Assembly: GCA_011772205.1 (NCBI GenBank)
Contig: WVZY01000077.1
Coordinates: 9,145 to 73,144, forward strand
Length of the DNA stretch: 64,000 nt
Origin: Candidatus Latescibacterota bacterium
Lineage (GTDB): Bacteria; Krumholzibacteriota; Krumholzibacteriia; WVZY01
Reading direction: 5' to 3'
The notes beneath the pieces are model-generated. The model was not told the origin of the DNA. It saw nothing but the letters and a program-made list of their open reading frames with translations, and ran no database searches. Below are positions 1 through 64,000 of the stretch, piece by piece. A program made the translations under genes and the position numbers. Numbering within the stretch: the stretch's first letter is position 1; every line of letters starts with the position of its first letter.

Positions 1-53
1 CCATTTATTTTCAGCTTTATTATCTCTTGAAAATTCCTGGGAGGCGATGGGCA

Positions 54-692
54 ATGCACAATAAAACTCTCATTTTCCTATTGCTGCCGCTTTTCTTCCT
101 CGCACTGGGTTCAACGATAGCCATCAAATCGGGCTCTGCAGCTTACCGAAGCCAAATCCCGGACTTATGCAATTCCTCAGCATCGAGTGCTGGAGGACAC
201 GTTCTCATCTGCCCCGAAGGCGATGGAAAGACCTTGAGCTATGCGGGAGCTACGATTACGGTGACTCTAAAAGACTACAATGGAGATCCGATCCCGGGTG
301 TCCCAGCCGCCGACTTTTGGCTCATTGGGTGTCTGGATGGGATCAATCTCTGTGGGGGCAGCCGTTCAATCAATGCGGATCACCCAACCGATGCCAATGG
401 TCAAACGACGATCAGCGGAACCATCATCGGGGGAGGCTGCGATGATGGCCTGCACGTCGTCGCTTTAGGTATATTGGTCGGATGCCCCCCTACTAGTCTA
501 CAGATTAAGGTTCGGAGTCCAGATATCAATGGCGATCTCACTGTTGATTTAGTCGATTTCGTAACTTTCGCCCTTGGCTTTCCGAATCCACCAAATAGTT
601 ACGACGAATGCTTGGACTTTAATGACGATGGCGTCATCAACCTAATCGACGTCGCATTGTTCGCTCTGCACTTCGTACACAGCTGCTCTTAA
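54..692 (+). CDS. Secreted Cys-rich protein with an Ig-like region and a C-terminal dockerin/EF-hand-like pair
   Basis: GGAGG upstream of ATG54; hydrophobic signal peptide; ITVTLKDYNGDPIPGV...TDANGQTT (Big-1-like); two Ca-binding loops DINGDLTVDLVD and DFNDDGVINLID. Confidence 0.75.
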   Translation: MHNKTLIFLLLPLFFLALGSTIAIKSGSAAYRSQIPDLCNSSASSAGGHVLICPEGDGKTLSYAGATITVTLKDYNGDPIPGVPAADFWLIGCLDGINLCGGSRSINADHPTDANGQTTISGTIIGGGCDDGLHVVALGILVGCPPTSLQIKVRSPDINGDLTVDLVDFVTFALGFPNPPNSYDECLDFNDDGVINLIDVALFALHFVHSCS

Positions 693-744
693 CACGCTGG
701 CGAGTCGACATCGGAGGATGCGTTCACCCGTAATCTCCACATAC

Positions 745-775
745 AGAAAGCCCTTTGACATACTCGTCAAAGGGC
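745..775 (-). terminator. Intrinsic terminator after tRNA-Arg, possibly bidirectional
   Basis: Perfect 10-bp stem GCCCTTTGAC-6nt-GTCAAAGGGC (750-775) followed by TTTCT on the minus strand, between convergent genes. Confidence 0.7.
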
Positions 776-789
776 CCTCTTTATAGTAC

Positions 790-866
790 TGGTGCGCCCA
801 GGAGGACTCGAACCCCCAACCTTTTGGTCCGTAGCCAAACGCTCTATCCAATTGAGCTATGGGCGC
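790..866 (-). tRNA. tRNA-Arg(ACG)
   Basis: Minus strand GCGCCCATAGCTCAATTGGATAGAGC...TTTGG-CT-ACG-GA-CCAAA...GGTTCGAGTCC...TGGGCGCACCA; cloverleaf with encoded CCA. Confidence 0.97.
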
Positions 867-882
867 ACCTGATCGATGGCAA

Positions 883-1326
883 CTATGTCGAGCCGCTCCC
901 CTCCCCCGCCGTGGGAGGCCGATAAGGAGGAGCAGACGGCTGAGGTGGATAAGGCGTCGAAGGCCCGGGGGGAACCGGTGGCGCGTGGCCCGAGGAACCG
1001 GTATCCTTTGAACTCACCTCAAAACGCAGGCCGCCACCCACCCCGCAGATGATATTGAAGATCCATCCGCCGATCGTCATACATACGGATCCCACCACCC
1101 CGTAAAAGAACGCAAGAAATGGAATCAAAAACAATCCAAAAGCGCCGCTGAGCAATCCGAAATGAGGGAACTCCTCACCGGATAAGGCGGAGCTGAATCC
1201 TCCCATCAACAGGGAGAAGAAGAACGTCACAAATCCGACGATCAATCCAAGAACCGCATAGATAAAGAACGAGATCTTGAACAACGACCAGAGCTCGACG
1301 CGTTTTATTTCGAAATTCGCCGGCAT
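883..1326 (-). CDS. DUF3566-like membrane protein with Pro-rich C-terminal tail
   Basis: AGGAGGAGG before ATG1326; EIKRVELWSLFKISF...two TM helices...FNIICGVGGGLRFEV pattern. Confidence 0.7.
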   Translation of the reverse strand: MPANFEIKRVELWSLFKISFFIYAVLGLIVGFVTFFFSLLMGGFSSALSGEEFPHFGLLSGAFGLFLIPFLAFFYGVVGSVCMTIGGWIFNIICGVGGGLRFEVSSKDTGSSGHAPPVPPGPSTPYPPQPSAPPYRPPTAGEGSGST

Positions 1327-1519
1327 GCCTCCTCCTATGCAACGCACTCCATGAATAGCACATTTCATAACGGAACGGAAGCATTTTCAAGCTCTTCGCA
1401 AGCAGTGCCCTGAGGGGAAGGGAGGATTGAAGCCCCTTCTTTTTGCCTGCGTTGAGTTGGGTAGCTGAATCTAATTGCGCACATCCATACAGCAGGGATG
1501 CTTAAGGGTGCGGATGAAA

Positions 1520-1615
<96 letters not shown>

Positions 1616-1626
1616 GTCGGCTATCC

Positions 1627-1713
1627 TGGCGGAGGGCGAGGGATTCGAACCCCCAAGGGTGTTAACCCGGCGGTTTTCAAGACCGCTGCCTTACCAGTTA
1701 GGACTAGCCCTCC
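1627..1713 (-). tRNA. tRNA-Ser(TGA)
   Basis: GGAGGGCTAGTCC...GCGGT-CT-TGA-AA-ACCGC, long variable arm, GGTTCGAATCC, CCA end. Confidence 0.96.
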
Positions 1714-1748
1714 GATAAGTCTGTAGAAAATGAATATATCACCGCGCT

Positions 1749-2726
1749 TCAACGATCGTCAAGCGAAAGTCCGAGCTCTGACCGCTCCATCTTCTTGAGT
1801 TTTCTTCTGTTCCGAAGCTTTACCCGAATAAATATGAACAAAAACAAAACTGCGATGATCGTGAACAGCGGCCCCGTTTGAAAGATCAAGAGACGCGAGT
1901 GATAGCGTTTCTGGACCGTCTCATGGAACCGCACATAGAATTCTATGATACTCTCGTTCCATTGAGCGACAAACGCATCGGTGAAACTCCGTGTTTCCGC
2001 AAGGAGAGACAGGAACTGCGGGAGCTCCTCCAGTCCGTTCTCGAAGCGAAACGTGAATGCGGCGTAAGATATGCGATATGCATCTCTTGCCTGCATCTCC
2101 GCCGCCGGAAACGCTGCTGCAATTCGCCCGAGTGAAGGAGTTTTTCCGGACCAAACAGCGTTCATCAACCGCCAATTCTCCAGAACCGACCACTGCCCGG
2201 CCTGCCATTGAGCGAGGCCCTCGACGAACCACAGCGGCATCGGCACGGGCGCAACGCGCTGGGCAAGCAAAAGATGAGACAGCTCATGAGGGATCACCTT
2301 CTCGAGCGAATTCCACGCGCTGGCCGCTCTTTTGGCATCGACCAGCATGACCTGACTTTCCATGAACGCAAACGCGATTCCCCATGTAGGCAGGTCGTTT
2401 TGCGCTCTACGCTGGTAAGGCTTGAGGTCGGGGATCACTTGAATCTGAAAAGGCGCGACAGCATTCAAACCGAGCGCCCCGGCAAGCACGGGGATTCTCT
2501 CCTCGCATATCTCCGCGATTCGATGTGCGATTTTCTTGTTCTTCTCCGAGTAGAACACGCGCACCGGATAGGATCTAACGGGAATGGAGTGCTCGAGATC
2601 GAACTGGCCAGCGCCTGCGGCGGTCACGGGTGCAAGGATGGCAGCAACCAGCACTATTGCGAGAGCCTGGCTGCAAACAACGGGACCATGACCTCGATGT
2701 TCCATATCAATCATCCGTGGATGCAT
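1749..2726 (-). CDS. Peptidase MA-family (gluzincin) metallopeptidase, exported and C-terminally membrane-anchored
   Basis: HELSH zinc motif plus WFVEGLAQW third ligand; N-terminal signal; C-terminal TM with basic tail; exact start uncertain. Confidence 0.8.
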   Translation of the reverse strand: MHPRMIDMEHRGHGPVVCSQALAIVLVAAILAPVTAAGAGQFDLEHSIPVRSYPVRVFYSEKNKKIAHRIAEICEERIPVLAGALGLNAVAPFQIQVIPDLKPYQRRAQNDLPTWGIAFAFMESQVMLVDAKRAASAWNSLEKVIPHELSHLLLAQRVAPVPMPLWFVEGLAQWQAGQWSVLENWRLMNAVWSGKTPSLGRIAAAFPAAEMQARDAYRISYAAFTFRFENGLEELPQFLSLLAETRSFTDAFVAQWNESIIEFYVRFHETVQKRYHSRLLIFQTGPLFTIIAVLFLFIFIRVKLRNRRKLKKMERSELGLSLDDR

Positions 2727-3819
2727 CGATCACTCCTGATCCAACGACGACATCATCCTTATAGAATGCAATAGTCTGGCCGGGACAGATAGCGCTCTGA
2801 GGCTTTTCGAATACCACTCCGCACAGCCGCCCGCGCCGTTCGATCTCCTTTACCTTTGCCGGCCTGTGGCGGGAGCGGATCTGAGCGCTGACGCCCCTCC
2901 CCGAACCTTCCACTACTTCATCCATCCAATCCAGCGTGCACGTGAGGTGGGAGGTACGGAGATCTTCGGCATCGCCAATTACCAGAGCATTCCGCGAAGG
3001 ATCCAACTTCACTACATACTGAGGAGTGCCCGTGGCGATTCCCAGTTTTCGCCGCTGCCCAATGGTATATAGTCCAAGCCCCTCATGCTGTCCGATCACC
3101 TCTCCAACCACGCTCTCGATGGGCCCTGGTTTGAACGGGATTTTTTTGGAGAGAAACGATTTCAGCGATCCTCCTGTTATGAAGCACACTTCCTGGCTTT
3201 CGTCCTTTTCCGCCACGTGCAGGCCGCGCTGCACGGCTATTTCCCTCACATCCGCCTTGTCAAGTTCTCCGAGAGGAAACAGCACTCTTTCGAGGATCGC
3301 ACGATCATTGATGGGCGATAGAAAATACGATTGATCCTTCGAAGCCGACAGGGCGCGAGCAATCCGAATCCGACCGTCTTCCCCTCTGTGCAAGCGTGCG
3401 TAGTGGCCGGTGGCGGCGTAGTCGAGACCGAGACGGGCGGCATGATCGATGAGCGTACGGAATCTCACCTTGGAATTGCATCGGATGCATGGATTCGGCG
3501 TTCGTGCGTTCTCATATTCCGCTACGAAGTTATCGACGACCTCCCTTGTGAAAAGCTCTTCCACATCAATAACGCGGTGAGTCAACCCAAGCTGTTCGCA
3601 CGTACGCCTGGCATCCTCCACCGCTTCCCTGGAGCAGCAACTCCGTTCCGGCAAATCCACATTGCCGAAGCAGAAGTTCTTCATCGTCAGGCCCACCACC
3701 CGGAAACCGGCATCCCTGAGCAGCAATGCCGCCGCGGCGCTGTCCACACCACCACTCATGGAAACGACGGCGCCTCTATCCTTGGAGGCTTCCTCGATTT
3801 GGAAATAATCACCCCGCAT
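2707..3819 (-). CDS. mnmA: tRNA 2-thiouridine(34) synthase MnmA
   Basis: SGGVDS PP-loop, TPNPCIRCN, ATGHYA, KDQSYFL, YTIGQRR, PGQ motifs. Confidence 0.96.
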   Translation of the reverse strand: MRGDYFQIEEASKDRGAVVSMSGGVDSAAAALLLRDAGFRVVGLTMKNFCFGNVDLPERSCCSREAVEDARRTCEQLGLTHRVIDVEELFTREVVDNFVAEYENARTPNPCIRCNSKVRFRTLIDHAARLGLDYAATGHYARLHRGEDGRIRIARALSASKDQSYFLSPINDRAILERVLFPLGELDKADVREIAVQRGLHVAEKDESQEVCFITGGSLKSFLSKKIPFKPGPIESVVGEVIGQHEGLGLYTIGQRRKLGIATGTPQYVVKLDPSRNALVIGDAEDLRTSHLTCTLDWMDEVVEGSGRGVSAQIRSRHRPAKVKEIERRGRLCGVVFEKPQSAICPGQTIAFYKDDVVVGSGVIDASTDD

Positions 3820-3858
3820 AAATCAACCTCAGAGAGGCACTTTTATATAGAATACATG

Positions 3859-3894
3859 AAAACCTCCTCCCCCGAAAGCGGGAGAGAAGGTTTT
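3859..3894 (-). terminator. Intrinsic terminator after the TPR gene
   Basis: Minus strand AAAACCTTCTCTCCC-loop-GGGGGAGGAGGTTTT stem ending in a T-run. Confidence 0.6.
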
Positions 3895-3912
3895 GACATA
3901 TAAAAGTGTTTG

Positions 3913-5085
3913 CTAGTATTGTTCTTTGAGTTTTTCTTCTCTGATCTTGAGCTTCTTCTGCCGCTCGATTTGCTTTTTTGCATAGTCCCCGTATTGAGGG
4001 TCGTTAACGGCCAATTGCAGTATTTCGATCGCCTCGTCGAAACGCTTCATCTTTTCCAGAGACGTTGCCCACGTCACCTGAAGCGCCGCCTTGCTCTCTG
4101 CGACTTCGAGCCCCTTCTTCACGGTTTCTATCGCTTTCATGTACTGCGCGATTTCATTGTAACAAGCAGCCAACTGCTGGTAAGCGGGCGCAAAATCCGG
4201 TTTGAGCTCGGTACACTTTGTCAACGGTGGAATAGCTTCTTTGTGCCTCTTCAGCATGATGTAAGAGATACCCAAATTGTAATGGTGCGCCGGCTTATCC
4301 GCTTCTGTAACAACCAGTTCTTCGAATACCGCGGCTGATTTGTCGAACTGTTTGTTCGCAATATATGAAGCTCCGAGTTTAGCCTGCAGGGCGCGTTTCT
4401 GTATCTCGGGAGCTTTCTCGACGGCCTGCTCATACATTGCCGTGGCCAAATCCGTTTTGCCTTGTTTGGTGTAAATCTTGGCCATTGATCCCATTGTGGG
4501 CACATCTTCGGGATTGGCCTTGAGGGCCTTGGAATAAAAGCTGATCGCTCTATCGAGTTCCTCTCTCTTGTCGTAAATAAAGCCCAGATGAACATTGGCA
4601 TCGTAGTTCAGCGAATCCAGCGCCAGCATGTTGTTATATGTGCCGATTGCATTGTCCAACTCCCCGGCCCGGAGCTCGGTATAGCCCAACAGCGAAAGGA
4701 GTGAGAGATCATCCGGACGCACCGAGACGGCTTGCCGGTATGATTCCGCTGCTTTGTCCAGGGCTTTCAATTCGATGTAGCAGTCCGCCATGTCACTCCA
4801 CGCCTCGATCCGATGCTTCTCGGCGGTCACGACCCGCTCCAGCTCCACGATGGCCTTTTCCCACTGCTTTGCGGTCATGAATTGCTTTGCCGTCTGGTAC
4901 ATCATGTCCACTTCGGTGAGCTCTTTCTGAAAGCCTTTCTCATCCGTTGTGGTCTTGAGGACCTTCTTTTTCTGCTTTTCCTGAGCGGAAATTTTCGTAG
5001 ACGCACAAGACGTTGTAAACTGCAGGGCAACAAAAGACATGCACACCAATGTCACGATCGAGAGGGCGATAAGATTCCTTTTCAT
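3913..5085 (-). CDS. Tetratricopeptide repeat protein, probable lipoprotein
   Basis: Signal ending TTSC; multiple TPR units (e.g. AHHYNLGISYIMLKRHKEAI). Confidence 0.85.
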   Translation of the reverse strand: MKRNLIALSIVTLVCMSFVALQFTTSCASTKISAQEKQKKKVLKTTTDEKGFQKELTEVDMMYQTAKQFMTAKQWEKAIVELERVVTAEKHRIEAWSDMADCYIELKALDKAAESYRQAVSVRPDDLSLLSLLGYTELRAGELDNAIGTYNNMLALDSLNYDANVHLGFIYDKREELDRAISFYSKALKANPEDVPTMGSMAKIYTKQGKTDLATAMYEQAVEKAPEIQKRALQAKLGASYIANKQFDKSAAVFEELVVTEADKPAHHYNLGISYIMLKRHKEAIPPLTKCTELKPDFAPAYQQLAACYNEIAQYMKAIETVKKGLEVAESKAALQVTWATSLEKMKRFDEAIEILQLAVNDPQYGDYAKKQIERQKKLKIREEKLKEQY

Positions 5086-5135
5086 GATCACCTATCCTTC
5101 ACAGGGCGAATGAGCGCGAAACACAGTACTACTTA

Positions 5136-5164
5136 AAATTAACGGGCATTCGTAAAAATGTCAA
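5136..5164 (-). promoter_or_regulatory. Sigma70-like promoter
   Basis: TTGACA-17nt-TAATTT upstream of the TPR gene. Confidence 0.55.
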
Positions 5165-5194
5165 GCAAGGCAACCGGAGCAAAACGAACCTAAC

Positions 5195-5962
5195 TCATTC
5201 TGGTGCTTCAAGTTCCAAGTATTGTTTGATGAGTCCAACATTCTCGCCGGCTGTCTTTCCAAGCTCTCCGTCCGGATCTAATTGGATGACCAACTCCCAC
5301 TCCCTGAGAGCTTCTTTGAACATCCGGGCGTCGGCAAATGCGAATCCGAGGTTATAGTGCGCTTGAGGGCTGTTTGGATCCAATTCCAGCGCCTTGAGAT
5401 AATACGCCATCGCCTCTCTCATACGCCGCTTGGAATGGTAGAGAAAGCCCAGGTGACAGTGCGCAAGCACATCGCTGGGATCGACCTCAATGGCTCGCTT
5501 ATACATTAGCTCCGCCTGGCCTTTCTTCCCCTGAGAATCCAGCACGATTCCCAGATTCACATAAGCCTTCGAGTAGGTGGAATCGATCGCTATGGCTTCC
5601 TGAAAGAAAATCGCAGCACTGTCGAGCTTGCCGGTCGAAAACATGGCAACACCTAGGAAGAAATTGATATCGGCGCTGTTTTCTCCCATCGCCTTGGCAT
5701 CCAATAAATATTCGATCTGCTCACCGGGGCTCATCCCCCGCATGCGCTCGGATAACTCCTGAGACGGCTCTTCTTGCTGCAATCCCTCGCTGCCGCTCAG
5801 AGCCGCATCAGCTGTGCTCCCATCAATCCGGGGGAATGACCCTGCCATTGCTCGGGCTGGGAGCAGGGCTGTGCAGGCAGCAAACGCCAGGAGCGCGAAA
5901 CAGATGCCGCATATCTCCATGATGTGCTTCGCTAGGAGTCTTCGTGTCTTTTTCGCTTCCAT
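5195..5962 (-). CDS. Tetratricopeptide repeat protein, exported
   Basis: TPR units AYVNLGIVL, AHCHLGFLY, AHYNLGFAF; the start may be ATG5920. Confidence 0.85.
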   Translation of the reverse strand: MEAKKTRRLLAKHIMEICGICFALLAFAACTALLPARAMAGSFPRIDGSTADAALSGSEGLQQEEPSQELSERMRGMSPGEQIEYLLDAKAMGENSADINFFLGVAMFSTGKLDSAAIFFQEAIAIDSTYSKAYVNLGIVLDSQGKKGQAELMYKRAIEVDPSDVLAHCHLGFLYHSKRRMREAMAYYLKALELDPNSPQAHYNLGFAFADARMFKEALREWELVIQLDPDGELGKTAGENVGLIKQYLELEAPE

Positions 5963-7158
5963 ATCTCGCTGCCGGTGACGCTGATATAGAATCTCACCAA
6001 CCGGTCCTCGATGGTATTTTTGCTCAACGACCCGGCTTTACCGATCCTCAATGCGATGTCCATTTTCGCTTTGCCGCCCGCAAGATTCAATCCGGTGCCC
6101 AAGCCGAACAAGATCTTTCTGATACGCTGGCCGCCGGGGAAATCATAGGGGAGACGCTGGTAATTGAACGAAAACCGGATGGGAAATCGTTTTCCGAAAA
6201 GAGGAAGCCCCCGGGTGTACTCGGCTCCGAATGCATAGCTCTCTTCCTGGTACAACCGATCCTGGCGAAAGCCTAGCCCACTGAAATCTTTGAAATCCGC
6301 CGCCGCATAACTCGCGAGAACGTGCCAAGCGGGCGTGATTCGAAACGTGCCTGCTACACTATAACGCTGAGGGAGCTTTATGGTCGCCGTGTAGTTCGTG
6401 TCGAGCGCCGATTGTGAGAACCTCTCTTTGACCTCTGCGTCATACTCGATCTCGCTTTCATAGGCCGCACCCACCATGACCGGACCGCCGGGAAACAACA
6501 CGATGCCTGCGCCAAAGCCCGATGCATCCATCTCGATACGCTTGCGGCCGGCGCTCGGAAATTTAGTCGGATCGTCAAAGAGGATCGTCCACCTATCTTC
6601 GATCGATCCCTTCTCGAGCGTATAGGTGCCCGCAATGGAGATATACCGGGTGACACTCAGGGCCAGCGTGATCGGGACAGCATACAGCCCACCGCTTTTC
6701 TCGAAGACCTGCCTGTAAGAATCCCCGCCTTCAGCAATCCCGGGAATCGAAAAGCTCCCATCGGGATCGCTCCGGCCGCGATATCCGATCGAGAATGTGA
6801 TGCGCTTATGGAGAGGAAAGGCGCCGACAAAGACCGGATAGTATACGGACACCTCCCTCTCGGAGATGGTGTTGGATCGGCCCTTGTCCACAGCGATGAC
6901 CTGGGTTGCCCCTATGGTGACCTTTCGGCAGAACGTCAGCATGGCCGGATTGAACTGCAGCACACCCAGCGAATCGGGGATAATCTGAGTCGCACCGCCG
7001 AGAGCAATGACCCTTGCACCGGCCGCCTCTGCGCGTTCCCCAATGAAGTTGAGGGAAAAGAGCGATGCAGCTTGTCCGCTCTCCGCTGTAAAGGAAAGCA
7101 TCGCCGCCAGGATCCATAAATGCAGGTCCAGTATGTTTCTTCTCCGTTTTAATCTCAT
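5932..7158 (-). CDS. Outer-membrane beta-barrel, FadL/OmpP1/PorV-like
   Basis: Signal peptide; ARVIALGG...NPAML N-terminal plug motif; alternating beta strands; WKRKR end. Confidence 0.7.
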   Translation of the reverse strand: MRLKRRRNILDLHLWILAAMLSFTAESGQAASLFSLNFIGERAEAAGARVIALGGATQIIPDSLGVLQFNPAMLTFCRKVTIGATQVIAVDKGRSNTISEREVSVYYPVFVGAFPLHKRITFSIGYRGRSDPDGSFSIPGIAEGGDSYRQVFEKSGGLYAVPITLALSVTRYISIAGTYTLEKGSIEDRWTILFDDPTKFPSAGRKRIEMDASGFGAGIVLFPGGPVMVGAAYESEIEYDAEVKERFSQSALDTNYTATIKLPQRYSVAGTFRITPAWHVLASYAAADFKDFSGLGFRQDRLYQEESYAFGAEYTRGLPLFGKRFPIRFSFNYQRLPYDFPGGQRIRKILFGLGTGLNLAGGKAKMDIALRIGKAGSLSKNTIEDRLVRFYISVTGSEIWKRKRHEDS

Positions 7159-7162
7159 AATA

Positions 7163-8323
7163 TCACTTTTTGAATATAGGAGCTTCCGATGCTGTTATTA
7201 TGATACGCGGCCCGAGCGTATCCGATGCGCTCGTGTAGAATTCAACCTGACGGACAGCCTGGCCTTCGCTGTAAAACCGGAGAGCAAGGCCGTTGTTCTC
7301 ACGTTCTCCCCCCACAAAAAGCTGGAGAATGTTTATGTTTCTTCGGCGGTCGGTGAGGGGAAGGACGAGCTGGTTGGAAACGAAATTGACAAAACCCGTT
7401 GATACACCCGGCCCGGACCGAACCGAAGGATCAGCGGGATCATCGCTATCCGGTGCATAGAGGAGAACGCTGAAGTCAATCCCGAGATCGGTCGTTGTGT
7501 CGGCGTTCAAGACCAGCTTCGCATCATGAATGAAATTGTCGGGATCGAATCCCGATAGATCGACGGGGACGAGAATTCTGCGAATAAAACCATCGGATAT
7601 AACCAGGTTCGTTGTTGAGGTGGTCGATTCGACGAACGTCCCGTCATCGGTGGGTGAAAACTTGGTTTCCGCTCCATCTGTGAAATTTACCGCGAGCAGG
7701 GGGCGGTCGTCTTTTTCAGAATTTTCCCTGGATCCAAACGAGAATTGTTTCCCGCTAATCGTATCTCTCACTACGACTGCAATTCCATTGTGCGGCCGAT
7801 CCCCGCGGATCCAATCCTGGACGAGTGCCGTGGGAAGCAGGTAGTTCGCTGTGCCGGTAGGCATTTCCCTGTCAACATTCGTCAGCCCTTCATCCGGTAT
7901 AGGTGTCGGATCGATCTGGAGTGCCTGGAGCGTGTCCCCCTCATTGTATTCTTCTAACAGCTCATAAAACCTCGCGATCAATGAATCGCCCGGCAAAAAA
8001 TTTGGATCCTTCAATCGGAGACTTGCCCGGTCCACGATGCGCAACGTATCGGGCCCCACACCGGAGAAATCGAATTTGACCACCATGGATGAGAGATAGC
8101 CGCTCTTCAGCCCAAGAGATAATGTCGGATTCTTGTCGAGTCTGGATCCAACGAAGAAACTCTGATCCCCGGAAGTGACGCGAATCGTGTCCTGAAAAAC
8201 AGTACCAGGACGACCCCCGAGGGTGCCATCGTCGATGAATTCGTTGCCCAGCGGTGAATCCGGATCGGATGAGCAGGCACCTACTAGAAAAACCGCAAAG
8301 ATAATGAAAACGATCTTCTTCAA
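7163..8323 (-). CDS. Lipoprotein with two DNRLRE/CBM96-like beta-sandwich repeats (DUF4270-like)
   Basis: TTG8323 after AGGAGA; lipobox LVGAC; repeated NG(I/L)A...F.(S/T)...P.(L/I) motif. Confidence 0.6.
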   Translation of the reverse strand: MKKIVFIIFAVFLVGACSSDPDSPLGNEFIDDGTLGGRPGTVFQDTIRVTSGDQSFFVGSRLDKNPTLSLGLKSGYLSSMVVKFDFSGVGPDTLRIVDRASLRLKDPNFLPGDSLIARFYELLEEYNEGDTLQALQIDPTPIPDEGLTNVDREMPTGTANYLLPTALVQDWIRGDRPHNGIAVVVRDTISGKQFSFGSRENSEKDDRPLLAVNFTDGAETKFSPTDDGTFVESTTSTTNLVISDGFIRRILVPVDLSGFDPDNFIHDAKLVLNADTTTDLGIDFSVLLYAPDSDDPADPSVRSGPGVSTGFVNFVSNQLVLPLTDRRRNINILQLFVGGERENNGLALRFYSEGQAVRQVEFYTSASDTLGPRIIITASEAPIFKK

Positions 8324-8371
8324 GGTGGTCAATGTCTCCTTCTGTTGTCGAACAGTCCGGTTGGACGATAA

Positions 8372-8400
8372 ACAGTAGCGCAGGTTGATCTTACAGTCAA
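8372..8400 (-). promoter_or_regulatory. Sigma70-like promoter for the lipoprotein-barrel-TPR genes
   Basis: TTGACT-17nt-TACTGT. Confidence 0.45.
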
Positions 8401-8449
8401 GGATGGAAGCTTCTGGGGAATCCGGTTGCTCGTATCCCTTGCCGGCCAT

Positions 8450-8851
8450 TTATTCTTTGAATCGCGTGGAAACAACGAGCTTCTGGACACCGGCACCTTT
8501 GACGATATCCAGAACTTCGACGACGCTCCCGTGTGAGACGCGGGAATCCGCCTTAAGGACGAGGGATTTATCCGTTGTGTCTTGCAGCTTCCGTCTCAGC
8601 GCCTCTTCCAGCAGCGGAATTTCCATCGGCTCATCGTTGAGAAACACTTTCCCGGATTGATCGATATAGACAACGAGCGGTTTCTGCCGGACGACATCCG
8701 AGTGTTCAGCCTTCGGGAGTTCCATTTTGATGGCGGGCTGGCTCAGGAACGTTGTGGATATCATAAAGAAAATCAACAAAAGAAACAGAACGTCAATGAG
8801 CGACGTAACGTTCAGAATAACCGATCGCTTTTTGCTTCTTCGCATCTCCAT
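8450..8851 (-). CDS. exbD: Biopolymer transporter ExbD/TolR
   Basis: LNVTSLIDVLFLLLIFFMIST; LKADSRVSHGSVVEVLD. Confidence 0.92.
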   Translation of the reverse strand: MEMRRSKKRSVILNVTSLIDVLFLLLIFFMISTTFLSQPAIKMELPKAEHSDVVRQKPLVVYIDQSGKVFLNDEPMEIPLLEEALRRKLQDTTDKSLVLKADSRVSHGSVVEVLDIVKGAGVQKLVVSTRFKE

Positions 8852-8875
8852 CGTCTTTGCATACTCCCGCGGGAA

Positions 8876-9490
8876 TCAACCGCTCCTGTGCATTGTGGCT
8901 AGTTGCTTGATGAGCGTGTGGGCGTAACTTTCAATCTTCAATGTCAACGCATCCACTCTCGAATCGAAGAAATTGTAAGCGATCAGCGCCGGAATGCCGA
9001 TCGAAAGGCCGAATGCCGTCGTAATCAGCGCCTCGGCGATCCCTCCTGAAAGGAGGCCCGCCTGGCCGACACCGGCAATACTGATCACGGAGAACACCTT
9101 TATCATCCCCAGCACGGTTCCCAGAAGGCCCAGCAGCGGACTCGCCGCTGCGACGGTCTCCAGGACGACGAGATATCGCTCCAGGCGCTTCATTTCGCGG
9201 CGGCCCGTATCTTCCATCGCCTGGCGGACTTCAAAGGGCGTCGAATTGGCTTCCTCCAGCCCGGCACGGATCACATTTGCAAAGGGGCTGTCGTAGCGCT
9301 GGCAGAGCTTGATTGCCATCGGTATGTCCGATGGTTCTTTCACTGATTCGATATAATTCACAATCTCGTTTTGAATCACACGGCGGTGCTGGAGATTGAC
9401 TGCCTTCTCGATTACGACTGCCACTCCCATTATCGAGAGCAGCCCGAGGGGGATCATCACTACCCCTCCCTTGACCAAAATCGCCCACAT
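8876..9490 (-). CDS. exbB: MotA/TolQ/ExbB proton channel protein
   Basis: SPLLGLLGTVLGMI; GIAEALITTAFGL. Confidence 0.92.
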   Translation of the reverse strand: MWAILVKGGVVMIPLGLLSIMGVAVVIEKAVNLQHRRVIQNEIVNYIESVKEPSDIPMAIKLCQRYDSPFANVIRAGLEEANSTPFEVRQAMEDTGRREMKRLERYLVVLETVAAASPLLGLLGTVLGMIKVFSVISIAGVGQAGLLSGGIAEALITTAFGLSIGIPALIAYNFFDSRVDALTLKIESYAHTLIKQLATMHRSG

Positions 9491-9496
9491 AGAATT

Positions 9497-10357
9497 CTAC
9501 TCCTTTCTAAAGAACCGCTTCTCGTCCCCGGGGAGCAGATAATAAAATCCGAAGGTAATCTCGAGATATTCTTCAGGGAAATCCTCAGGGAGCGGCCGGA
9601 ATGGAGCCGCTCCCTTGACGGCGCCGACACTCGACCGGTGGAGCGAATCATGCCCCTCCGTCTGCACGATCTCCAGCCCCTCCATCCTGCCGTCGGAGTA
9701 AATTCTAAAACGCACCCACGTATAGCCATGAATGGATCCAAGCGCCGTGAATGCGAGCGGCGGAATCCAATGCTGTTTGATCCGGTGCTTGAGATCGAGA
9801 AGATACGGCGCGAAGTCCCATGCCGTCGTGTTCAGCGAAATGCCGCCGATCGACGCCCTGGCCGATGCCTCGTTGTCAAAATCGAGGTTCCGCTCAGGGA
9901 GGCTGGGTTCGCGTCTTGGGCTGATTTGACTCAAGAACTTCGAACGCTCGAATGCCTCGCCGAGATCCGTCACCTCCTCCGGGAGGGGCGGCAGCTCGCT
10001 TGCTCCCCCTCCTTCCGCACCTTCCTCGGGTGACGGCGTATCGGGAAACGGAAAGACGCCTTCGCCATGCGGCAGATCGCTTTTCTCTTCTGTATCTACG
10101 ACATCGCTGGCCTGCGATGAAACAGTGGACAAATAGCGGCTGAGGCGATCCGTCGGCGTGGGGCGTTCCGGTGGGGAAACCAGCGTGAATTCCAAAGGCT
10201 CGATTGCCACCTCCACGGGCAGGCTAAAATCCCATTTCTTCAATAGAACCTCTTTTACCGGAGGGAGGAGCAGAATGCCGTGGATCAGCACGGACACCAC
10301 TATGCCCCAGAGAATCGTGCGGTCCTGGCGCGATATCGGTCGGGAGGCAACCGTCAA
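9497..10357 (-). CDS. tonB: TonB-family energy transducer
   Basis: N-terminal SVLIH TM, Pro/acidic linker, C-terminal IKQHWIPP...AAPFRPLP TonB/TolA-C domain. Confidence 0.75.
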   Translation of the reverse strand: MTVASRPISRQDRTILWGIVVSVLIHGILLLPPVKEVLLKKWDFSLPVEVAIEPLEFTLVSPPERPTPTDRLSRYLSTVSSQASDVVDTEEKSDLPHGEGVFPFPDTPSPEEGAEGGGASELPPLPEEVTDLGEAFERSKFLSQISPRREPSLPERNLDFDNEASARASIGGISLNTTAWDFAPYLLDLKHRIKQHWIPPLAFTALGSIHGYTWVRFRIYSDGRMEGLEIVQTEGHDSLHRSSVGAVKGAAPFRPLPEDFPEEYLEITFGFYYLLPGDEKRFFRKE

Positions 10358-10361
10358 GGCT

Positions 10362-11183
10362 TTACTCTCTTTTTTCCAGCCTGCAGATGACGGATCCGGT
10401 GAAGAGCTCTCTCAGCACCGGCACGTAAGTGAAGAGCTTCAGAACGCCGAATTTTGCAGGCTTGAACTGTTTATACGTCAATCGAACCGATGGATGCCGT
10501 TTTACGAGCCGAAAGAAGCGCCTCACGCTCATGCGATTCAGATCTCTGTCGAACGATCGCATGATTCTCTCTGCTTCGCGGCTGGACTCCTGCTTTGACA
10601 TTCCAGGATGTCGAGAGGTCACCACATGCTCGATCGCTCCGTGCAGGTGCCGCCGCGAAAACAAGAGGTGGCACCACGGTATATAAATATAATCATAAAG
10701 ATGGGACCCAAGGGGTGAAAAATATGGGGTATAAAAGACCCAGATGGCTCCTCCCTTCCTCGTGACGCGCACCATCTCGGAGAACGCTCCTTCCGGATCC
10801 TCGAAATGCTCCATAGTGTCGCTCGCAACGACGGTGTCGAAGGCTCCGCCTGTCACGGGCAGCCTGGCGGCATCCCCAGTAAAAAAGCCCCAAACGAAGG
10901 GGCGATTGCTTTTTCCTGCGTATGAAACGCTCGCTGATGCATACTCGGCTGAAATATCGGTCCCAAACACAGCCAAGGCACCGCCTTCCCCTAAAGCTAC
11001 CGTTTTCCCGCCGAGTCCGCAGCCTATGTCTAATAGCTTTTTACCGCTAAGGTCCCCGGCTGGTTCCATATATAATCGTGCCAGCTCGCAGCCCCATCTG
11101 TACTCCCATTCGGCATAGGCATCGGTGGACTCCCGGCCTTCCACCCGGGGAGGCCGGAACCATTTGTTTATATAATTGATCAA
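10362..11183 (-). CDS. Class I SAM-dependent methyltransferase
   Basis: LLDIGCGLGG, GDAARLP, FDTVV..DTMEH; start placed at TTG11183 to avoid overlap with the ABC gene. Confidence 0.85.
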   Translation of the reverse strand: MINYINKWFRPPRVEGRESTDAYAEWEYRWGCELARLYMEPAGDLSGKKLLDIGCGLGGKTVALGEGGALAVFGTDISAEYASASVSYAGKSNRPFVWGFFTGDAARLPVTGGAFDTVVASDTMEHFEDPEGAFSEMVRVTRKGGAIWVFYTPYFSPLGSHLYDYIYIPWCHLLFSRRHLHGAIEHVVTSRHPGMSKQESSREAERIMRSFDRDLNRMSVRRFFRLVKRHPSVRLTYKQFKPAKFGVLKLFTYVPVLRELFTGSVICRLEKRE

Positions 11184-11202
11184 CCGTACCAATCGATCCC
11201 TT

Positions 11203-12318
11203 CTACGAATCGCTCGCAGGTTCGGTGTCGATCCGCTCCCCATTCGCTTTGGAGAAGAAATGGAGCCGGTCCGGGTCAACGAAAACCGCCGTGCGGCCCT
11301 CTTTATCCACCTGAAACCGCTCCTTTCCCCTGGCCACCAGCTCGGCGGTGCCGATCTTGAGGTGCGTGAGGGTCTCGTGTCCCAGCGGCTCGGTAAGCAC
11401 GATGTCGCCTTTGAGGTCAACACCCCGAGGATCGCTATCCGAATGATATGGCCTGACATGCTCAGGACGAACACCCACGAGGAGCTCGTCCTCCTGGCGC
11501 CGCAGCCGATCTGCCAGATCGGGCGGAATGGGCATCCGGATATCCTCGCCCAGCTGCAAGGTGCTTTGCGTCGGATCCAGCCTCCCCTTGAGAAGGCGCA
11601 TTGGGGGACTCCCAAGAAACGTTGCCACGAACGTATCTCTCGGTGATTGATAGCATGCTTCCGGGGTGCCCACCTGATGGATCTTTCCCTCGCTCATTAC
11701 AACGAGCATCTCGCCGATGGTCATCGCTTCGACTTGATCGTGGGTGACGTATACGGTGGTCACCTTCAGCCGTTGGAACAGTTTCTTGATGGTATACCGC
11801 ATATCCACGCGCAGCCGCGCATCGAGGTTCGAAAGCGGCTCATCGAAGAGAAACACCTTCGGCTCCCGGATGATGGCCCGGCCGAGGGCGACGCGCTGGC
11901 GCTGTCCGCCCGAGAGTTCGCCCGGTTTCCGGTGCAGCAGCTTGTCGATCTCCAGCGTCCGCGACACCTCTTGCACGCGCCGCTGGATGCTGGCCCGGGG
12001 CATCTTGCGCAACCGCAGCCCGAACGAGAGGTTTTCCCCGACCGTCATATGGGGATAGAGGGCATAGCTCTGGAAAACCATGGCCACGTCCCGTCTCCTC
12101 GGTTCCAACGTGTCCAGCCGCTTGCCGCCTAGATGGATCTCCCCGCGGGTTGGCTTTTCCAGGCCGGCGATGAGCCTCAGGACGGTAGTTTTGCCGCAGC
12201 CGGACGGCCCAACGATGACGGCCAGCGTGGGGCCGGGAATGCGGAGATGAAAATCGGACACCGCCACCACGCCGTTGTCATAGACCTTTTCCAAATGTGA
12301 AAAATCGAGGTCGCTCAT
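11203..12318 (-). CDS. Sugar ABC transporter ATPase (MalK/UgpC/MsmX type) with TOBE domain
   Basis: GPSGCGKTT, VFQSYALYPHMTV, LSGGQRQR, FLFDEPLSNLD. Confidence 0.95.
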   Translation of the reverse strand: MSDLDFSHLEKVYDNGVVAVSDFHLRIPGPTLAVIVGPSGCGKTTVLRLIAGLEKPTRGEIHLGGKRLDTLEPRRRDVAMVFQSYALYPHMTVGENLSFGLRLRKMPRASIQRRVQEVSRTLEIDKLLHRKPGELSGGQRQRVALGRAIIREPKVFLFDEPLSNLDARLRVDMRYTIKKLFQRLKVTTVYVTHDQVEAMTIGEMLVVMSEGKIHQVGTPEACYQSPRDTFVATFLGSPPMRLLKGRLDPTQSTLQLGEDIRMPIPPDLADRLRRQEDELLVGVRPEHVRPYHSDSDPRGVDLKGDIVLTEPLGHETLTHLKIGTAELVARGKERFQVDKEGRTAVFVDPDRLHFFSKANGERIDTEPASDS

Positions 12319-12449
12319 CGTAAGGTTTTCGCCGCTGGTACGACTTGATTTTGTAGGGTATTTCGCTTATTTTATGCAACAATATGCCGACAAGATAAAA
12401 ATCTCAATGCCTATACGGCATCAGGATACGCGTAAGGGGGATTGGACAC

Positions 12450-12713
12450 ATGCCGACATACGCTTACGAATGCACCAAATGTAGAAGAAAATTCGAAATT
12501 GATCAAAAGATTTCCGACCCTCCGCGCAAGCGCTGCCCGCACTGCAGGGGAAAGGTTTTCCGGGTGATCTCCGGCGGCGGGGGCGTCATACTCAGGGGAA
12601 ACGGTTTCTACGCGACGGACTACCGGAGCGAGGATTACAAGAAAAAAGCGGCCGCGGATAACGGGTCCATATCGCCGGCTTCCGAGAAAGAAAAGAAGAA
12701 CAAGGCCGCTTGA
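12450..12713 (+). CDS. FmdB-family zinc-ribbon protein
   Basis: MPTYAYECTKC...CPHC...GNGFYATDY. Confidence 0.9.
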   Translation: MPTYAYECTKCRRKFEIDQKISDPPRKRCPHCRGKVFRVISGGGGVILRGNGFYATDYRSEDYKKKAAADNGSISPASEKEKKNKAA

Positions 12714-12783
12714 TCGTTGTATGAGTGCTGTGCGGTGGGGCGATCAAGGCGCCATAGCCATTAATTTACGACTTGCTAAGGCG

Positions 12784-12814
12784 AAAAAGCATCTCCACAG
12801 GGAGATGCTTTTTT
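12784..12814. terminator. Bidirectional intrinsic terminator
   Basis: AAAAAGCATCTCC-ACAG-GGAGATGCTTTTT between convergent genes. Confidence 0.85.
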
Positions 12815-12859
12815 GTTTTTGCAACCATGATGAATAAGACAGGAGTCGGCGATTCCCTT

Positions 12860-14206
12860 CTAGGCCAGGATCTCCTTGAGCGTTTTATCAACGATCTCCA
12901 TGCCCTCATCGACGTCGGCCATCGTGAGGTTCAGCGCTGGACGGAACCTGACCGTTCTCGTGCCGCAGCCGGCGGCGATCAATCCGTTGTCCCTAGCTAC
13001 TGAGACAAAACTCTGCCGCTTGTCACGGTCCGGGAGATCGAACGCGACCATCAAACCTCTTCCGCGAGTGCTGGTTACGACATCGGGATACCGCTCGGCA
13101 ATTTTGCCCAGGGAAGAGAGCAAGTAGTCACCGACAATGCGGGCGTTTTCTACGAGATTCTCTTCGTGAATAATCTGAAGATACCGCGTCGCGCGAACCA
13201 TGTCGGTAAAGTTGCCGCCCCATGTCGAGTTGATCCGGCCAGGCACTTTGAAGACACTCTCAACCTCGTTGATCTTGTCGGAAGCCATCATGCCGCAAAC
13301 CTGCATTTTCTTCCCGAAAGCCAAAATATCGGGCACGACGCCCATGTGCTCGTATGCCCAGAACTTGCCCGTAAGGCCAACGCCGGTTTGCACCTCGTCA
13401 AAGACGAGGATGATCTCGTTCTCCTCCGTAATCTCACGGAGGAATTTGAAAAACTCGGGTCTGAAATGATTGTCGCCGCCCTCGCCTTGTATCGACTCGA
13501 TAATGAGGGCTGCGATATCATCGCCGCGTTCACGAATGGCCGCTTTGATCTCCTCTTTCGCTTTCTCCTCAGCGGCGATCACTTCGTCCAGACGATCTTC
13601 GAGAGGAAACGTGATCTTGGGATTCGTGATGCGCGGCCAGTCGAATTTGGGGTAATAATCGGTCTTCACCGGATTCGTATTCGTGAGAGATAACGTGTAG
13701 CCGGTCCGGCCGTGGAATGCTTCCCTGAAATGAATCACCTGCGTGCCGATTTCTTTTTTCGCTCCCCTTTCGAAGTTCTTCCTCACCTTCCAGTCGAAAG
13801 CGGCCTTCAAAGCGTTCTCGACGCCCAGTGCGCCACCTTCGATGAAAAAGATGTTCGGCAGCTCGGGCGGCATCGCCACCCGCTCGATCGTTTCGACCAG
13901 TTCAGCCATGTACGTCGAATAGAAATCAGAATTCGACGGTTTGTTTACCGCCGATGTTGTGAGCCTTTCGAGAAAATCTTTCTCGAGAAGCCGGGGATGA
14001 TTGAATCCTATCGGGCAGGTTGCAAAGAACATGAAAAGGTCGAGATATGTTTTTCCCGTCGCCTCATCGACAAGCCGGGATCCCTTGCTCTTTTTCGGAT
14101 CGAATACGATCGGGAAACCGTCCACGTTCATGTGCTTGCCGAGCGTCTCGAGCACCTTATCCGGATCAACCCGAAGATCCGATTGCTTATGCGCCGCCTC
14201 TCTCAT
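12860..14206 (-). CDS. lat: L-lysine 6-transaminase (class III PLP aminotransferase)
   Basis: NKPSNSD, GGALGVENALKAAFDWK, IQGEGGDNHF, DEVQTG, FGKK, RINSTWGG. Confidence 0.9.
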   Translation of the reverse strand: MREAAHKQSDLRVDPDKVLETLGKHMNVDGFPIVFDPKKSKGSRLVDEATGKTYLDLFMFFATCPIGFNHPRLLEKDFLERLTTSAVNKPSNSDFYSTYMAELVETIERVAMPPELPNIFFIEGGALGVENALKAAFDWKVRKNFERGAKKEIGTQVIHFREAFHGRTGYTLSLTNTNPVKTDYYPKFDWPRITNPKITFPLEDRLDEVIAAEEKAKEEIKAAIRERGDDIAALIIESIQGEGGDNHFRPEFFKFLREITEENEIILVFDEVQTGVGLTGKFWAYEHMGVVPDILAFGKKMQVCGMMASDKINEVESVFKVPGRINSTWGGNFTDMVRATRYLQIIHEENLVENARIVGDYLLSSLGKIAERYPDVVTSTRGRGLMVAFDLPDRDKRQSFVSVARDNGLIAAGCGTRTVRFRPALNLTMADVDEGMEIVDKTLKEILA

Positions 14207-14265
14207 GACCACTCCCTTCGAACCACGCGTCCTCTCGTTCCAAGCAAAGACCCGTTAACTCTATA

Positions 14266-14294
14266 AAAATAGATAATTTATGTGATTACGTCAA
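14266..14294 (-). promoter_or_regulatory. Sigma70-like promoter for lat
   Basis: TTGACG-17nt-TATTTT in an AT-rich spacer. Confidence 0.45.
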
Positions 14295-14371
14295 GTGTTG
14301 TCGCTTTTTGTGAAAATCCATCATTCTGGGCCTGTGAGACGCGCTCTGCCATAGCGAGAATGACTGGTGCT

Positions 14372-15886
14372 TCAATCGTTGCCTTCCGGCTTTTTGGCAT
14401 CATAAACACACTCGCCGCCGACATAGGTTTTCAAAACAGAGACCGCATCTGTGTCCGTCTCCAGAGGATTGCCGGAGAGGACGACAACATCCGCCCGGCT
14501 TCCTTCTTCGAACACTCCTTGGCCCCACCGACCGTTTTGAAACGCGCGGGCTGCGACGGTATAACGAAGCAACGCTTCCCCGGGCGGGATCCGTTCTTCG
14601 GGCGTCGGGTGGTGCGTGGCGCCCTTCATGCCATACAGGGGACCAGGCGGCATGCCATCCGAGCTGAAGCAATAACGAACGCCCGCCTCGAGGAACGATC
14701 GGAATCGATTGCAGAGTTTTGCGCGCTCTCGGCCCAGTCGCTCTTCATAGAGACCGCCTGGCCCGCCCCAGTTCCGTATGAAATTGGGCTGCATGACCGC
14801 ATAGACCGGAGCCCTTCGCAAAAGATCCAATTCTTCGGCCCCGACGATTTCTGCGTGTTCGATTCGAAACAACCGAGTATTTTTAGGATAATCAACCATC
14901 TGGCGCAGCACCGCGCGGACCGCCCGATCACCGATGGCGTGGGCTGCGCACATGTAACCCCTGTCGCGGCATTCTCTGAGCAATCGCGCCAATCGCTCTT
15001 CCGGGACGAGCAGACTGTCCATGCGCGGCGAATCGGCATAGGGTTCGTTCAATGCGGCCGTCCAACCGCCAATCGAGCCGTCCAAAAAAACCTTGATCCC
15101 TTCAATATTGAAATAAGACCGGTCCATCGCTTTGGAATCTTCGCGATACTGGTCGAGCTTCTTTGGATCGGTGCAAACGAGCCCAGCGATTCGCAGACGG
15201 CGGCCCGATTCCGCAATCCCCTTGAGATACACGTCGAATTGATTGGGCTCGATGATGTCGTGGATTCCCGTGATGCCAAGTCGGTGGAGTGCCGCAATGG
15301 CCCCATCAAAACTGTTCGAGATCAGTGTTTCATCGGGCGAACTCAACCGTCCGGCGACCCAAACGTCGTGCTCTTCGATCAATCCCGTTGCGCTATCCGG
15401 TGTAACACCCTCGGCTTCGAGCAATTTTGCAAACGGTGTATTCACCACGCCGATATGCCCGCAGATACGGCGGGCGAAGACCGGTCGTTCGCGCTCGATC
15501 GAATCCAGCATGTCACGGGTCGGGTATCGTCTCTCGGGCCAGCGGCTCTCGTCCCAATCGACGCCGACGACGAAACGATCATCATGGCTTCCGGCCCATT
15601 CCGACATCAAGCGGAGGACATCGTCGGCGGAGCCCGCATCGCCGAGATCACATCGCAAGCTCTTCAATGCAAGAGAGCGAAGGTGGATGTGGGCGTCGAT
15701 GAAGCCCGGAATGAGATAGCGATTCTTTAGATCGACAATGTTTCGAGGCTTCAGGGTGTCGGGGACCGGCGGGCTTCCATTATAAAAGGCACGTGATACG
15801 TGATCCCCCTCGATGAGAAGGTCACCCTTTTGGAACGTCCCTTTCTCCGTGAATAAAAATCCATCTTTAAATAGCGTTATCGTCAT
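14372..15886 (-). CDS. Amidohydrolase 3 family (YtcJ-like)
   Basis: PGFIDAHIH, KVFLDGSIG, HAIGDRA, RIEHAE, SSD motifs. Confidence 0.9.
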   Translation of the reverse strand: MTITLFKDGFLFTEKGTFQKGDLLIEGDHVSRAFYNGSPPVPDTLKPRNIVDLKNRYLIPGFIDAHIHLRSLALKSLRCDLGDAGSADDVLRLMSEWAGSHDDRFVVGVDWDESRWPERRYPTRDMLDSIERERPVFARRICGHIGVVNTPFAKLLEAEGVTPDSATGLIEEHDVWVAGRLSSPDETLISNSFDGAIAALHRLGITGIHDIIEPNQFDVYLKGIAESGRRLRIAGLVCTDPKKLDQYREDSKAMDRSYFNIEGIKVFLDGSIGGWTAALNEPYADSPRMDSLLVPEERLARLLRECRDRGYMCAAHAIGDRAVRAVLRQMVDYPKNTRLFRIEHAEIVGAEELDLLRRAPVYAVMQPNFIRNWGGPGGLYEERLGRERAKLCNRFRSFLEAGVRYCFSSDGMPPGPLYGMKGATHHPTPEERIPPGEALLRYTVAARAFQNGRWGQGVFEEGSRADVVVLSGNPLETDTDAVSVLKTYVGGECVYDAKKPEGND

Positions 15887-16043
15887 GACTGCTCATATCA
15901 TATGGATCGTATGCAGCGGAATCCACGCAAAAAAAGAGAGGCTCTATTTTTCAAGAGCCCCTCCCCCATTCCCCAAGGAATTTGTGCTTCAGTATCGCTC
16001 AAGGACGCTTCCGTCCGTGCGGCGGTCCTCAATCGTCGAGCGC

Positions 16044-16394
16044 TTAATCTATGTGGCCGGTCTCCGGAGGAAAGTGCCTCGTCTCGAGAAGATTCCCATC
16101 ATCATCGAACCAAAACTCGAGACCACGGCTGTAATATTTCCACCGCTCGGTTTTCTCGCCACAGAAACTGAATCTGAGACGATGCGGCGTGTAGCCGTAT
16201 TCGTCAAATATGGCCAGCTTGTCGCCCTTTAGATTCTCTCGCAGCGAAAACCGCCGAGCGTATTTCCGGCCTTTCTTGCCCCTTAGGTAGGTTACGCCGG
16301 AACGTTTGAACTTAACGTAATCCCGTCCTAGAGCGAACGTGTCCCCCGCCAAGAACAGAAAGACACAGGCCAGTAATAGGACCCTGATTCTCAT
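16044..16394 (-). CDS. Small exported protein with possible SmpA/BamE-like C-terminal domain
   Basis: Signal peptide; GYTP...ERWKYY...FWFDDDGNL; own SD and promoter. Confidence 0.6.
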   Translation of the reverse strand: MRIRVLLLACVFLFLAGDTFALGRDYVKFKRSGVTYLRGKKGRKYARRFSLRENLKGDKLAIFDEYGYTPHRLRFSFCGEKTERWKYYSRGLEFWFDDDGNLLETRHFPPETGHID

Positions 16395-16467
16395 AGCCGT
16401 TGTCTCCTTGATGCAGTTGCCAAAGTTGCGGGCTATTTAGGGGGTGGGCCATTCCTCAAGACACCTT

Positions 16468-16497
16468 ATTATACCATATTTGGAGCCACGGTGGCAA
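16468..16497 (-). promoter_or_regulatory. Sigma70 promoter with extended -10
   Basis: TTGCCA-18nt-TATAAT, TG at the extended -10 position. Confidence 0.6.
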
Positions 16498-16695
16498 GGG
16501 CTTGAATGGGGCTTCCTTATGCGGAGAAACGAGGTTTGGAGGGCTCCAAAAAGGAGGATTTTTCCGGGCAGTTTCTTGCGATTGCCAGCTCCGAGGGGAT
16601 CTGTTTTTGCATCTGCTTTTCTCGAAAAAATACGGACTTATCGGATATTTATCGCGTTTTCGCCAACATCACGAAATGCTTGCGAGATGGTTTGC

Positions 16696-19600
16696 TTACT
16701 TTAGCAATATCATCTTTCTTGTTTTAACAAACTTCTTCGTTACGAGCTTGTAGAAATACACGCCGCTCGAGACCGGCTGTCCTGCATCGTTGCGGGCGTT
16801 CCAGCCTTTGGCATATTCACCCGCGGGATTCTCCTCGTTTACCAGCGTCTTCACCAGCTGCCCGGCGACGTTGTAGATTTTCAACGTCACATGGGCCCGT
16901 TCCTTGATCGAGTATTTGATTGTTGTGCTCGGATTGAATGGGTTCGGGTAGTTCTGGGCGAGGCTGTTTGTATAGTAGGGGGTGGCGTCTGCGCCTGAAG
17001 GATCTTCGACGGGTAGGCTAAATAGATGCCGCAGGACACTGACCAGGTGATCCACACGATCAGGCACTCCTGCAGGAACATCGTCACGGATATAATGGAA
17101 GCTAAAGCCTGAGAGGACCACGGCAACCGGGTTGCCCAGCGCGTTCAACGTGTCGTACGCCACAACGGCACCGTCGTTCGCAGCGCCCGAGCCCCCGTAC
17201 GTCATCTCCAGGGTCGTGCTCGCGACCGGCCGGATCACATCGAAGTCATTGATGCCCGGACAGCCGCCGTAGACAACGATCGTGTCTTCCTCGAGTGGAA
17301 CACCGTGATCGAAGATCCCGCCATCCTCACCGATCACCAGCGGCGATATAGAGAAGCTCACCGTGTGATCATCGTCCACCAACTGGTACGGAATGTACGT
17401 GCTGATGAACTGGGACGAGGACGGATTCGTCAGCGTTTCCCATTCTGAGGCCATGTTATCGCCGGAGAAGTAGATACCGGCTCCTACTGGGTCCGGATGC
17501 TGATCCATGAAGAAATAGAGCATCGCGAAGTCATCCGTCTCGTTCGCGCTCATGTCACCAACCGTACCTCTGTTGAGGTTACCGGAGTTCCAGATAATCT
17601 TCCGGTAGTTCGGGAATAGCTGGTTTTGAACACTCCACATACGACCTGTAAGACCATTTCCGACCAACGAAGACGGCCCGCGCTTATCGAAGCGGTCGAC
17701 CCAGTCCATGATCCCTATCATCTCGAACGCGGAATTGAAGTATGGCTCGGCACCTCTGCCGCTGAATTGATCAACATATAGGATGTTTCCGCCGTATCCA
17801 CTGGGCAGGATCTGCATCTCCATCGGGGCCGCGCAAGCCTCTTCGATATCGTCCACTGTGCCGGTGAATTGGCTCCACCACGTCGAAGTCACGTTGGCAT
17901 CCGTCGCACCGAAAAAGAACCACAAGGTGTCTCCGTTGGTGAAGAAATGATCATTCACATCGATGCAAAACCTGTCAGGCGCAGGACCGGTGCGAGGACC
18001 GCTATGCTCTGTAAAACACGTGTCGAGACGGAACTGATACCACTTCCGGCTGCCACAGATCACCGAGTCGACAACCGGCCAGCGATAACTATCCTCCACG
18101 ATCTTATCGAGCGGCATCGGCTTGCTCTGAGGATCGCGGGAGAGATAGAAATAAACCGCAGATCCAAAACCGGTGTTCGGATCGCTCCCGAGGCCAAATG
18201 TCGGCTCGCTCACGGTAATGATTGCCGAGTCACCCGGTACATTATGTCCATCTAGATAAGATGTGATGTCGATCGCCGCACCGATTCTGGCCGTCCCAAG
18301 GGAGTCACCCCCCTCGGGAAAGGTATCGTTGAAAAGATCGATGTCTCGAACGCTGAATTGCGGACCCGTTACTCTGACCCGGATGAACCTCACGTTGTCG
18401 TAAAGAGGCCCATGCCTATGGCAGTCGGGTGGCTGGTAGGAATTGCAATAGAAACCGCACAGATCATAGCACCCGAGCGCGAGCTGTATCTGTTCAGCTC
18501 CCGGATCTATCAAGTCTGCATAACTTTCAATCCATCGATGCCACCTTGGACCGTATCCGAAATTAATCCAAGCACGATCTCTCCAGTCTCCAGGGCAGCC
18601 CCCAATCCAGGTCCGGGCATGCCAGATAAAAGCGACCAATTCGGTGAAGGGATTGTCTTCGTATACGTCTATTTCGAAATACGCAGCATCTGCATCAGAT
18701 GGAACGGGACTGCCGTAAATGTCCGTATCCCAATCAATGAGCGGCGACCAGATCTCATTCGTGAGATAAAGCATTCCTCCATCCACTTCCTTCCCATATG
18801 GCACCGCTTTCTGTGCGGGATGGCCGGCACAAGCCATGTCGACCGTCGATCCCTTGAAGAATCCCCACAGAAAAGAGAGATTGTGCACGCAGGGATCTTC
18901 TTGGAGGACGGCACTTCCAGGGAACAGCCCCGCAAAATCCCCGTATGCCAGTTTGGCGTCTGCGTACCAATCTCCATCGGCTGTTGCCGTATCCCCAACC
19001 GCTTCCGATTCGAAATCCTGGTAGTCGAGCGTGCTCGCAGTATCCGACACGAGGATGCTGTCGATGACGATCGCTCCATCGGAGTTATACATCCCATCTT
19101 GATCGGACCAGCCAGTATCGGAGTCAAAGCGGAAACGAAATATCACCGAACCATCGAGCGAGTCTGCCGGTACGGTCAGGTTTGCCGTGATGTCCCCGTC
19201 TCCATCCAAAGCGAGCAAGTCAACCCATGCACCGTCCTTATTTCTGTATTGAACATACGTGTAGTCGCAGTATGGCTCGGTATCATGATGTGCTTTGAAG
19301 GAGAGTGTCACATCGCCGCTGGTTGCAAATTCAACCGACTGGAACCGCTGGCCCCATGAATTTCCATACCCGGGCAGTTTCTTGTACGAGCAGAGATAGG
19401 TATCCGAGGCATTCGGCCTGGCGCCGCACCACAGGGACTGGTTCCCTTCGATTGGCACCAATCCGCCAAAGTCGCCACCATTCAATCCTGAAAAATCGTC
19501 CACATGGAAAAACACTCCCATAGGAGCTGTGAGATCAACGCCGAACCAGCCCTGCGGATCAGCCATGCCCGGGCCATCAAAATCAAAATCTGCCAGCACA

Positions 19601-19788
19601 AATGTTTCCACAACAGCTGTAGCGAAAAGCTCCCTCGCATCCAGCGGCATGTCGCTTCCTGTGTTGTACTCGTGAAAGATGTATCTCTTAGGGCTGCTCT
19701 TTTCAGGAGCCTTTCGCGCGAAGCTCCCCCAGGAAACCAGCATCAATGTCAACACCGCAATAAAAAGGCAAATCCATCGCCGTTTCAT
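16696..19788 (-). CDS. Large secreted Cys-rich protein, paralog A, with C-terminal FlgD-Ig/T9SS type A-like sorting domain
   Basis: AAGGAGG SD; signal peptide; MAM/InhA-like FRFRFDSD...GAIVIDSI; C-terminal LAQNYPNPFNPSTTI...SSGVYFY...KMILLK. Confidence 0.88.
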   Translation of the reverse strand: MKRRWICLFIAVLTLMLVSWGSFARKAPEKSSPKRYIFHEYNTGSDMPLDARELFATAVVETFVLADFDFDGPGMADPQGWFGVDLTAPMGVFFHVDDFSGLNGGDFGGLVPIEGNQSLWCGARPNASDTYLCSYKKLPGYGNSWGQRFQSVEFATSGDVTLSFKAHHDTEPYCDYTYVQYRNKDGAWVDLLALDGDGDITANLTVPADSLDGSVIFRFRFDSDTGWSDQDGMYNSDGAIVIDSILVSDTASTLDYQDFESEAVGDTATADGDWYADAKLAYGDFAGLFPGSAVLQEDPCVHNLSFLWGFFKGSTVDMACAGHPAQKAVPYGKEVDGGMLYLTNEIWSPLIDWDTDIYGSPVPSDADAAYFEIDVYEDNPFTELVAFIWHARTWIGGCPGDWRDRAWINFGYGPRWHRWIESYADLIDPGAEQIQLALGCYDLCGFYCNSYQPPDCHRHGPLYDNVRFIRVRVTGPQFSVRDIDLFNDTFPEGGDSLGTARIGAAIDITSYLDGHNVPGDSAIITVSEPTFGLGSDPNTGFGSAVYFYLSRDPQSKPMPLDKIVEDSYRWPVVDSVICGSRKWYQFRLDTCFTEHSGPRTGPAPDRFCIDVNDHFFTNGDTLWFFFGATDANVTSTWWSQFTGTVDDIEEACAAPMEMQILPSGYGGNILYVDQFSGRGAEPYFNSAFEMIGIMDWVDRFDKRGPSSLVGNGLTGRMWSVQNQLFPNYRKIIWNSGNLNRGTVGDMSANETDDFAMLYFFMDQHPDPVGAGIYFSGDNMASEWETLTNPSSSQFISTYIPYQLVDDDHTVSFSISPLVIGEDGGIFDHGVPLEEDTIVVYGGCPGINDFDVIRPVASTTLEMTYGGSGAANDGAVVAYDTLNALGNPVAVVLSGFSFHYIRDDVPAGVPDRVDHLVSVLRHLFSLPVEDPSGADATPYYTNSLAQNYPNPFNPSTTIKYSIKERAHVTLKIYNVAGQLVKTLVNEENPAGEYAKGWNARNDAGQPVSSGVYFYKLVTKKFVKTRKMILLK

Positions 19789-20091
19789 CAGCTTCCTCCT
19801 TATTGAAGAGAATCACCCATGAATTTGAAAAGCAGTAACTCCCGTATTCCCCGCCAAATGAACTTGTACTCCTTGCTGGAAATGATGGAATCAACATTTC
19901 GCGGGCTGCAGTTCAATGCGAGGCGCTGTATGAAGTCGCGGCAGTGATGTAAAGAAAAATGAGAGAAGAGATCAGTCGGTGAAGCAATCCAGGTAGTCAA
20001 CGAGAATGCACCTCGCACCCTATGTTTGCAGGTGCGCGGGAGAGGTGCACGACAGAACATCTGCCTTCCCCCCCAGGTAGTCGGCTGATTC

Positions 20092-20123
20092 ATTATATTA
20101 CCATAGATTACTTTAATTTTCAA
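20092..20123 (-). promoter_or_regulatory. Sigma70 promoter for paralog A
   Basis: TTGAAA-17nt-TAATAT with TG extension and an overlapping TATAAT. Confidence 0.6.
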
Positions 20124-20325
20124 GGAATCACTTAATTCGCAGCGCCCTCGACCTCCTGCGAAAAAATCTCCTTGTCCTGCTCCAGCGACATCCCTCAGAA
20201 TCCCCACGTAAGAGCCGATCTCACAGGCGTCTGAGCCCTGACAGAGGTGCTCGACCTCCTGGCCGGCTTCTTGCAATCAGAAAAATGATAACCCATTGTG
20301 AATAAAAATCATCCAGTAGTCAGCG

Positions 20326-22137
20326 ATGCGTGAAAACCAGCATAACGCTTCCCTTGAGAGTGACTTTACGCTCGAAGCCGTGGCCGGCGCGCTCGGGCGC
20401 TCCGGTTTTCTCAGCCTCCCGCAAATCAAAGAGATATCCAAGTCTTCCGTCGTGAAGCGAGCACACCTCAGGAACAAGCTCAAAACCAAGGAGTCCGATA
20501 AGCCTTTCGTGTCACCGGTCGAGATCATTGCCGAATTTGGCTTTCCGAGCACGAATCCCCGGCGGGATCAAATGGACGAAGCCGAGATCTGCGAGGCGCT
20601 CTCTAGAACGATGAATGTCCCGTTCGTTCGGATCGATCCTCTGAAGCTCGACGTAAAAAGTGTTTGCAGCATCGTTTCCAAACCGTTTGCCCGAAAACAT
20701 CTTCTCGTCCCCATCAAGATCAAAGGCGGGGCGCTCACCGTTGCCATGGTGAATCCATTCGACCGCGAAATGATCAACAGCCTCGAAGACGTTACCGGCT
20801 GCACGGTGGTGCCCGTACTCGGGATGAGGAGCGAGATTCTAAAAACGATCAACGAGGTCTTTGCGTTCGAGCACAGCCTGATGAAAGCAGAGAAGCTCCG
20901 GGATGCCGGCTATGACCTGGGAAATCTCGAACAGCTCGCCGAAATGATGACCGAGGAGGAAATCGACGCCTCCGATAAACACATCATCAAAGCCGTCGAC
21001 CTGCTATTCCAGTATGCATATGAACAGCGGGCGAGCGACATCCATCTCGAGCCGAAGAGGGACAAAGGCGTGGTGCGCCTTCGAATCGACGGCAGGCTCC
21101 ATGACACCCACTCGATTCCCAAAAAGATCTACCCTTCTTTCGTTTCTCGAATCAAGATCATGGCACGGATGGACATCGCTGAGAAGCGCAAGCCTCAAGA
21201 CGGACGCATCAAAACGAGCTCAAAAGATGCCGAGGTGGAGCTCCGTGTTTCCATTGTTCCCGTCGCATTCGGGGAAAAGATCGTCATCCGCATATTCGAT
21301 CCCAGCGTTCTCATGCAGGATCTCTCCTCGCTCGGGTTTTTCCCCGATCAGCTGGAGGCGTTCCAGAGATTTTTACACCGTCCATACGGCATCATCCTCG
21401 TCACCGGACCGACGGGGAGTGGGAAAACGACGACCCTTTACTCGGCGCTTCGGTATCTGTCGAATCCGGAAGTCAACATTACGACGATCGAGGATCCCAT
21501 CGAGATGATCTATGAGCCGTTCAATCAGATCGCCGTTCAGTCCCAGATTGGCATCACGTTCTCCACCGCTTTGAGGAACGTCCTCCGTCAGGACCCGGAT
21601 ATTATTATGGTCGGAGAGATTCGCGATCGAGAGACGGCCGAGTATGCGATCCAGGCGGCTCTCACGGGCCATCTGGTTCTTACGACACTCCACACGAACA
21701 ACGCCGTTGGAGCCGTTACGCGGCTTACGGACTTGGGAGTGGAACCGTTTCTCATTGCATCTACGGCTCTCGGTGTGATTGCCCAGCGCCTTGTCCGGAT
21801 GGTGTGCAAAGAGTGCGATGTTCCCGCCCAGATCTCTGAAGAAGAGAAACGTCTCCTTTGCCTAGAAGATGACGTTGATCTTTCTAACTTGCGCGCAGGA
21901 AAAGGATGCGAGAAGTGCCGCAATACGGGCTATAAAGGACGCACAGGGGTTTACGAAGTTTTGGAAGCAACGGAGGAAATTCGCCTGCTAGTCAGGGACT
22001 GTGCGGATGAGAAGGACATCGAAAGAGCTGCGCGGCGCTCTCAGATGAGACCGCTCCTCTCGAGCGCGATAGAGAATCTCATTGCCGGAAAAACGACGGT
22101 TGAAGAGATTTTGCGCGTCGTTCCGCTGGCCGGATAA
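20326..22137 (+). CDS. GspE/PulE/PilB-family secretion or pilus ATPase
   Basis: ASDIHLEP, RKPQDGRI, GPTGSGKTT, TIEDPIE, LRQDPDIIMVGEIRD, TGHLVLTTLH, CKEC/CEKC zinc site. Confidence 0.95.
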   Translation: MRENQHNASLESDFTLEAVAGALGRSGFLSLPQIKEISKSSVVKRAHLRNKLKTKESDKPFVSPVEIIAEFGFPSTNPRRDQMDEAEICEALSRTMNVPFVRIDPLKLDVKSVCSIVSKPFARKHLLVPIKIKGGALTVAMVNPFDREMINSLEDVTGCTVVPVLGMRSEILKTINEVFAFEHSLMKAEKLRDAGYDLGNLEQLAEMMTEEEIDASDKHIIKAVDLLFQYAYEQRASDIHLEPKRDKGVVRLRIDGRLHDTHSIPKKIYPSFVSRIKIMARMDIAEKRKPQDGRIKTSSKDAEVELRVSIVPVAFGEKIVIRIFDPSVLMQDLSSLGFFPDQLEAFQRFLHRPYGIILVTGPTGSGKTTTLYSALRYLSNPEVNITTIEDPIEMIYEPFNQIAVQSQIGITFSTALRNVLRQDPDIIMVGEIRDRETAEYAIQAALTGHLVLTTLHTNNAVGAVTRLTDLGVEPFLIASTALGVIAQRLVRMVCKECDVPAQISEEEKRLLCLEDDVDLSNLRAGKGCEKCRNTGYKGRTGVYEVLEATEEIRLLVRDCADEKDIERAARRSQMRPLLSSAIENLIAGKTTVEEILRVVPLAG

Positions 22138-22384
22138 AATTCGTTCGTCCACTATCCGGATACGCACCCTACGGCCTATTGCTTGGCAAAGACGATACGA
22201 CCACTGGCTGCGTAAACTTCGCACAATCGCTGGGCAGGCAAACACCATACAGCCGCTGTCCGGGCAAGCAAAACTTATAGATGCGACAATACGAAGGGGC
22301 ACTCCGCGCCTCAACATCTCGCTGAAATCGCGTCGTACCCCCTCGCACGATCTTAACCAGGCAAATCTTCCCTCTGCTCTCCCC

Positions 22385-25300
22385 CTACTTCAAAAGTATC
22401 ATTTTCTTCGTCTGCGTGAAATTCTTCGTCACAATTCTGTAGAAGTACACGCCACTGGAGACCGGATTGCCCTCGTCGTTGCGGCCATTCCATCCCTTGG
22501 TGTATTCTCCCGCAGGCTTCTCCTCGTTCACCAGCCTCCTCACCAGCTGACCCGCCACGTTGTAGACCTTCAAGGACACATGCGCACGCTCCTTGATCGA
22601 GTACTCTATGGTGGTAATCGGATTGAACGGGTTCGGGTAGTTCTGGGCGAGGCTGTTCGTGTACCGTGGCGTTTCGCCAATTCCCGTGGGATCCGAGGGA
22701 AATGATACCAGGTGCCGGATGATATCGACCAAATGATCGTCACGATCCGATAGCGGTGCAGGAACATCGTCGCGGATGTAGTGGAAGCTGAATCCAGAGA
22801 GTACTACGCTGACCCGGTTCCCCAGTGCGTTCAACGTGTCGAACGCCACAACGGCACCGTCGGTGGCCAAACCTGTACCACCATAGGTCATCTCCAGACT
22901 CGTTCCTCCTGCCGGCTGAATCACATCGAAGTCATTGATCGTCGGACAGCCGCCGTAGACAACGATCGTATCTTCCTCGTCCGGCACACCATGGTCGAAG
23001 ATTCCTCCATCCTCGCCAATCACCAGCGGCGACTTGCCGTGGCTGCCGGTATGATCGCCGCTGACCAGATTGTGCGAAATGAACTTGTTGATGAAGGCTG
23101 ACGAGGAGGGATTGGTCAAGCCGGCCCATTCCTCGGCCATGTCATCACCGGAGAAGTAGATCCCTTCCATGGTCGGATTTGGATGCTGATCGAGGAAGAA
23201 GTCGAGCATCGCGAAATCATCCGCTTTAATATTGGAGCCATCCCCCACCGTCCCGCTGGAAAGATCTCCCGAATTCCATATGATCAGTTGGTAATTCGGG
23301 TGGAGCTGCTGTGCAACGTCTCGCACGTGATATCCTAAAGCATCTGCCGATAAAGGACCCACAAATGCACCACGCTTATCGAATCGATCAACTAGATGAT
23401 CGATCTCCAATATTTCAAACGCGGAATCAAAGTATGGCTGAGCTCCACCAGCGTTGAATTGATCGACATAGAGAATATCTCCCCCTCTCGCCGGACCTGC
23501 ACCTGGGAGAATCTGCATCTCCATAGGCGCCGAGGCAGCCTCTGCGATATCCCATGTCGTACCGGATCCCTGACTCCAGTAGGTTTCCTCGCCCAATGTG
23601 TTCTCAGCACCAAAGAAGTAGTACAGCGTATCGCCGTTTGTAAAGAGGTGGTCGTTTACATCGATACAGAATCCGTTAACGCGGATGGATACGCACGAAC
23701 CATTGGACCTGGTACAAGCCGTATCGCAACGGAATTGATACCATTTCGTGCCGCTAATGACCGTTGAATCGACCAGAGGCCAGCGGAAGCCGTCTTCTTC
23801 CAGCATATCCCCCATTTTCCCTGGCTGGCTCGGTGGATCGATTGAAAGGTAGCAGTAGACGGCCGAGCCAAATCCGCTTTTCGGATCGGGCTCCTTGAGA
23901 CCGGCGTCCGGATCGTAGCAAGTTACAACCGCTGAATCGCCAGGTATAATGTTTGGGTCACTATAGGCTATATCGTGCGCCGCATCGATACGACCTGTTC
24001 CTAAAGATGTCCCATTCTCGGGGAACGTATCCTGGAAAAGGTCTAAGTCACGGGCACTCCACTGGGGGCCGTTCGTCGAAATACGCCGGATCTCGACATT
24101 ATCGAACAGCGGCGAATGGCTGTGGCAGGGATCGAGAGAACCGTCAAAAAACCATTGCATATCCACAACGCCCAACGCAATCTGTATGTGAGAAGCGCCC
24201 GGATCGATATATTCACCTAAGGTGTAGGTGCTTCTGGACCAATCCTTGCGGGGACCATAGTAGATTCCAGATCCCTGGTCTTTCCACTGACCGGGACATC
24301 CATCTTTCCAGGATCGAACGTCCCATGTGTAATAGACGTAGAGGCCTGGCAGATCCCGGTACACATCGAACGATAACTCGATTGTCGATCCAACTCCGGC
24401 CAGAGCAACCGGTGGTGACCAGATCGAATTAGTGATGTATTGGTCATACTCGTTCTTTTTTGGAACCGCAATCTGTTCGGGGTGGCCGCCACAAGCGTAG
24501 GTTTCAGTAGATCCCATGATAAACGCCCACATGCAGCTGTAATTCCAATGGCAGGGATCTTCCTGCAGCAACGCTGAGCCTGGAAAGAGACCGGCAAAAT
24601 CCCCGTACCCTGACTTTACGCAGCATTCCCAGTCGCCGTCCGTGGTGGCCAGATCGCCAGGGGACTCATCCTCGAAATCCTCGAAGTCATAAGTAGTGAG
24701 AGCCGTCTGTACGGTAATGCTGTCAACCAGTACGGCCCCGTCCGTGTTCAAGAAGCCGTCTTGATCTGAATACGCACCATCGGATCCGAAGTGGAAACGG
24801 ATTTTTACGAAACCATCGTGTCCAGCAGGGATGGCGTCGGTCCGCAGCTGTTTGCTCCCAGTACCGTCGAATGTCGCGATGTTAACCCAATCATCACTGG
24901 CGATATCATCAATGTTTTCTATGGAGTCGCACGAGGTATTCGTCGCATATTCGAGGTATGTTTGGTCAAATCCCCCTTCAGAATCCCACGCGATGAGATA
25001 GCTGATAGCAATCGCCTCAGTATCCGGCACCTCAATACACTTGAAGCACCACCCTTGATCCCAGTCGTTTCCATACCCAGGCAGTGCGGCGTAGACACAT
25101 AAGACAGGATCTGCGGTATCCGGCCGCGCGCCGCACCAGGCCGATTGGTCGCCTTCCAAAGGCACTAGGAGGCCGAAGTCCCCTCCGTCAAGACCTGTAA
25201 AATCATCGACATGGAAGTAGCAGCCAAGTGCTGCTGTCCAGTCTTGACCGGTCCAACCTTCGTTCGTACAAAACACACCTCCCACATCAAATGTCCAGGA

Positions 25301-25507
25301 GCCAAGGATGACCGTGTCCGCCTGTAAGTATGACCTGAGTCCCTGCTCTTCCAAAGGACGATCCAAATCCAGGACGCTTAAAGGCTCTGGCTGTATTTCC
25401 CAGTTGGCTGGATTTCGCTCTTGAGAGACTTTGCGCGCAGATAGAAGCGATGCTAGCAAAGAGATCATCACCAAAGCGAACAACGTTTTTCTCGTGAAGG
25501 CGCTCAT
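22385..25507 (-). CDS. Large secreted Cys-rich protein, paralog B, with C-terminal FlgD-Ig/T9SS type A-like domain
   Basis: AAGGAGG SD; colinear with paralogs A and C; NYPNPFNP...KKMILLK. Confidence 0.88.
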   Translation of the reverse strand: MSAFTRKTLFALVMISLLASLLSARKVSQERNPANWEIQPEPLSVLDLDRPLEEQGLRSYLQADTVILGSWTFDVGGVFCTNEGWTGQDWTAALGCYFHVDDFTGLDGGDFGLLVPLEGDQSAWCGARPDTADPVLCVYAALPGYGNDWDQGWCFKCIEVPDTEAIAISYLIAWDSEGGFDQTYLEYATNTSCDSIENIDDIASDDWVNIATFDGTGSKQLRTDAIPAGHDGFVKIRFHFGSDGAYSDQDGFLNTDGAVLVDSITVQTALTTYDFEDFEDESPGDLATTDGDWECCVKSGYGDFAGLFPGSALLQEDPCHWNYSCMWAFIMGSTETYACGGHPEQIAVPKKNEYDQYITNSIWSPPVALAGVGSTIELSFDVYRDLPGLYVYYTWDVRSWKDGCPGQWKDQGSGIYYGPRKDWSRSTYTLGEYIDPGASHIQIALGVVDMQWFFDGSLDPCHSHSPLFDNVEIRRISTNGPQWSARDLDLFQDTFPENGTSLGTGRIDAAHDIAYSDPNIIPGDSAVVTCYDPDAGLKEPDPKSGFGSAVYCYLSIDPPSQPGKMGDMLEEDGFRWPLVDSTVISGTKWYQFRCDTACTRSNGSCVSIRVNGFCIDVNDHLFTNGDTLYYFFGAENTLGEETYWSQGSGTTWDIAEAASAPMEMQILPGAGPARGGDILYVDQFNAGGAQPYFDSAFEILEIDHLVDRFDKRGAFVGPLSADALGYHVRDVAQQLHPNYQLIIWNSGDLSSGTVGDGSNIKADDFAMLDFFLDQHPNPTMEGIYFSGDDMAEEWAGLTNPSSSAFINKFISHNLVSGDHTGSHGKSPLVIGEDGGIFDHGVPDEEDTIVVYGGCPTINDFDVIQPAGGTSLEMTYGGTGLATDGAVVAFDTLNALGNRVSVVLSGFSFHYIRDDVPAPLSDRDDHLVDIIRHLVSFPSDPTGIGETPRYTNSLAQNYPNPFNPITTIEYSIKERAHVSLKVYNVAGQLVRRLVNEEKPAGEYTKGWNGRNDEGNPVSSGVYFYRIVTKNFTQTKKMILLK

Positions 25508-25687
25508 TTCCCGACCTCCTTCAAGAAATGATTGTGATGATAATGAAATAAGGGATAGAAGAGGAAGAATTCTTGTAGCGGGCTTCTTTGAAGATTAAAG
25601 ATCTCCACAAGCCGTTCCGGATCACGGGACAGGATCCAAATAGGACTGGGCTTGTGGGTCACGCAACGAAACAAGACCGCCGCCCCC

Positions 25688-25736
25688 GTTCAATAATTGA
25701 ACTATTTTTTGTATCATATAATTCCGCAAAATTCAA
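25688..25736 (-). promoter_or_regulatory. Promoter for paralog B with a 7-1-7 palindromic operator candidate
   Basis: TTGAAT-17nt-TACAAA (TG-extended); GTTCAAT-A-ATTGAAC at 25688-25702. Confidence 0.45.
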
Positions 25737-25923
25737 TCATATAAGACGCTAAATTCTTGGCTCGTCCTGCCCTGCAGTCATCTTATTAAATCAGAAACTT
25801 ACTCGATCCTAACTGCTTACCACGTAGGCGATTTCCTGCATCCCATGCATTCAATCATCAAAAAAACGTGGGCCTGTGAGTCAATCACCGGCCCTGGTTC
25901 CATCCCTCGATTCGAATCCATTC

Positions 25924-28900
25924 TTACTTCAAAAGTATCATCTTCTTCGTCTGCGTGAAGTTCTTTGACACAATTCTGTAGAAGTACACGCCGCTGGAAA
26001 CGGATTCACCCGCATCACTGCGGCCATTCCATCCCTTGGTGTATTCTCCAGCAGGCTTCTCCTCGTTCACCAGCGTCCTCACCAGCTGACCCGCCACGTT
26101 GTAGACATTCAAGGACACATGCGCGCGCTCCCTGATCGAGTACTTGATCGTCGTACTCGGATTGAACGGGTTCGGGTAGTTCTGGGCGAGATCGTTCGTG
26201 TAGTGCGGTGTATCGCCTGCTCCAGTTACATCGGGAAGAGTATGCCTGAGAAAATGGAGAATGTCCCTCAAATGATCAATGCGATCTTTTACTCCCAAAG
26301 GAAGCCCATTATCTCGAATGCAGTGGTAGCTGAATCCGGAAAGCACCACCCCGATAGGATTCTCGAGCGCGTTCGTCGTTTCATATGACACCACGGCACC
26401 GTCGGTTGGATCATTCGTGCCGCTGTACGTCATTTCGAGATTTGCGCCGCCTAACGGCTCGATCATGTCGAAATCATTGATGATCGGGCAGCCGCCATAG
26501 GCAACGATCGAGTCGACACCCCAATAATAAGTGTCGAAGATCCCGCCAACCGTGCCCGCCACCAGCGGCGACACGTCATGGTTTACCGTATGGTCGCCCG
26601 TGACTAGGTTGTGCGGGATGAATTTGTCGATGAATTGAGTCGAAGAAATCCCCGTCAATTCCACCCACTCCTCGGCCATGTCATCACCGGAAAAGTATAT
26701 TCCAGCACCTATTGTGTTTGGATGCTGATCGAGGAAGAAGTCGAGCATCGCGAAGTCGTCCGTTTCGTTCGCGCTCCCATCGCCTACCGTTCCATGGGCT
26801 AGGTCCCCCGAGTTCCAAATGATCGTTCTATAAAACGGATGCAGTTGGTTCCCGATGTTGACGACACGGCCGGCAAGCCCGTTCCCAGCCAGCGAGGATG
26901 GTCCCCGCTTATCGAAACGGTCGACCTGCTCCCAAATCCCTGATTCCATGAGCGCCGTGTCGAAAAACGGCTGAGCTCCTCTCCCACTGAAGTTGTCGAC
27001 GTAAAGGATGGTCCCGCCTCTCGCCGGACCAGCACCCGGCAGAATCTGCGTCTCCATTGGTGCGGCGCAAGCTTCATTGATGTTGGCACCAATCCCGGAG
27101 CCCTCGCTCCAGTACGTCGTGTTCGCACCCGCATCGGTAGCACCAAAGAAGAACCATAGAGTGTCCCCATTGGTGAAGAAGTGGTCGTTGACATCGATGC
27201 AAAACCGGTCGTAGACCGCTCCCATCCGTGGGCCGGAGCGCCCAGAAAAGACCGTATCGCATCGGAACACATACCACTTCCGCCCATCGCAAATGACCGA
27301 ATCCACTACCGGCCAGCGGAAGCCATCCTCCACTATTTTATCGAGCGGCATCGGTTTGCTACGAGGATCGCGGCAAAGATAGAAGTAGACGGCAGGTCCG
27401 AATCCGGTATAACCATCGATCCCAATGCCCAACTCTGGCTCGCTCACCATCACAATTGCCGAGTCACCAGGAACATTGCTCCCGTCAAGATACTGTGTAA
27501 TATCGATCGCCGCATCAACTCGCCCCGTTCCAACGGCCTGTCCATTTTCAGGGAACGTGTCATTGAAAAGATCGATGTCCCGGACGCTCCACTGCGGGCC
27601 GACTGTGGAGATGCGCCGGATGATGACGTTATCAAAGAGTGGAGAATGACTGTGACACTCCCCTGGCGAACTAGAACTGCACCATAAAGGACACATATCG
27701 ATAACACCAAGTTGGACCTGAAGGTGTGAAGCCCCGGGCGCAACCAGATCTCCCACCCAGTTAACGGATGTCGCCCAATCCTTATGTGACCCATAATAAA
27801 CGAAGCCCCGACCCTTCCAATGACTCGGACAATCATCGACGATGGACCGAATATGCCATGTATAGTAGATTAAGCTTGGAATGGGGAGATCTCGATAAAC
27901 ATCGAACACAAATTCAAAGTGGGATCCGGTACCAGTGATGGCCACCAATGGGGAGCGGATGGCGTTGTTTATGTACTGACCCTGTTCGTTCCCTTTCGGG
28001 ACTGCCAGCTGCGCTGGAAATCCGCCGCACGCATATGATTCCGTGGAACCGTTGACGAACGCCCACATGCACGTGAGATTCAACTTGCAGGGGTCTTCTT
28101 GGACCAGAGTAATTCCCGGGAAAAGACCGGCAAAATCGCCAAAGCCGGACATTATACAGCATTCCCAGTCGCCATCCGTCGTGATGAGATCACCTGGAGA
28201 TTCATCTTCAAAATCTTCGAAATCATAGACGGTCAGCGCAGTTCGAACGGTGATACTGTCAACAATCACCGCACCATCTGTGTCCCACAAACCATCCTCG
28301 TCGGACCAGGCAGCATCGGACCTGAAACGGAATCGAATCTTCACATGACCCTCATGTCCTGCAGGGATGGTGCCGATCCTCAATTGTTTGCCCCCAACAT
28401 CGTCGAAGGTCGCTAGGTTGACCCAATCATCGCCAAGGATATCATCTATGTTCTGCAAGGAGTCACATGTGCTCTTTGTCGCATACTCGAGGTATGTGCA
28501 GTCAAATCCCGGTTCAGAATCCCAGGCGATGAGATAGCTGATGGCAATCGCCTCGGTATCCGGAACATCGATGCACTTGAAACACCAACCCTGATCCCAT
28601 GCATTTCCATATCCCGGAAGCTTGGCGTAACCACACAGGATCATGCTTGCCGTATCCGGTCGAGCTCCGCACCAGACTGATTGGTTGCCCTCAAGAGGAA
28701 CTAAGTTACCGTAATCACCGCCGCCCAGACCAGCGAAGTCGTCGACATGAAAATAGCAACCGGATTGCTCCGTAAGATCATGCGTCGTCCAGCCTTGAGC
28801 ATCGCACACAAGACCTGAATCGAACGTCCAATAGGCTAACACAAGCGTGTCCGCCAGAGCGGCAGATCGAGGAACCAGCACACCCGAGTGGTAATCCATA

Positions 28901-29037
28901 TCGAGGGGGGTGGAATTATCGAGCCGCATTTTGGCACGCCCCGAGTTCGGACCTACTGATGCCTCCCTCGCCATCGCCGACGCTATCGATACGGCAATGA
29001 CGATCATCATCCCGAACATGAAAGCTCTTTTCTTCAT
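25924..29037 (-). CDS. Large secreted Cys-rich protein, paralog C, with C-terminal FlgD-Ig/T9SS type A-like domain
   Basis: GGGAGGG SD; colinear with paralogs A and B; NYPNPFNP...KKMILLK. Confidence 0.88.
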   Translation of the reverse strand: MKKRAFMFGMMIVIAVSIASAMAREASVGPNSGRAKMRLDNSTPLDMDYHSGVLVPRSAALADTLVLAYWTFDSGLVCDAQGWTTHDLTEQSGCYFHVDDFAGLGGGDYGNLVPLEGNQSVWCGARPDTASMILCGYAKLPGYGNAWDQGWCFKCIDVPDTEAIAISYLIAWDSEPGFDCTYLEYATKSTCDSLQNIDDILGDDWVNLATFDDVGGKQLRIGTIPAGHEGHVKIRFRFRSDAAWSDEDGLWDTDGAVIVDSITVRTALTVYDFEDFEDESPGDLITTDGDWECCIMSGFGDFAGLFPGITLVQEDPCKLNLTCMWAFVNGSTESYACGGFPAQLAVPKGNEQGQYINNAIRSPLVAITGTGSHFEFVFDVYRDLPIPSLIYYTWHIRSIVDDCPSHWKGRGFVYYGSHKDWATSVNWVGDLVAPGASHLQVQLGVIDMCPLWCSSSSPGECHSHSPLFDNVIIRRISTVGPQWSVRDIDLFNDTFPENGQAVGTGRVDAAIDITQYLDGSNVPGDSAIVMVSEPELGIGIDGYTGFGPAVYFYLCRDPRSKPMPLDKIVEDGFRWPVVDSVICDGRKWYVFRCDTVFSGRSGPRMGAVYDRFCIDVNDHFFTNGDTLWFFFGATDAGANTTYWSEGSGIGANINEACAAPMETQILPGAGPARGGTILYVDNFSGRGAQPFFDTALMESGIWEQVDRFDKRGPSSLAGNGLAGRVVNIGNQLHPFYRTIIWNSGDLAHGTVGDGSANETDDFAMLDFFLDQHPNTIGAGIYFSGDDMAEEWVELTGISSTQFIDKFIPHNLVTGDHTVNHDVSPLVAGTVGGIFDTYYWGVDSIVAYGGCPIINDFDMIEPLGGANLEMTYSGTNDPTDGAVVSYETTNALENPIGVVLSGFSYHCIRDNGLPLGVKDRIDHLRDILHFLRHTLPDVTGAGDTPHYTNDLAQNYPNPFNPSTTIKYSIRERAHVSLNVYNVAGQLVRTLVNEEKPAGEYTKGWNGRSDAGESVSSGVYFYRIVSKNFTQTKKMILLK

Positions 29038-29258
29038 GCCATGCCCTCCCTGCTTAAGTGAGCAAAAAATGAAGATAACAATAGGTCGGCTGCGAAGGAA
29101 TACCGCTTAGATAGAGCGGTCTTAGCGAGAATAAGAAAAGCGGACATAGGACCCCTATTCGTAGGAGCAAGTGGGAATGCTCACAAATACGGACGGTAGG
29201 TTATTCGGCTTGCGCGGACGAATATGACCCTTGCCACAGCTTTCATATTGAGGTGTTT

Positions 29259-29287
29259 ATTATACCATAAATTTTAAGGACTTACAA
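29259..29287 (-). promoter_or_regulatory. Sigma70 promoter for paralog C
   Basis: TTGTAA-17nt-TATAAT with TG extension. Confidence 0.7.
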
Positions 29288-29468
29288 GTATAAGATCAAC
29301 TCAACGGGGGGAAGCTCCAAAAGCAGAATCGATGAAAGAAGGCAGAAAAATGAAGAATAACAACCTCCATAAAGAAAAGCGTTCGCAATCGAACGCCACA
29401 AGCCTTGAAAACGATTGAGGGGGGAAATATGCTGCGATTTAAATTATAATCAGCTATGTCAGTGGATC

Positions 29469-30059
29469 TTAGTCCTCCCACCTGGTGATCTTGTCGTTTA
29501 CCACATAAATATATTTGCTTCGGTTCCCTACTTTGTAGATCCATTGTTCCTCTTTATGCCCGCCAATTTCATAGGATTTGATCTCTGTGGGGATGCCCCA
29601 CGATTCCAAGGCCGCTTCGGCGTCCATGCCTATGAACACTTCGTGGTTTCGTATTGCACGTCCCGTCTTCTTCCCCCATTTCCTGATATATTCCACCTGG
29701 CGGAGCATCGGATCCTTGAACCAGAAGATATCGGCTAATCTGCTCTCAATCTTCTCGACAGTTAGCGGCCTTTCAACTTCGAGTCCGTGCACAATTTTTT
29801 TTCTCTTCGGACCCTTAACAGTAACGGATCCATTCATGTGGAAGTCCAGGTCGATGATTTCCACTTTTGTATCCCTTTGCACGATACCGTGCTGGCTGAG
29901 ATCTTCGAGTATGATGCGGGTCCAGGCCTTTTTATTTTTGTACTTCTTGATCAGTGCTTCCTGCTTCTCTATCGGAATATCCTTGATGATCGCATGCTTG
30001 ACCGATGAGCAGCTGAAAAGAACCAATATGAGAGGTAGAATCAACTTCTTCATCATCAC
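29469..30059 (-). CDS. Lipoprotein with C-terminal SmpA/BamE-like domain
   Basis: Lipobox LFSC; IGMDAEAALESWGIP...EQWIY...YIYV. Confidence 0.7.
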   Translation of the reverse strand: MMMKKLILPLILVLFSCSSVKHAIIKDIPIEKQEALIKKYKNKKAWTRIILEDLSQHGIVQRDTKVEIIDLDFHMNGSVTVKGPKRKKIVHGLEVERPLTVEKIESRLADIFWFKDPMLRQVEYIRKWGKKTGRAIRNHEVFIGMDAEAALESWGIPTEIKSYEIGGHKEEQWIYKVGNRSKYIYVVNDKITRWED

Positions 30060-30113
30060 TCCTTTGACGCCGGATGGAACTTTTTGGATGAGTCTGGTGG
30101 GGTCCCGATATTT

Positions 30114-30476
30114 TCAACTCACGCCCTCGATATGCGTCACCAGCATTTCTCTCTCGTCTTCTGCAAAATCGACGACGACGAGATCGATCCTAGGTGTGAG
30201 GGCTTTGCAAGCGGCGCTCAAAAGGCCTTGTAACGCGGTTCGGATCCTCTCGAGCTTCCTCGCATCCACCGCTTCAGCCGCTGCTCCGAAACGGCTGCCT
30301 CGACGGAGCTTCACTTCCACGGCAACAAGTATACAGCCCTTCTTTACGAGCAGGTCGATTTCTCTGCCGGCATAGCGGTAGTTTCTTTTTACGAGCTGAT
30401 AGCCTTTTATTTTCAAAAACGCTTCGGCGATTCGCTCACCGAGCTCGCCGATCTGTCGGGTGCTCGCCACATCCAC
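30114..30476 (-). CDS. yraN: YraN (UPF0102) PD-(D/E)xK protein
   Basis: GELGERIA...EIDLL...VEVKLR; typical position after rnhB. Confidence 0.9.
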   Translation of the reverse strand: MDVASTRQIGELGERIAEAFLKIKGYQLVKRNYRYAGREIDLLVKKGCILVAVEVKLRRGSRFGAAAEAVDARKLERIRTALQGLLSAACKALTPRIDLVVVDFAEDEREMLVTHIEGVS

Positions 30477-30505
30477 ATCCTCCCATCTTCAACCCCATTA
30501 CATTT

Positions 30506-31207
30506 TTAAAACATCTTGTCTATTTTTTCAATCCCTTTCACTCGGAAGGTTTTCCTGTGCTCCGGAACGGTCCCATGTTTGGTGATGGCTTCCAGGTGCT
30601 CCTTCGTACCGTATCCCTTATTGCGAGTGAAGTTGTAGACCGGATACCGCTTGTGAAGCCTCCTCATCATCCGATCCCTGGTGACTTTCGCTACGATTGA
30701 CGCTGCTGCGATCGCCATGCTCTTCCCATCCCCCCCGGGAATTGCAATTACCATGCGGGGGACATTGATTCTGTCGCGCCCATCGATCAGTATCACGTCG
30801 GGCGTGACTTCCAGCCTCTCCACGGCCTTCGCCATGGCGAACAACGTGGCGTTCAGGATGTTGTACCTATCGATCCGCCGCGGAGTTCCGATTGCAACTC
30901 CGATGGAAATTGCCCGATCGAGAATTTCGAAGTAAAGTGCTTCCCGATCTTTCTCCCCGATCTTTTTCGAATCGTTCACGCCGTCAAGCCCGGATGAGGA
31001 AGGCAACACAACAGCAGCGGCAACAACCGGTCCCGCCAGCGCTCCCCGCCCGGCCTCATCAACGCCAGCCAAATGTCTGACCCCGCGCATCATATAGCGC
31101 CTATCGAAGGCCTCGAGCCTTCGGCCGCCGACGAGCAGCGCGATCTTCCTCGCAACGCTATTGCTTCCTCGGCGTTTTTCTTTCTGAGATTCTGGCCGCT
31201 TTTCCAA
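30506..31207 (-). CDS. rnhB: Ribonuclease HII
   Basis: [37 protein letters not shown]. Confidence 0.95.
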
Positions 31208-31514
31208 CCAGGTTCCTTAGATAGTACAGCTTGGCGCGTCGAACTCTTCCTCTCTTGACAACTTTGATTGATTTAATGTTCGGCGAATGGAGAGGGAAAA
31301 TCCGTTCGACGCCGATACCGGAACTGATTTTACGGACGGTAAACGTTTCACCGGCCCCGCCACCCCGGCGCTGGATCACTACGCCCTGGAACGCTTGCTC
31401 CCTCTCTTTGTTTCCTTCGACAACGCGGACCATCACACGGACCGTGTCGCCTACATCAAATTCAAATGGGCGGCCCTTGAGCATTTTTCTCTCGATACTT
31501 TCGATCGCGTGCAT
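31158..31514 (-). CDS. rplS: 50S ribosomal protein L19
   Basis: [36 protein letters not shown]. Confidence 0.97.
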
Positions 31515-31527
31515 TCTGTGTTCCTCC

Positions 31528-32229
31528 TCATTTTTTCTTATTCGTCTCTTCCTTCAAAAGATCGGGTCTCAAAGCTCGGGTCTTCTCGAGAGAAGAACGC
31601 TCGCGCCACTTTTCGATCTCTTTATGGTTGCCTGAAAGCAATACGTCGGGTACTTTTGATCCCCGGTACTCTGCAGGCCGGGTATAATACGCACAGTCTA
31701 ACAAATGGCCCCGCTTTGTCGCAAAAGAATCCGTATCCCTGGAGTCCTCATTTCCCAAAACATTTTCGAGCAGCCGAACCATCGCCTCGATACATACGGC
31801 TGCGGCAAGTTCTCCACCGCTCAATATAAAATCCCCTATGGATACCTCTTCGGTGACCACGAGCTCGCGTACCCGTTCATCCACTCCCTTGTACCGCCCG
31901 CATATGAACGTAATTTCGGGATGACCCGCCAAACGCTTGGCCAGATCCTGGTCGAAGCGCTTTCCGGCTGGGCTCATGAGAATTACTGGACTTCCCGGCG
32001 GAAGCGACAAGCTCTCGACTGCTTCAATGATGGGGGGCGCCATCATTACCATCCCGGCACCGCCTCCGTATGGGACGTCATCCACCGTGCGGTGCGCATC
32101 TTTGGTGAAATCCCTGGGATTGACCAGCTTGTACTGCAAGAGTCCTTTCTTCTGGGCGACTCCAAGCATCCCCATTGACAAGATCTCTTCCATTACATCA
32201 GGAAATATCGTAATGACATTAGCCTTCAT
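31528..32229 (-). CDS. trmD: tRNA (guanine37-N1)-methyltransferase
   Basis: [41 protein letters not shown]. Confidence 0.96.
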
Positions 32230-32233
32230 CCCA

Positions 32234-32767
32234 TCAATCCTCTATCAAACCCGGGATCGGTCGAATGACGATCTCCCCTTTCTTTACATCCGTTGAGATG
32301 ACGAATTCTGGGACTGCTGGAACGAGAAAAGTCCCTTTTTCTCCCGCCACTTCGTACACATCGTGAACCGGAGTGAACATCACTGACGTTACTTCACCGA
32401 AACGCGTTCCATCCTCCCCCATGACCGTGTTCCCAACGATCTGAAAGGGTAGCGGCCTGTCCGGCAACCCGACGTCCAACTCCTCTGAATCAATAAAAAT
32501 CTCGCCACCTACCAGCGCTTCTGCATCCGTGCGGTCGGAGACGTCCGCAACTTTCAAAATGTAGTGACTCTTTTGTCTCCTGAAACGCACCACTTCCAGC
32601 GGCCGGGCATCCACGCCAGTGCCGTGGAGCAGGCGGAGGAAGAGCTTCTTCGACTGGAGGACCCCCTCCCAGAAATCATGGGTCGGGATCAGCTTGAGCT
32701 CACCTTTTATCCCGAACGGCCTTGCGAAATGTCCTAGAAAAATTTCTTCCTTCTCCAAAGCGCTCAT
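32234..32767 (-). CDS. rimM: Ribosome maturation factor RimM
   Basis: PFGIKGEL, DRTDAEAL, C-terminal PRC barrel IPGLI; between khpA and trmD. Confidence 0.9.
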   Translation of the reverse strand: MSALEKEEIFLGHFARPFGIKGELKLIPTHDFWEGVLQSKKLFLRLLHGTGVDARPLEVVRFRRQKSHYILKVADVSDRTDAEALVGGEIFIDSEELDVGLPDRPLPFQIVGNTVMGEDGTRFGEVTSVMFTPVHDVYEVAGEKGTFLVPAVPEFVISTDVKKGEIVIRPIPGLIED

Positions 32768-33018
32768 TCCTTGATTTCGAAGATAATCTTTTCCCCTGCC
32801 TTGCTGGCAGCAGCATTCACAAGGGTTCTTATGGCGCGGGCGGTTTGGCCGTTCTTGCCGATGACCTTTCCGAGATCTTCTGCGCTGACGGACAGCTCCA
32901 TTACCGTGTAATTTTCTTTGTGGGATTCCCTCACTTTCACGGATTTCGGCTGCTCGACGAGGGAAGTAGCAATGTACTCGATTAGCGTTTTGATTGTTGA
33001 TTTGTTGACTTCTGCCAT
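32764..33018 (-). CDS. khpA: KH-domain RNA-binding protein KhpA
   Basis: DLGKVIGKNGQTARAIRTL; after rpsP. Confidence 0.92.
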   Translation of the reverse strand: MAEVNKSTIKTLIEYIATSLVEQPKSVKVRESHKENYTVMELSVSAEDLGKVIGKNGQTARAIRTLVNAAASKAGEKIIFEIKE

Positions 33019-33133
33019 TTTATTACTGCACCTCTTGCTTTCTATGTTTCCATATTTCTATGTAGGTGGATCGAGAAGTTCCTTGCCTCTATCAAATCTC
33101 GAACACCTCGTCGAGCATGCGTGCTGACGCATG

Positions 33134-33583
33134 CTACGACTCGCTCTTGCCCGTCTCAGGATCCGTTGTCTCGCTCGGTTCCTCGCGAACCACAGGAGCG
33201 GCTTCAGCCTTTTCCTCCTTCTCCACCTTCGGCGCCGGAGTTACCACCGAGGGAGCGGGCGGTGCCGTCTCAATGCCCATCTCTTCGAGTTTTGCATCCA
33301 GGTCCTCTCTTTTCACACCCTGCTTGAGAAGCTGCCACTTCTGCATCGCACCAGTGCGCCTGAGGATGCTCTCGGTGTTGTCCGAAGGAACCGCCCCCCT
33401 TTCGAGCCATTTGAGAACGCCTTCCTCATCAACTTTGATCTCAGGTGGATCGGTTAGCGGATTATAATACCCCAACGTCTCGATGAACCGTCCATCGCGC
33501 GGGTTTCTCGAATCTGTTGCAACGATCCGGTAAAATGGCTTCTTCTTCGAGCCCATCCGTTTCAATCGGATTTTTACAGCCAA
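33134..33583 (-). CDS. rpsP: 30S ribosomal protein S16 with acidic C-terminal extension
   Basis: TTG start after GGAGGTG; [32 protein letters not shown]. Confidence 0.97.
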
Positions 33584-33610
33584 TGTTCACACCTCCAGAC
33601 GAATCGGTAA

Positions 33611-34930
33611 CTACATAAAGGGAAGTTTTGCTTTGCCTTTGAATTTTCCAAACATTTTCATCATCTTTTTCATTTCTTGAAATTGCTTCAGAAGCCTGTT
33701 TACCGCCTGAACGTTGGTTCCGCTGCCTTTGGCAATTCGCTTTCTTCTGCTTCCGTCGATGATGTGTGGTTTAATCCGTTCCTCCAAGGTCATCGAGTTG
33801 ATGATTGCCTCTACCTCGACGAACTGTCTTTCGTCCACCCTGAAGCCTTTCATCATCGCCTTCGACGCCCCGGGGATCATTTTCAAAATATCCTCGATCG
33901 GGCCCATTTTCTTGAGCCGCTTGAGCTCCTCAAGAAAATCGCTCAACGTAAATGACTGTTCGCGAAGCTTTTTTTCTAGTTTTGCCGCTTTTTCCGCATC
34001 GATCGAATCCTGGACCTTCTCTGCAAGTGACAGCACATCGCCCATTCCCAGGATTCGCCCGGCCATCCGGTCCGGGTGGAACAGCTCTAGATCACCGAGT
34101 TTTTCGCCCGTTCCCGCGAAGCGAATTCGCGTGTTTGCAACGCTTGCCACGGACAGTGCCGCTCCGCCTCTTGCGTCGCCGTCCAGTTTCGTGAGTACGA
34201 CACCGCTCATACCCAAGCGCTCGTTGAATGTCTTGGCCACATTGACAGCTTCCTGGCCGGTCATGCTGTCGAGAACGAGCAGCACTTCCTCGGGTTTGGC
34301 AACGCCTTTCAGGATCTCCAGCTCTTCCATCATGCGGTCGTCGATGTGGAGCCTTCCGGCCGTATCGAGAATCATGGTGTCGCAAAGAAGCTCGCGCGCA
34401 CGCTCCGCCGCGCGCTTGTACAACTCCGCGACGTCTTTAACCGCAGCATCCCCGATCGAGACCGGAAGCCCGACTTGGCGTCCCAGGATTTCCAGCTGGT
34501 CCATTGCGGCCGGCCGGTAAACATCCAGCGCAACGAGAAGCGGTTTCCTGCCCTTCTTTTTCAGAAAGGAACCCAGCTTCGCGCAAAATGTGGTTTTACC
34601 CGACCCTTGGAGACCCACGAGCATTACGCTCGTAAAACTCCCCTTGATCACGAACGGCACGGCGCTGCCGCCGAGAAGCTCGGCCAACTCCTCGTGGACG
34701 ATCTTTACGATCTGCTGCGCCGGGGTGAAGCTTTTGACGACGTTCTCGTCGCGAGCCTTCGCTTCCACTCTGGAAACGAAATCCTTTACGACGCGGTAAT
34801 TTACGTCCGCCTCGAGCAGGGCCCGCCTCACCTGCCTCATCATCTCTTCGATATCTTTCTCGGAGAGCTTGCCGCGGGACCTCAGCTTGGAGAAGATCCC
34901 CTCAAGTCTCTCGGATAAGCTGCTGAACAA
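33611..34930 (-). CDS. ffh: Signal recognition particle protein Ffh
   Basis: ALLEADV, GLQGSGKTT, DTAGR, TKLDGDARGG, M domain SRRKRIAKGSG; start placed at TTG34930. Confidence 0.96.
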   Translation of the reverse strand: MFSSLSERLEGIFSKLRSRGKLSEKDIEEMMRQVRRALLEADVNYRVVKDFVSRVEAKARDENVVKSFTPAQQIVKIVHEELAELLGGSAVPFVIKGSFTSVMLVGLQGSGKTTFCAKLGSFLKKKGRKPLLVALDVYRPAAMDQLEILGRQVGLPVSIGDAAVKDVAELYKRAAERARELLCDTMILDTAGRLHIDDRMMEELEILKGVAKPEEVLLVLDSMTGQEAVNVAKTFNERLGMSGVVLTKLDGDARGGAALSVASVANTRIRFAGTGEKLGDLELFHPDRMAGRILGMGDVLSLAEKVQDSIDAEKAAKLEKKLREQSFTLSDFLEELKRLKKMGPIEDILKMIPGASKAMMKGFRVDERQFVEVEAIINSMTLEERIKPHIIDGSRRKRIAKGSGTNVQAVNRLLKQFQEMKKMMKMFGKFKGKAKLPFM

Positions 34931-35199
34931 GATACACCATCCCCGGCAGATGAAACTCCAGGAATCGACGACTGAGCCGCTGTGCAAATGAATCGTCAGA
35001 GGAGGCTTGCCGCAGAACGCACTTTGCCTATAAATACGAACAAGTTATCAGATGGCCGCGGGGTAAGCAAGCGGAAAAATCGGCCTTTGAAGCAGCACGA
35101 AAAGCGCTTGGCAGCGCCTCCAAGGCATCGGGACCGCCTTGCCAGGACAACCGATTTATGTGAGAATGGCTCCCGAAATCGCACGCTGTTCTGCGGCTA

Positions 35200-36276
35200 A
35201 TGCTCTATAGAACAAGGGAATCGTTAAGCATCTACTCAGGAGCCAATGAGGGGGCGCCATTGAATCTCGGATATGTCAAGTACGCGAGAGTCGGCTTGAG
35301 CTATCTCTTGAAAAGCACCGAGCTGCCCGCCGGAAGAACCCTGGGCATCACCGTCGAGCCCACCAACATCTGCAATCTCCGCTGCATTTACTGCCCCCAG
35401 AGCGATGAGAAAAACCATTTCATAAATGGCAGGGGCTTCATGAAGTATGAAACCTATAAAGTGATATTGGATAACATCTTATCTGATTTTACCCCACGAT
35501 TTGTTTCTCTTCATAGGGATGGCGAGCCCCTCTTGAACAAGGAATTGGATAAGTTCATCGAATATACCGTCTTAAGAGGGATCCATACGGGAGTGTCGAG
35601 CAACTGCACAATGCTGGATCCAGAGAGAGCCCGGCGCCTACTGGATGCGGGCCTCGGTTTCATCAAAACGGACTTCTGCGCAGATGAATACTTGTTCGAA
35701 AAGCTCCGTGTTGGAGGCAACTGGAAAGCAACCTACGAAGGAATGACGACCATACTCGAGGAGGCAAAAGAAAGCGACATCCGGTTTCAAATGAACATAA
35801 CGGATCTGAGCACACACGAAGTCGCTGATGAAACGGCCAGAACGAACATGGAGAAACTCCGGGAGCTTTTCTCGAAGTTCGAGAAGTCCGTGTCCATATC
35901 GAAAGTGCATTTTCATAACGCGCTCGATGAGAGCATCGAAATAATGACCAAAGACGATTACAAGAAGAACCACAGAACGTATACCTTGTGCCATCACCCA
36001 TGGGTGCATATCGTTGTGGACTTTCGAGGCAACGTCGTTCCCTGCTGCAGAGATCTGCGCAGCGAATATATCTGCGGCAACCTGCTCAAAACCACAATGA
36101 AGGAGATTTGGAATAACGACCGTTTTATCCGTTTGAGAAGAGCTCTGGCGGAACGGAAACCGGAAGAAATCAACATATGCGCTAAGTGCGACCTGCCGTA
36201 TCGAGGGAGCTACTCCGGGAAGAACGCCGTGTCGAAAATTTCGAATATATTGTTTTCGAGAACATGGAAGAGGTAA
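35200..36276 (+). CDS. Radical SAM protein with SPASM/Twitch domain
   Basis: CNLRCIYC, GEPLL, CHHPW...VPCC...CAKC. Confidence 0.9.
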   Translation: MLYRTRESLSIYSGANEGAPLNLGYVKYARVGLSYLLKSTELPAGRTLGITVEPTNICNLRCIYCPQSDEKNHFINGRGFMKYETYKVILDNILSDFTPRFVSLHRDGEPLLNKELDKFIEYTVLRGIHTGVSSNCTMLDPERARRLLDAGLGFIKTDFCADEYLFEKLRVGGNWKATYEGMTTILEEAKESDIRFQMNITDLSTHEVADETARTNMEKLRELFSKFEKSVSISKVHFHNALDESIEIMTKDDYKKNHRTYTLCHHPWVHIVVDFRGNVVPCCRDLRSEYICGNLLKTTMKEIWNNDRFIRLRRALAERKPEEINICAKCDLPYRGSYSGKNAVSKISNILFSRTWKR

Positions 36277-36365
36277 TCCGAGGCCGGAAATCGTGAAGCC
36301 ACGACGAAGAATAGTATAATGAAGGAAGATAAGCCGTGCCGGAATGAATGGATTTGTGCCGGTTC

Positions 36366-37058
36366 TTATTGGCCCCGGATATCGACAATCGCCCGAGCAT
36401 AATCGGGAGATCTAAAAATTGCCGTCCCTGCAACGATAATATCCACTCCAGCATCCCGAACGCGTTTCGCCGTATCCGGATTGATCCCGCCGTCGACCTG
36501 GATTGCAAAGCCAAATCCCTCTTTCTCCCTGAAATCCCTTGCCGTGGATATCTTCTCGAGGACCGTGTCGACAAACTCTTGCCCGCCGAAACCGGGAAAC
36601 ACACTCATGAGAAGCAGCAAATCGATTTTATCGAGGAACCGTTTCGTGCGTTCCAACGGCGTGTCGGGATTTATGGAGAGCCCGCACTTCCCACCGTGTT
36701 CTTTGATCATTTTCAGATCTCTCGTAAGATCCTCGCTCGCTTCAACGTGGATGGTAACGATGTCCGCACCGCTGTCGATGAAGCGCGGAATGTATCTGTC
36801 CGGATGATCGATCATCAAGTGGGTATCCAACGGGAGATTGGCCAGGCGGTTAATGGCTTCTATGATGAGAGGTCCAAAGGTGAGATTCGGGACGAAATGT
36901 CCGTCCATTACATCGAGATGCAGAAGGTCGGCGCCCGCGCTCTCCACAGCGGCGATTTCCTCTCCCAATCGCGAAAAATCCGCAGAAAGCAGGCTCGGTG
37001 CAACGGCAACATTGTACTTGGAGCGCTTTTCAATCGGAACCAGCTGCCACCAGTTCAA
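36366..37058 (-). CDS. rpe: Ribulose-phosphate 3-epimerase
   Basis: APSLLSADF, HLDVMDGHFVPN, MSVFPGFGGQ, VDGGIN. Confidence 0.96.
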   Translation of the reverse strand: MNWWQLVPIEKRSKYNVAVAPSLLSADFSRLGEEIAAVESAGADLLHLDVMDGHFVPNLTFGPLIIEAINRLANLPLDTHLMIDHPDRYIPRFIDSGADIVTIHVEASEDLTRDLKMIKEHGGKCGLSINPDTPLERTKRFLDKIDLLLLMSVFPGFGGQEFVDTVLEKISTARDFREKEGFGFAIQVDGGINPDTAKRVRDAGVDIIVAGTAIFRSPDYARAIVDIRGQ

Positions 37059-37791
37059 TCGAATCTCCCTCTCGAATCAGAGTTCCAGGCGGAGGTCGCT
37101 GGCCAATCACCGTATTGGGATAAGTGCCGGGCCGATGCTCGTACCGGATGCCTCCGACCCTGAAACCCATGTTCTGCAGTTTCTCTTTGATGAAAAGAAG
37201 GTCCTGACCGGCAAGGTTAGGCACAATGTAGCGCGCTTTCTTGCCCCCGACGGCTACCAGAAGATCTACGGCACCGCCTTCGGTGAGCTCGCGTCCGGGG
37301 GGCGGAAATGACGAGAGCACTGTTTCTTGGATGTCGCTCACTCGAAGCACCTTGGAAACCCGCCCCACTCGGAGATTGTGCCGGGTGAGCAAGATCCGGC
37401 TTTGACGGAGCGAGAGGCCTTTCAAATCGGGAACGCGGCGCATTTTGGGACCAAGACTCAGGACCACCGAGACAGTGCGGCCTTCTTTGATCGAATCGTT
37501 TGGACGGGGCGTCTGCGAAATCACGTAACCTTTCGGAACCGCTCCGCTGTTGATTTCACGGGAGATGCGGAGCCTCAGCGAAATCCTTTCGGTGAATTGC
37601 CGAGCCTGCTTCTCGCTCATCCCCCGCAAGTCGGGAACGAGAACGGTGTTCCGCTGATGCACCAACAGGGGCATCAGAACAAAATTGAACACGAGCATCC
37701 CCAGAAGGAAAGCGCCGATGCAGATGAGGCCTCCGATTCCAATCGAACGGAGTGTCATCCGTCTGCCTGATGCTGGAACTTGCCTGTCCAT
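37030..37791 (-). CDS. Membrane protein with three PASTA domains
   Basis: N-terminal TM; VPDLRGMS, VPDLKGLS, VPNLAGQ repeats. Confidence 0.9.
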   Translation of the reverse strand: MDRQVPASGRRMTLRSIGIGGLICIGAFLLGMLVFNFVLMPLLVHQRNTVLVPDLRGMSEKQARQFTERISLRLRISREINSGAVPKGYVISQTPRPNDSIKEGRTVSVVLSLGPKMRRVPDLKGLSLRQSRILLTRHNLRVGRVSKVLRVSDIQETVLSSFPPPGRELTEGGAVDLLVAVGGKKARYIVPNLAGQDLLFIKEKLQNMGFRVGGIRYEHRPGTYPNTVIGQRPPPGTLIREGDSIELVAAGSD

Positions 37792-37875
37792 TGGCCCCTC
37801 GCTGCTGGGTATCGTTGCTCTGATGCAACACGGTTCGGGCTCGGCCTGGCCTCGACCTGGCAGAAAAACGACCAG

Positions 37876-37904
37876 AGTGTATCCCAGGCCGAGAAGAGGG
37901 TCAA
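37876..37904 (-). promoter_or_regulatory. Sigma70 promoter for PASTA-rpe
   Basis: TTGACC-17nt-TACACT. Confidence 0.55.
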
Positions 37905-37985
37905 TTGAAACCCAATCCGAGGCTTTCTACGCGCTTGGGATGGATTTGTTTCATCATTGATGAACGGGAACGTTGACCGCCCGGT

Positions 37986-38930
37986 TCATCCAAGGATGTC
38001 GCCTGGTCGTATTTTTGATCCTGGCGCAAATGCCGGCGCATCGAGCGCCCGCTTGCCCTCCGGCTTGAGGCGCTGTATCTCTAGCGTGCCGCTGCCGCAG
38101 GCCACACGAAAAGGCACCAGCGACAGAACACTGCCCGGAGGCGCGTCAGAAGCTTCCTGCGCTAGAGGGCGGACCCCTAGCAGAATCAACCTCTTCCCCG
38201 AGTGAAACGTGTAGGCCGTTGGCCACGGGTACATTGCCCGGACCAGCCTGGAGATCTCCTCCGCCGTCTTGGTCCAGCTCACGAGCCCCTGCTCCTTGCG
38301 TATCTTTTTCGTATAAGTGCCGGCATCCGGATCCTGCTTTTGGCGGGTGATGGAACCGCTTCTCAATTCTAGCAACGTCCGGACAATAAGACCTGCCCCC
38401 GCTCGGGAGATCCTCTCACCGAGGCTCTGCGCCGTATCCTCGGGAAGAATCTCTATCCTTTCGGTTAACAACATATCTCCCGTGTCGATGCCCCTGTCCA
38501 TCAGGATCGTCGTACACCCCGTTACCTCATCCCCGGCCAGTATCGCGGCTTGAATAGGAGACACTCCCCGGTATTTCGGGAGCAAAGATCCATGGAGGTT
38601 CACACAGCCCAGCTTCGGCAGCCCGAGAAGATCCTCTTTGAGGATCAGCCCAAACGCGACGACAACGATCACGTCGGGCTGGATAGCAGCGATTTCCCGG
38701 GCACGAGCTCCGTAACCTTCCCTGGTCATCACCATCACGGGATATCCCAGCTTTTTGGCGACGACTTTCACCGGCGTAGGAGAGACCGTCCTACCGCGCC
38801 CTTTCGCCCGGTCCGGTTGAGTGACGACCTGGACGACGTCGACATCCGGGCAGGCGGCCAGCGCTTCCAGTGTGGGAACCGCAAATTCCGGGCTACCCAT
38901 GAAAACGACTCTCAGTCTCGCTTCGGGCAA
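37986..38930 (-). CDS. fmt: Methionyl-tRNA formyltransferase
   Basis: FMGSPEFA, VTQPDR, NLHGSLLPKYRG, DTGD. Confidence 0.96.
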   Translation of the reverse strand: MPEARLRVVFMGSPEFAVPTLEALAACPDVDVVQVVTQPDRAKGRGRTVSPTPVKVVAKKLGYPVMVMTREGYGARAREIAAIQPDVIVVVAFGLILKEDLLGLPKLGCVNLHGSLLPKYRGVSPIQAAILAGDEVTGCTTILMDRGIDTGDMLLTERIEILPEDTAQSLGERISRAGAGLIVRTLLELRSGSITRQKQDPDAGTYTKKIRKEQGLVSWTKTAEEISRLVRAMYPWPTAYTFHSGKRLILLGVRPLAQEASDAPPGSVLSLVPFRVACGSGTLEIQRLKPEGKRALDAPAFAPGSKIRPGDILG

Positions 38931-38954
38931 AGCACCCGCTCCAGAGGAAAAGGG

Positions 38955-39470
38955 TTAGGTTCGTTGTTGCTTTATATTTTTTAGCTGGGATTTGATGAGG
39001 CTTTTCTGCGCGCTGGAAATGTAATCGATGCAAAGCCTGCCGTCGAGATGGTCGATTTCATGGAGCAGGATCCGACCAAAAAGGCTTGAATCCGAAACAG
39101 TGTGGATCTGGCCATCCAGGTCCTGATATCGAACCTCGACACTCTGCGGTCTCACAATGGGAGCGGAAATCCCCGGAAGACTGAGGCAGCCTTCCTCATA
39201 GGTCCAGGTTTCTTTGGAGACCCCGACGATCTCTGGATTCACTAGTGCCATCGGCGGAGCGTCGAAATCATCCAGGCCCCTCATTCGTCGAGCTACAATA
39301 AGCCGTTTGCCGACACCGACCTGAGGAGCGGCCAGGCCAATCCCGTTCTCCGTCACCATGATCTCCATCATCGCTTCGGCAAGCTCCCGAAGCCCTTCAT
39401 CGAAGTCTTCCACGGGAGAGGCGACTTCCCTGAGAACCGAATCACCGTAATATCTCAACGTCAACTTCAT
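38955..39470 (-). CDS. def: Peptide deformylase
   Basis: GIGLAAPQVG, EGCLS, HEIDHL. Confidence 0.97.
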   Translation of the reverse strand: MKLTLRYYGDSVLREVASPVEDFDEGLRELAEAMMEIMVTENGIGLAAPQVGVGKRLIVARRMRGLDDFDAPPMALVNPEIVGVSKETWTYEEGCLSLPGISAPIVRPQSVEVRYQDLDGQIHTVSDSSLFGRILLHEIDHLDGRLCIDYISSAQKSLIKSQLKNIKQQRT

Positions 39471-39563
39471 CTCGACTCACATTGATCAGCGAACTCCTAA
39501 GCAAAAACCGCCCATTGCGACGGCTTTGTATTAAAATAGGCTAGATCTTCGCCATCCGCCAGT

Positions 39564-39881
39564 TCAACCTTCGTTGCCCCTCTCAACAACGCTCGCCACA
39601 GCGCTCTTGACCATTTCGATTTTCACGTTCTCAGCGATCTTCAAAACGATGATGTGTTCTTTGACGCTGAGTACAGTGCCATAGATCCCCCCGGTTGTGA
39701 GAATCCGATCGCCTTTTCTGAGCGCCGAAATCATCTGTTGCAGCTCCCGTTGTTTTCTCTGCTGCGGACGTATCAACAGAAAATAGAAAATCACCAGCAT
39801 TCCAAGCAGCGGTATCAATAGACCTGCTGGAGATCCTCCTTCAGAACCCGACGGACCCATGGCAAATAGAATCCAGTTCAT
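39564..39881 (-). CDS. yajC: Preprotein translocase subunit YajC
   Basis: FYFLLIRPQQRK, LRKGDRILTTGGIYG. Confidence 0.95.
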   Translation of the reverse strand: MNWILFAMGPSGSEGGSPAGLLIPLLGMLVIFYFLLIRPQQRKQRELQQMISALRKGDRILTTGGIYGTVLSVKEHIIVLKIAENVKIEMVKSAVASVVERGNEG

Positions 39882-39921
39882 CTTACCCCCTTGTCGACAA
39901 GATCAAATTTCCGTCTCGATG

Positions 39922-41058
39922 CTATTCGCGTGTTTCTCCAGAAGAATAGCGCTCAACAAATCCTCTACGCCACTCGACGAAACAACCGGCAAAGATCGCA
40001 CCTCGCATTTCCTTCATCAGATCACAATAAAAACAAAGACTGTGATAAGTCGCCAGAATCGGACCCATGATCTCCCCGGCGAGGAATAAATGGCGGAGAT
40101 AGGCACGGGAGAAATTCTGGCAAGCATAACACCTGCAATCCGAATCGAGCGGCGCGAAGTCCCGCGAATAGCCGGTGTTCTTCAAAACGAGCTTTCCATC
40201 CCTCGTGAAGACCGTGCCGTTCCGCGCGTTCCGCGTTGGCAGCACGCAGTCGAACATATCGATGCCTCTTGCGACAGCTTCGATGATATCGATCGGCGTC
40301 CCTACCCCCATGAGGTAGCGGGGTTTCTCGAACGGCAGGCCTTCTGTGACACATTCAGTAATCTTCCAGGTTTGACTCTTCTCCTCCCCGACGGACAATC
40401 CACCTATGGCATATCCGGGAAATTCCAATTCGATGAGCTCATCACGCGAGCGTCTCCGCAAGTCCTCGTACACCGATCCTTGCACGATTCCGAAAAGCGC
40501 CTGCTCGTATCCATTGCAATTGAAAAGCGTCCCAAAAACGCCCGCCCCCCTCTCGGCCCATTTCGTAGTCAGCGCAACAGCTTTTTCCGCTTCGGTCCGG
40601 TCACAGGGAAACGGCGTGCAGTAATCAAAGCTCATAACGATGTCCGCTCCCAGCCTCGCCTGAGCATAGATGACCGTTTCCGGCGTAAACAAGTGGCGCG
40701 AGCCGTCGATGTGCGATTGAAACTCCACCCCATCATCCGTCACCTTCCCAAGATCGGCAAGACTGAATACCTGGAACCCTCCGCTATCCGTGAGAATCGG
40801 TTTCGTCCAAGACATAAAGCTATGCAGCCCCCCGGCGTCTTCCACGATCCCAATCCCCGGCCGCAGAAACAGGTGATAGGCATTCGCCAGTATGATCTGT
40901 GCGCCGATTTTGTCCAGAGTTTCCGGTGTCGCGGCCTTGACCGCCGCCTGCGTTCCCACCGGCATGAATGCCGGCGTGCAAACATCGCCATGATCGGTCG
41001 ATAAAATTCCCGCTCTGGCGCTTCCCTGTGATGTTTCGAGTCGAAAACCAAACGGCAT
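39922..41058 (-). CDS. tgt: Queuine tRNA-ribosyltransferase
   Basis: TPAFMPVGT, TDSGGFQVFSL, GIVQG, DMFDCVLPTRNAR, CRCYAC zinc site. Confidence 0.97.
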   Translation of the reverse strand: MPFGFRLETSQGSARAGILSTDHGDVCTPAFMPVGTQAAVKAATPETLDKIGAQIILANAYHLFLRPGIGIVEDAGGLHSFMSWTKPILTDSGGFQVFSLADLGKVTDDGVEFQSHIDGSRHLFTPETVIYAQARLGADIVMSFDYCTPFPCDRTEAEKAVALTTKWAERGAGVFGTLFNCNGYEQALFGIVQGSVYEDLRRRSRDELIELEFPGYAIGGLSVGEEKSQTWKITECVTEGLPFEKPRYLMGVGTPIDIIEAVARGIDMFDCVLPTRNARNGTVFTRDGKLVLKNTGYSRDFAPLDSDCRCYACQNFSRAYLRHLFLAGEIMGPILATYHSLCFYCDLMKEMRGAIFAGCFVEWRRGFVERYSSGETRE

Positions 41059-41145
41059 GCACCTAATTTAACAGGGAAGCCTGCTCACGTCAGTACAAAT
41101 TTAGCTCGAATTGGGCAATATGATCTGCTGCGCGCCGCCGGAATG

Positions 41146-43569
41146 CTAATTCTCCTTCTTGCGCTTTTTCGACGGCAAGAATTGGTCGAATAATTTTTTC
41201 TTGAGTTTGTCGATCTCCGGAGAAATGATCGACTCCTGGATTTTTCCGCTGATATCCGGTTTGAAGGCCACCTTTTGAAGCCTTCCCGTCATGGAAAACG
41301 GTATCTGCACCCGTCCCTGATCATCGGTCAAGAATGAAACGAAACCCGCTTCTTCGATCAGGCTTTTTGACAGGCGGGGGGACAGGATGAATGCTGCTTG
41401 TGAATCGACCGTCCAATCAAGGCCAAGTGATCCCTTTCCAAGTATCGAATAATCCTCCGTTCCCAAATGGAAGCTTGGCGCGTGGATCCTTCCCCCCTTG
41501 ATGAGGACATCGCCCTCGAATTCCCTGAACTCCGTCTTGGTCGCCGTGAACACGTGTGGGTAGGTCTTTCGGAGATGCTCGGAGACGATAGGTGCAGAGC
41601 CAAGCTCCCCGGCAATTGCATTCAGTAGTTCCTTCGCTATGTTCATGTCCAAGATGGCTCCTTGAAGGACAGCCAACACTCCCGCGCCGTCCAAGGTGCT
41701 CCGGACATCCGCCCATTTTTTGCCCTGGCCGCCGAGATGGATATCGAGGTTCACATTCCCTTGGAAGCGGCTACTGGATCTGGCCAGCGTGGAGCTCACC
41801 AGGTTCACCAGATTCAGGCCGCGAGCCTTCGTATCGAAAGAGAATTGCGGAGGTGTCTTGCGCAGATCGATGTTGCCATGCCCGCGAATAGTACCGCCCA
41901 GCCCATCCAGATTCAGGCTGTCCACGAGAACTTGCTTCCCTTTCATTGAGAACACCATGTTTCCGGCGACATCTTTGATGGGATTCCGCGCTCGAGGAAC
42001 GCGGATAGACGCTTCTTTCATCGTAACCAAGCCTCGCGCATCGGGAATCACTCCCGGTTTGAAATCCCCGCTGACATTAATTTCCGCATTTATCTTCCCA
42101 GCAGGGTCATATTTTTCGAGATTTGGAATCAATCCTCTCCACCCGGCGAGATCCATATTTCGGGCTTTTGCATCAAACGAGAGCCGCGGCGTTTCATTGC
42201 GGAGATCAATTCTGCCGTTTCCCTTGACGGTTCCGCCCATGCCAGCGACATGCAGGCTGTCTACCAATACTTGCTTATCCCCTGTGGAGAACACGAATCT
42301 CCCTTCGATGCCGCTTACCGGTCCCGCCATTTGAGGGGTTTTTATCGAGGCTCCCTTCATGGTTGCAAATCCGCGAGCGGGGGGAAGCGCGCCGGGTTTG
42401 ATCGCTCCATTCAGCTCGAGATCCACCGCTACTTTGCCTGCAACGAGATAGCGCCCGAGCGCCGGCAGCATCTCGTCCCACCCGGCGAGATCCGCCTCGT
42501 CGGAACGGAAAGAAAGGTTGACATTGGGCCGAGCACCCAGCTTCACGCCGCCTTTTCCAGAGATGCTCATGTTATTCAGCATCAAATCGGCCTGCTCGAT
42601 CTCGACGTCTCTGTCGAGCATCCGTGCTTTGCTCTCCATCCAGCAGGGCACTCCAGTTGGCTTTCGAAACCGATCACCAACCCTGATGGCGCAGTCGGTA
42701 AGATCGGCCTTGCCTGCGAACATCAAAGAGGCGAGAGAACCTTCCACATGGCCTTCAGCTTTCATCGGCCCTTCGAGCGCAAGATCTGGCGGAAGCTTGC
42801 CAGAGATCTGGTTCATCTGAGCCACGGAGGCCAGATCAATTGGGCCGAGCGCGAAATCGAAATTCACAGGAATATTCAATGCGCCCAAAGGATCACCAAT
42901 TGGGCCTGCTTGGCCTTTGATCTTCACATTTGCACGTTCGGTATCGTCATCACCGGAGAAAACCGATGCTTTCAATTCGATCGAGGCTGGCCGGTCCTCC
43001 TGGACACCTTCGATGGAGAAATCGATGTTCTCGACGTGGATTACGGACGCTGCCGCCTGGTCTTCGAACCGAAGCTTTCCCTTGGAGATGTCAGCAAATG
43101 CAACCATCAATGCGAACTGTGTCCGACCGGATGCGGCAGTCGAATCTTCATCAGGGCCGGCCGCTTCCGACCGTTGTGATCGCCCTATCGTGTCAAAGTT
43201 GAACCGGCCGTCGTTATTGCGAATGACGTTTATCTTGGGCTTTTCGAGAATGACCCGTTTGACCTGCAGTTCCTTTCGCAACAGCGGAAAAAGGGCGACT
43301 CTCACCCGAAGCTCATCCGCTTCGATGAAATTATCCATTGAAAAGTCCGGATCATCGGAGACAACAACATCTCTGACACTAATTCCAATCCCCCCGCGCA
43401 GGCTCACGCCAATTTTACCGACATCCACCTGTCTGCCCGTTACTCTCTCCGCTCGTGTAATGAAAAATTCCTTCCGCGCATCGATGATTCGTCCGAGATT
43501 CAAAAGCGCCACAATGGCTATTACGACAATTATCAATAGAATTGCCAAAACGATCAGGAGTCTGCGCAT
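41146..43569 (-). CDS. AsmA-family (RBG lipid-bridge) protein
   Basis: N-terminal TM, TGRQV, VALFPLL..ELQV...P.INVIRNNDGRFNF, C-terminal GKGSLGLD...IPFSMTG. Confidence 0.85.
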   Translation of the reverse strand: MRRLLIVLAILLIIVVIAIVALLNLGRIIDARKEFFITRAERVTGRQVDVGKIGVSLRGGIGISVRDVVVSDDPDFSMDNFIEADELRVRVALFPLLRKELQVKRVILEKPKINVIRNNDGRFNFDTIGRSQRSEAAGPDEDSTAASGRTQFALMVAFADISKGKLRFEDQAAASVIHVENIDFSIEGVQEDRPASIELKASVFSGDDDTERANVKIKGQAGPIGDPLGALNIPVNFDFALGPIDLASVAQMNQISGKLPPDLALEGPMKAEGHVEGSLASLMFAGKADLTDCAIRVGDRFRKPTGVPCWMESKARMLDRDVEIEQADLMLNNMSISGKGGVKLGARPNVNLSFRSDEADLAGWDEMLPALGRYLVAGKVAVDLELNGAIKPGALPPARGFATMKGASIKTPQMAGPVSGIEGRFVFSTGDKQVLVDSLHVAGMGGTVKGNGRIDLRNETPRLSFDAKARNMDLAGWRGLIPNLEKYDPAGKINAEINVSGDFKPGVIPDARGLVTMKEASIRVPRARNPIKDVAGNMVFSMKGKQVLVDSLNLDGLGGTIRGHGNIDLRKTPPQFSFDTKARGLNLVNLVSSTLARSSSRFQGNVNLDIHLGGQGKKWADVRSTLDGAGVLAVLQGAILDMNIAKELLNAIAGELGSAPIVSEHLRKTYPHVFTATKTEFREFEGDVLIKGGRIHAPSFHLGTEDYSILGKGSLGLDWTVDSQAAFILSPRLSKSLIEEAGFVSFLTDDQGRVQIPFSMTGRLQKVAFKPDISGKIQESIISPEIDKLKKKLFDQFLPSKKRKKEN
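41815..42493 (-). repeat. Tandem 339-bp (113-aa) intragenic duplication in the AsmA gene
   Basis: DLAGW...KPG..P.ARG..TMK.ASI...KQVLVDSL...GGT..G.G.IDLR...SFD.KAR occurs twice; CCACCCGGCGAGATCC at 42139 and 42478. Confidence 0.9.
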
Positions 43570-43616
43570 CTTGGAGCCTCCTTCGATTACAACCGGTATT
43601 TTTCTCGACGGCCTTT

Positions 43617-44660
43617 CTATCCGATCAGCATCGCGTCACCGTAGCTGTAAAAGCGATAGCCTCGGGCCACTGCTTCATTGTAGCAGGCGAGAGTCTTTTC
43701 CCTGCCGAGAAATGCGCACACGAGGAGCAGCAGCGACGACTTCGGCAGGTGAAAGTTCGTGATCAATCGATCCACCACATGAAATTCGAATCCTGGGTAA
43801 ATGAACAAATCCGTTTCGCCATCATAATCATCTTTCAGCGATACTTTGTCAAACAACCCTTCTATATGTGCCGTTTCAAGAAGCCTCGTGACGGTGGTTC
43901 CGACGGCCACGATGCGTTTGCCTTCCGCTTTTCCCTTCTTTATCTTTTGCAGCACTTTCCCGCTGATGGAAAACGCTTCGCTGTCCAGCCGATTCTGCTC
44001 GACGATCTCCCGGTCGAGGGGCAGAAAGGTGCCCGGGCCTACGTGCAGGACGAGGGACAGAACGTCAATCCCCCTCGAATGGAGCCTGTTGAGAAGCCGC
44101 GTGTCGAAATGCAATCCGGCCGTTGGCGCGGCGACAGATCCGGCTTCTTTTGCAAATATCGTCTGATAGCGCGTTCGGTCTTCCGGCTCATCGCTCCGAC
44201 GAATATAAGGAGGAAGTGGAACGTGGCCTTTCTCATCGAGAATATCATCCAGGTTCCTTTGGGCAACAACGCTCAATCGTGTTTCCCGCTCGCTCACTCT
44301 TTCTTCTACCCTCAATTCGTAACTTTGATCCTCGGGGCGGAGAATTTCTCCTATTTTCGGCTTCTTCGACGATCTCACCAAGGCTCGAAACACGTGTTTC
44401 CCCTCGCTCCGCGTAAAAAGCACTTCGACCAAGCCGCCGCTCTCGCGTCTGACGAAAAGACGCGCTGGGACCACCCGCGACCGGTTCACCACGACGATAT
44501 CATTTGAGGAAAGAAAATCGGGAAGATCGCGGAAAATGGCATGCATTCTCGTGCCGCTGAGTTTTTCCACGACCATGAGACGGCTGGAGTCTCTCTCTTC
44601 GAGGGGTTTCTGGGCTATAAAAGATTCCGGCAGATCGTAGGAAAAGTCATCCAGGCGCAT
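43617..44660 (-). CDS. queA: S-adenosylmethionine:tRNA ribosyltransferase-isomerase
   Basis: IAQKP, PLPPYI, GSVAAPTAGLHF, LHVGPGTF, TNFHLPKS, YRFYSYGDAM. Confidence 0.97.
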   Translation of the reverse strand: MRLDDFSYDLPESFIAQKPLEERDSSRLMVVEKLSGTRMHAIFRDLPDFLSSNDIVVVNRSRVVPARLFVRRESGGLVEVLFTRSEGKHVFRALVRSSKKPKIGEILRPEDQSYELRVEERVSERETRLSVVAQRNLDDILDEKGHVPLPPYIRRSDEPEDRTRYQTIFAKEAGSVAAPTAGLHFDTRLLNRLHSRGIDVLSLVLHVGPGTFLPLDREIVEQNRLDSEAFSISGKVLQKIKKGKAEGKRIVAVGTTVTRLLETAHIEGLFDKVSLKDDYDGETDLFIYPGFEFHVVDRLITNFHLPKSSLLLLVCAFLGREKTLACYNEAVARGYRFYSYGDAMLIG

Positions 44661-44666
44661 AGATAA

Positions 44667-45692
44667 TTAAAGTAGGCGTGGAGTTCCATCAGTTGAAGTG
44701 GCGGATAGGCCAAGGTGGGACAGTGCCAGCGGTGTTGCTACACGGCCCCGGGAAGTCCGCTTGATGAAGCCGCTTTGGATGAGAAATGGTTCGTACACAT
44801 CCTCGATCGTCTCGGATTCTTCAGAAACGGCAATGGCAAGCGAATTGATCCCGACCGGCCCGCCCCCGAATTTCTCGATGATCGAAACGAGGATCCGCCG
44901 ATCCATTTCATCCAGTCCCTTTTCATCGACTTTGAGTCTTCCCAGAGCGTAATCGGCTGCGCTCCGGTCTATTGAACCGGCTCCTTCGACCTGGGCAAAA
45001 TCACGCGCTCGTTTGAGAAGGCGGTTGGCCACTCTGGGGGTCCCGCGCGAGCGCCGGGCGATTTCTTCGGCTCCATCATCGCTGATCTCGATATTGAGAA
45101 GCCTGGCAGACCTGATAACGATCGATTTAAGTTCATCCGGCGTGTAGAAATCCAGTCTGAAGACCACGCCAAACCGCTCGCGCATGGGTGCGGTGATCAT
45201 GCCCGCGCGTGTGGTGGCCCCGACGAGAGTGAACGGCTCGAGATTCAGGGTGTAATGACGGGCGTTCGGCCCTTTATCTACCACGAGATCGCATTTCAAA
45301 TCATCCATCGCTTGATAGAGATGTTCTTCGAGGATGCGCGGGAGACGATGGACTTCATCTATAAAAACCACTTGTTGGCGCTCCACATGGCTCAAAACAC
45401 CGAGAAGTTCCGCCGAATTTTGGAACGCTGCACCGGACGTGACCTTGATGGGAACATCCAACTCGTTGGCGACAATGTGCGCGAGTGTGGTCTTCCCCAG
45501 CCCGGGCGGTCCGTACAGAAGAACATGGTCGAGCGGTTCCCGCCGTTCTTTGGCCGCTTGTATGAACACTCTGAGATTCGCTTTGATCTCGGTCTGGCCG
45601 ACGAATTCATCGATGCGTTTCGGCCTGAGCAAGGCCTCGCTTTTCACATCTTCCGAAGACGGCATTGGGCTGGTGATTCTCTCTCGTGTCAT
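44667..45692 (-). CDS. ruvB: Holliday junction helicase RuvB
   Basis: LRPKRIDEFVGQ, GPPGLGKTT, DEVHR, RGTPRVANRLL. Confidence 0.97.
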   Translation of the reverse strand: MTRERITSPMPSSEDVKSEALLRPKRIDEFVGQTEIKANLRVFIQAAKERREPLDHVLLYGPPGLGKTTLAHIVANELDVPIKVTSGAAFQNSAELLGVLSHVERQQVVFIDEVHRLPRILEEHLYQAMDDLKCDLVVDKGPNARHYTLNLEPFTLVGATTRAGMITAPMRERFGVVFRLDFYTPDELKSIVIRSARLLNIEISDDGAEEIARRSRGTPRVANRLLKRARDFAQVEGAGSIDRSAADYALGRLKVDEKGLDEMDRRILVSIIEKFGGGPVGINSLAIAVSEESETIEDVYEPFLIQSGFIKRTSRGRVATPLALSHLGLSATSTDGTPRLL

Positions 45693-45756
45693 TCGATCCT
45701 TTCGTTTACATCATGGGCGCACATCTGCCTCTGCTGCGCTCACCGCGGTCGAGACT

Positions 45757-46347
45757 TCACAGGCTCCCGGCATATTTCAGCGCTTCGCGGACCATTTTTT
45801 CCACATCCTGGCTGTCCTGGCTCTTCCAGTTGATCTTTTCGATCGCGCGCTCCGCGGACAAACGTGTCATACCAAGGGACGTGAGGGCAAGAATAACTTC
45901 TTCGCGCATATCATCCGAAGGCGCCGCCTCTTGGGGAGCTTCGATAAAATCCTCGAGCTTCCCACCAAGCTCCATGACCAGGCGCTCAGCCGTTTTCTTG
46001 CCAAGACCGGGCAGGCTCTTCAAAAACGCCACTTCACCTCGCTTGATCGCTGCAACGAGCCGATCACCGGTGTGAGCCCCAAACATACCGAGAGCGATTT
46101 TGGGCCCAATGCCCGACACTTCGATCAAACGAGTGAACAGCTCCCGTTCTTCGCGCCGGAGGAAACCGAAGAGGGTGAGCCGATCTTCGCGAACGTATAG
46201 AAAGGTATGAAAAGAAACATCCGGATCCCCCACGCGAAGCTCGATGGCATCTTTCTCCGGAACGTGTAGCTCATAGCCAATGCCTCCGACATCCAGAATA
46301 CAAATCGGCTCTTTGGATAACAGCTTCCCCTGGAGATGAGCGATCAT
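45757..46347 (-). CDS. ruvA: Holliday junction binding protein RuvA
   Basis: MIAHLQG, VGGIGY, VSGIGPKIAL, PGLGKKTAERL; ATGA overlap with ruvC. Confidence 0.96.
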   Translation of the reverse strand: MIAHLQGKLLSKEPICILDVGGIGYELHVPEKDAIELRVGDPDVSFHTFLYVREDRLTLFGFLRREERELFTRLIEVSGIGPKIALGMFGAHTGDRLVAAIKRGEVAFLKSLPGLGKKTAERLVMELGGKLEDFIEAPQEAAPSDDMREEVILALTSLGMTRLSAERAIEKINWKSQDSQDVEKMVREALKYAGSL

Positions 46348-46832
46348 TTTCCCTCCCATTCTCGCCGCCGAAAAGCGTGACAGATTGCCACCGCAAGCGC
46401 ATCGGATTCATCCGTGTTCGCCGGCGGTTCGCTGAGGCCAAGCAGCTTCTTCAACATGAAGCTCACCTGGGATTTGTGCGCGGCGCCGCTGCCGGTCACT
46501 GCCTGCTTCACCTCTCTGGGCGAGTATTCGTGTATGGGAACATTGGCAATGCTCGCAGCCAGGATGGCAGCCCCCCTCGCTTCTCCAAGAACGAGGGCGC
46601 TCTTGGGATTTTTGCTATAAAAAACATCTTCTATCGCAAAATGAGTCGGGGAAAAGCTCTCTACGATGCGGCTCAGATCGAGAAAAATCACCTTTATCCG
46701 TTCGTATCTGCATATGTTTCTCCCCATCGCTATCACGCCGGATGCGATGTATTCGATATTATCTTCCTCTTCTTTGATAATACCGTACCCGGTGGTGGCG
46801 CTTCCAGGATCTACGCCCAATATTGTGTACAT
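46344..46832 (-). CDS. ruvC: Crossover junction endonuclease RuvC
   Basis: ILGVDPG, AIEDVF, VTGSGAAHKSQV, DESDALAVAICH. Confidence 0.96.
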   Translation of the reverse strand: MYTILGVDPGSATTGYGIIKEEEDNIEYIASGVIAMGRNICRYERIKVIFLDLSRIVESFSPTHFAIEDVFYSKNPKSALVLGEARGAAILAASIANVPIHEYSPREVKQAVTGSGAAHKSQVSFMLKKLLGLSEPPANTDESDALAVAICHAFRRREWEGK

Positions 46833-46876
46833 GCCAAGCCACCTTGCGGTCGAGGTGTCGGGCCAGCGGTTCGCCG

Positions 46877-47620
46877 CTAGCCCTGTTGGAGTATTTCATC
46901 AGGAATATCGAAGTTGGCGCTAACACGCTGAACGTCGTCGAGCTCTTCCAGAGATTCCATTATTTTCAATACCTGTTTGGCGGGATCGCCTTCCACCTTG
47001 ATGATGGATTTCGGAATCTTCTGGATCTCCGCATTTTGATAAGGAACATGAGAATCTCTCAGTGACTTGCAGACCGCTTCGAAATTGGACTGTGAGGTCA
47101 TGACCTGAAAGCCGTCTTCATCTTCCTTTACATCTTCAGCGCCCGCCTCGATTGCCACTTCGAAAAGCGTTTCTTCATCGACTTGTTTCCTGCTCACCCA
47201 AACGACGCCTTTGGTCTCGAAAAGCCAGGCGACGCAACCACTCTCTCCGAGGTTGCCATTATGCTTCGACAGGACGTGTCTCACCTCGGATGTGGTGCGG
47301 TTCTTGTTGTCCGTGAGGGTTTCTATGAGCAACGCCACCCCTTTGGGTCCATATCCTTCATAGGTGATTTCCTCGAAATGCACGCCTTCGATCTCGCCCG
47401 TTCCTTTCTTTATCGCCCGCTGAATGTTATCCTGCGGCATGTTGTTGTCCTTGGCCGTTTGAATCGCCAACCGCAATCTCGCATTCGCCATGGGATCCCC
47501 ACCACCCTGCCTCGCCGCCACAGTGATCTCACGGATCAAGCGAGTGAAGAGCTTTCCTCGTGCGATGTCCGTTTTTTGCTTTTTGCGTTTGATCTGGGCC
47601 CACTTGGAATGGCCCGCCAT
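46877..47620 (-). CDS. yebC: YebC/PmpR-family protein
   Basis: MAGHSKWAQIKRKK, YEGYGP, TDNKNRT, DDVQRV. Confidence 0.96.
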   Translation of the reverse strand: MAGHSKWAQIKRKKQKTDIARGKLFTRLIREITVAARQGGGDPMANARLRLAIQTAKDNNMPQDNIQRAIKKGTGEIEGVHFEEITYEGYGPKGVALLIETLTDNKNRTTSEVRHVLSKHNGNLGESGCVAWLFETKGVVWVSRKQVDEETLFEVAIEAGAEDVKEDEDGFQVMTSQSNFEAVCKSLRDSHVPYQNAEIQKIPKSIIKVEGDPAKQVLKIMESLEELDDVQRVSANFDIPDEILQQG

Positions 47621-47632
47621 GACTATGACTCC

Positions 47633-49708
47633 CTACTGCTTCTCTTCTTTTTCTTTCTTGACTTCTTCGATGATCTTCTGAGCGATATCGTGCGGCACCT
47701 CTTCGTAGTGGGAAAACTCCCTCTTGTGGGTGCCGCGGCCCTGGGTCAACGAGCGGAGGTGGGTGGAATATCGGTAGAGTTCCGAGAGAGGCACCTGGGC
47801 CTTGACCACATTGAATCTGCCCTCCGGATCCATACCCTGGATCTTTCCCCTGCGCCCGCTGAGATCGCCCATCACATCTCCCATGAAATCCTCCGGAACC
47901 TTGACTTCCACGTTCATGATCGGTTCGAGAAGAACCGGTTTGGCCTGTTGAGTAGCCTTTTTGAATGCCATGGATCCGGCCGTCTTGAACGCCTGCTCCG
48001 AGGAATCCACACTGTGGTAGCTACCGTCATAGAGCGTCGCCTTGAGGTCCACAACTGGAAATTTGGCGATTACGCCCTCGCTCATGGCGGCAACGATACC
48101 CTTTTCCACTGCGGGGATGAATTTCCCCGGAACAACGCCGCCGACGATCGCATTTACGAATTCGAAATCACTGCCGCGCGGCAGCGGCTCGAGTTTCAGC
48201 CACACATCCCCGTACTGACCGCGTCCTCCCGTTTGCTTTTTGTACTTACCTTGGGCTTCTGCGACCGCCGTAATGGTTTCTTTATACGGCACCTTGGGCC
48301 GCTTGAGCTGCACTTCGACGCCGAACCGCTTCTTCAACCGTCCGATGATCACTTCCAGATGCAGCTCACCCTGGCCCGAAATCAATGTCTGTCTCACTTC
48401 GTTGTCCACCTTCACTTCGAAGGTCGGATCCTCCTCCTTGAGACGGCTCAATCCCATGCTGATCTTTTCTTCGTCGCCCTTTGCCAATCCGGAGATCGCC
48501 GTGAAGATCGACGGCCTGGGAAGAACCGTTGGGGCAAACCGCACTGGAGCATTCTTAGCGCAGAGCGTATCCCCAACTTTCGTATTCTTGAGCTTGACTA
48601 CCGCTCCCATATCTCCGGCCGCAAGGTGGTTCACCTCCGTCCTGTTCTTCCCCTGTATCAGGAACAGCTGGCCCAAGCGCTCCGTCGTTTCCCGGTTGGG
48701 ATTGTAGATGTCTTTGCCGCTGTCGACCGATCCACGGTACATTCGAATGTACAGCATATCTCCCACGTGGGATTCGGAAACGTTTTTGAAAACGCTAACA
48801 GCGGCAGGGCCGTCGCTTTCTCCCTTTATTTCCATCTCGCCGTCAACTGCTTTTCTCGGTCGCTTATCGGGTGGAGGCACGAGATCAATGATTCCCTGGA
48901 GGAGCTGAGGGATACCAATGTTCTTGACGGCGGAAACGCAAAAGACCGGATACATCTCTCCGTTGGAAACCTCCGCAGACAAACCCTGGACGAGTTCTTC
49001 TTTGGTTAGAGACTCGCTCTCGAGATATTTCTCCATCAGCTCTTCGCTGGTCTCAGCGGCCGTCTCCAGGAGTTCATGTCGCCACTCGGACGCTTTATCC
49101 TTCACGTCATCCGGAATATCCACCTCATTCGACGTGCCCCTGCCGTCCGTGGAGTACTCGAATCCTTTCCCCTGGAGAAGATCTACGACACCCTTGAAGG
49201 ATTCTCCCTCGCCGATCGGAAGCTGTACAGGGAGCACCTTGTTGCCGAAGTGTTCTCTTAGCTGTGCGATGCAATTGTTGAAGTCAGCGTGTTCTTTATC
49301 CATCTTGTTGATGCAGAACAACGTGGGAAGATTTCGATCCCTAACATAGGTCCAGATCTTTTCGGTACCGACTTCCACGCCGCCATCCGCACGTATGGGG
49401 ATCAGGCATCCCTCGACTACATCGAGCGCGCACAAAACTTCACCGACAAAATCTTCGTAACCCGGCGTATCCAGGATATTGATTTTGTTCCCTTGAAATT
49501 CCCCGAAAGCCAATCCTGTCTGAATCGAGATCTGCCTTTCAACTTCATCCGGGTTGGCGTCCATTACCGTATTTCCATCCTCGACCCGCCCAATCCGGTT
49601 GATGACGCCCGTCGTGTACAGTATCGCTTCGGACAGCGCGGTTTTTCCCGTATCTTGGTGCGCGGCCAGCGCGATATTTCGAATTTTGTCCGGACTGTAT
49701 TCTTTCAC
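47633..49708 (-). CDS. fusA2: Elongation factor G paralog (EF-G2 / EFG II type)
   Basis: AHQDTGKT, RQISI, DTPGY, NKMD, GQGELHLE, KKQTGGRGQYG, DGSYHSVDSSE; not in the str operon. Confidence 0.9.
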   Translation of the reverse strand: MKEYSPDKIRNIALAAHQDTGKTALSEAILYTTGVINRIGRVEDGNTVMDANPDEVERQISIQTGLAFGEFQGNKINILDTPGYEDFVGEVLCALDVVEGCLIPIRADGGVEVGTEKIWTYVRDRNLPTLFCINKMDKEHADFNNCIAQLREHFGNKVLPVQLPIGEGESFKGVVDLLQGKGFEYSTDGRGTSNEVDIPDDVKDKASEWRHELLETAAETSEELMEKYLESESLTKEELVQGLSAEVSNGEMYPVFCVSAVKNIGIPQLLQGIIDLVPPPDKRPRKAVDGEMEIKGESDGPAAVSVFKNVSESHVGDMLYIRMYRGSVDSGKDIYNPNRETTERLGQLFLIQGKNRTEVNHLAAGDMGAVVKLKNTKVGDTLCAKNAPVRFAPTVLPRPSIFTAISGLAKGDEEKISMGLSRLKEEDPTFEVKVDNEVRQTLISGQGELHLEVIIGRLKKRFGVEVQLKRPKVPYKETITAVAEAQGKYKKQTGGRGQYGDVWLKLEPLPRGSDFEFVNAIVGGVVPGKFIPAVEKGIVAAMSEGVIAKFPVVDLKATLYDGSYHSVDSSEQAFKTAGSMAFKKATQQAKPVLLEPIMNVEVKVPEDFMGDVMGDLSGRRGKIQGMDPEGRFNVVKAQVPLSELYRYSTHLRSLTQGRGTHKREFSHYEEVPHDIAQKIIEEVKKEKEEKQ

Positions 49709-49771
49709 AATATTCCTCCTATGAACGACTTCATTGACCCACTAAGGGCGTAGCTCATGATTTCAGTGGGG

Positions 49772-49801
49772 ATTGTAGCACTCGGATAACCGGATTGTCA
49801 A
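49772..49801 (-). promoter_or_regulatory. Sigma70 promoter for the fusA2-yebC-ruv genes
   Basis: TTGACA-18nt-TACAAT with TG extension. Confidence 0.65.
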
Positions 49802-49815
49802 CGTCGCCAGAGCCG

Positions 49816-50526
49816 TCAGGCGCCACCCAAAGCCCTTCCCAGTGCGATCATTACTACACTGATCAACCACAAGGGGACCACACACCAAATTGCCTGATTG
49901 CGAGTCATTTTGAAGACCTGCACCAAACCCATCCCAACGATAACGAGCGCCCAGATTGCGAATAAATCGAGGCTTCTGAAGCATGCACCCAAGAATTTGT
50001 TTTCCGGAGGTGCAAGGAAGCCCAGACCAAAGGAGAACGCAGCATCTTGAGTCGTGCGGATCGTTTCTATCCCTTTGACATAAACCACGATCAAAACGGA
50101 GAGCAAGTACCCGACATTGGCCACAATTGACGAGTAAAGATAGATCGTGAAGAAACGCTTGAAGTTCGCGTTGGTAGCGAGAATGCTAACAAGAACGTAG
50201 CCAATCAGTGCAGTGATAAGAGCCGTTACCAAGACAGCAATTGGAGCAACCACGATTCCGAACGTCGCGAAGCGTTCAAAACTCTCTATTCCCTGTTCGA
50301 GTGTCTCCTCGGGAAGGTTTCTAGGATTGAGAAGCATAATGGCTCTTTGAACCGGAATGGATATATAGGCAACGATGAGATTGATCACACCAAGCCAGAT
50401 ATAAGGCTGCCACCATCCGACCGCGCCCCTTTCGATGTCCTCAAAAACCCGGCTCGGAGAATAGAAGATCCAAGAAAATCTACTGAAGAATCCCCCAACA
50501 CCTCCGCTTTCCACCTCATTGTTCAT
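49816..50526 (-). CDS. Yip1-family membrane protein
   Basis: IFYSPSRVFEDI start motif, about five TM helices, LDLFAIW; AGGAGG before ATG50526. Confidence 0.8.
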   Translation of the reverse strand: MNNEVESGGVGGFFSRFSWIFYSPSRVFEDIERGAVGWWQPYIWLGVINLIVAYISIPVQRAIMLLNPRNLPEETLEQGIESFERFATFGIVVAPIAVLVTALITALIGYVLVSILATNANFKRFFTIYLYSSIVANVGYLLSVLIVVYVKGIETIRTTQDAAFSFGLGFLAPPENKFLGACFRSLDLFAIWALVIVGMGLVQVFKMTRNQAIWCVVPLWLISVVMIALGRALGGA

Positions 50527-50661
50527 CTCGCGCCTCCTTTTATGAAACCTGTTACGCCCGGAATCTGCCGGGAGACGGAACGGCCGGTGCTTCACTGTTT
50601 CGCCGACGATTGGACGACACATCAGCAGATCAGATCCCGGTGTCCCAAATGTACTGGCTAT

Positions 50662-51810
50662 CTAACGAGCTGTCATTAATTTGTTCACTCGCTGCCAAAA
50701 TGTTTCCGCGATGTTGTCCCAGTCGTTTTGCCTGGCAATCTCTCGCGCCGGCTTGGAAATCTCGTGGTTCTCATCGCCGGCTAACGAGCGTGCCACCGCC
50801 TCACATGCCGTTACAAATGGCTCCCCTGGTTCTGCAGCCTGGACCACATCCGGATAAATCCGAACTTCTTCAGAGAATCGGGTCGTAACCACCGGAAGGC
50901 CGGCGGCGAGATATTCGTACAACTTGTTTGGATTCACTCCTTTCGTCAGATCGTTGTAGCGAAACGGGATCAACGCGATGTGGTACTGCCGAAGAAGCTG
51001 CGGGACTTCGCTATAGGCCACCGGTTCGGAGCGCGCAACATTTTGGAGTGCCGCCAGCCGGGCAACTTCCGCTTCAGCACCATGAAGTACCGGGCCAACA
51101 AGGGCTATTTCCCATTCGGGATGGCGCTCGGCAAGCAGCTGAATGCTGTCGAAGTCGACCCACGGGGCGAGTGCGCCAATGTAGATGATCCGTACCTTGG
51201 TGAGATCCGCTGGGAGAAGCGGCTCGGCTTGGCCGGTTTGAAACCGCGCAAAGTCCACGCCATTCCCAAGATATTCGACTCCCGCATCACTGCCCCTGGC
51301 ATCCGAGACGCTGGAAACCAATGCTTTCGACGATGCAAACACGGCATCAGCTTTCCTGCTCGCTTCCCTGAAGTAGATTTCGCTCCAGGATGGCATCCCG
51401 GGAAACGACGCGTGCGCATCGTTACAGTCATAGAGAAGGAAGCGTCCCCTTGTACGTGATGCCACCCGAATCGAATAAATGTTCGAAAGGATTTTTCCGA
51501 GGTTGTCCCTGTCGAATCCAAGCTTGGCGATGAGCCGCGCAACCTCAAACCGGGCAACTCGGTCCACGGCGTACCGAAAGATCGGCTGGTCCAAAGCGAT
51601 ACGCCCCATGCCGCTGGGGACTGATTTGATAAACGGAACGGTGGCGCAAAAAATATCGCCTTCCCGGCGCACAGAGAAGCGATTCCTTCTCCCTTTTACG
51701 TACGGTTCGAGATAGAGCAGGCGTATATCCCCCGGCTTCCGGTGGATGATCTGCTGCTTTCGGGTCTTGAGGTAATCCCACTTGATTTCTGCAAACCAAA
51801 CGATATCCAT
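50662..51810 (-). CDS. GT-B glycosyltransferase (TuaH-like, GT4 clan)
   Basis: YDCND, NGVDF, YIGALAPWVDF, NPNKLYEYLAAGLPVV. Confidence 0.88.
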   Translation of the reverse strand: MDIVWFAEIKWDYLKTRKQQIIHRKPGDIRLLYLEPYVKGRRNRFSVRREGDIFCATVPFIKSVPSGMGRIALDQPIFRYAVDRVARFEVARLIAKLGFDRDNLGKILSNIYSIRVASRTRGRFLLYDCNDAHASFPGMPSWSEIYFREASRKADAVFASSKALVSSVSDARGSDAGVEYLGNGVDFARFQTGQAEPLLPADLTKVRIIYIGALAPWVDFDSIQLLAERHPEWEIALVGPVLHGAEAEVARLAALQNVARSEPVAYSEVPQLLRQYHIALIPFRYNDLTKGVNPNKLYEYLAAGLPVVTTRFSEEVRIYPDVVQAAEPGEPFVTACEAVARSLAGDENHEISKPAREIARQNDWDNIAETFWQRVNKLMTAR

Positions 51811-51919
51811 TACGATGCTCCTGGATGTCGGCAAAATGTACCACGATATGGGATGCTCCCCAAGAGTTTTATGGAACGACAGCGGGATGATCGCTTATAG
51901 TGGACAGCGTGAATGGTCC

Positions 51920-53035
51920 ATGAAACCCGAATCTTTTAGAATAGCCTATCTGATCGATGATCTCTCATTCGGCGGCGCACAGAAACAGCTGGCACTGATC
52001 GTCGAAGCGCTCCCCGAGCCATTCGTCCCTTTGGTATGCTGCCTCTCCGAGTCGACAAGCCCGTTTGGAAAGATCCTGGTGAACCAGGGAGTCGAAGTTC
52101 TCTCTTTCCGGAGAAGATCACATTTCGATCTACTTCGCCTGATATCCGTAACCCGAACCCTCGCACGCTACGATGTGGACATCATCCAAGGGTTCCTCGA
52201 CGCTTCGAGCGCCTATGCGTACCTTGCAGGCTGGATGCTCCGCAAACCAACGGTGCTCACTCTCAGAAGTGATCGGATTTCACTCAAAGGCCTGCGGGGG
52301 CACCTCCTCCATGCCATGTACAAACGTGCCGCCAAGGTCATGGTCAACTCAAAGGCCGGGGAGACATACCTGCTGAACTACGCCGGGCTGGCGAGAGACA
52401 AAGTCGAATTGATACGTAATTGGTTCCCCCCAGGCGGCATTCCACCGCGCCGAGAAGTATCGGACCGGCATGAAGAAGCGGATAAGGAGGAGATAATTGG
52501 TTACGTGGGGAGGTTCTCAACACTCAAACGGCTCGATATGCTGATCCACGCCTTTCGCAAGGTCTCCCAGTCGCGGCCAGATGCAAAGCTTGTCCTCATC
52601 GGACAGGGAGAGGTGCGTGATGACCTCGAAACACTGCGCCAAGAGCTTGGGCTCACAGAGAGCGTTGACATTCGAGAGCCGGTCATCGATGTCATCGACG
52701 CAATGAAGCGTTTTTCCTGTTTTGTCCTTTCCTCCTCTTACGAGGGCCTTCCCAACGTGGTGATCGAAGCGCTCGCCGCCGGGATTCCCGTTGTAGCCGG
52801 TTCTATTGGGGATGTAAGGGATTTGGTGATCAATGGCCGGACGGGCGTGCTCGTCGAGGAAATCACGCCGGATACTCTAGCGGATGCCATATCAAAGGTG
52901 CTCTCCGATCCAGCACTGGCAGAATCTGCAAAACGCGAAGGGCCGCGTCTCGTCAGCGAACACTTCTCGATCGACGCCTGTGTGAAGAAGCTGCTCACAA
53001 TGTATGAGGGACTTCTCGGTGCAAAGAGCCCTTGA
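51920..53035 (+). CDS. GT4 glycosyltransferase
   Basis: GGAQKQL, VGRFSTLKRLD, SSYEGLPNVVIEALAAGIPVV. Confidence 0.9.
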   Translation: MKPESFRIAYLIDDLSFGGAQKQLALIVEALPEPFVPLVCCLSESTSPFGKILVNQGVEVLSFRRRSHFDLLRLISVTRTLARYDVDIIQGFLDASSAYAYLAGWMLRKPTVLTLRSDRISLKGLRGHLLHAMYKRAAKVMVNSKAGETYLLNYAGLARDKVELIRNWFPPGGIPPRREVSDRHEEADKEEIIGYVGRFSTLKRLDMLIHAFRKVSQSRPDAKLVLIGQGEVRDDLETLRQELGLTESVDIREPVIDVIDAMKRFSCFVLSSSYEGLPNVVIEALAAGIPVVAGSIGDVRDLVINGRTGVLVEEITPDTLADAISKVLSDPALAESAKREGPRLVSEHFSIDACVKKLLTMYEGLLGAKSP

Positions 53036-53062
53036 CACCGATCGAGAGAATGTCTACGACTT

Positions 53063-53092
53063 AAAAAAACGGGGCGTCGAAGCGCCCCGTTT
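53063..53092 (-). terminator. Intrinsic terminator, likely bidirectional
   Basis: AAACGGGGCG-TCGAAG-CGCCCCGTTT with T7 tail on the minus strand. Confidence 0.85.
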
Positions 53093-53113
53093 CGTCACGG
53101 GCCTCTTTCCAGA

Positions 53114-54223
53114 TCAATCCTCCTCATCCTCGAGATCTTTCAGCTTGTCTTTGATCTCTTCCCTGAGTTCTTCTAAAGCTTTTTTGAGCTCACGAAGCTC
53201 CGCGCGGATATCATTCCGCTCCAGCCGTAGTTTTTTGCGTGATTCCCTGAGCTTATCCCTCATCTTCGCCCAATCTTCCTTGTCAAACTCGAGGGATTTC
53301 TCCCAGCCTTTGATGAACGGTCCGGTTGTACATCGATCCATGTACCACTCGAAGTGCTCGCCTTCTTGCATTTCTCCGGTGAGCGTCATTTTTTTGCCGT
53401 GGCGGACAACCGTCAACTCGAATTCCTCTCCCCCTTCCAACTCCCCGACTGCTTCGATGAGTTCATCGGCCGAGCGGACCTTTTGATCATCCAACTGGAC
53501 AATCACGTCACCGGCTTTAACACCCGCTTCCTCCGCGGGAGAATCCTCGTTCACTCCGAGTACGAGGACGCCCTCTCCTTCCACGATATCAAAATAGGAG
53601 GCCAGGTCTTCGTTCTCGAGGTCCTCGATCCTCACTCCCAGCCGTCCTTTCGAGCTCATAATGGTGAAGATATGCCCGGGCTCCGAGATATGGAGCTTGC
53701 CGATTTTGGGGACCTTCACCTCTGGGATGTCGATTGCAAACTCCTCCGGTCTTTCTCCAATGATGACGGTGACAACCTTTGAATCATCCTCGCGTATCAC
53801 CTTGATCTTGACTTTTTCACCGACCTTGGATTCGGCGACGAGCCTGGCGAGTTCCCCGGTCGAATCGACCTTTTTGCTATCGTATTCAACGATGACGTCG
53901 CCATTCTCCAGACCGGCTTCTTCCGCTGGGCTGTCATCGAACACCTCGTTTATCAGGACGCCTCTCTTGATCTTGAGATCGAGGCCTTCGATAATCTCGT
54001 CGGTCAGCTCCTGCATCGTGATGCCGAGAAAGCCCTTTCCACTTACTTTCTTCTCCTTCTTTTTCAAAGCATCCGCATCCTGCGCCGCGAGGGCCAGCAT
54101 GGCCATGCTGACGACTGCGACAAGCATGAGCGCGACCGGGCTGCGGATGAGTCCTGGACGAAGGCTCCGTTTGAAGATCTTTTCCATCCTTCTTGGACTA
54201 AATCCGTCCTTCCCTCCTTTCAT
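53114..54223 (-). CDS. Exported tandem-PDZ protein with C-terminal coiled coil and no protease domain
   Basis: GFLGI...SPAEEAGLENGDVI and GRLGV...SPAEEAGVKAGDVI; heptad-rich tail; start uncertain. Confidence 0.85.
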   Translation of the reverse strand: MKGGKDGFSPRRMEKIFKRSLRPGLIRSPVALMLVAVVSMAMLALAAQDADALKKKEKKVSGKGFLGITMQELTDEIIEGLDLKIKRGVLINEVFDDSPAEEAGLENGDVIVEYDSKKVDSTGELARLVAESKVGEKVKIKVIREDDSKVVTVIIGERPEEFAIDIPEVKVPKIGKLHISEPGHIFTIMSSKGRLGVRIEDLENEDLASYFDIVEGEGVLVLGVNEDSPAEEAGVKAGDVIVQLDDQKVRSADELIEAVGELEGGEEFELTVVRHGKKMTLTGEMQEGEHFEWYMDRCTTGPFIKGWEKSLEFDKEDWAKMRDKLRESRKKLRLERNDIRAELRELKKALEELREEIKDKLKDLEDEED

Positions 54224-54376
54224 CGAAAGCCGCCGATCCCCCGGCGCGCTTTCGCCATCGAGCTGCTACCCCCCTTTTCAACACTCGTCCTTCTCGACCG
54301 CCCCCGCGCGCTTCCATCTTTTGCAGGGTGTCTCTGTCCCAGGAAAGAGAGCGCAGCTTGGGGCGTCCTGGTATTT

Positions 54377-54404
54377 TTTACGCAGGTTGCGATAAAGAGT
54401 TCCC
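54377..54404 (-). promoter_or_regulatory. ECF sigma-factor promoter
   Basis: GGAAC-16nt-CGTAAA upstream of the PDZ gene. Confidence 0.6.
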
Positions 54405-54427
54405 GATGTCTGAAGTGTGACTCCGGT

Positions 54428-55696
54428 TCAGGCTGACGATTCCGGGAGTTTCAGAGCCTGCTCGAAGTACTCGGCAAGGGGGGAGATATTGTTCCGGAGA
54501 TCGAAGAACGCTTCCACGCGTTTTCGCCCATTCAATGAAAGCCTTCGTCTTAACTCATTATCCAGCAGTAGATTAACAAGAGAGTCTGCGAGCATTATCG
54601 CATCTCCAGCCGGAACCAGGATCCCATCGACTCCATCACGGACGAGCTCGGGGATCCCCGAAAGACGCGAAGCGACGACGGTGGCTCCGCAGGCCATCGC
54701 CTCTGCGAGGACGTTCGGTAGCCCTTCCATCGACCCATTCCTGGCCCGAATCGAAGCCATGACGAATATGTCGGCCCGCTGAAACAATCGGATGATTCCC
54801 TGGTGTGGCATCGATCCAACAAAAGACACGTTCGTTCCGAGATTGAGGGATAGAGCGAGCTGAACCAGCCGCAGCCTCTCCGGTCCGTCCCCGAATATCT
54901 CCGCCTCGAAGCGAATCCCGCGCATCATGAGCTCTGCGAGCGCTTGGAGGACGATATGGACGCCCTTTTTCGGCTCCAGCCCCCCGCCCGCCACGATGAG
55001 CGGCACTTCTCTTGGAGCCTTTTCAGGAAATCGATACCTCTCGAGCTCCAAACCCTGGTACACCACTTTCACCTTATCCCCTGGCCCTCCCAGTGACAGC
55101 AGATGCCCGTGGTTATGATTCGAGACTGTGATCACACGATCAGCCGCTCGCATTTTTTCCGCAAGCAAGAGCTCGGTCCCTTTTACATAGATGTCCCATG
55201 CATGTGCGGTAAAACTGAATGGGAGTCCGGAGACTTTGGATATGAAGAACGCGCAGGTGGTGGGAACGGTCGCGAAATGAGCGTGGAGATGGAGGATGTT
55301 CTCCCGCCGAAATATGTCAATCAGGCAGAGGCTTTTGGGGAGAATCGCAAGAAATTTGAGCATCCGACCGGGGCGTTTCCTTAACGCCCAGAGGATTCTT
55401 GCAGCTTCGCGGACGATATTGGAGGAGCGTTCTAAAAACACCTTCGCCGACGCACGCAAAAGACTCAGCGAAAAAAAGAAAGGCAAATAGAATACCTTAG
55501 CGTGGGGGAGCTCTTCTTGTCCGACGGACTGGGGGGTGTTTTTCAAGGAGACAACTATGAGCTCGATTCCCCTTTTTTCCAGTTCGATTATCTCGCGTGA
55601 GATGAATGTTTCCCGAAGGACGGGAAATGTGGAGGTGATATAGACAAGCTTCCCCTTCCGCCCCGGGGATGTGTTTTTAGGATTCCTTTTGAGCAA
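54428..55696 (-). CDS. GT4 glycosyltransferase (WcaL-like)
   Basis: FPVLRETFISREI, HLHAHFA, SFTAHAWDIY, EGLPNVLAEAMACG. Confidence 0.9.
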   Translation of the reverse strand: MLKRNPKNTSPGRKGKLVYITSTFPVLRETFISREIIELEKRGIELIVVSLKNTPQSVGQEELPHAKVFYLPFFFSLSLLRASAKVFLERSSNIVREAARILWALRKRPGRMLKFLAILPKSLCLIDIFRRENILHLHAHFATVPTTCAFFISKVSGLPFSFTAHAWDIYVKGTELLLAEKMRAADRVITVSNHNHGHLLSLGGPGDKVKVVYQGLELERYRFPEKAPREVPLIVAGGGLEPKKGVHIVLQALAELMMRGIRFEAEIFGDGPERLRLVQLALSLNLGTNVSFVGSMPHQGIIRLFQRADIFVMASIRARNGSMEGLPNVLAEAMACGATVVASRLSGIPELVRDGVDGILVPAGDAIMLADSLVNLLLDNELRRRLSLNGRKRVEAFFDLRNNISPLAEYFEQALKLPESSA

Positions 55697-57050
55697 CGTG
55701 ACGCCTTACCAAGTTGCCGGCAACCAGTCCACCGGCGAGGGGGAACCAGACGAAATAGGCAAATTCGGTCGAAGCGAACATGCAACTGATCAAGGATGCA
55801 ATGAATGAAATCAAAATGTAAAACGAAAGGTCTCCCATCCATGCAGTCCGGGCTTCCCACCTCGCCCGGATTCCCTTCAGACAATTTTGCACCGCGGACA
55901 CGCAGAAACCCACATAAGCCAGAAATCCAAACAACCCTACGCCGGAGAGGATCTCGAGGTATGCGTTGTGCGCCACGATCCGCACGACGAGATCCGTCCC
56001 CGATCGAGCGATAAAATTATTGAGGCCGACGCCGGTCAGCGGGTGTTGAAGAAACATGTGAATAGCAGATTCGGCCGCCCTTATTCTCAATAGGATGGAC
56101 CAGTCACCCGGGCGTGATCTTGCCAGCTCGCCTAACGAGAAAAGTCTTATCCAGTAGGCCTTAGGGGTGAGGAATACGGATGCAGCGAAAACCAGGGCAA
56201 TACCGACGTAAAATCTTTTGCTTTTCAACTCTCGAAACAGCGGTGCCAGCAGTGCGAAAGCCAATGCGAACACCGCCGATCTCGAGAAAGTAGCAAAGGT
56301 CGCAATAACAAGGATAAGAATCCCGACCAAGAAAAATACCCTATGCCATATCCGATATGCGCGCTTCACCGCGTAGAATCCCAAGGGAATCGCCGAAATC
56401 AGGAACATTGCCAGAATATTCGGATTTATTTGCGTTCCTTCAAAGCGCGCCATCTGAGCAAAGCCGATCACCGATATATCCTCTCCCAGCCCAAGTTTCA
56501 TGTTCGCGAAACCCAACAAAACACCGGCAACCCCTCCCATAAAGACGACGACCACATACTTATGGAGATCCGCGGGGTTCTTCAATAGTTGAAGGGCAAG
56601 AAAGGTCAGGATCAACACTTTGACGTACTTGATGAGGCCGATGAGCGATACACTCAAGGAGTATGCGTACAGCATCGATGTCAAAGCCATCAATGTAAAG
56701 AATGCGGCAGACCAAATGAACGTCCGATCGCTGAGTTCGATCTCTTCCCCGGAGAAAAGACGCAGCAGCACTGCGGCGAATGCAATCAATACGATCGGGT
56801 AAGGAACGAGCAAGGGGAAATAAAACGACAGGCCGGAATAAATATAGAACACCGCCGTGTAAAAACTAAACTTGGGGTACGCAAAAAAAACGGATCCCAG
56901 AACGGCGAGCCCCAGACCAAGCAACATGAATTTCAAAACCGCGATCGCAATGAAAAAATAAAGGATAAAGGCACCGATCACCGGGACGGTGGAAGCTACG
57001 TAAAGGTATACGAGTTGCCTTTTGGAGAGCGCACGCGAGGATGGATACAT
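55677..57050 (-). CDS. O-antigen ligase/Wzy-family membrane protein
   Basis: About 12 TM helices; NPN, TFSRS, HPLTGVG, AHNAYLEIL. Confidence 0.88.
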   Translation of the reverse strand: MYPSSRALSKRQLVYLYVASTVPVIGAFILYFFIAIAVLKFMLLGLGLAVLGSVFFAYPKFSFYTAVFYIYSGLSFYFPLLVPYPIVLIAFAAVLLRLFSGEEIELSDRTFIWSAAFFTLMALTSMLYAYSLSVSLIGLIKYVKVLILTFLALQLLKNPADLHKYVVVVFMGGVAGVLLGFANMKLGLGEDISVIGFAQMARFEGTQINPNILAMFLISAIPLGFYAVKRAYRIWHRVFFLVGILILVIATFATFSRSAVFALAFALLAPLFRELKSKRFYVGIALVFAASVFLTPKAYWIRLFSLGELARSRPGDWSILLRIRAAESAIHMFLQHPLTGVGLNNFIARSGTDLVVRIVAHNAYLEILSGVGLFGFLAYVGFCVSAVQNCLKGIRARWEARTAWMGDLSFYILISFIASLISCMFASTEFAYFVWFPLAGGLVAGNLVRRHVAQKES

Positions 57051-57052
57051 TT

Positions 57053-58231
57053 TTATTTTTTTCTACGAAAGATCCTTGAAATGTCATTGAGAACAGGTCC
57101 AAAAATCTCCTTGACGACACCCCTTTGCTCTTCCTGCTCTCTCCACAGTGTGACCATCACGGCGAGGAGAGCGCTCCACCCAAAACCAACTAATCCCCCG
57201 AGCACGACGAGGATCTTGCGCTTCGGGCGACTTCGTATTTCGGGAATTTCAGCCCTGTCCAGCACTTGAATCGTGGGCGTATCTCTCGCCTCGTCGATTC
57301 GTGCTTTCTCATGCTCTTTGATGAGGAGCTCATAAACCTTCTCCTCGATTTTGACACGGCGCGTGAGTCTAAGAAGATCGAGGGTAACTTCGGGGACCTT
57401 GTCCAACGTGGGGAAAAATGATCGAACGAAATCTTCCTCGTCCCTTGCGGAATTCACTTTGAATTTCTTGAGCTGCCCCAGAATTTCGTCGTAACGCTCT
57501 TTCTTGTCGACATACTCTTCCGAAGATTCGGAGGCGTATTGACCGAGAATGTCCATCTCTACTTCGAGGGCAATCGCTTCGCCAGTTAGATCCGACATGA
57601 CTTCGAGCGTCGATTTCACCTGCTCGCTGATTTCCAGAGCCTGGTTTTGTTCCTGGAAAACCCTAAGTTCTTCCTCCGCTCTCTGGAGATCCCTGCCGTG
57701 GATCTCGAGTTGCCTTGCGATGAACTCCCGCGTCTTCGATGCGCGAGCCGAGTTTAGCTCCTGGTTGAATTCATCGAGCAGTTCCACGAATCGATTTGCG
57801 ACCGAGGCGGCACGCTCCGGATCTCTATCCTCGAACTGGATGATCAATAACCCATTTTCGAGAAGCCTAAACGTAGAATGTGAGTGGAGCGAGCCCAGCG
57901 CCTCGGTTACTGAGCTCGATCCGTAAACTCTTTTCAAGCCGAATTCCTCGGTTATCTGCTCGCCGACTTTCCGGCTCATTAGGATATCGATATAAATCGT
58001 TGCTGACTGGGCGCCCACTCCTCCGCCCCCAAAAAGGGGGAGCTGGAGACTCTGAACGAACTCGGCGTAGGCTGGCACGCTTCCCTGAGGCTCAGGGGGA
58101 AATATCGACGTCCTGGCGGTGTACCATTTGGGCAAAAGGAGACTAACGACCGCCATTGCCGCTGCAGCAACGAGCGCAGAGGAGACGATGAACTTTCTCC
58201 ACATAACGAGAGTTTTGATCAGGAATGTCAT
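57053..58231 (-). CDS. Polysaccharide chain-length determinant (Wzz/GumC-like, no kinase domain)
   Basis: Two TM helices flanking a coiled coil; QVLDRAEIPEIRSRPKR. Confidence 0.88.
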   Translation of the reverse strand: MTFLIKTLVMWRKFIVSSALVAAAAMAVVSLLLPKWYTARTSIFPPEPQGSVPAYAEFVQSLQLPLFGGGGVGAQSATIYIDILMSRKVGEQITEEFGLKRVYGSSSVTEALGSLHSHSTFRLLENGLLIIQFEDRDPERAASVANRFVELLDEFNQELNSARASKTREFIARQLEIHGRDLQRAEEELRVFQEQNQALEISEQVKSTLEVMSDLTGEAIALEVEMDILGQYASESSEEYVDKKERYDEILGQLKKFKVNSARDEEDFVRSFFPTLDKVPEVTLDLLRLTRRVKIEEKVYELLIKEHEKARIDEARDTPTIQVLDRAEIPEIRSRPKRKILVVLGGLVGFGWSALLAVMVTLWREQEEQRGVVKEIFGPVLNDISRIFRRKK

Positions 58232-59511
58232 TTTTTCAGCTGAGCCGTACTTGAACTCGTTTGCGGAGCCGCCGTTTCACTATGAGGTGCAAGCCCTGCA
58301 TCTTCTCGGTTGGAGGCGGCCGCCGCATTCTTGCCCTTGGCAGGGGCAGGCGCGAACCTGGCGCTCTCAGCTTTCTCCCACACCCTTAGGCGCTTCCCCG
58401 CTAGAAACTGAGCAATGGCCACTATAGCGGCAAAGTTCACCATTGTAAAATAAAATGGAACATAAAAGATGCTTCGGGGTTTGCTCGTTCTCTTGAGACG
58501 CCAACCATTCATCGCAGCTAAATAGAAAATCGATTGAAAAGCTAAAACAACAGTATAAAACCATGAACTTCCAACAAGCATGATGTTCGATATCAGGATC
58601 AGAAAGAGAAAAGGCGCCACCGTCCATCTAATCAACTTGTGAGACAAAAATTGCCACAGCCTGAATCCGCGGAATTTGGATTTGAGAATCGCAAAGCCGG
58701 TCAGTCCTCTCAGAATGATTCTCACCTTTCTTTTGAATTCTTCGCGCCAAAAAATCGTCGACCTTTCGATAGCCACCGCCTCCGGCTCGTAAACAACACC
58801 GTAGCCACGACTGGCGATTTCGACGGGAAGCTGGAAATCGTTTGCCACGTCGGGGTAGAGACGGCTGAAAAGGTTTCTGCGAATGGCGAAAATTGGACCG
58901 GTTGCCACTAGAACGCTTTTCAAAGCGCTTTCCAAGATGCTGATCCTTGATTCGTATTTCCAGTAAACACCTTCTCCTTTTCCCACAGATGAGCGGTGCC
59001 GCTCGACATAATTCAATTTACCGACGACACAGCCGATCCGTGGATCCGAAAAGTGCTGGATAAGCTTTTCCAGCGCGTCTTCCTCAAACAAACAGTTTGC
59101 ATCCGTGAAAACAACGATCTCCTCGGTAAGATTTTCCATTACGTCGTTGATCACGGCGCTCTTCCCTCTTCGCTGCGGCTGGTGAAAGAGTTCCACGCCC
59201 ATATCGCTGTAGTTTTTGGGGATCTGGACCGTCGCATCGGTGGAGCCATCGGAGGCGATAAGAATCCGGAGTTTTTCTCTCGGATAACTCAACGCCAGGC
59301 TGTTTTCGATCTTCCTCCGGATGATTTTTTCCTCATTGAATGCCGAGATGAACAAACACACAGTCGGCAGATAGTTGCTTTTCGACTCGCTTGCTTTTTC
59401 GCGCCTTAGTTTTCCAAAAAGAAACAAGAGGGAGGGGTATCCGAGATAGGGGTAGAAAATGACCGCGACGCTGCACCAGAAAAGAATCGCCCACATTGGC
59501 ATGCTCTCCAT
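58228..59511 (-). CDS. GT2 glycosyltransferase
   Basis: ISAFNEE, SDGSTDAT, FTDAN, YWKYE, RKVRI. Confidence 0.9.
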   Translation of the reverse strand: MESMPMWAILFWCSVAVIFYPYLGYPSLLFLFGKLRREKASESKSNYLPTVCLFISAFNEEKIIRRKIENSLALSYPREKLRILIASDGSTDATVQIPKNYSDMGVELFHQPQRRGKSAVINDVMENLTEEIVVFTDANCLFEEDALEKLIQHFSDPRIGCVVGKLNYVERHRSSVGKGEGVYWKYESRISILESALKSVLVATGPIFAIRRNLFSRLYPDVANDFQLPVEIASRGYGVVYEPEAVAIERSTIFWREEFKRKVRIILRGLTGFAILKSKFRGFRLWQFLSHKLIRWTVAPFLFLILISNIMLVGSSWFYTVVLAFQSIFYLAAMNGWRLKRTSKPRSIFYVPFYFTMVNFAAIVAIAQFLAGKRLRVWEKAESARFAPAPAKGKNAAAASNREDAGLAPHSETAAPQTSSSTAQLKK

Positions 59512-59588
59512 CGATAAATTTAACCCCGCCTACGCTATCATGCAAATCCGCTCCATACAAGGAAAAACAAGATTCCGAATGGGCTTGC

Positions 59589-61394
59589 TTACCAAAGCTG
59601 CTCCATTGGAATCAGCGAGAGACCGTCCTTTCGGAATCCTATCCAGATCAGACCTTCACTGTCCAAGAGAATCACGCTCACATCCCTCCCCTCAAAACCA
59701 TCCTGTGGTTGGATATATTGCACACTGCCGGCGCCGATCAGCCATAGACCTTCCGAAGTCCCCACGTATGTTCTCCCCATATGGTCGAAGCGAATACGGG
59801 TAAGGTTGACATCCGTGCCTATGGGCGGAAGCTCCAGCAGATTCCATCCACTGTCCCGATCATACCGCCAAACACCCTTCCACCCAGCGACAAAGAGTCG
59901 GCCTGCGGAATCCACAGCGGCATCGGACAGCGGTTGTTCGTTGAACCATGAGAGAGGAAACTTCTCCCAGCGGCGGCCATCGAACCCGGAGATTCCCGAG
60001 CGTTGCGATAACGCCCATACTCTCCCGGAGCCGACCCGCAAAATCCGGTCTATCGGTCCCCCGGTCAGCTCATCCGACTCCCCTAATCGGAGCCAGGTCC
60101 GGCCGTCGAACTTCAGGACTTCTCCCCGGTCCGTTCCAGCCCACAGATACCCGTTGGGTTCGAACACCATCGAGGAGATGACATGGGTTTCCCCTCTTAT
60201 ATCCAGCGGAACTTCGATAAAACGCCTCCCGTCCTTCCGAAACACACCCCAGCGATTGCTGCACCAGAGCTCTCCGCTCGGCGATATTGCCATGGCGAGG
60301 ACCGGTCCAACCATCGCCTCGAGCTCGAACGATGTCGCTTCGCTGGGAAGCGACAGCAGCTGCGATCCGACTGCGACGTACCGGCATCCCGCGGAGTCCT
60401 CGATAGCGGCGAGCGCCGCATTCGAGGGTAGAGCTGACGGAATCCGCTCCTTCAGGATTTCACCTTCTCGAATCCAAACAATGAGACCGTTTGCAGAGCC
60501 AAAATAAATCACTCCGGAGTCGTCTGCATAGGCGCAGCGCCACCTTTCCGTCTCGATCTCCTCATCCGTCTCACCAATCTCAATCCACTGGCCGTAACGG
60601 TAGCGGCTGATCCTGCCGTAACTGCCCGCCGCCCACAATGCCTGCTCGGAATCCAATTCAATGGCGGCGATTTCATCGTATGGAAACAAACCTCTCGGAG
60701 AAATCCGTCTGCCTCTGACCCCGTCAAAGTAATAAACGCCCTTGCTTGGGATGAGAGCATACATGGCGAAGTCTTCTGTAAGCAGCAGGTCACGAACTTC
60801 CCCTTTGGGCAAACCGGCACCCGCACGAAAGCTCACCCATAAACTGTCCCTGAATGCACACAGTCCCAGAGCGGTCGCGTAGTAATACGTGGTGTCATCC
60901 ATCTTAATGACGCCGAAAACGCTGTCATCCAGCAGCGAGTCTATACGGGTTACGACGAAAATGGTGTCCCCCTGCATGATGCCGGCTCCATGACCGCGGG
61001 TGCCGTAGCAGATCTCGCCGGCGGGTCCAAAATCGATGCTCCTGATGTCACGAAGGGATGGATTCAAACTGGCTTCGTAATGATACACACCCTTCTCCGT
61101 AAAGACAGAAAGACCTCTATCCGTCCCAACGAGTACGGTGTCTCCCCGGCCGGTTATCGCGTAGATCGAGTTGGATGGGAGCCGGGGCCCGATGAGATAC
61201 TTCGCGGTGAATTCGCCGTCGATCAGATCGTAAATCAGCAGCCCCCCGTTGGTGCCGATCCAGAGCGAGTCCCCGTGTCGGTAAATCGCCTGAATCTCAC
61301 TGTTATTGCCCAGATGGGTCCAGGGTGCTTCTTCATCGCCCAAGGGTAACGCCAGTGCTGGCATGAGGATTAGACATATGGCGATTCTCTTCAT
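59589..61394 (-). CDS. Exported beta-propeller protein (two-component regulator propeller / PorZ-like repeats)
   Basis: Signal peptide; repeated LWIGTNGGL, LPSNSI, D..G.LW.G units. Confidence 0.8.
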   Translation of the reverse strand: MKRIAICLILMPALALPLGDEEAPWTHLGNNSEIQAIYRHGDSLWIGTNGGLLIYDLIDGEFTAKYLIGPRLPSNSIYAITGRGDTVLVGTDRGLSVFTEKGVYHYEASLNPSLRDIRSIDFGPAGEICYGTRGHGAGIMQGDTIFVVTRIDSLLDDSVFGVIKMDDTTYYYATALGLCAFRDSLWVSFRAGAGLPKGEVRDLLLTEDFAMYALIPSKGVYYFDGVRGRRISPRGLFPYDEIAAIELDSEQALWAAGSYGRISRYRYGQWIEIGETDEEIETERWRCAYADDSGVIYFGSANGLIVWIREGEILKERIPSALPSNAALAAIEDSAGCRYVAVGSQLLSLPSEATSFELEAMVGPVLAMAISPSGELWCSNRWGVFRKDGRRFIEVPLDIRGETHVISSMVFEPNGYLWAGTDRGEVLKFDGRTWLRLGESDELTGGPIDRILRVGSGRVWALSQRSGISGFDGRRWEKFPLSWFNEQPLSDAAVDSAGRLFVAGWKGVWRYDRDSGWNLLELPPIGTDVNLTRIRFDHMGRTYVGTSEGLWLIGAGSVQYIQPQDGFEGRDVSVILLDSEGLIWIGFRKDGLSLIPMEQLW

Positions 61395-61506
61395 TGGTTG
61401 TTGCTCTCGATAGCCGGCCTACCGGCCAGCTGCTTGCAGTCCCATTCGAGGACCGATCTGATTAGACTGCTCTCCGGGCGCACAGCACCGGAAAATGCAT
61501 TGGAGG

Positions 61507-61536
61507 ATTATAGGTTCGGGGATTCGCAATCGTCAA
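61507..61536 (-). promoter_or_regulatory. Sigma70 promoter for the propeller gene
   Basis: TTGACG-18nt-TATAAT. Confidence 0.65.
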
Positions 61537-61937
61537 GAAGTCCGGTATCTCCACTCGGCTTCCCCGCCTCCGGCGGAGGATCCTCCCTCGCTCCGCGTAG
61601 CGGTCCGTCACCCCCACGGGGCCTTCTAGCTTGCATCCGCGCCATGGCTCGTCGCCCTCATCACGCAGCACTTCTTGCTCGCTCCACGCAATGGCTCGTT
61701 AGCTCCACCGAGCCCCCACTTGGTGCCGCGTAAAGATTCCTCAGCCCCATCCCGCAACATTCCTACCCTCTCCGCAGAACGGTCGGCTCAACCACCACCT
61801 GCAGATCCCTCCCTACAGCTTGCCGAAGAATGATGGATCGAGGTATGCTTCCCGGAACATCGGTATTTGCACAGCTCGACTCCGCTCGGCAAAAGCCCGG
61901 TCCATACCGAACGCCTGCAACATCGGGAGATCGATCA

Positions 61938-62858
61938 ATGAATGCAGCCATCATCGCCAATCCATTCGCTGGAAGGGGCCGAACAAAAAGGATTGTCGAA
62001 CAGTTTCTTCCTCGTGCCAAAGCTCTCGGGCTCTCCACCACATTCGAATGGACCCGGGGCCCGGGGGATGGGATCGATCTCGCAAAGAGGCTCTCCGGAT
62101 CCCACGACGTCCTCTGCGTGATCGGGGGAGATGGAACGATCCACGAGGCGGTAAATGGACTCATGCCGGATCCCATTCCCGTCGTATTTGTGCCTACTGG
62201 ATCCGGGAATGATTTCGCAAAGCTTCTCCCCTGCCCCACGACCCCGGAGGAGCTGCTCCAAACCCTCGAGATGGGACTTGGCTATCACTTCGATGTGGTG
62301 GAAACAGGATTTCGCTACTGCATCAACAGCATCGGGCTCGGATTCGAGGCGCTGGTCACCCAACATAGCCGGAGCATCCACCGGTTGAGCGGGGTTCCCT
62401 TGTACCTCCTTGCCGTTTTCAAATCGCTCGCGTCGTTTTTGAATCCCACGCTACGAATGGCTATCGACGACGAGGAGATGCAGACCGGGGAAAAGCTCCT
62501 CGTGAGCATTGGCAACGGCGTCAGCGCCGGAGGAGGTTTCTATCTAACGCCGAATGCGTGCCCTGATGACGGGCACGTTGACCTATGTATTGTTTCGCCA
62601 ATGGGCCGGTTGAGAATTCTCCGTCTCCTGCCGCTGGCGTTGAAAGGCACGCATACGAACAAGCGAGGCGTAGAAATGCGGAGAGTGACGTCGCTCACCA
62701 TCGATTCCCACACTCCATATCACTTGCATGTGGATGGGGAGTATCTCGGAGAAAAGCCCTGGAGACTGCGAATATTCGTAAGAGAAAGGGTGCTTCCGAT
62801 CCTATGTCTTCGAAGAGGGCCCACGCGTGCGAAGCACAGTATTGTCAAAATCCTGTAG
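61938..62858 (+). CDS. Diacylglycerol/lipid kinase family (YegS/DgkB)
   Basis: NPFAG, GGDGTIHEAVNG, PTGSGNDF, GGGF, HVDGE; GGAGA before ATG61938. Confidence 0.9.
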   Translation: MNAAIIANPFAGRGRTKRIVEQFLPRAKALGLSTTFEWTRGPGDGIDLAKRLSGSHDVLCVIGGDGTIHEAVNGLMPDPIPVVFVPTGSGNDFAKLLPCPTTPEELLQTLEMGLGYHFDVVETGFRYCINSIGLGFEALVTQHSRSIHRLSGVPLYLLAVFKSLASFLNPTLRMAIDDEEMQTGEKLLVSIGNGVSAGGGFYLTPNACPDDGHVDLCIVSPMGRLRILRLLPLALKGTHTNKRGVEMRRVTSLTIDSHTPYHLHVDGEYLGEKPWRLRIFVRERVLPILCLRRGPTRAKHSIVKIL

Positions 62859-62903
62859 AAGAAAGACAATGGCAGAATAGAGGGGCGACCGTTTCTTGTG
62901 ACG

Positions 62904-63998
62904 CTACCGCTTACTGCTGGGTAGACTCGGTGCAACAGATGCAGCGGTGCTTGAGCCTTTCAATGCTTCTGCAGTATCCCTATTTTTGGCAGGATGAAGT
63001 CTAACAGCAACCCACCCGGGCCCTTTCCCCGAAGCGCTCCATTGAATCCTCGTCGATGAGTCGGCCATTTTTTTGCAAGCAGGTCCAAGGAGAAGGTCGA
63101 TGACGCTTGCGTTATCAATAACCACATCGATTCCCTCTTCTTGCACGTATTCCCCCAAGCATCCCTTCTTGAGAGCTTCGAGAGCATCTCGATTCACCTT
63201 ACCGTCTAGATTGATCACCTCGCGGTGCGACAGATAGCCGATGGCGCCGCATTGAAACACACCTATCTTTTCGCTATCATATGTATTGATGTCCACCCAT
63301 TTAGCGATGTCATAGAAAGGATAAATCGGCCGGGATCTGAACGCCTGTGAATAGCTGAAGTAAGAGAACGTCGCCGCGTAGATTCCCAATCCCACCAAAG
63401 CCGCACGGCGGAACAGCAGCGAACGGCGCGACAGCCAGTCGATGAAATCCTGGATCAAAAATGCCAAGTAAATGCATGCAACCAGATAGATCGGGTAGTA
63501 ATAGCGAAGAAAGAAAAACGCACCGAAGATATAGAGTGAATACGATATGATTAGAATCGCTGAAAACAAAATGAGAAAACTAATCTCGCCCCGACGGCGT
63601 TTCCGTTCCTGTTTCCTCCAACGAAGTACCACCATGCTAGCGCCAATTAGCATGAGGAAACCCAATAAATTCCCCGCCAGGTGAAATCCCTCCTTGCCAC
63701 CAAACCAAATACCAAGCTTTTCGAAGGAACGAAACACGACGTGCAGCGGTGGCGTGACTTTCAGCACCGCGAAGGAGTGCATGACATGCGCCCACACAAA
63801 GGCAGGATCCGGCCCTTCCGTGTTGAGACTGGCCACGCCGTAGCCGAAATACGGTGCGTATGCGAGAGAAATATACCTAGTCGCCGCTCCGCTATCCTGT
63901 AGAGGGCTTCCGCTGGCAACCACGCTGAAAACAAACCACGGTCCGTAGACGAGGATGACTCCCAACGGAAGAAAGGACAGCCTACGGAGAAAAGTAAA
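62904..63998 (-). CDS. Polytopic membrane protein, ArnT/PMT-like; 5' end lies beyond the window
   Basis: Frame is open to the window edge; several TM helices, RYYYP, GAIGYLS...VINLDGKVN. Confidence 0.65.
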   Translation of the reverse strand, partial: FTFLRRLSFLPLGVILVYGPWFVFSVVASGSPLQDSGAATRYISLAYAPYFGYGVASLNTEGPDPAFVWAHVMHSFAVLKVTPPLHVVFRSFEKLGIWFGGKEGFHLAGNLLGFLMLIGASMVVLRWRKQERKRRRGEISFLILFSAILIISYSLYIFGAFFFLRYYYPIYLVACIYLAFLIQDFIDWLSRRSLLFRRAALVGLGIYAATFSYFSYSQAFRSRPIYPFYDIAKWVDINTYDSEKIGVFQCGAIGYLSHREVINLDGKVNRDALEALKKGCLGEYVQEEGIDVVIDNASVIDLLLGPACKKMADSSTRIQWSASGKGPGWVAVRLHPAKNRDTAEALKGSSTAASVAPSLPSSKR

Positions 63999-64000
63999 CG

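Follow-up and report, generated by a model that had tools for sequence, protein, structure and literature searches.

The closest described counterparts of the proteins analyzed here are the T9SS type A adhesins of Bacteroidota, exemplified by Kgp and HagA of Porphyromonas gingivalis, which have the same Sec signal peptide and type A C-terminal sorting domain (CTD). T9SS cargo passes the inner membrane through Sec, the known motor of the system is formed by GldL and GldM (PorL/PorM), and we know of no cytoplasmic traffic ATPase that participates in it; the S-layer proteins TfsA and TfsB of Tannerella are also secreted by this route. For uncultured phyla of the FCB group, most surface proteins carry no annotation beyond their sorting tail. 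In part of the survey literature, T9SS is reported as restricted to Bacteroidetes (PMC4793230), so the energizing parts of T9SS-like secretion outside Bacteroidota merit a targeted look.

The window, the whole stretch of 64,000 nucleotides that was analyzed, comes from a host in a different, uncultured phylum. It had been predicted to encode three colinear paralogs, starting at 16696, 22385, and 25924, and these positions are exactly those of three open reading frames, all on the minus strand: paralog A (P0001, 1030 aa; 16696..19788), paralog B (P0002, 1040 aa; 22385..25507), and paralog C (P0003, 1037 aa; 25924..29037). In end-to-end alignment, B and C are each 56-57% identical to A and 61-63% identical to one another, and DNA repeats of 67-88% identity also back their paralogy. 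The many conserved cysteines noted earlier are indeed there, numbering 16, 21, and 24 in A, B, and C, with 14 alignment columns at least 50% Cys among 46 homologues; at about 2% of residues, Cys is conserved but not extreme. The term "giant" holds only in a relative sense: the three proteins are 1030-1040 aa long, yet CTD-bearing ORFs of the same genome reach 4537 aa. The proposal that each gene has its own promoter was not confirmed. Sigma-70-like matches occur upstream of A and C only and show no excess over shuffled sequence (16 versus 12.4 +/- 4.0), and an AGGAGG ribosome-binding site is the only element common to the three upstream regions. Intergenic gaps of 416-537 bp leave room for separate transcription without demonstrating it.

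We used an AF2 model of paralog B to map the domains. All three proteins share one layout, in which a signal peptide is followed by two MAM-like jelly rolls, a beta-sandwich, an alpha/beta domain like that of class I glutamine amidotransferases (GATase1), and the T9SS type A CTD. By reading of the translations, all three start, as originally predicted, with a Sec-type signal peptide, recognizable by its basic n-region, hydrophobic stretch, and A-x-A-like site; in B it spans residues 1-24 (25436..25507, minus strand), and there the model shows a helix at 6-21 that gives way to a disordered linker with pLDDT below 50. Jelly roll 1, residues 62-297 (24617..25324, minus strand), is MAM/InhA-MAM-like. 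Its best single-domain match is the MAM-like domain of InhA2 (4yu5_A, residues 482-632), with Z 14.2, rmsd 2.4, and 141 residues aligned over model range 105-297. Jelly roll 2, residues 298-478 (24074..24616, minus strand), matches the MAM domain of meprin alpha (7uab_A; Z 10.2, rmsd 2.6, 131 aligned) and 4l0p_A (Z 9.6), and ends with an invariant C461-H462 motif. The beta-sandwich that follows, residues 479-660 (23528..24073, minus strand), carries a conserved Asp-rich motif (D616, D619, D626), and its fold assignment is weak (1izj_A and 9ivz_A, both Z 7.6). For residues 298-662 together, the top Foldseek match is the MAM-Ig module of RPTP mu (2c9a_A; E 6.3e-5).

The MAM/InhA-like beta domains of the original prediction are thus supported at the level of fold, but not as a sequence match to family models: among 46 members, PF20773 was found in 2, with a best E of 0.027, and PF00629 was not listed. 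The similarity to RPTP mu MAM-Ig, meprin alpha MAM, and Eph ligand-binding domains is one of fold only, at 7-12% identity and with Z values in a range that the common jelly-roll arrangement alone can explain; in contrast to the animal MAM-Ig modules, A, B, and C are bacterial and T9SS-sorted. The best fold matches of the head are of a binding type, comprising MAM domains, Eph ligand-binding domains, CBMs, and the K1 "cleaved adhesin" domain of gingipain Kgp (4itc_A; Z 10.9 and 8.6). Unlike Kgp and HagA, the three proteins have no protease domain, carry an extra GATase1-like domain, and have no detectable sequence similarity to these adhesins outside the CTD.

One sequence model deserves mention for its proportions. 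NF052323, the "T9SS-dependent M6-like inactivated metalloprotease", has 1043 positions, close to the length of A, B, and C, and is likewise CTD-terminated. Membership was rejected: the match covers the CTD only, at 27-31 bits against a cut-off of 600, there is no HExxH, and no Peptidase_M6 domain was found in 46 members. Unlike an M6 peptidase, the model consists entirely of beta structure across residues 62-660 and shows no metallopeptidase-like domain there.

The NYPNPFNP tail is, as foreseen, a T9SS type A sorting domain (residues 949-1040; 22388..22663, minus strand). Both TIGR04183 (44.3, 44.5, and 43.6 bits for A, B, and C; cut-off 23) and PF18962 (30.1, 33.7, and 33.6 bits; cut-off 27) recognize it, and its fold is an Ig-like beta-sandwich resembling the CTD of PorU (6za2_B; Z 10.4, rmsd 2.8, 89 aligned, model range 948-1040). 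The secretion machinery of the genome is detectable in part. PorU is encoded (552.9 bits; cut-off 420), as is SprA (504.2 bits summed; cut-off 200), and an ORF for a PorV-like barrel adjoins PorU, although at 123.4 bits it is below the cut-off of 250. GldL and GldM were not found in this 96.5% complete genome (TIGR03517 and PF12081, no match; TIGR03513, 19.8 bits versus 68.3); because these models were built on Bacteroidota, divergent homologues may escape them. A profile made from the family's CTDs matches about 108 ORFs of the genome; a large set of CTD-bearing proteins, SprA, PorU, and a PorV-like barrel coexist without detectable GldL or GldM. With the motor undetected, to assume secretion by a canonical T9SS is to extrapolate from Bacteroidota.

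Our best reading is that A, B, and C are paralogs specific to this lineage, within a large family of T9SS type A cargo that lacks annotation. They are probably exported through the cell's own T9SS and exposed at the surface, as judged from sequence. Beyond this, the account that we favor, with fair though not high confidence, is that they are T9SS-sorted binding or adhesion proteins expanded within the lineage and that the PilB/GspE-like ATPase encoded between them lies outside the system. The proteins would cross the inner membrane via Sec and acquire disulfides, and probably Ca2+ at the Asp-rich motifs, while folding in the periplasm; the CTD would then direct them through the SprA translocon, and PorU would remove it, releasing them or anchoring them at the cell surface. 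There the two distal jelly rolls may bind glycan or protein ligands, with the beta-sandwich and alpha/beta domain as a proximal body. Such binding would suggest a role as adhesins or substrate-capture proteins, diversified by gene duplication.

A challenge to this account comes from the alpha/beta domain (residues 661-948; 22664..23527, minus strand). The alpha/beta region pointed out in the original prediction is real and has a GATase1-like fold, of the type seen in ThuA, the GH42 middle domain, and IFT52. The best matches are 3rht_A (Z 15.1, rmsd 3.1, 203 aligned), 2gk3_A (STM3548; Z 14.0), 4jqs_A (Z 13.0), and 5fms_A (Z 12.4), their alignments spanning 201-208 residues at rmsd 3.1-3.6; 1o1y_A, 1kxj_A, and 2ywj_A follow at Z 10-12. 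Over residues of approximately 675-940, the domain shares its fold with non-catalytic GATase1-like domains, namely 3rht, STM3548, the ThuA-like 4jqs, 1t0b, and 4e5v, the GH42 middle domain, and the IFT52 N-domain. There is no sequence-level link to such domains by Pfam at E<=0.01 on 46 members, ThuA (PF06283) was found nowhere in the genome, and an hhalign comparison with the genome's own GldG-like protein gave a probability of 0.1%.

If this domain carried a catalytic activity, such as hydrolysis of a polymer gripped by the MAM/CBM-like jelly rolls, then A, B, and C would be surface-displayed enzymes and the paralogs substrate-specificity variants of a degradative enzyme. Among 219 homologues, 44 columns of the domain are at least 85% identical, many of them Asp, His, Cys, or Arg. 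The roughly 20 strongly conserved polar residues include D707, R708, D710, D788, H819, D846, C854, D861, D913, R922, and H925; so many would not be required in a pure spacer, and they would suit an enzyme or a site for a cofactor or metal. True enzymes, GATases and ThuA-like proteins, belong to the same fold superfamily, comparable jelly rolls are often CBMs on glycoside hydrolases, and the module is also found fused to S8 and M10 peptidases. Against this, the enzyme models of Pfam and NCBIfam gave no match at E<=1 to any of 46 members, nor to the other proteins scanned, and a PDB sequence search with the family proteins gave no match; a full-length match to a characterized enzyme family was found in none of the three collections. 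HExxH is absent from A, B, and C, consistent with the earlier statement that they have no recognizable catalytic motif. Judged from modeled secondary structure, Asp788, rather than a Cys, would occupy the nucleophile-elbow position, following strand 781-787 and preceding helix 790-795; it is 88% conserved. Cys854, His819, and His925 are conserved in the domain, and no canonical Cys-His-Glu triad was identified from secondary structure. Many of the fold matches, moreover, are associated with glycoside hydrolases (GH42, GH151, GH164), where this fold presumably forms non-catalytic middle domains. We therefore regard a surface enzyme as unlikely, but alive, because the domain keeps so many conserved polar residues. 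A bolder form, in which T9SS-displayed enzymes of a new class have the GATase1-like domain as their catalytic core, with a site rebuilt from conserved Asp, His, and Cys instead of the Cys-His-Glu triad, targeting by tandem MAM-like modules that bind the substrate, and a T9SS that runs without recognizable GldLM, strikes us as doubtful; if true, a catalytic GATase1-like domain would have been shuffled onto many different heads across the phylum.

The original prediction of an expanded family of undescribed function is borne out by the genome-wide count: the source genome has six intact copies, two broken copies, and three modular relatives, and its copies form a single clade in our tree (n=7; SH-aLRT 100). 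The family comprises 750 clusters at 50% identity and has a match in 163 of the 208 genomes of the phylum. On A, B, and C, Pfam and NCBIfam recognize only the CTD; Pfam recognizes it in all of 46 members and, outside it, nothing at E<=0.01. The present map thus describes about 900 residues of an abundant family that are outside Pfam and NCBIfam coverage. The two halves of the protein are reusable modules, recurring in other CTD proteins, where they are fused to different heads that include propellers, SBBP, LVIVD, BNR, FG-GAP, Kelch, and beta-helix domains, as well as S8 and M10 peptidases.

These data bear on whether the proteins could be structural subunits of an S-layer or coat, like TfsA and TfsB, rather than ligand-binding adhesins. 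They resemble those proteins in size and in being T9SS type A cargo, and they are built of all-beta modules plus one alpha/beta domain; a surface-layer-like role had already been raised in the original prediction; and the alpha/beta domain matches the fold that serves oligomerization in GH42 enzymes. But a genome can hold up to eight divergent copies, only about 52-65% identical in their body domains, with frequent gain, loss, and pseudogenes; the modules turn up in shuffled combinations with many other heads, and the lists of fold and sequence matches contain no S-layer protein. Divergence, turnover, and module shuffling are a better fit to a diversifying binding family than to a lattice subunit, and we consider the structural reading very improbable.

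The ATPase was correctly placed between A and B. P0004 (603 aa; 20326..22137, plus strand) is an intact ORF of the GspE/PilB superfamily, with 429.9 bits to PF00437 and 65.6 bits to the MshEN N-domain (PF05157); Walker A and B motifs, a His box, and a tetracysteine motif are readable in its sequence. It is a second GspE/PilB-type paralog in the genome, 42% identical to the canonical PilB, which adjoins PilT and PilC on the pilus contig (C8). P0004 is like the GspE, PilB, and TfpB traffic ATPases in having the T2SSE ATPase domain and an MshEN-type N-domain, but differs in scoring below every equivalog cut-off (TfpB 647.5 versus 850, GspE 534.4 versus 630, PilB 534.3 versus 676) and in lacking a cognate platform gene nearby. 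Indeed, no platform, pilin, or secretin gene lies beside it, and the genome's single T2SSF platform gene and single secretin gene are both on the pilus contig.

The neighborhood of P0004 is conserved as a block across the order. A methyltransferase, an ABC ATPase, an aminotransferase, an amidohydrolase, and s116 lie on one side, and lipo196, UPF0102, rnhB, rplS, trmD, and ffh on the other; all 20 related loci that we fetched are inside this single syntenic block. The gene s116 (16044..16394, minus strand), whose small secreted product fits no known family, is the conserved neighbor on one side of the slot; 17 fetched loci reach at least 300 bases past the ATPase on that side, and 16 of them have it. 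A copy of the paralog family adjoins the ATPase in 8 of the 20 loci and is absent from 9 in which both sides are visible, so the specific association that had been suggested does not recur reliably in relatives. Because the whole neighborhood, including rplS, trmD, and ffh, is syntenic, adjacency of the ATPase to the family is not specific.

Nor do the two travel together beyond the order. The P0004 ortholog is restricted to it, found in 26 of 208 genomes at E<=1e-140. In genome family f7, the ortholog is present in 0 of 43 genomes at that threshold and the protein family in 41; the protein family also occurs in 6 of the 8 genomes of f8. Genome G200 and four individually checked f7 genomes have full-length family members and no P0004 ortholog, and their only such ATPase is a canonical PilB next to PilT; genome G032 has one further paralog, at 41% identity. 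Within the source genome, no T2SSE gene was found in the scanned parts of the eight other family loci. A dedicated gene system of cargo and ATPase accordingly finds no support, and the ATPase looks like a positional neighbor of the paralogs rather than the export or assembly helper that had been proposed.

The ATPase does stand divergent from a family copy in eight fetched loci (G201, G177, G186, G189, G180, G190, G192, and G178), in G173 by coordinates only, and in the window, and the slot copies of genome family f2 form one clade (support 99), so that the intergenic region between the two could conceivably provide a regulatory link. A functional pair, in which the ATPase helps export or assembly, perhaps even replacing the undetected GldLM motor, or is coregulated with the family copy through the 537-bp intergenic region, nevertheless seems to us most improbable, given the syntenic block, the nine loci with s116 and the ATPase but no family copy between them, the order-restricted ortholog, the family-bearing genomes with canonical PilB only, and the remote platform and secretin genes.

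We favor instead binding proteins whose genes would have been repeatedly gained, duplicated, or lost within the ATPase's housekeeping block. The locus is a worked example of how a conserved block with a variable insertion slot accounts for an adjacency that recurs in relatives. The immediate tail-to-tail neighbor of the ATPase in relatives is lipo196 (29469..30059, minus strand, in the window), an ORF that looks like a lipoprotein and fits no known family; in the window, B and C intervene. Paralog A itself fills the slot between s116 and the ATPase, divergent from the latter.

Paralog A (16696-19788, minus strand, 1030 aa), paralog B (22385-25507, minus strand, 1040 aa) and paralog C (25924-29037, minus strand, 1037 aa) can be aligned end to end. 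B and C are 56-57% identical to A, and 61-63% identical to each other. Direct DNA repeats among the three genes (67-88% identity, with the end coding for the C-terminal domain, or CTD, the most similar) confirm the paralogy of these three colinear genes. The proteins contain 16, 21 and 24 cysteines, and 14 columns of an alignment of 46 homologues are at least 50% Cys. As the original prediction had it, HExxH is absent from all three sequences; for this reason, and because an NCBIfam scan recognises only the CTD, an M6-like or other HExxH peptidase was rejected. That prediction's descriptive observations (the ORFs, the CTD, the folds and the lack of HExxH) hold overall; its claim that each gene has its own promoter could not be confirmed. 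Sigma-70-like matches are no commoner than in shuffled sequence (16 versus 12.4 +/- 4.0), and they lie upstream of paralogs A and C only. Apart from an AGGAGG ribosome-binding site, no motif is common to the sequences upstream of 11 family genes, and Rfam gave no match at E<=0.1 in 15500-30500 of the window.

Pfam and NCBIfam models cover only the last ~80 residues of the paralogs, as a type A sorting domain of the T9SS (type IX secretion system). Both models score above cut-off, TIGR04183 at 43.6-44.5 bits (cut-off 23) and PF18962 at 30-34 bits (cut-off 27). PDB sequence searches, with a single protein or a profile, also matched the CTD alone, at E ~0.04 and weaker. The structural analysis used an AlphaFold2 model of paralog B (1040 aa, 46-sequence alignment, mean pLDDT 82.7) and a structural search against 48,161 PDB representatives. 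Residues ~105-297 match the MAM-like domain of InhA2 from Bacillus anthracis (4yu5_A; Z 14.2, rmsd 2.4, 141 aligned), followed at Z 10-11.6 by MAM domains, Eph ligand-binding domains, CBMs and the gingipain K1 adhesin domain. At the sequence level, PF20773 touches 2 of the 46 members, with a best E of 0.027. A second model, of residues 298-662 (pLDDT 80.8), contains another MAM-like jelly roll (meprin alpha 7uab_A, Z 10.2, rmsd 2.6, 131 aligned; EphA3 4l0p_A, Z 9.6), followed by a beta-sandwich with weak best matches (Z 7.6, amylase N-domains). The best Foldseek match to these residues was the MAM-Ig module of RPTP mu (2c9a_A, E 6.3e-5). Residues ~675-940 adopt a class I glutamine-amidotransferase-like (GATase1-like) fold (3rht_A, Z 15.1, rmsd 3.1, 203 aligned; STM3548 2gk3_A, Z 14.0; ThuA-like 4jqs_A, Z 13.0; IFT52 N-domain 5fms_A, Z 12.4), also matching the corresponding accessory domains of GH42, GH151 and GH164 enzymes, and residues 948-1040 match the PorU CTD (6za2_B, Z 10.4). 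From N- to C-terminus, the architecture is thus a signal peptide, two MAM-like domains, a beta-sandwich, a GATase1-like domain and a type A CTD. At the fold level, the original prediction was right about both its MAM/InhA-like beta domains and its alpha/beta region. Foldseek with the whole 1040-residue model returned multi-domain jelly-roll matches only, with an rmsd of 19-45 A, and was unusable; VIA-align and the sub-model replaced it for domain assignment.

These proteins are probably T9SS-sorted surface proteins with ligand-binding jelly rolls, the best reading of the domain set. According to this model, the disulfide-containing proteins would be exported by Sec, delivered by their type A CTD through an SprA-type translocon, and then either released or displayed, perhaps anchored, at the cell surface, where ligands would be bound by the two MAM-like jelly rolls and the sandwich and alpha/beta domain would form the proximal body. 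The main rival is that they are surface enzymes in which the GATase1-like domain is catalytic. Indeed, 44 columns of the alpha/beta domain are at least 85% identical among the 219 homologues in which it is nearly complete, and they include many polar residues (E663, D682, D707, R708, D710, Y739, W744, D764, D788, H819, D846, C854, D861, D913, R922 and H925). However, no enzyme family was matched, and the GATase1-like fold is often used non-catalytically; on balance we consider catalysis unlikely, if worth keeping in mind. The ESM Atlas gave only unnamed clusters for residues 660-945 (best score 0.87, below the level of a lead), and the ThuA family PF06283 has no match in the window's own genome. 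That the proteins are S-layer subunits is less likely than either the adhesin or the enzyme reading, a slim chance in our estimation.

The family to which the paralogs belong is large. Using the body without its CTD as query, a word-indexed search found at least 413 proteins at E<=1e-3 among 8000 candidates, and an exhaustive search of cluster representatives (50% identity) found 750, of which 336 reach E<=1e-30. Among the matches listed, nearly all are ~1000-1090 aa long and carry a CTD, and the source names, where given, are nearly always 'hypothetical'. The separate match ranges of an N-module (query 35-455) and a C-module (query 265-925 or 455-925), each of which occurs alone in other architectures, show that the family protein is modular. 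In a Pfam scan of 27 relatives, the C-module stands behind SBBP, LVIVD, BNR, FG-GAP or beta-helix heads, behind a subtilase S8 domain, and behind a matrixin M10 plus GEVED head; Kelch repeats follow it in one relative. The N-module, in the same scan, stands ahead of beta-helix or DUF7619/PKD bodies.

With at most four candidates scored per genome, 163 of the 208 genomes of the phylum have a family match at E<=1e-20. By taxonomic family, the tallies are 12/12 in f1, 23/23 in f2, 41/43 in f7 and 6/8 in f8; matches in f9 (62/91 genomes) are mostly weak, and f3 has none at this threshold in its 7 genomes. Tandem arrays occur frequently: contig C8 of genome G174 has four copies, for instance, and contig C13 of G196 has three. 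A related-locus search of genome contigs was seeded on CTD motifs, and because of this seeding 76 of its 77 loci, from many FCB phyla, have related CTDs only; the exception, L016, has part of the N-module, and the search yielded no synteny for the family.

The own genome of the window (assembly G000; 4.13 Mb, 81 contigs, 96.5% complete; the window is C71:9145-73144) has six intact full-length copies, three on contig C71 and single copies on C11, C73 and C69. There are also three modular relatives (C6, 1351 aa; C25, 862 aa; C59, 1232 aa), and the body profile finds one weak partial match on C34. Two further copies look broken, one by an in-frame TAG (C9:161798-164926) and the other by a split between two frames (C33:20567-23735). 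At E<=1e-3, the family-CTD profile matches 108 ORFs with lengths of 60 aa or more. A maximum-likelihood tree, built by a quick method from 40 copies, places all seven own-genome copies that it includes in a single clade (SH-aLRT 100), implying that the window genes belong to a within-lineage expansion or to a set that gene conversion has homogenised. Between pairs of the six intact copies, mean identity climbs toward the C-terminus, from 57% and 52% in the jelly rolls to 61% in the sandwich, 65% in the alpha/beta domain and 77% in the CTD.

Secretion components were also found in this genome. SprA (C64:259185-263402, 504 bits summed against a cut-off of 200) and PorU (C8:177772-181104, 552.9 bits against 420) are above cut-off, and a PorV-like barrel adjoining PorU scores 123.4 bits, below its cut-off of 250. 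Neither GldM nor GldL was detected in this 96.5% complete assembly, where TIGR03517 and PF12081 had no match and TIGR03513 reached only 19.8 bits (cut-off 68.3); the energising part of the T9SS-like system may be divergent or different. Contig C8 also has the genome's one type IV pilus set, in which the sole T2SSF gene clusters with PilB and PilT, and the genome's only secretin gene.

The original prediction described a system with an embedded ATPase, a reading that the comparisons below do not bear out. This ATPase, P0004 (20326-22137, plus strand, a 603-aa ORF between the first and second copies), is divergent from paralog A, with a 537-bp gap, and convergent with paralog B. Its domains are T2SSE (429.9 bits) and, at the N-terminus, an MshEN-type domain (65.6 bits); it falls below the NCBIfam equivalog cut-offs of TfpB, GspE and PilB and shares 42% identity with the canonical C8 PilB. 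The genome has a single PilC but, in this orphan, a second PilB-like ATPase. Orthologs of P0004 (60-73% identity) occur in most genomes of the order. We fetched up to 20 kb around each of 20 of them, two of which stop at contig edges, and searched with the window genes and the family profile. The adjacency of ATPase and family copy does recur, yet gene order is conserved across the whole neighbourhood: methyltransferase, ABC ATPase, aminotransferase, amidohydrolase and a small secreted protein (s116), then a slot, then the ATPase, a lipoprotein-like ORF (lipo196), UPF0102, rnhB, rplS, trmD and on to ffh. Eight of the 20 loci (G201, G177, G186, G189, G180, G190, G192 and G178) have a family copy in the slot, in each case divergent from the ATPase; G173 has one too, judged from match coordinates. 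Nine loci (G197, G202, G198, G199, G184, G182, G194, G181 and G188) show both s116 and the ATPase but no intervening family copy, and in G174 ~6 kb without a family match separates the two genes. Filled and empty slots occur within single genera, both g7 (G201 versus G202) and g16, and none of the 20 loci has a family copy between ATPase and lipo196, the position of paralogs B and C. The recurring adjacency therefore reflects a conserved block that carries a variable slot.

The slot copies of family f2 form one clade in the 40-copy tree (support 99), which fits vertical inheritance with losses; those of G201 and the window instead group with other copies of their own genomes. The G201 slot has a full copy and a 581-aa ORF that matches the N-module only. 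In the G190 slot (L138, on its contig C5), two near-identical tandem full copies (11443-14604 and 16814-19901; end branches 0.018 and 0.031) imply a very recent duplication in this relative.

At E<=1e-140, 26 of the 208 genomes have a P0004 ortholog, which is essentially absent beyond the order (0/43 in f7, 1/8 in f8). Four f7 genomes (91-97% complete) and G200 (f1, 95%) have only a canonical PilB beside PilT, except that G032 has one further paralog (41% identity); four of these five have near-full-length family matches, and the match in G053 spans the C-module. No T2SSE gene occurs among the 50 neighbouring ORFs scanned at the eight other family loci of the own genome; these ORFs encode further CTD cargo, TPR-repeat Ser/Thr kinases, peptidases and housekeeping functions. 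At the genome level, neither the ATPase nor the family gene needs the other. A functional ATPase-cargo pair, to which the recurring adjacency might have pointed, is therefore less likely than the adhesin and enzyme readings, and we think it very improbable.

T9SS type A cargo with adhesin-like modules is a kind already known. The family itself appears to be undescribed, in its ~900 residues without a Pfam or NCBIfam model and in its particular domain combination. A full-text literature search found no paper that mentions both 'Latescibacteria' and 'type IX secretion', nor any with both 'Latescibacter' and 'T9SS'. A 2016 survey reports the T9SS in Bacteroidetes only (PMC4793230). In a 2017 study, many duplicated Por-CTD genes are described in the section on MGII, SAR406 and SAR202, and that expansion passage concerns these groups, not Latescibacteria (PMC5596340).

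Several other genes deserve mention. Positionally, s116 (16044-16394, minus strand), the ATPase (20326-22137, plus strand) and lipo196 (29469-30059, minus strand) are a conserved trio across the order, adjoining UPF0102-rnhB-rplS-trmD; s116 and lipo196 match no Pfam or NCBIfam family. Elsewhere in the genome, pairs of Ser/Thr kinase genes (L158, 1082-7488, and L161, 3174-7068), three of the four kinases having TPR repeats, adjoin the C9 copy and the C59 modular relative, respectively, which could be chance or a regulatory link. Directly after the C33 copy come genes for an ABC ATPase, an ABC-2 permease and a GldG-like protein with PF09822 and DUF7088 (L157, 11769-15697); by hhalign, the alpha/beta-domain profile has no similarity to the own-genome GldG-like protein (probability 0.1%). 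Within the window, an ExbB gene and a TonB-like gene lie at 8876-10357. As longest ORFs, the methyltransferase (10362-11615, minus strand) overlaps the ABC ATPase (11203-12318, minus strand) by 413 bases, implying that the true methyltransferase start is probably further downstream. Finally, at 35200-37163 (plus strand), a radical SAM/SPASM gene precedes a 271-aa ORF without a Pfam family, and the two could be a candidate peptide-maturation pair.

Follow-up and report, generated by a model that had tools for sequence, protein, structure and literature searches.

Mosaic genes for probable T9SS-sorted surface proteins in a Candidatus Latescibacterota genome, very probably formed by interlocus gene conversion

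Three paralogous genes, A, B and C, in a 64,000-nucleotide stretch of Candidatus Latescibacterota DNA (the whole stretch analysed, hereafter the window) are very probably mosaics that arose through interlocus gene conversion among eight paralogs of their genome. The C-terminal third of these genes groups by genome, which is concerted evolution, and the N-terminal module keeps old lineages. An initial annotation had noticed that the nearest relative switches along A, B and C, and had read this as segmental gene conversion or module shuffling that diversifies a surface protein, likening it to antigenic-variation cassettes. Tracts of low synonymous divergence (dS), rejected segment trees, the split lineage of A and the reuse of modules bear out conversion and module shuffling, and the diversifying, cassette-like part of that reading fails on evidence given below.

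The open reading frames of A, B and C are those that the initial annotation had delimited (Table 1), and their products are members of a large and uncharacterised family of multi-domain, T9SS-sorted proteins that probably reside at the cell surface. From the N- to the C-terminus they comprise a putative signal peptide, a MAM/CBM-like jelly-roll, an Ig-like sandwich, a GATase1/ThuA-like alpha/beta domain and a T9SS type A sorting domain. The sorting domain exceeds the curated cut-offs in all three (43.6–44.5 bits for TIGR04183, cut-off 23; 30–34 bits for PF18962, cut-off 27), as is characteristic of T9SS type A cargo. Beyond this domain, A, B and C have no Pfam match at E≤0.01. Their N-termini are basic and then hydrophobic, and the structural model of C has a helix at residues 2–21 followed by disorder. 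Residues 103–295 of the model match 4yu5_A (Z 14.3), and matches of the N-terminal module include the Kgp cleaved-adhesin domain (4itc_A, Z 11.2). Resemblance to the InhA-like MAM domain is structural, together with a language-model lead (score 0.88), while its profile PF20773 has no Pfam sequence match in A, B or C. Residues ~672–935 of the model align with 3rht_A (Z 15.7, rmsd 3.2, 205 aligned), 2gk3_A (Z 15.5) and the ThuA-like 4jqs_A (Z 13.5), and are class I glutamine amidotransferase-like or ThuA-like at the level of the predicted fold only. In the family alignment Cys850, in a GGCP motif, is nearly invariant, and His922 is also present. As to secretion machinery, a 2081-aa frame on contig C64 matches SprA_N above its cut-off (46 bits), and GldM_1st has no match in the genome. 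PorP_SprF likewise has none, an absence that is uninformative because its control was silent in all control genomes too.

The genome, a draft of 81 contigs, holds eight paralogs, A–H, five of them (D–H) elsewhere than in the window, with D on contig C73 and F on contig C69. A genome-wide search returned 106 matches, which comprise seven full-length frames, one copy split by a frameshift, and a remainder that is partial or contains the sorting domain only. Overall nucleotide identity among the eight copies is 53–67%, and two of them, G and H, are broken pseudogenes. The family occurs in all 31 of 31 genomes of the order, this one counted, with 2–21 matches each, and has at least 979 relatives in public data.

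Every shared motif that the initial annotation listed for the trio is present in our alignment, and its three nucleotide identities (38, 27 and 31 nt) are exact and cannot be extended. B and C do share GWCFKCI..VPDTEAIAISYLIAWDSE and ILPGAGPARGG, but these motifs are family-wide rather than specific to the pair: six of the seven other copies carry them, at 17–26 of 26 and 9–11 of 11 positions respectively, and A is the outlier. The motifs common to A and C are similarly shared without being exclusive, as D has them too and F has them in part. We compared exact runs with a null in which the protein identity pattern was kept and synonymous match or mismatch alone was shuffled. Among 2000 shuffles, the 38-nt B–C run was reached in 16, the 27-nt A–B run (17257–17283 in A) in 38, and the 31-nt B–C run of the sorting domain in 105. 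The best A–C run, reached in 471, is not beyond chance, and A–C sharing has no synonymous-site support (pS 0.72), its basis being protein-level trees only. An independent k=31 assembly also branches at the 38-nt B–C identity. Since three sequences have no topology, the trio alone is no proof of recombination.

Once all eight copies are taken in, the switching of nearest relatives proves real and far beyond chance. The PHI statistic for the eight copies was significant (z=−17.5; none of 500 permutations reached so low a value), and 15 of 21 pairs stood at 0 of 1000 in a fragment permutation test; these two tests and the dS estimates were our own implementations, not published programs. In AU tests we estimated branch lengths and gamma rates anew for each segment or block. 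For segments whose boundaries were picked after inspecting the data, the trees were mutually rejected, and S4 and S5 each rejected all six other segment trees (p≤0.002). With eight equal blocks drawn blind, the global tree was rejected (p<0.05) in four of eight nucleotide blocks and six of eight amino acid blocks, and was not rejected in the other four nucleotide blocks. A single duplication tree, which the initial annotation had doubted, is thus rejected by the PHI, fragment permutation and AU tests alike. As a separate observation, the strongest evidence for recombination comes from paralogs D, E and F, outside the window, rather than from the A/B/C trio.

Sliding-window analysis revealed tracts of low synonymous divergence within otherwise saturated paralogs. 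Across 2864 windows of 40 codons, median pS was 0.75 and the 5th percentile 0.48; all windows with pS <0.40 lie at column 691 or beyond, and upstream of it only ten windows fall at 0.40–0.45, within the lowest 5%. Two events are recent. One, between A and F, spans ~0.56–0.64 kb of the GATase1-like domain; its core (17134–17697) has 16 differences in 564 nt (97% identity, dS 0.05) against a saturated background, and over codon columns 766–946 identity is 93–100%, third positions included, compared with 35–70% elsewhere. The other, between E and F, extends for ~0.4 kb through the sorting domain to a few bases after the stop, with 98–100% identity and dS 0.10 from column 976 to the end. Outside these two tracts background pS is 0.7–0.8. 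Exact runs reach 177 and 108 nt in A–F and 113 nt in E–F, and within the trio they do not exceed 38 nt. Several events are older and involve A–D (fragment test z=35, 0 of 1000), A–B, and the sorting domains of B, C, E, F and G. Tracts of far lower synonymous divergence than the remainder of the same gene pair, and significant phylogenetic incongruence between segments, both mark these genes as converted. All low-dS tracts fall in the C-terminal third, in the GATase1-like domain, the linker and the sorting domain: recent exchange makes the anchor end uniform and adds no diversity to the putative binding end.

Table 1. Paralogs, modules and exchanged segments in the window.
Feature	Position	Strand	Residues	Observation
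Paralog A	16696..19788	-		1030 aa; domains placed by homology with the modelled copy C
Paralog B	22385..25507	-		1040 aa; architecture as A
Paralog C	25924..29037	-		1037 aa; architecture as A; modelled copy, pLDDT 87.5
N-terminal module of A	18376..19788	-	1–472	lineage with foreign P0042/P0046/P0050/P0053; support 0.94, 1.0
N-terminal region of B	24596..25159	-	117–304	B and C mutually nearest, 67–86% aa; A remote, 27–59%
C counterpart of B–C N-terminal region	28132..28695	-	115–302	
Region of C	27100..27561	-	493–646	groups with A, D, F and foreign P0013, not B; support 0.998
Older A/D tract	17677..18150	-	547–704 (A)	85–91% aa, 76–90% nt, dS 1.14 vs saturated background
Recent A/F conversion tract	17128..17766	-	675–887 (A)	fragment test z=127, 0/1000
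Region of A with B next nearest after F	17071..17346	-	815–906	76–82% aa, dS 0.65, fragment test z=10; contains the 27-nt A–B identity
B counterpart of A/F-like region	22757..23032	-	826–917	contains 22943–22969
38-nt exact identity of B and C	23178..23215 (B), 26717..26754 (C)	-		12 identical codons
Sorting domain of A	16699..16971	-		with B, C at protein level (0.82); synonymous sites less homogenised
Sorting domain of B	22388..22660	-		homogenised set B, C, E, F, G, pS 0.07–0.45; B–C dS 0.30
Sorting domain of C	25927..26199	-		same homogenised set (B, C, E, F, G); 31-nt identity 26019–26049 = B 22480–22510

Domain trees of 121–122 sequences, our genome's copies together with foreign family members, separate the histories of the two ends. 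In the N-terminal module tree the genome's own copies are spread over at least three old clades, each with members from other organisms. The module of A is at most 29–68% identical to its own genome's paralogs and 57–73% identical to foreign proteins, and its grouping with the latter (Table 1) indicates an old lineage rather than a fast-evolving copy. By contrast, the GATase1-like domain tree unites A, B, C, D and F in a clade free of foreign members (0.979), and in the sorting domain tree A, B, C, E, F and G fall together, with D and H among foreign proteins. Own paralogs are therefore closer to each other than to foreign homologs in the converted region only, the pattern that defines concerted evolution. 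Modules are also reused: other genes of the genome contain residues ~58–476 alone, or ~482–1037 alone behind unrelated domains. Shuffling also recurs across organisms, since P0013, a foreign protein, combines D-like and F-like parts in a mosaic of its own. Among relatives, G013 has two tandem pairs in which sharing is confined to the C-terminal 457–593 nt at 86–89%. The closed genome G010 (nine copies) has no tract at ≥85%, its best being 83% over 88 nt, and G009 (five copies) has none at ≥85% either; recent conversion is thus not a constant feature of the family.

Could the mosaics exist only in the draft, through contigs misthreaded across repeats or a collapsed repeat that was duplicated? 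The exact A–F runs of 177 and 108 nt are at or above common assembler word sizes, and in relatives many contigs end within genes of this family. The independent k=31 assembly derives from the probable source sample, the sole run covering the stretch well and maybe the same sample as the draft, and its contigs tile 16000–29500. They break at every shared 31-mer, leaving the pairing of the A flanks across the 177-nt repeat to the draft, and the A and F variants are fused in one hybrid 564-nt contig with F letters at 4 of the 16 differing sites. Yet this piece has a depth of 49.9, which matches the 47–53 expected for two copies differing at exactly those 16 sites and not the 31–35 of its flanks, so the tract itself is no assembly artefact. 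The tract contig shares k−1 overlapping bases with each of the two A-specific flanks, and wrong pairing would shift the breakpoint but still leave a near-identical tract in two otherwise 55–80% identical genes. The older switches in A, from its N-terminal module to D-like and then F-like sequence, are crossed within single independent contigs (18097–22509 and 17668–18123) with no repeat >33 nt, and the domain-tree pattern spans many copies and foreign sequences. We consider an artefact very improbable. One duplication tree with region- and lineage-specific rates, a fast N-terminus in A and constrained C-terminal parts deserves hardly any credence and is contradicted by the present data. For A, B and C only, each two-against-one site can be a change on one branch, and rate variation would in principle suffice; the two B–C motifs described above are ancestral family motifs lost in A, and the sorting domain is constrained at the protein level everywhere. 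Protein constraint, however, cannot be the source of high synonymous identity within tracts that are flanked by saturation, shared trees are rejected even with rates re-estimated for each segment or block, and the N-terminal module of A is nearer to foreign proteins than to its own paralogs.

Recombination would likewise serve a selected or programmed variation system, in which the broken copies G and H act as donors and an exposed surface protein comes to differ among members of the population. The expansion of the family across the order, the secretion and surface-attachment signal, the part that pseudogene copies still take in sorting-domain homogenisation and the foreign mosaic P0013 are all in keeping with such a system, and for T9SS cargo adhesins of Porphyromonas gingivalis variation through rearranged domains and recombination is reported (PMC5266723). 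We nevertheless regard it as decidedly unlikely. The genome-wide search found no silent or truncated donor cassettes: the twelve matches that reach upstream of residue 900 lie in eleven genes, with frames of 836–1358 aa, one of them frameshifted. There is no single expression site served by silent, truncated donors, as the eight copies have mutually unrelated upstream regions, each with its own start and GGAGG-type ribosome-binding site, and several possess terminator hairpins as well. Recent tracts occupy the third of the gene nearest the anchor, outside the putative binding module, and are absent from the closed relative genome; on A, the only alternative letters in the k=31 contigs, which drop rare variants, are those of paralog F. 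The diversifying, cassette-like reading of the initial annotation accordingly does not hold, given low-dS tracts that homogenise the C-terminal third, no arrays of silent or truncated donors and copies that have their own ribosome-binding sites. Also unlikely is a related idea, that selection maintains a mix-and-match surface system by keeping the C-terminal end uniform as a homology platform for reassorting diverged MAM/CBM-like heads, with G and H as a donor reservoir. Were it true, frequent conversion would keep the GATase1-like and sorting domains uniform, perhaps to match the cell's own T9SS and attachment machinery, and an exposed binding protein would vary within the population of a free-living uncultured lineage, variation that could answer phages, grazers or changing polymer substrates.

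Under the gene-conversion account, the mosaic structure of A, B and C stems from repeated copying of segments from one family copy into another by homologous recombination, among tandem and dispersed copies alike. The non-reciprocity of the exchange, its donor and its enzymology are points that we infer, and the exchange may be of RecA type. Exchange would be seeded at short identical stretches, the conserved sorting domain among them, and would spread upstream from there. The net effect would be concerted evolution of the secretion and anchoring end, which may be reassorted against diverged, putative ligand-binding heads by a stochastic evolutionary process rather than a programmed switching device.

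Copying of segments between family members is an ordinary, well-known route of bacterial surface-protein evolution, and the mechanism is not new. In Helicobacter pylori, the outer-membrane adhesin paralogs babA/babB/babC and sabA/sabB undergo gene conversion, with switching observed experimentally within infections. As in the present family, these are full-length paralogs at separate loci, each expressible, that swap segments by homologous recombination, and their conserved ends and divergent binding part give rise to chimeric genes. They differ in being autotransporter-like beta-barrels of a host-associated pathogen, whereas A, B and C are T9SS cargo of an uncultured environmental bacterium in which we see a historical footprint only. 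Cassette-based antigenic variation, known from Neisseria pilE/pilS, Borrelia vlsE, Anaplasma msp2 and Treponema tprK, pairs one expression site with silent partial cassettes that lack promoters, and switches at a high rate. It has in common with the present case that related surface-protein sequences are copied segment by segment through homology, but the present genome has neither the expression site nor the silent cassettes. The diversity of the P. gingivalis gingipain/HagA adhesins, which also combine a T9SS C-terminal sorting signal with modular adhesin-like domains, has been put down to domain rearrangements and homologous recombination, with emphasis on exchange between strains (PMC5266723). 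Our case involves eight paralogs of one genome and domain-restricted concerted evolution, and profile comparison gave no sequence-level relation between the two families. By analogy, then, it resembles the bab and gingipain adhesin families, not the pilS or vls cassettes. In prokaryotic concerted evolution, same-genome paralogs are more alike than orthologs elsewhere, as one account describes (PMC6053082); the GATase1-like and sorting domains follow this pattern, but in contrast to that account it is limited here to the C-terminal third, and the N-terminal module keeps trans-specific lineages.

These genes from an uncultured lineage are a clean, quantified case of concerted evolution restricted to certain domains, in a family of T9SS cargo that is large and unnamed. 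The family breaks short-read assemblies, and whole-gene trees or orthology calls for it will mislead. The unit that tracks function and ancestry is the N-terminal module, not the whole gene.

The three paralogs of the window, A, B and C, include a tandem pair (B and C, spaced by 416 nt), and A is separated from B by a secretion ATPase gene on the opposite strand for which we found no connection with the paralogs. Pfam and NCBIfam models match only the last ~80 residues of each protein (Por_Secre_tail/TIGR04183, FlgD_ig, CHU_C), which by these sequence matches is a type A sorting domain of the type IX secretion system (T9SS), and they gave no name to the passenger domains. The genome studied (G000), a draft of 81 contigs and 4.13 Mb in which the window lies at C71:9145-73144, also carries an SprA-like translocon gene on contig C64; searches of the genome with the GldM and PorP/SprF models of Pfam gave no matches. 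Related type A sorting domains stand at the end of about 100 frames in these 4.1 Mb.

C was modelled with AlphaFold2 from an alignment of 73 sequences (mean pLDDT 87.5). A whole-model Foldseek search with C returned only generic jelly-roll matches (TM 0.09–0.16). Structural comparison of the predicted model placed jelly-roll modules resembling MAM, carbohydrate-binding modules and Eph ligand-binding domains at residues ~63–480 (Z ~11), an Ig-like sandwich at residues ~476–667 (Z 10.5), and a class I glutamine-amidotransferase-like (GATase1-like) or ThuA-like alpha/beta domain at residues ~672–935 (Z 15.7 and 15.5, 205 residues aligned, rmsd 3.1–3.2). The best local match to the jelly-roll part was the MAM-like domain of immune inhibitor A2 (Z 14.3, residues 103–295), and a language-model look-up pointed, as a lead only, to InhA-like_MAM clusters (score 0.88). 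The predicted folds suggest that the passenger is most likely a surface-attached polymer-binding or polymer-processing protein. Across the 73 family members, a C-H-x-H-x-P-x-x-D motif is strictly or nearly invariant at C residues 461–469 (window about 27631–27657) and GGC(P) is nearly invariant at residues 848–850 (about 26488–26496); going by their conservation, these motifs may be metal-binding or catalytic sites.

Family copies, partial-reuse genes and the intervening ATPase gene. Plain coordinates are those of the window; the others are given as genome, contig and range.
Feature	Location	Strand	Description
Paralog A	16696-19788	-	1030 aa
ATPase gene	20326-22137	+	T2SSE/MshEN-type secretion ATPase, 603 aa; PF00437, E 8e-129
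Paralog B	22385-25507	-	1040 aa
Paralog C	25924-29037	-	1037 aa
Paralog G (L006)	G000:C9:161816-164923		broken: one TAG replaces a Trp invariant in the 73-sequence alignment
Paralog H (L008/L012)	G000:C33:20576-23732		broken: frameshift near residue 830
L116	G000:C6:25703-29779		BNR-type (BNR_2) N-terminus, then family residues ~290-1037
L117	G000:C25:40515-43127		unrelated N-terminus, then family residues ~482-1037
L118	G000:C59:26830-30564		family residues ~58-476, then an unrelated part and a sorting domain

A whole-genome search with C as query gave 106 matches, mostly sorting domains of other cargo proteins, and uncovered five additional full-length paralogs outside contig C71: D (C73), E (C11), F (C69), G (C9) and H (C33). 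The eight copies are 53–67% identical in nucleotides and 48–65% in amino acids over an eight-row codon alignment, and two of them (G and H) are broken. Three more genes (L116, L117 and L118) reuse part of the family sequence and represent domain-level shuffling with a boundary near residue 480. This module boundary, near residues 476–484, is both a structural domain boundary and the point where A changes from a foreign-like to a D-like lineage.

The initial annotation had described A, B and C as patchwork mosaics on the basis of motifs and exact nucleotide identities shared by alternating pairs. All of the listed motif sharings are present in our alignment, and the 38-, 27- and 31-nt identities are exact, with precisely the reported ends. 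The reading of the motifs changes with eight copies aligned: two of those taken as specific to B and C are instead family-wide, with A as the outlier, and those of A and C are also common to D and partly to F. We gauged the exact runs against a null in which the pattern of identical residues was kept and the codon identity of those residues was shuffled 2000 times. The 38-nt B-C run was equalled in 16 shuffles, the 27-nt A-B run in 38 and the 31-nt B-C run in 105, and no A-C exact run exceeded chance under the same null, so the nucleotide-level signal inside the trio is modest. Moreover, three sequences have no topology, each two-against-one site being a change on one branch, so the trio alone cannot distinguish recombination from rate change specific to a region.

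The further five paralogs settle the matter, and abrupt switches appear in sliding windows. Residues 1 to ~470 of A are without a close relative among the eight: its core (residues 113–472) is at most 65%, and often 30–50%, identical to the other copies, whereas B and C share 45–86% there, and a conserved stretch at residues 75–112 has 65–73% identity. Residues ~500–660 of A are 85–91% identical in protein to D, and residues ~700–880 are 96–98% identical to F in protein and 93–100% in DNA, third positions included. From codon column 976 onwards, the DNA of E and F is 98–100% identical. The longest stretches of unbroken identity measure 177 and 108 nt between A and F, and 113 nt between E and F. 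Nei-Gojobori dS is 0.05 in the A-F tract, 0.10 in the E-F tract, 0.30 in the B-C sorting domain, 0.51 in the 5' shoulder of the A-F tract, 0.65 for A-B at columns 883–960 and 1.14 for A-D; background pS outside the tracts is 0.7–0.8, which is saturation.

Synonymous divergence was mapped over all 28 pairs in 2864 windows of 40 codons (median pS 0.75, 5th percentile 0.48). Windows with pS below 0.40 occur only from codon column 691 onwards, in A-F (columns 691–951), in E-F (951 to the end), or in the sorting domains of B, C, E, F and G, which are mutually similar (pS 0.07–0.45), with D and H outside this set. Columns 1–690 hold only ten windows at 0.40–0.45, within the lower tail of the whole distribution. 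The A-F tract starts close to the start of the GATase1-like domain and ends inside it, and the tracts are thus roughly, not exactly, domain-sized. The E-F tract extends slightly beyond the coding region: the stop codons of the two genes are followed by 18 identical bases and then by similar GC-rich hairpins, and no other DNA is shared past the stop among the eight genes. Neither the 8-copy nor the 122-sequence trees resolved the donor direction of the A-F and E-F events. The sorting domain of G belongs to the homogenised set despite the broken gene, and broken copies may therefore still be exchanging sequence.

The formal tests of recombination, like the dS estimates, used our own implementations in place of published programs. 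PHI on all eight copies gave z=-17.5 (0/500 permutations); among subsets, A, B, C, G and B, C, D, E, G each gave 0/500, and A, B, C, D gave 14/500. A GENECONV-like maximal-fragment test over 2087 polymorphic gap-free sites in seven copies (H excluded) placed 15 of 21 pairs at 0/1000 and the remaining six at 2–28/1000, led by A-F (z=127), E-F (68) and A-D (35); A-B and A-C reached z=10 and z=8.5, and many mid-ranked pairs peak in the sorting domain. Maximum-likelihood trees differ among seven segments (S1–S7) chosen after inspection. AU tests re-estimated branch lengths and gamma for each segment: S4 and S5 rejected the six other trees (p<=0.002), as did S3 at p<0.03 and S7 at p<0.05; S1 and S6 are weak. 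Because the segment boundaries were post hoc, we ran the test again on eight blocks of equal size, and four of eight nucleotide and six of eight protein blocks rejected the global tree at p<0.05, with summed log-likelihood losses of 138 and 145, respectively. A single topology with rate variation modelled thus does not account for all segments. The low-dS tracts and the PHI, fragment and AU tests bear out the patchwork first described for A, B and C, together with its interpretation as segmental conversion or shuffling.

Chimeric assembly could produce such switches, and we examined this possibility in public sequencing runs. Run X1, which may be the very sample behind G000 and so does not count as independent data, contains 98% of sampled words of gene A, and its contigs come from a different, k=31 assembly. 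These contigs tile positions 16000–29500 and break exactly at paralog-shared words, including the 38-nt and 31-nt identities. Positions 17134–17697 form a separate 564-nt contig with depth 49.9, between flanks at 31–35, and at the 16 sites where A and F differ it has the A letter at 12 and the F letter at four. Two copies differing at exactly those 16 sites would have 249 copy-specific 31-mers among 534, giving an expected mean depth of 47–53; the observed depth fits two copies of the tract, not one. The tract contig overlaps each A-specific flank by k-1 bases, and the older junctions of A lie inside single X1 contigs (18097–22509 and 17668–18123). A possible mispairing of the left and right flanks of A across the 177-nt exact repeat would shift the A/F breakpoint, not remove the mosaic. 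Runs X2 and X3 yielded only short, low-depth pieces (12 and 2 records).

The family is large: among the 8000 candidates scored, 979 proteins reached E<=0.001, nearly all labelled hypothetical. All 31 genomes searched in the same order, G000 included, carry 2–21 matches each, often in tandem. In G016, G026, G028 and other draft relatives, contig ends lie within a few bases of the start or end of many matches; it seems that the family regularly breaks short-read assemblies, and copy numbers in these fragmented drafts are accordingly unreliable. A contig scan of other genomes was dominated by the sorting-domain pattern in many phyla, with one full-length match (34%). One homolog of 44% identity (P0113) is labelled Candidatus Latescibacteria, and sister Atlas clusters in the language-model look-up are labelled mostly Candidatus Krumholzibacteriota.

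Single-domain trees of 121–122 sequences separate the histories of the modules. In the N-terminal module tree (residues 60–470 of C), A groups with the foreign homologs P0042, P0046, P0050 and P0053 (0.94) and then with P0037 and P0040 (1.0), foreign P0013 joins D and F (1.0), and further foreign proteins join B, C, G and H (0.76). The middle sandwich unites A, C, D, F and P0013 (0.998), the GATase1-like domain unites A, B, C, D and F without any foreign sequence (0.979), with E next (0.63), and the sorting domain places A, B, C, E, F and G together and D and H with foreign sequences. Window-wise identities agree: the N-terminal part of A is 57–73% identical to P0042 versus 29–68% to its own paralogs, and its C-terminal half is 83–97% identical to D or F versus 43–74% to P0042. 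Judged from these phylogenies, concerted evolution is restricted to the C-terminal part, over old N-terminal paralog lineages.

P0013 (1063 aa) is itself a mosaic, D-like at residues 1–330 (71–87%), F-like at 331–450 (76–82%) and A/D-like at ~541–570, with an end resembling the sorting domains of E, F and A, and shuffling is therefore not confined to G000. Two tandem pairs in the relative G013 have only their C-terminal ends in common (593 nt at 86% in L121, G013:C17:4200-11200; 457 nt at 89% in L120, G013:C6:232800-240000), the same C-terminal homogenisation as in G000. We found no tract of at least 85% among the nine copies of the closed genome G010 and none of at least 82% among the five copies of G009, and the two members of a tandem pair in G001 are 80% identical throughout, suggesting a plain recent duplication. 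Recent exchange in the family is thus recurrent but not universal.

These results establish that segments have been exchanged among tandem as well as dispersed paralogs, with recent events in the C-terminal third and older ones elsewhere. A likeness to antigenic-variation cassettes, proposed with the original patchwork observation, did not hold up. A whole-genome search found no arrays of partial silent copies in G000, where all matches reaching upstream of residue 900 lie within long open frames; the eight upstream regions (400 nt each) are mutually unrelated, and each ends in a GGAGG-type ribosome-binding site of its own; several genes also carry individual terminator hairpins. The 16 differences between A and F in the 564-nt tract affect every base type, with no restriction to adenine, and so speak against a diversity-generating retroelement. 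A mobile element or island was likewise rejected, as the neighbours are housekeeping genes (aminotransferase, amidohydrolase, T2SSE-type ATPase, RNase HII, TrmD, RimM, Ffh) and no recombinase, integrase or mobile-element gene was found near the paralogs among 15 ORFs scanned.

Among known systems, the closest cases are the bab/sab adhesin paralogs of H. pylori, the T9SS-sorted adhesin proteins of P. gingivalis with their domain rearrangements (PMC5266723) and prokaryotic concerted evolution in general (PMC6053082). Literature searches on type IX secretion and gene conversion returned no title naming the family or phylum, and none was found joining Latescibacteria with type IX secretion.

Within G000 the GATase1-like and sorting domains evolve in concert, and old lineages are kept in the N-terminal module. 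Exchange would proceed by homologous recombination of the RecA type, starting from the conserved sorting domain and other short identities, and the 27–38-nt runs picked out in the initial annotation would be as likely anchors as products of such events. The net effect would be an anchor end that is homogenised and recombined with diverged heads.
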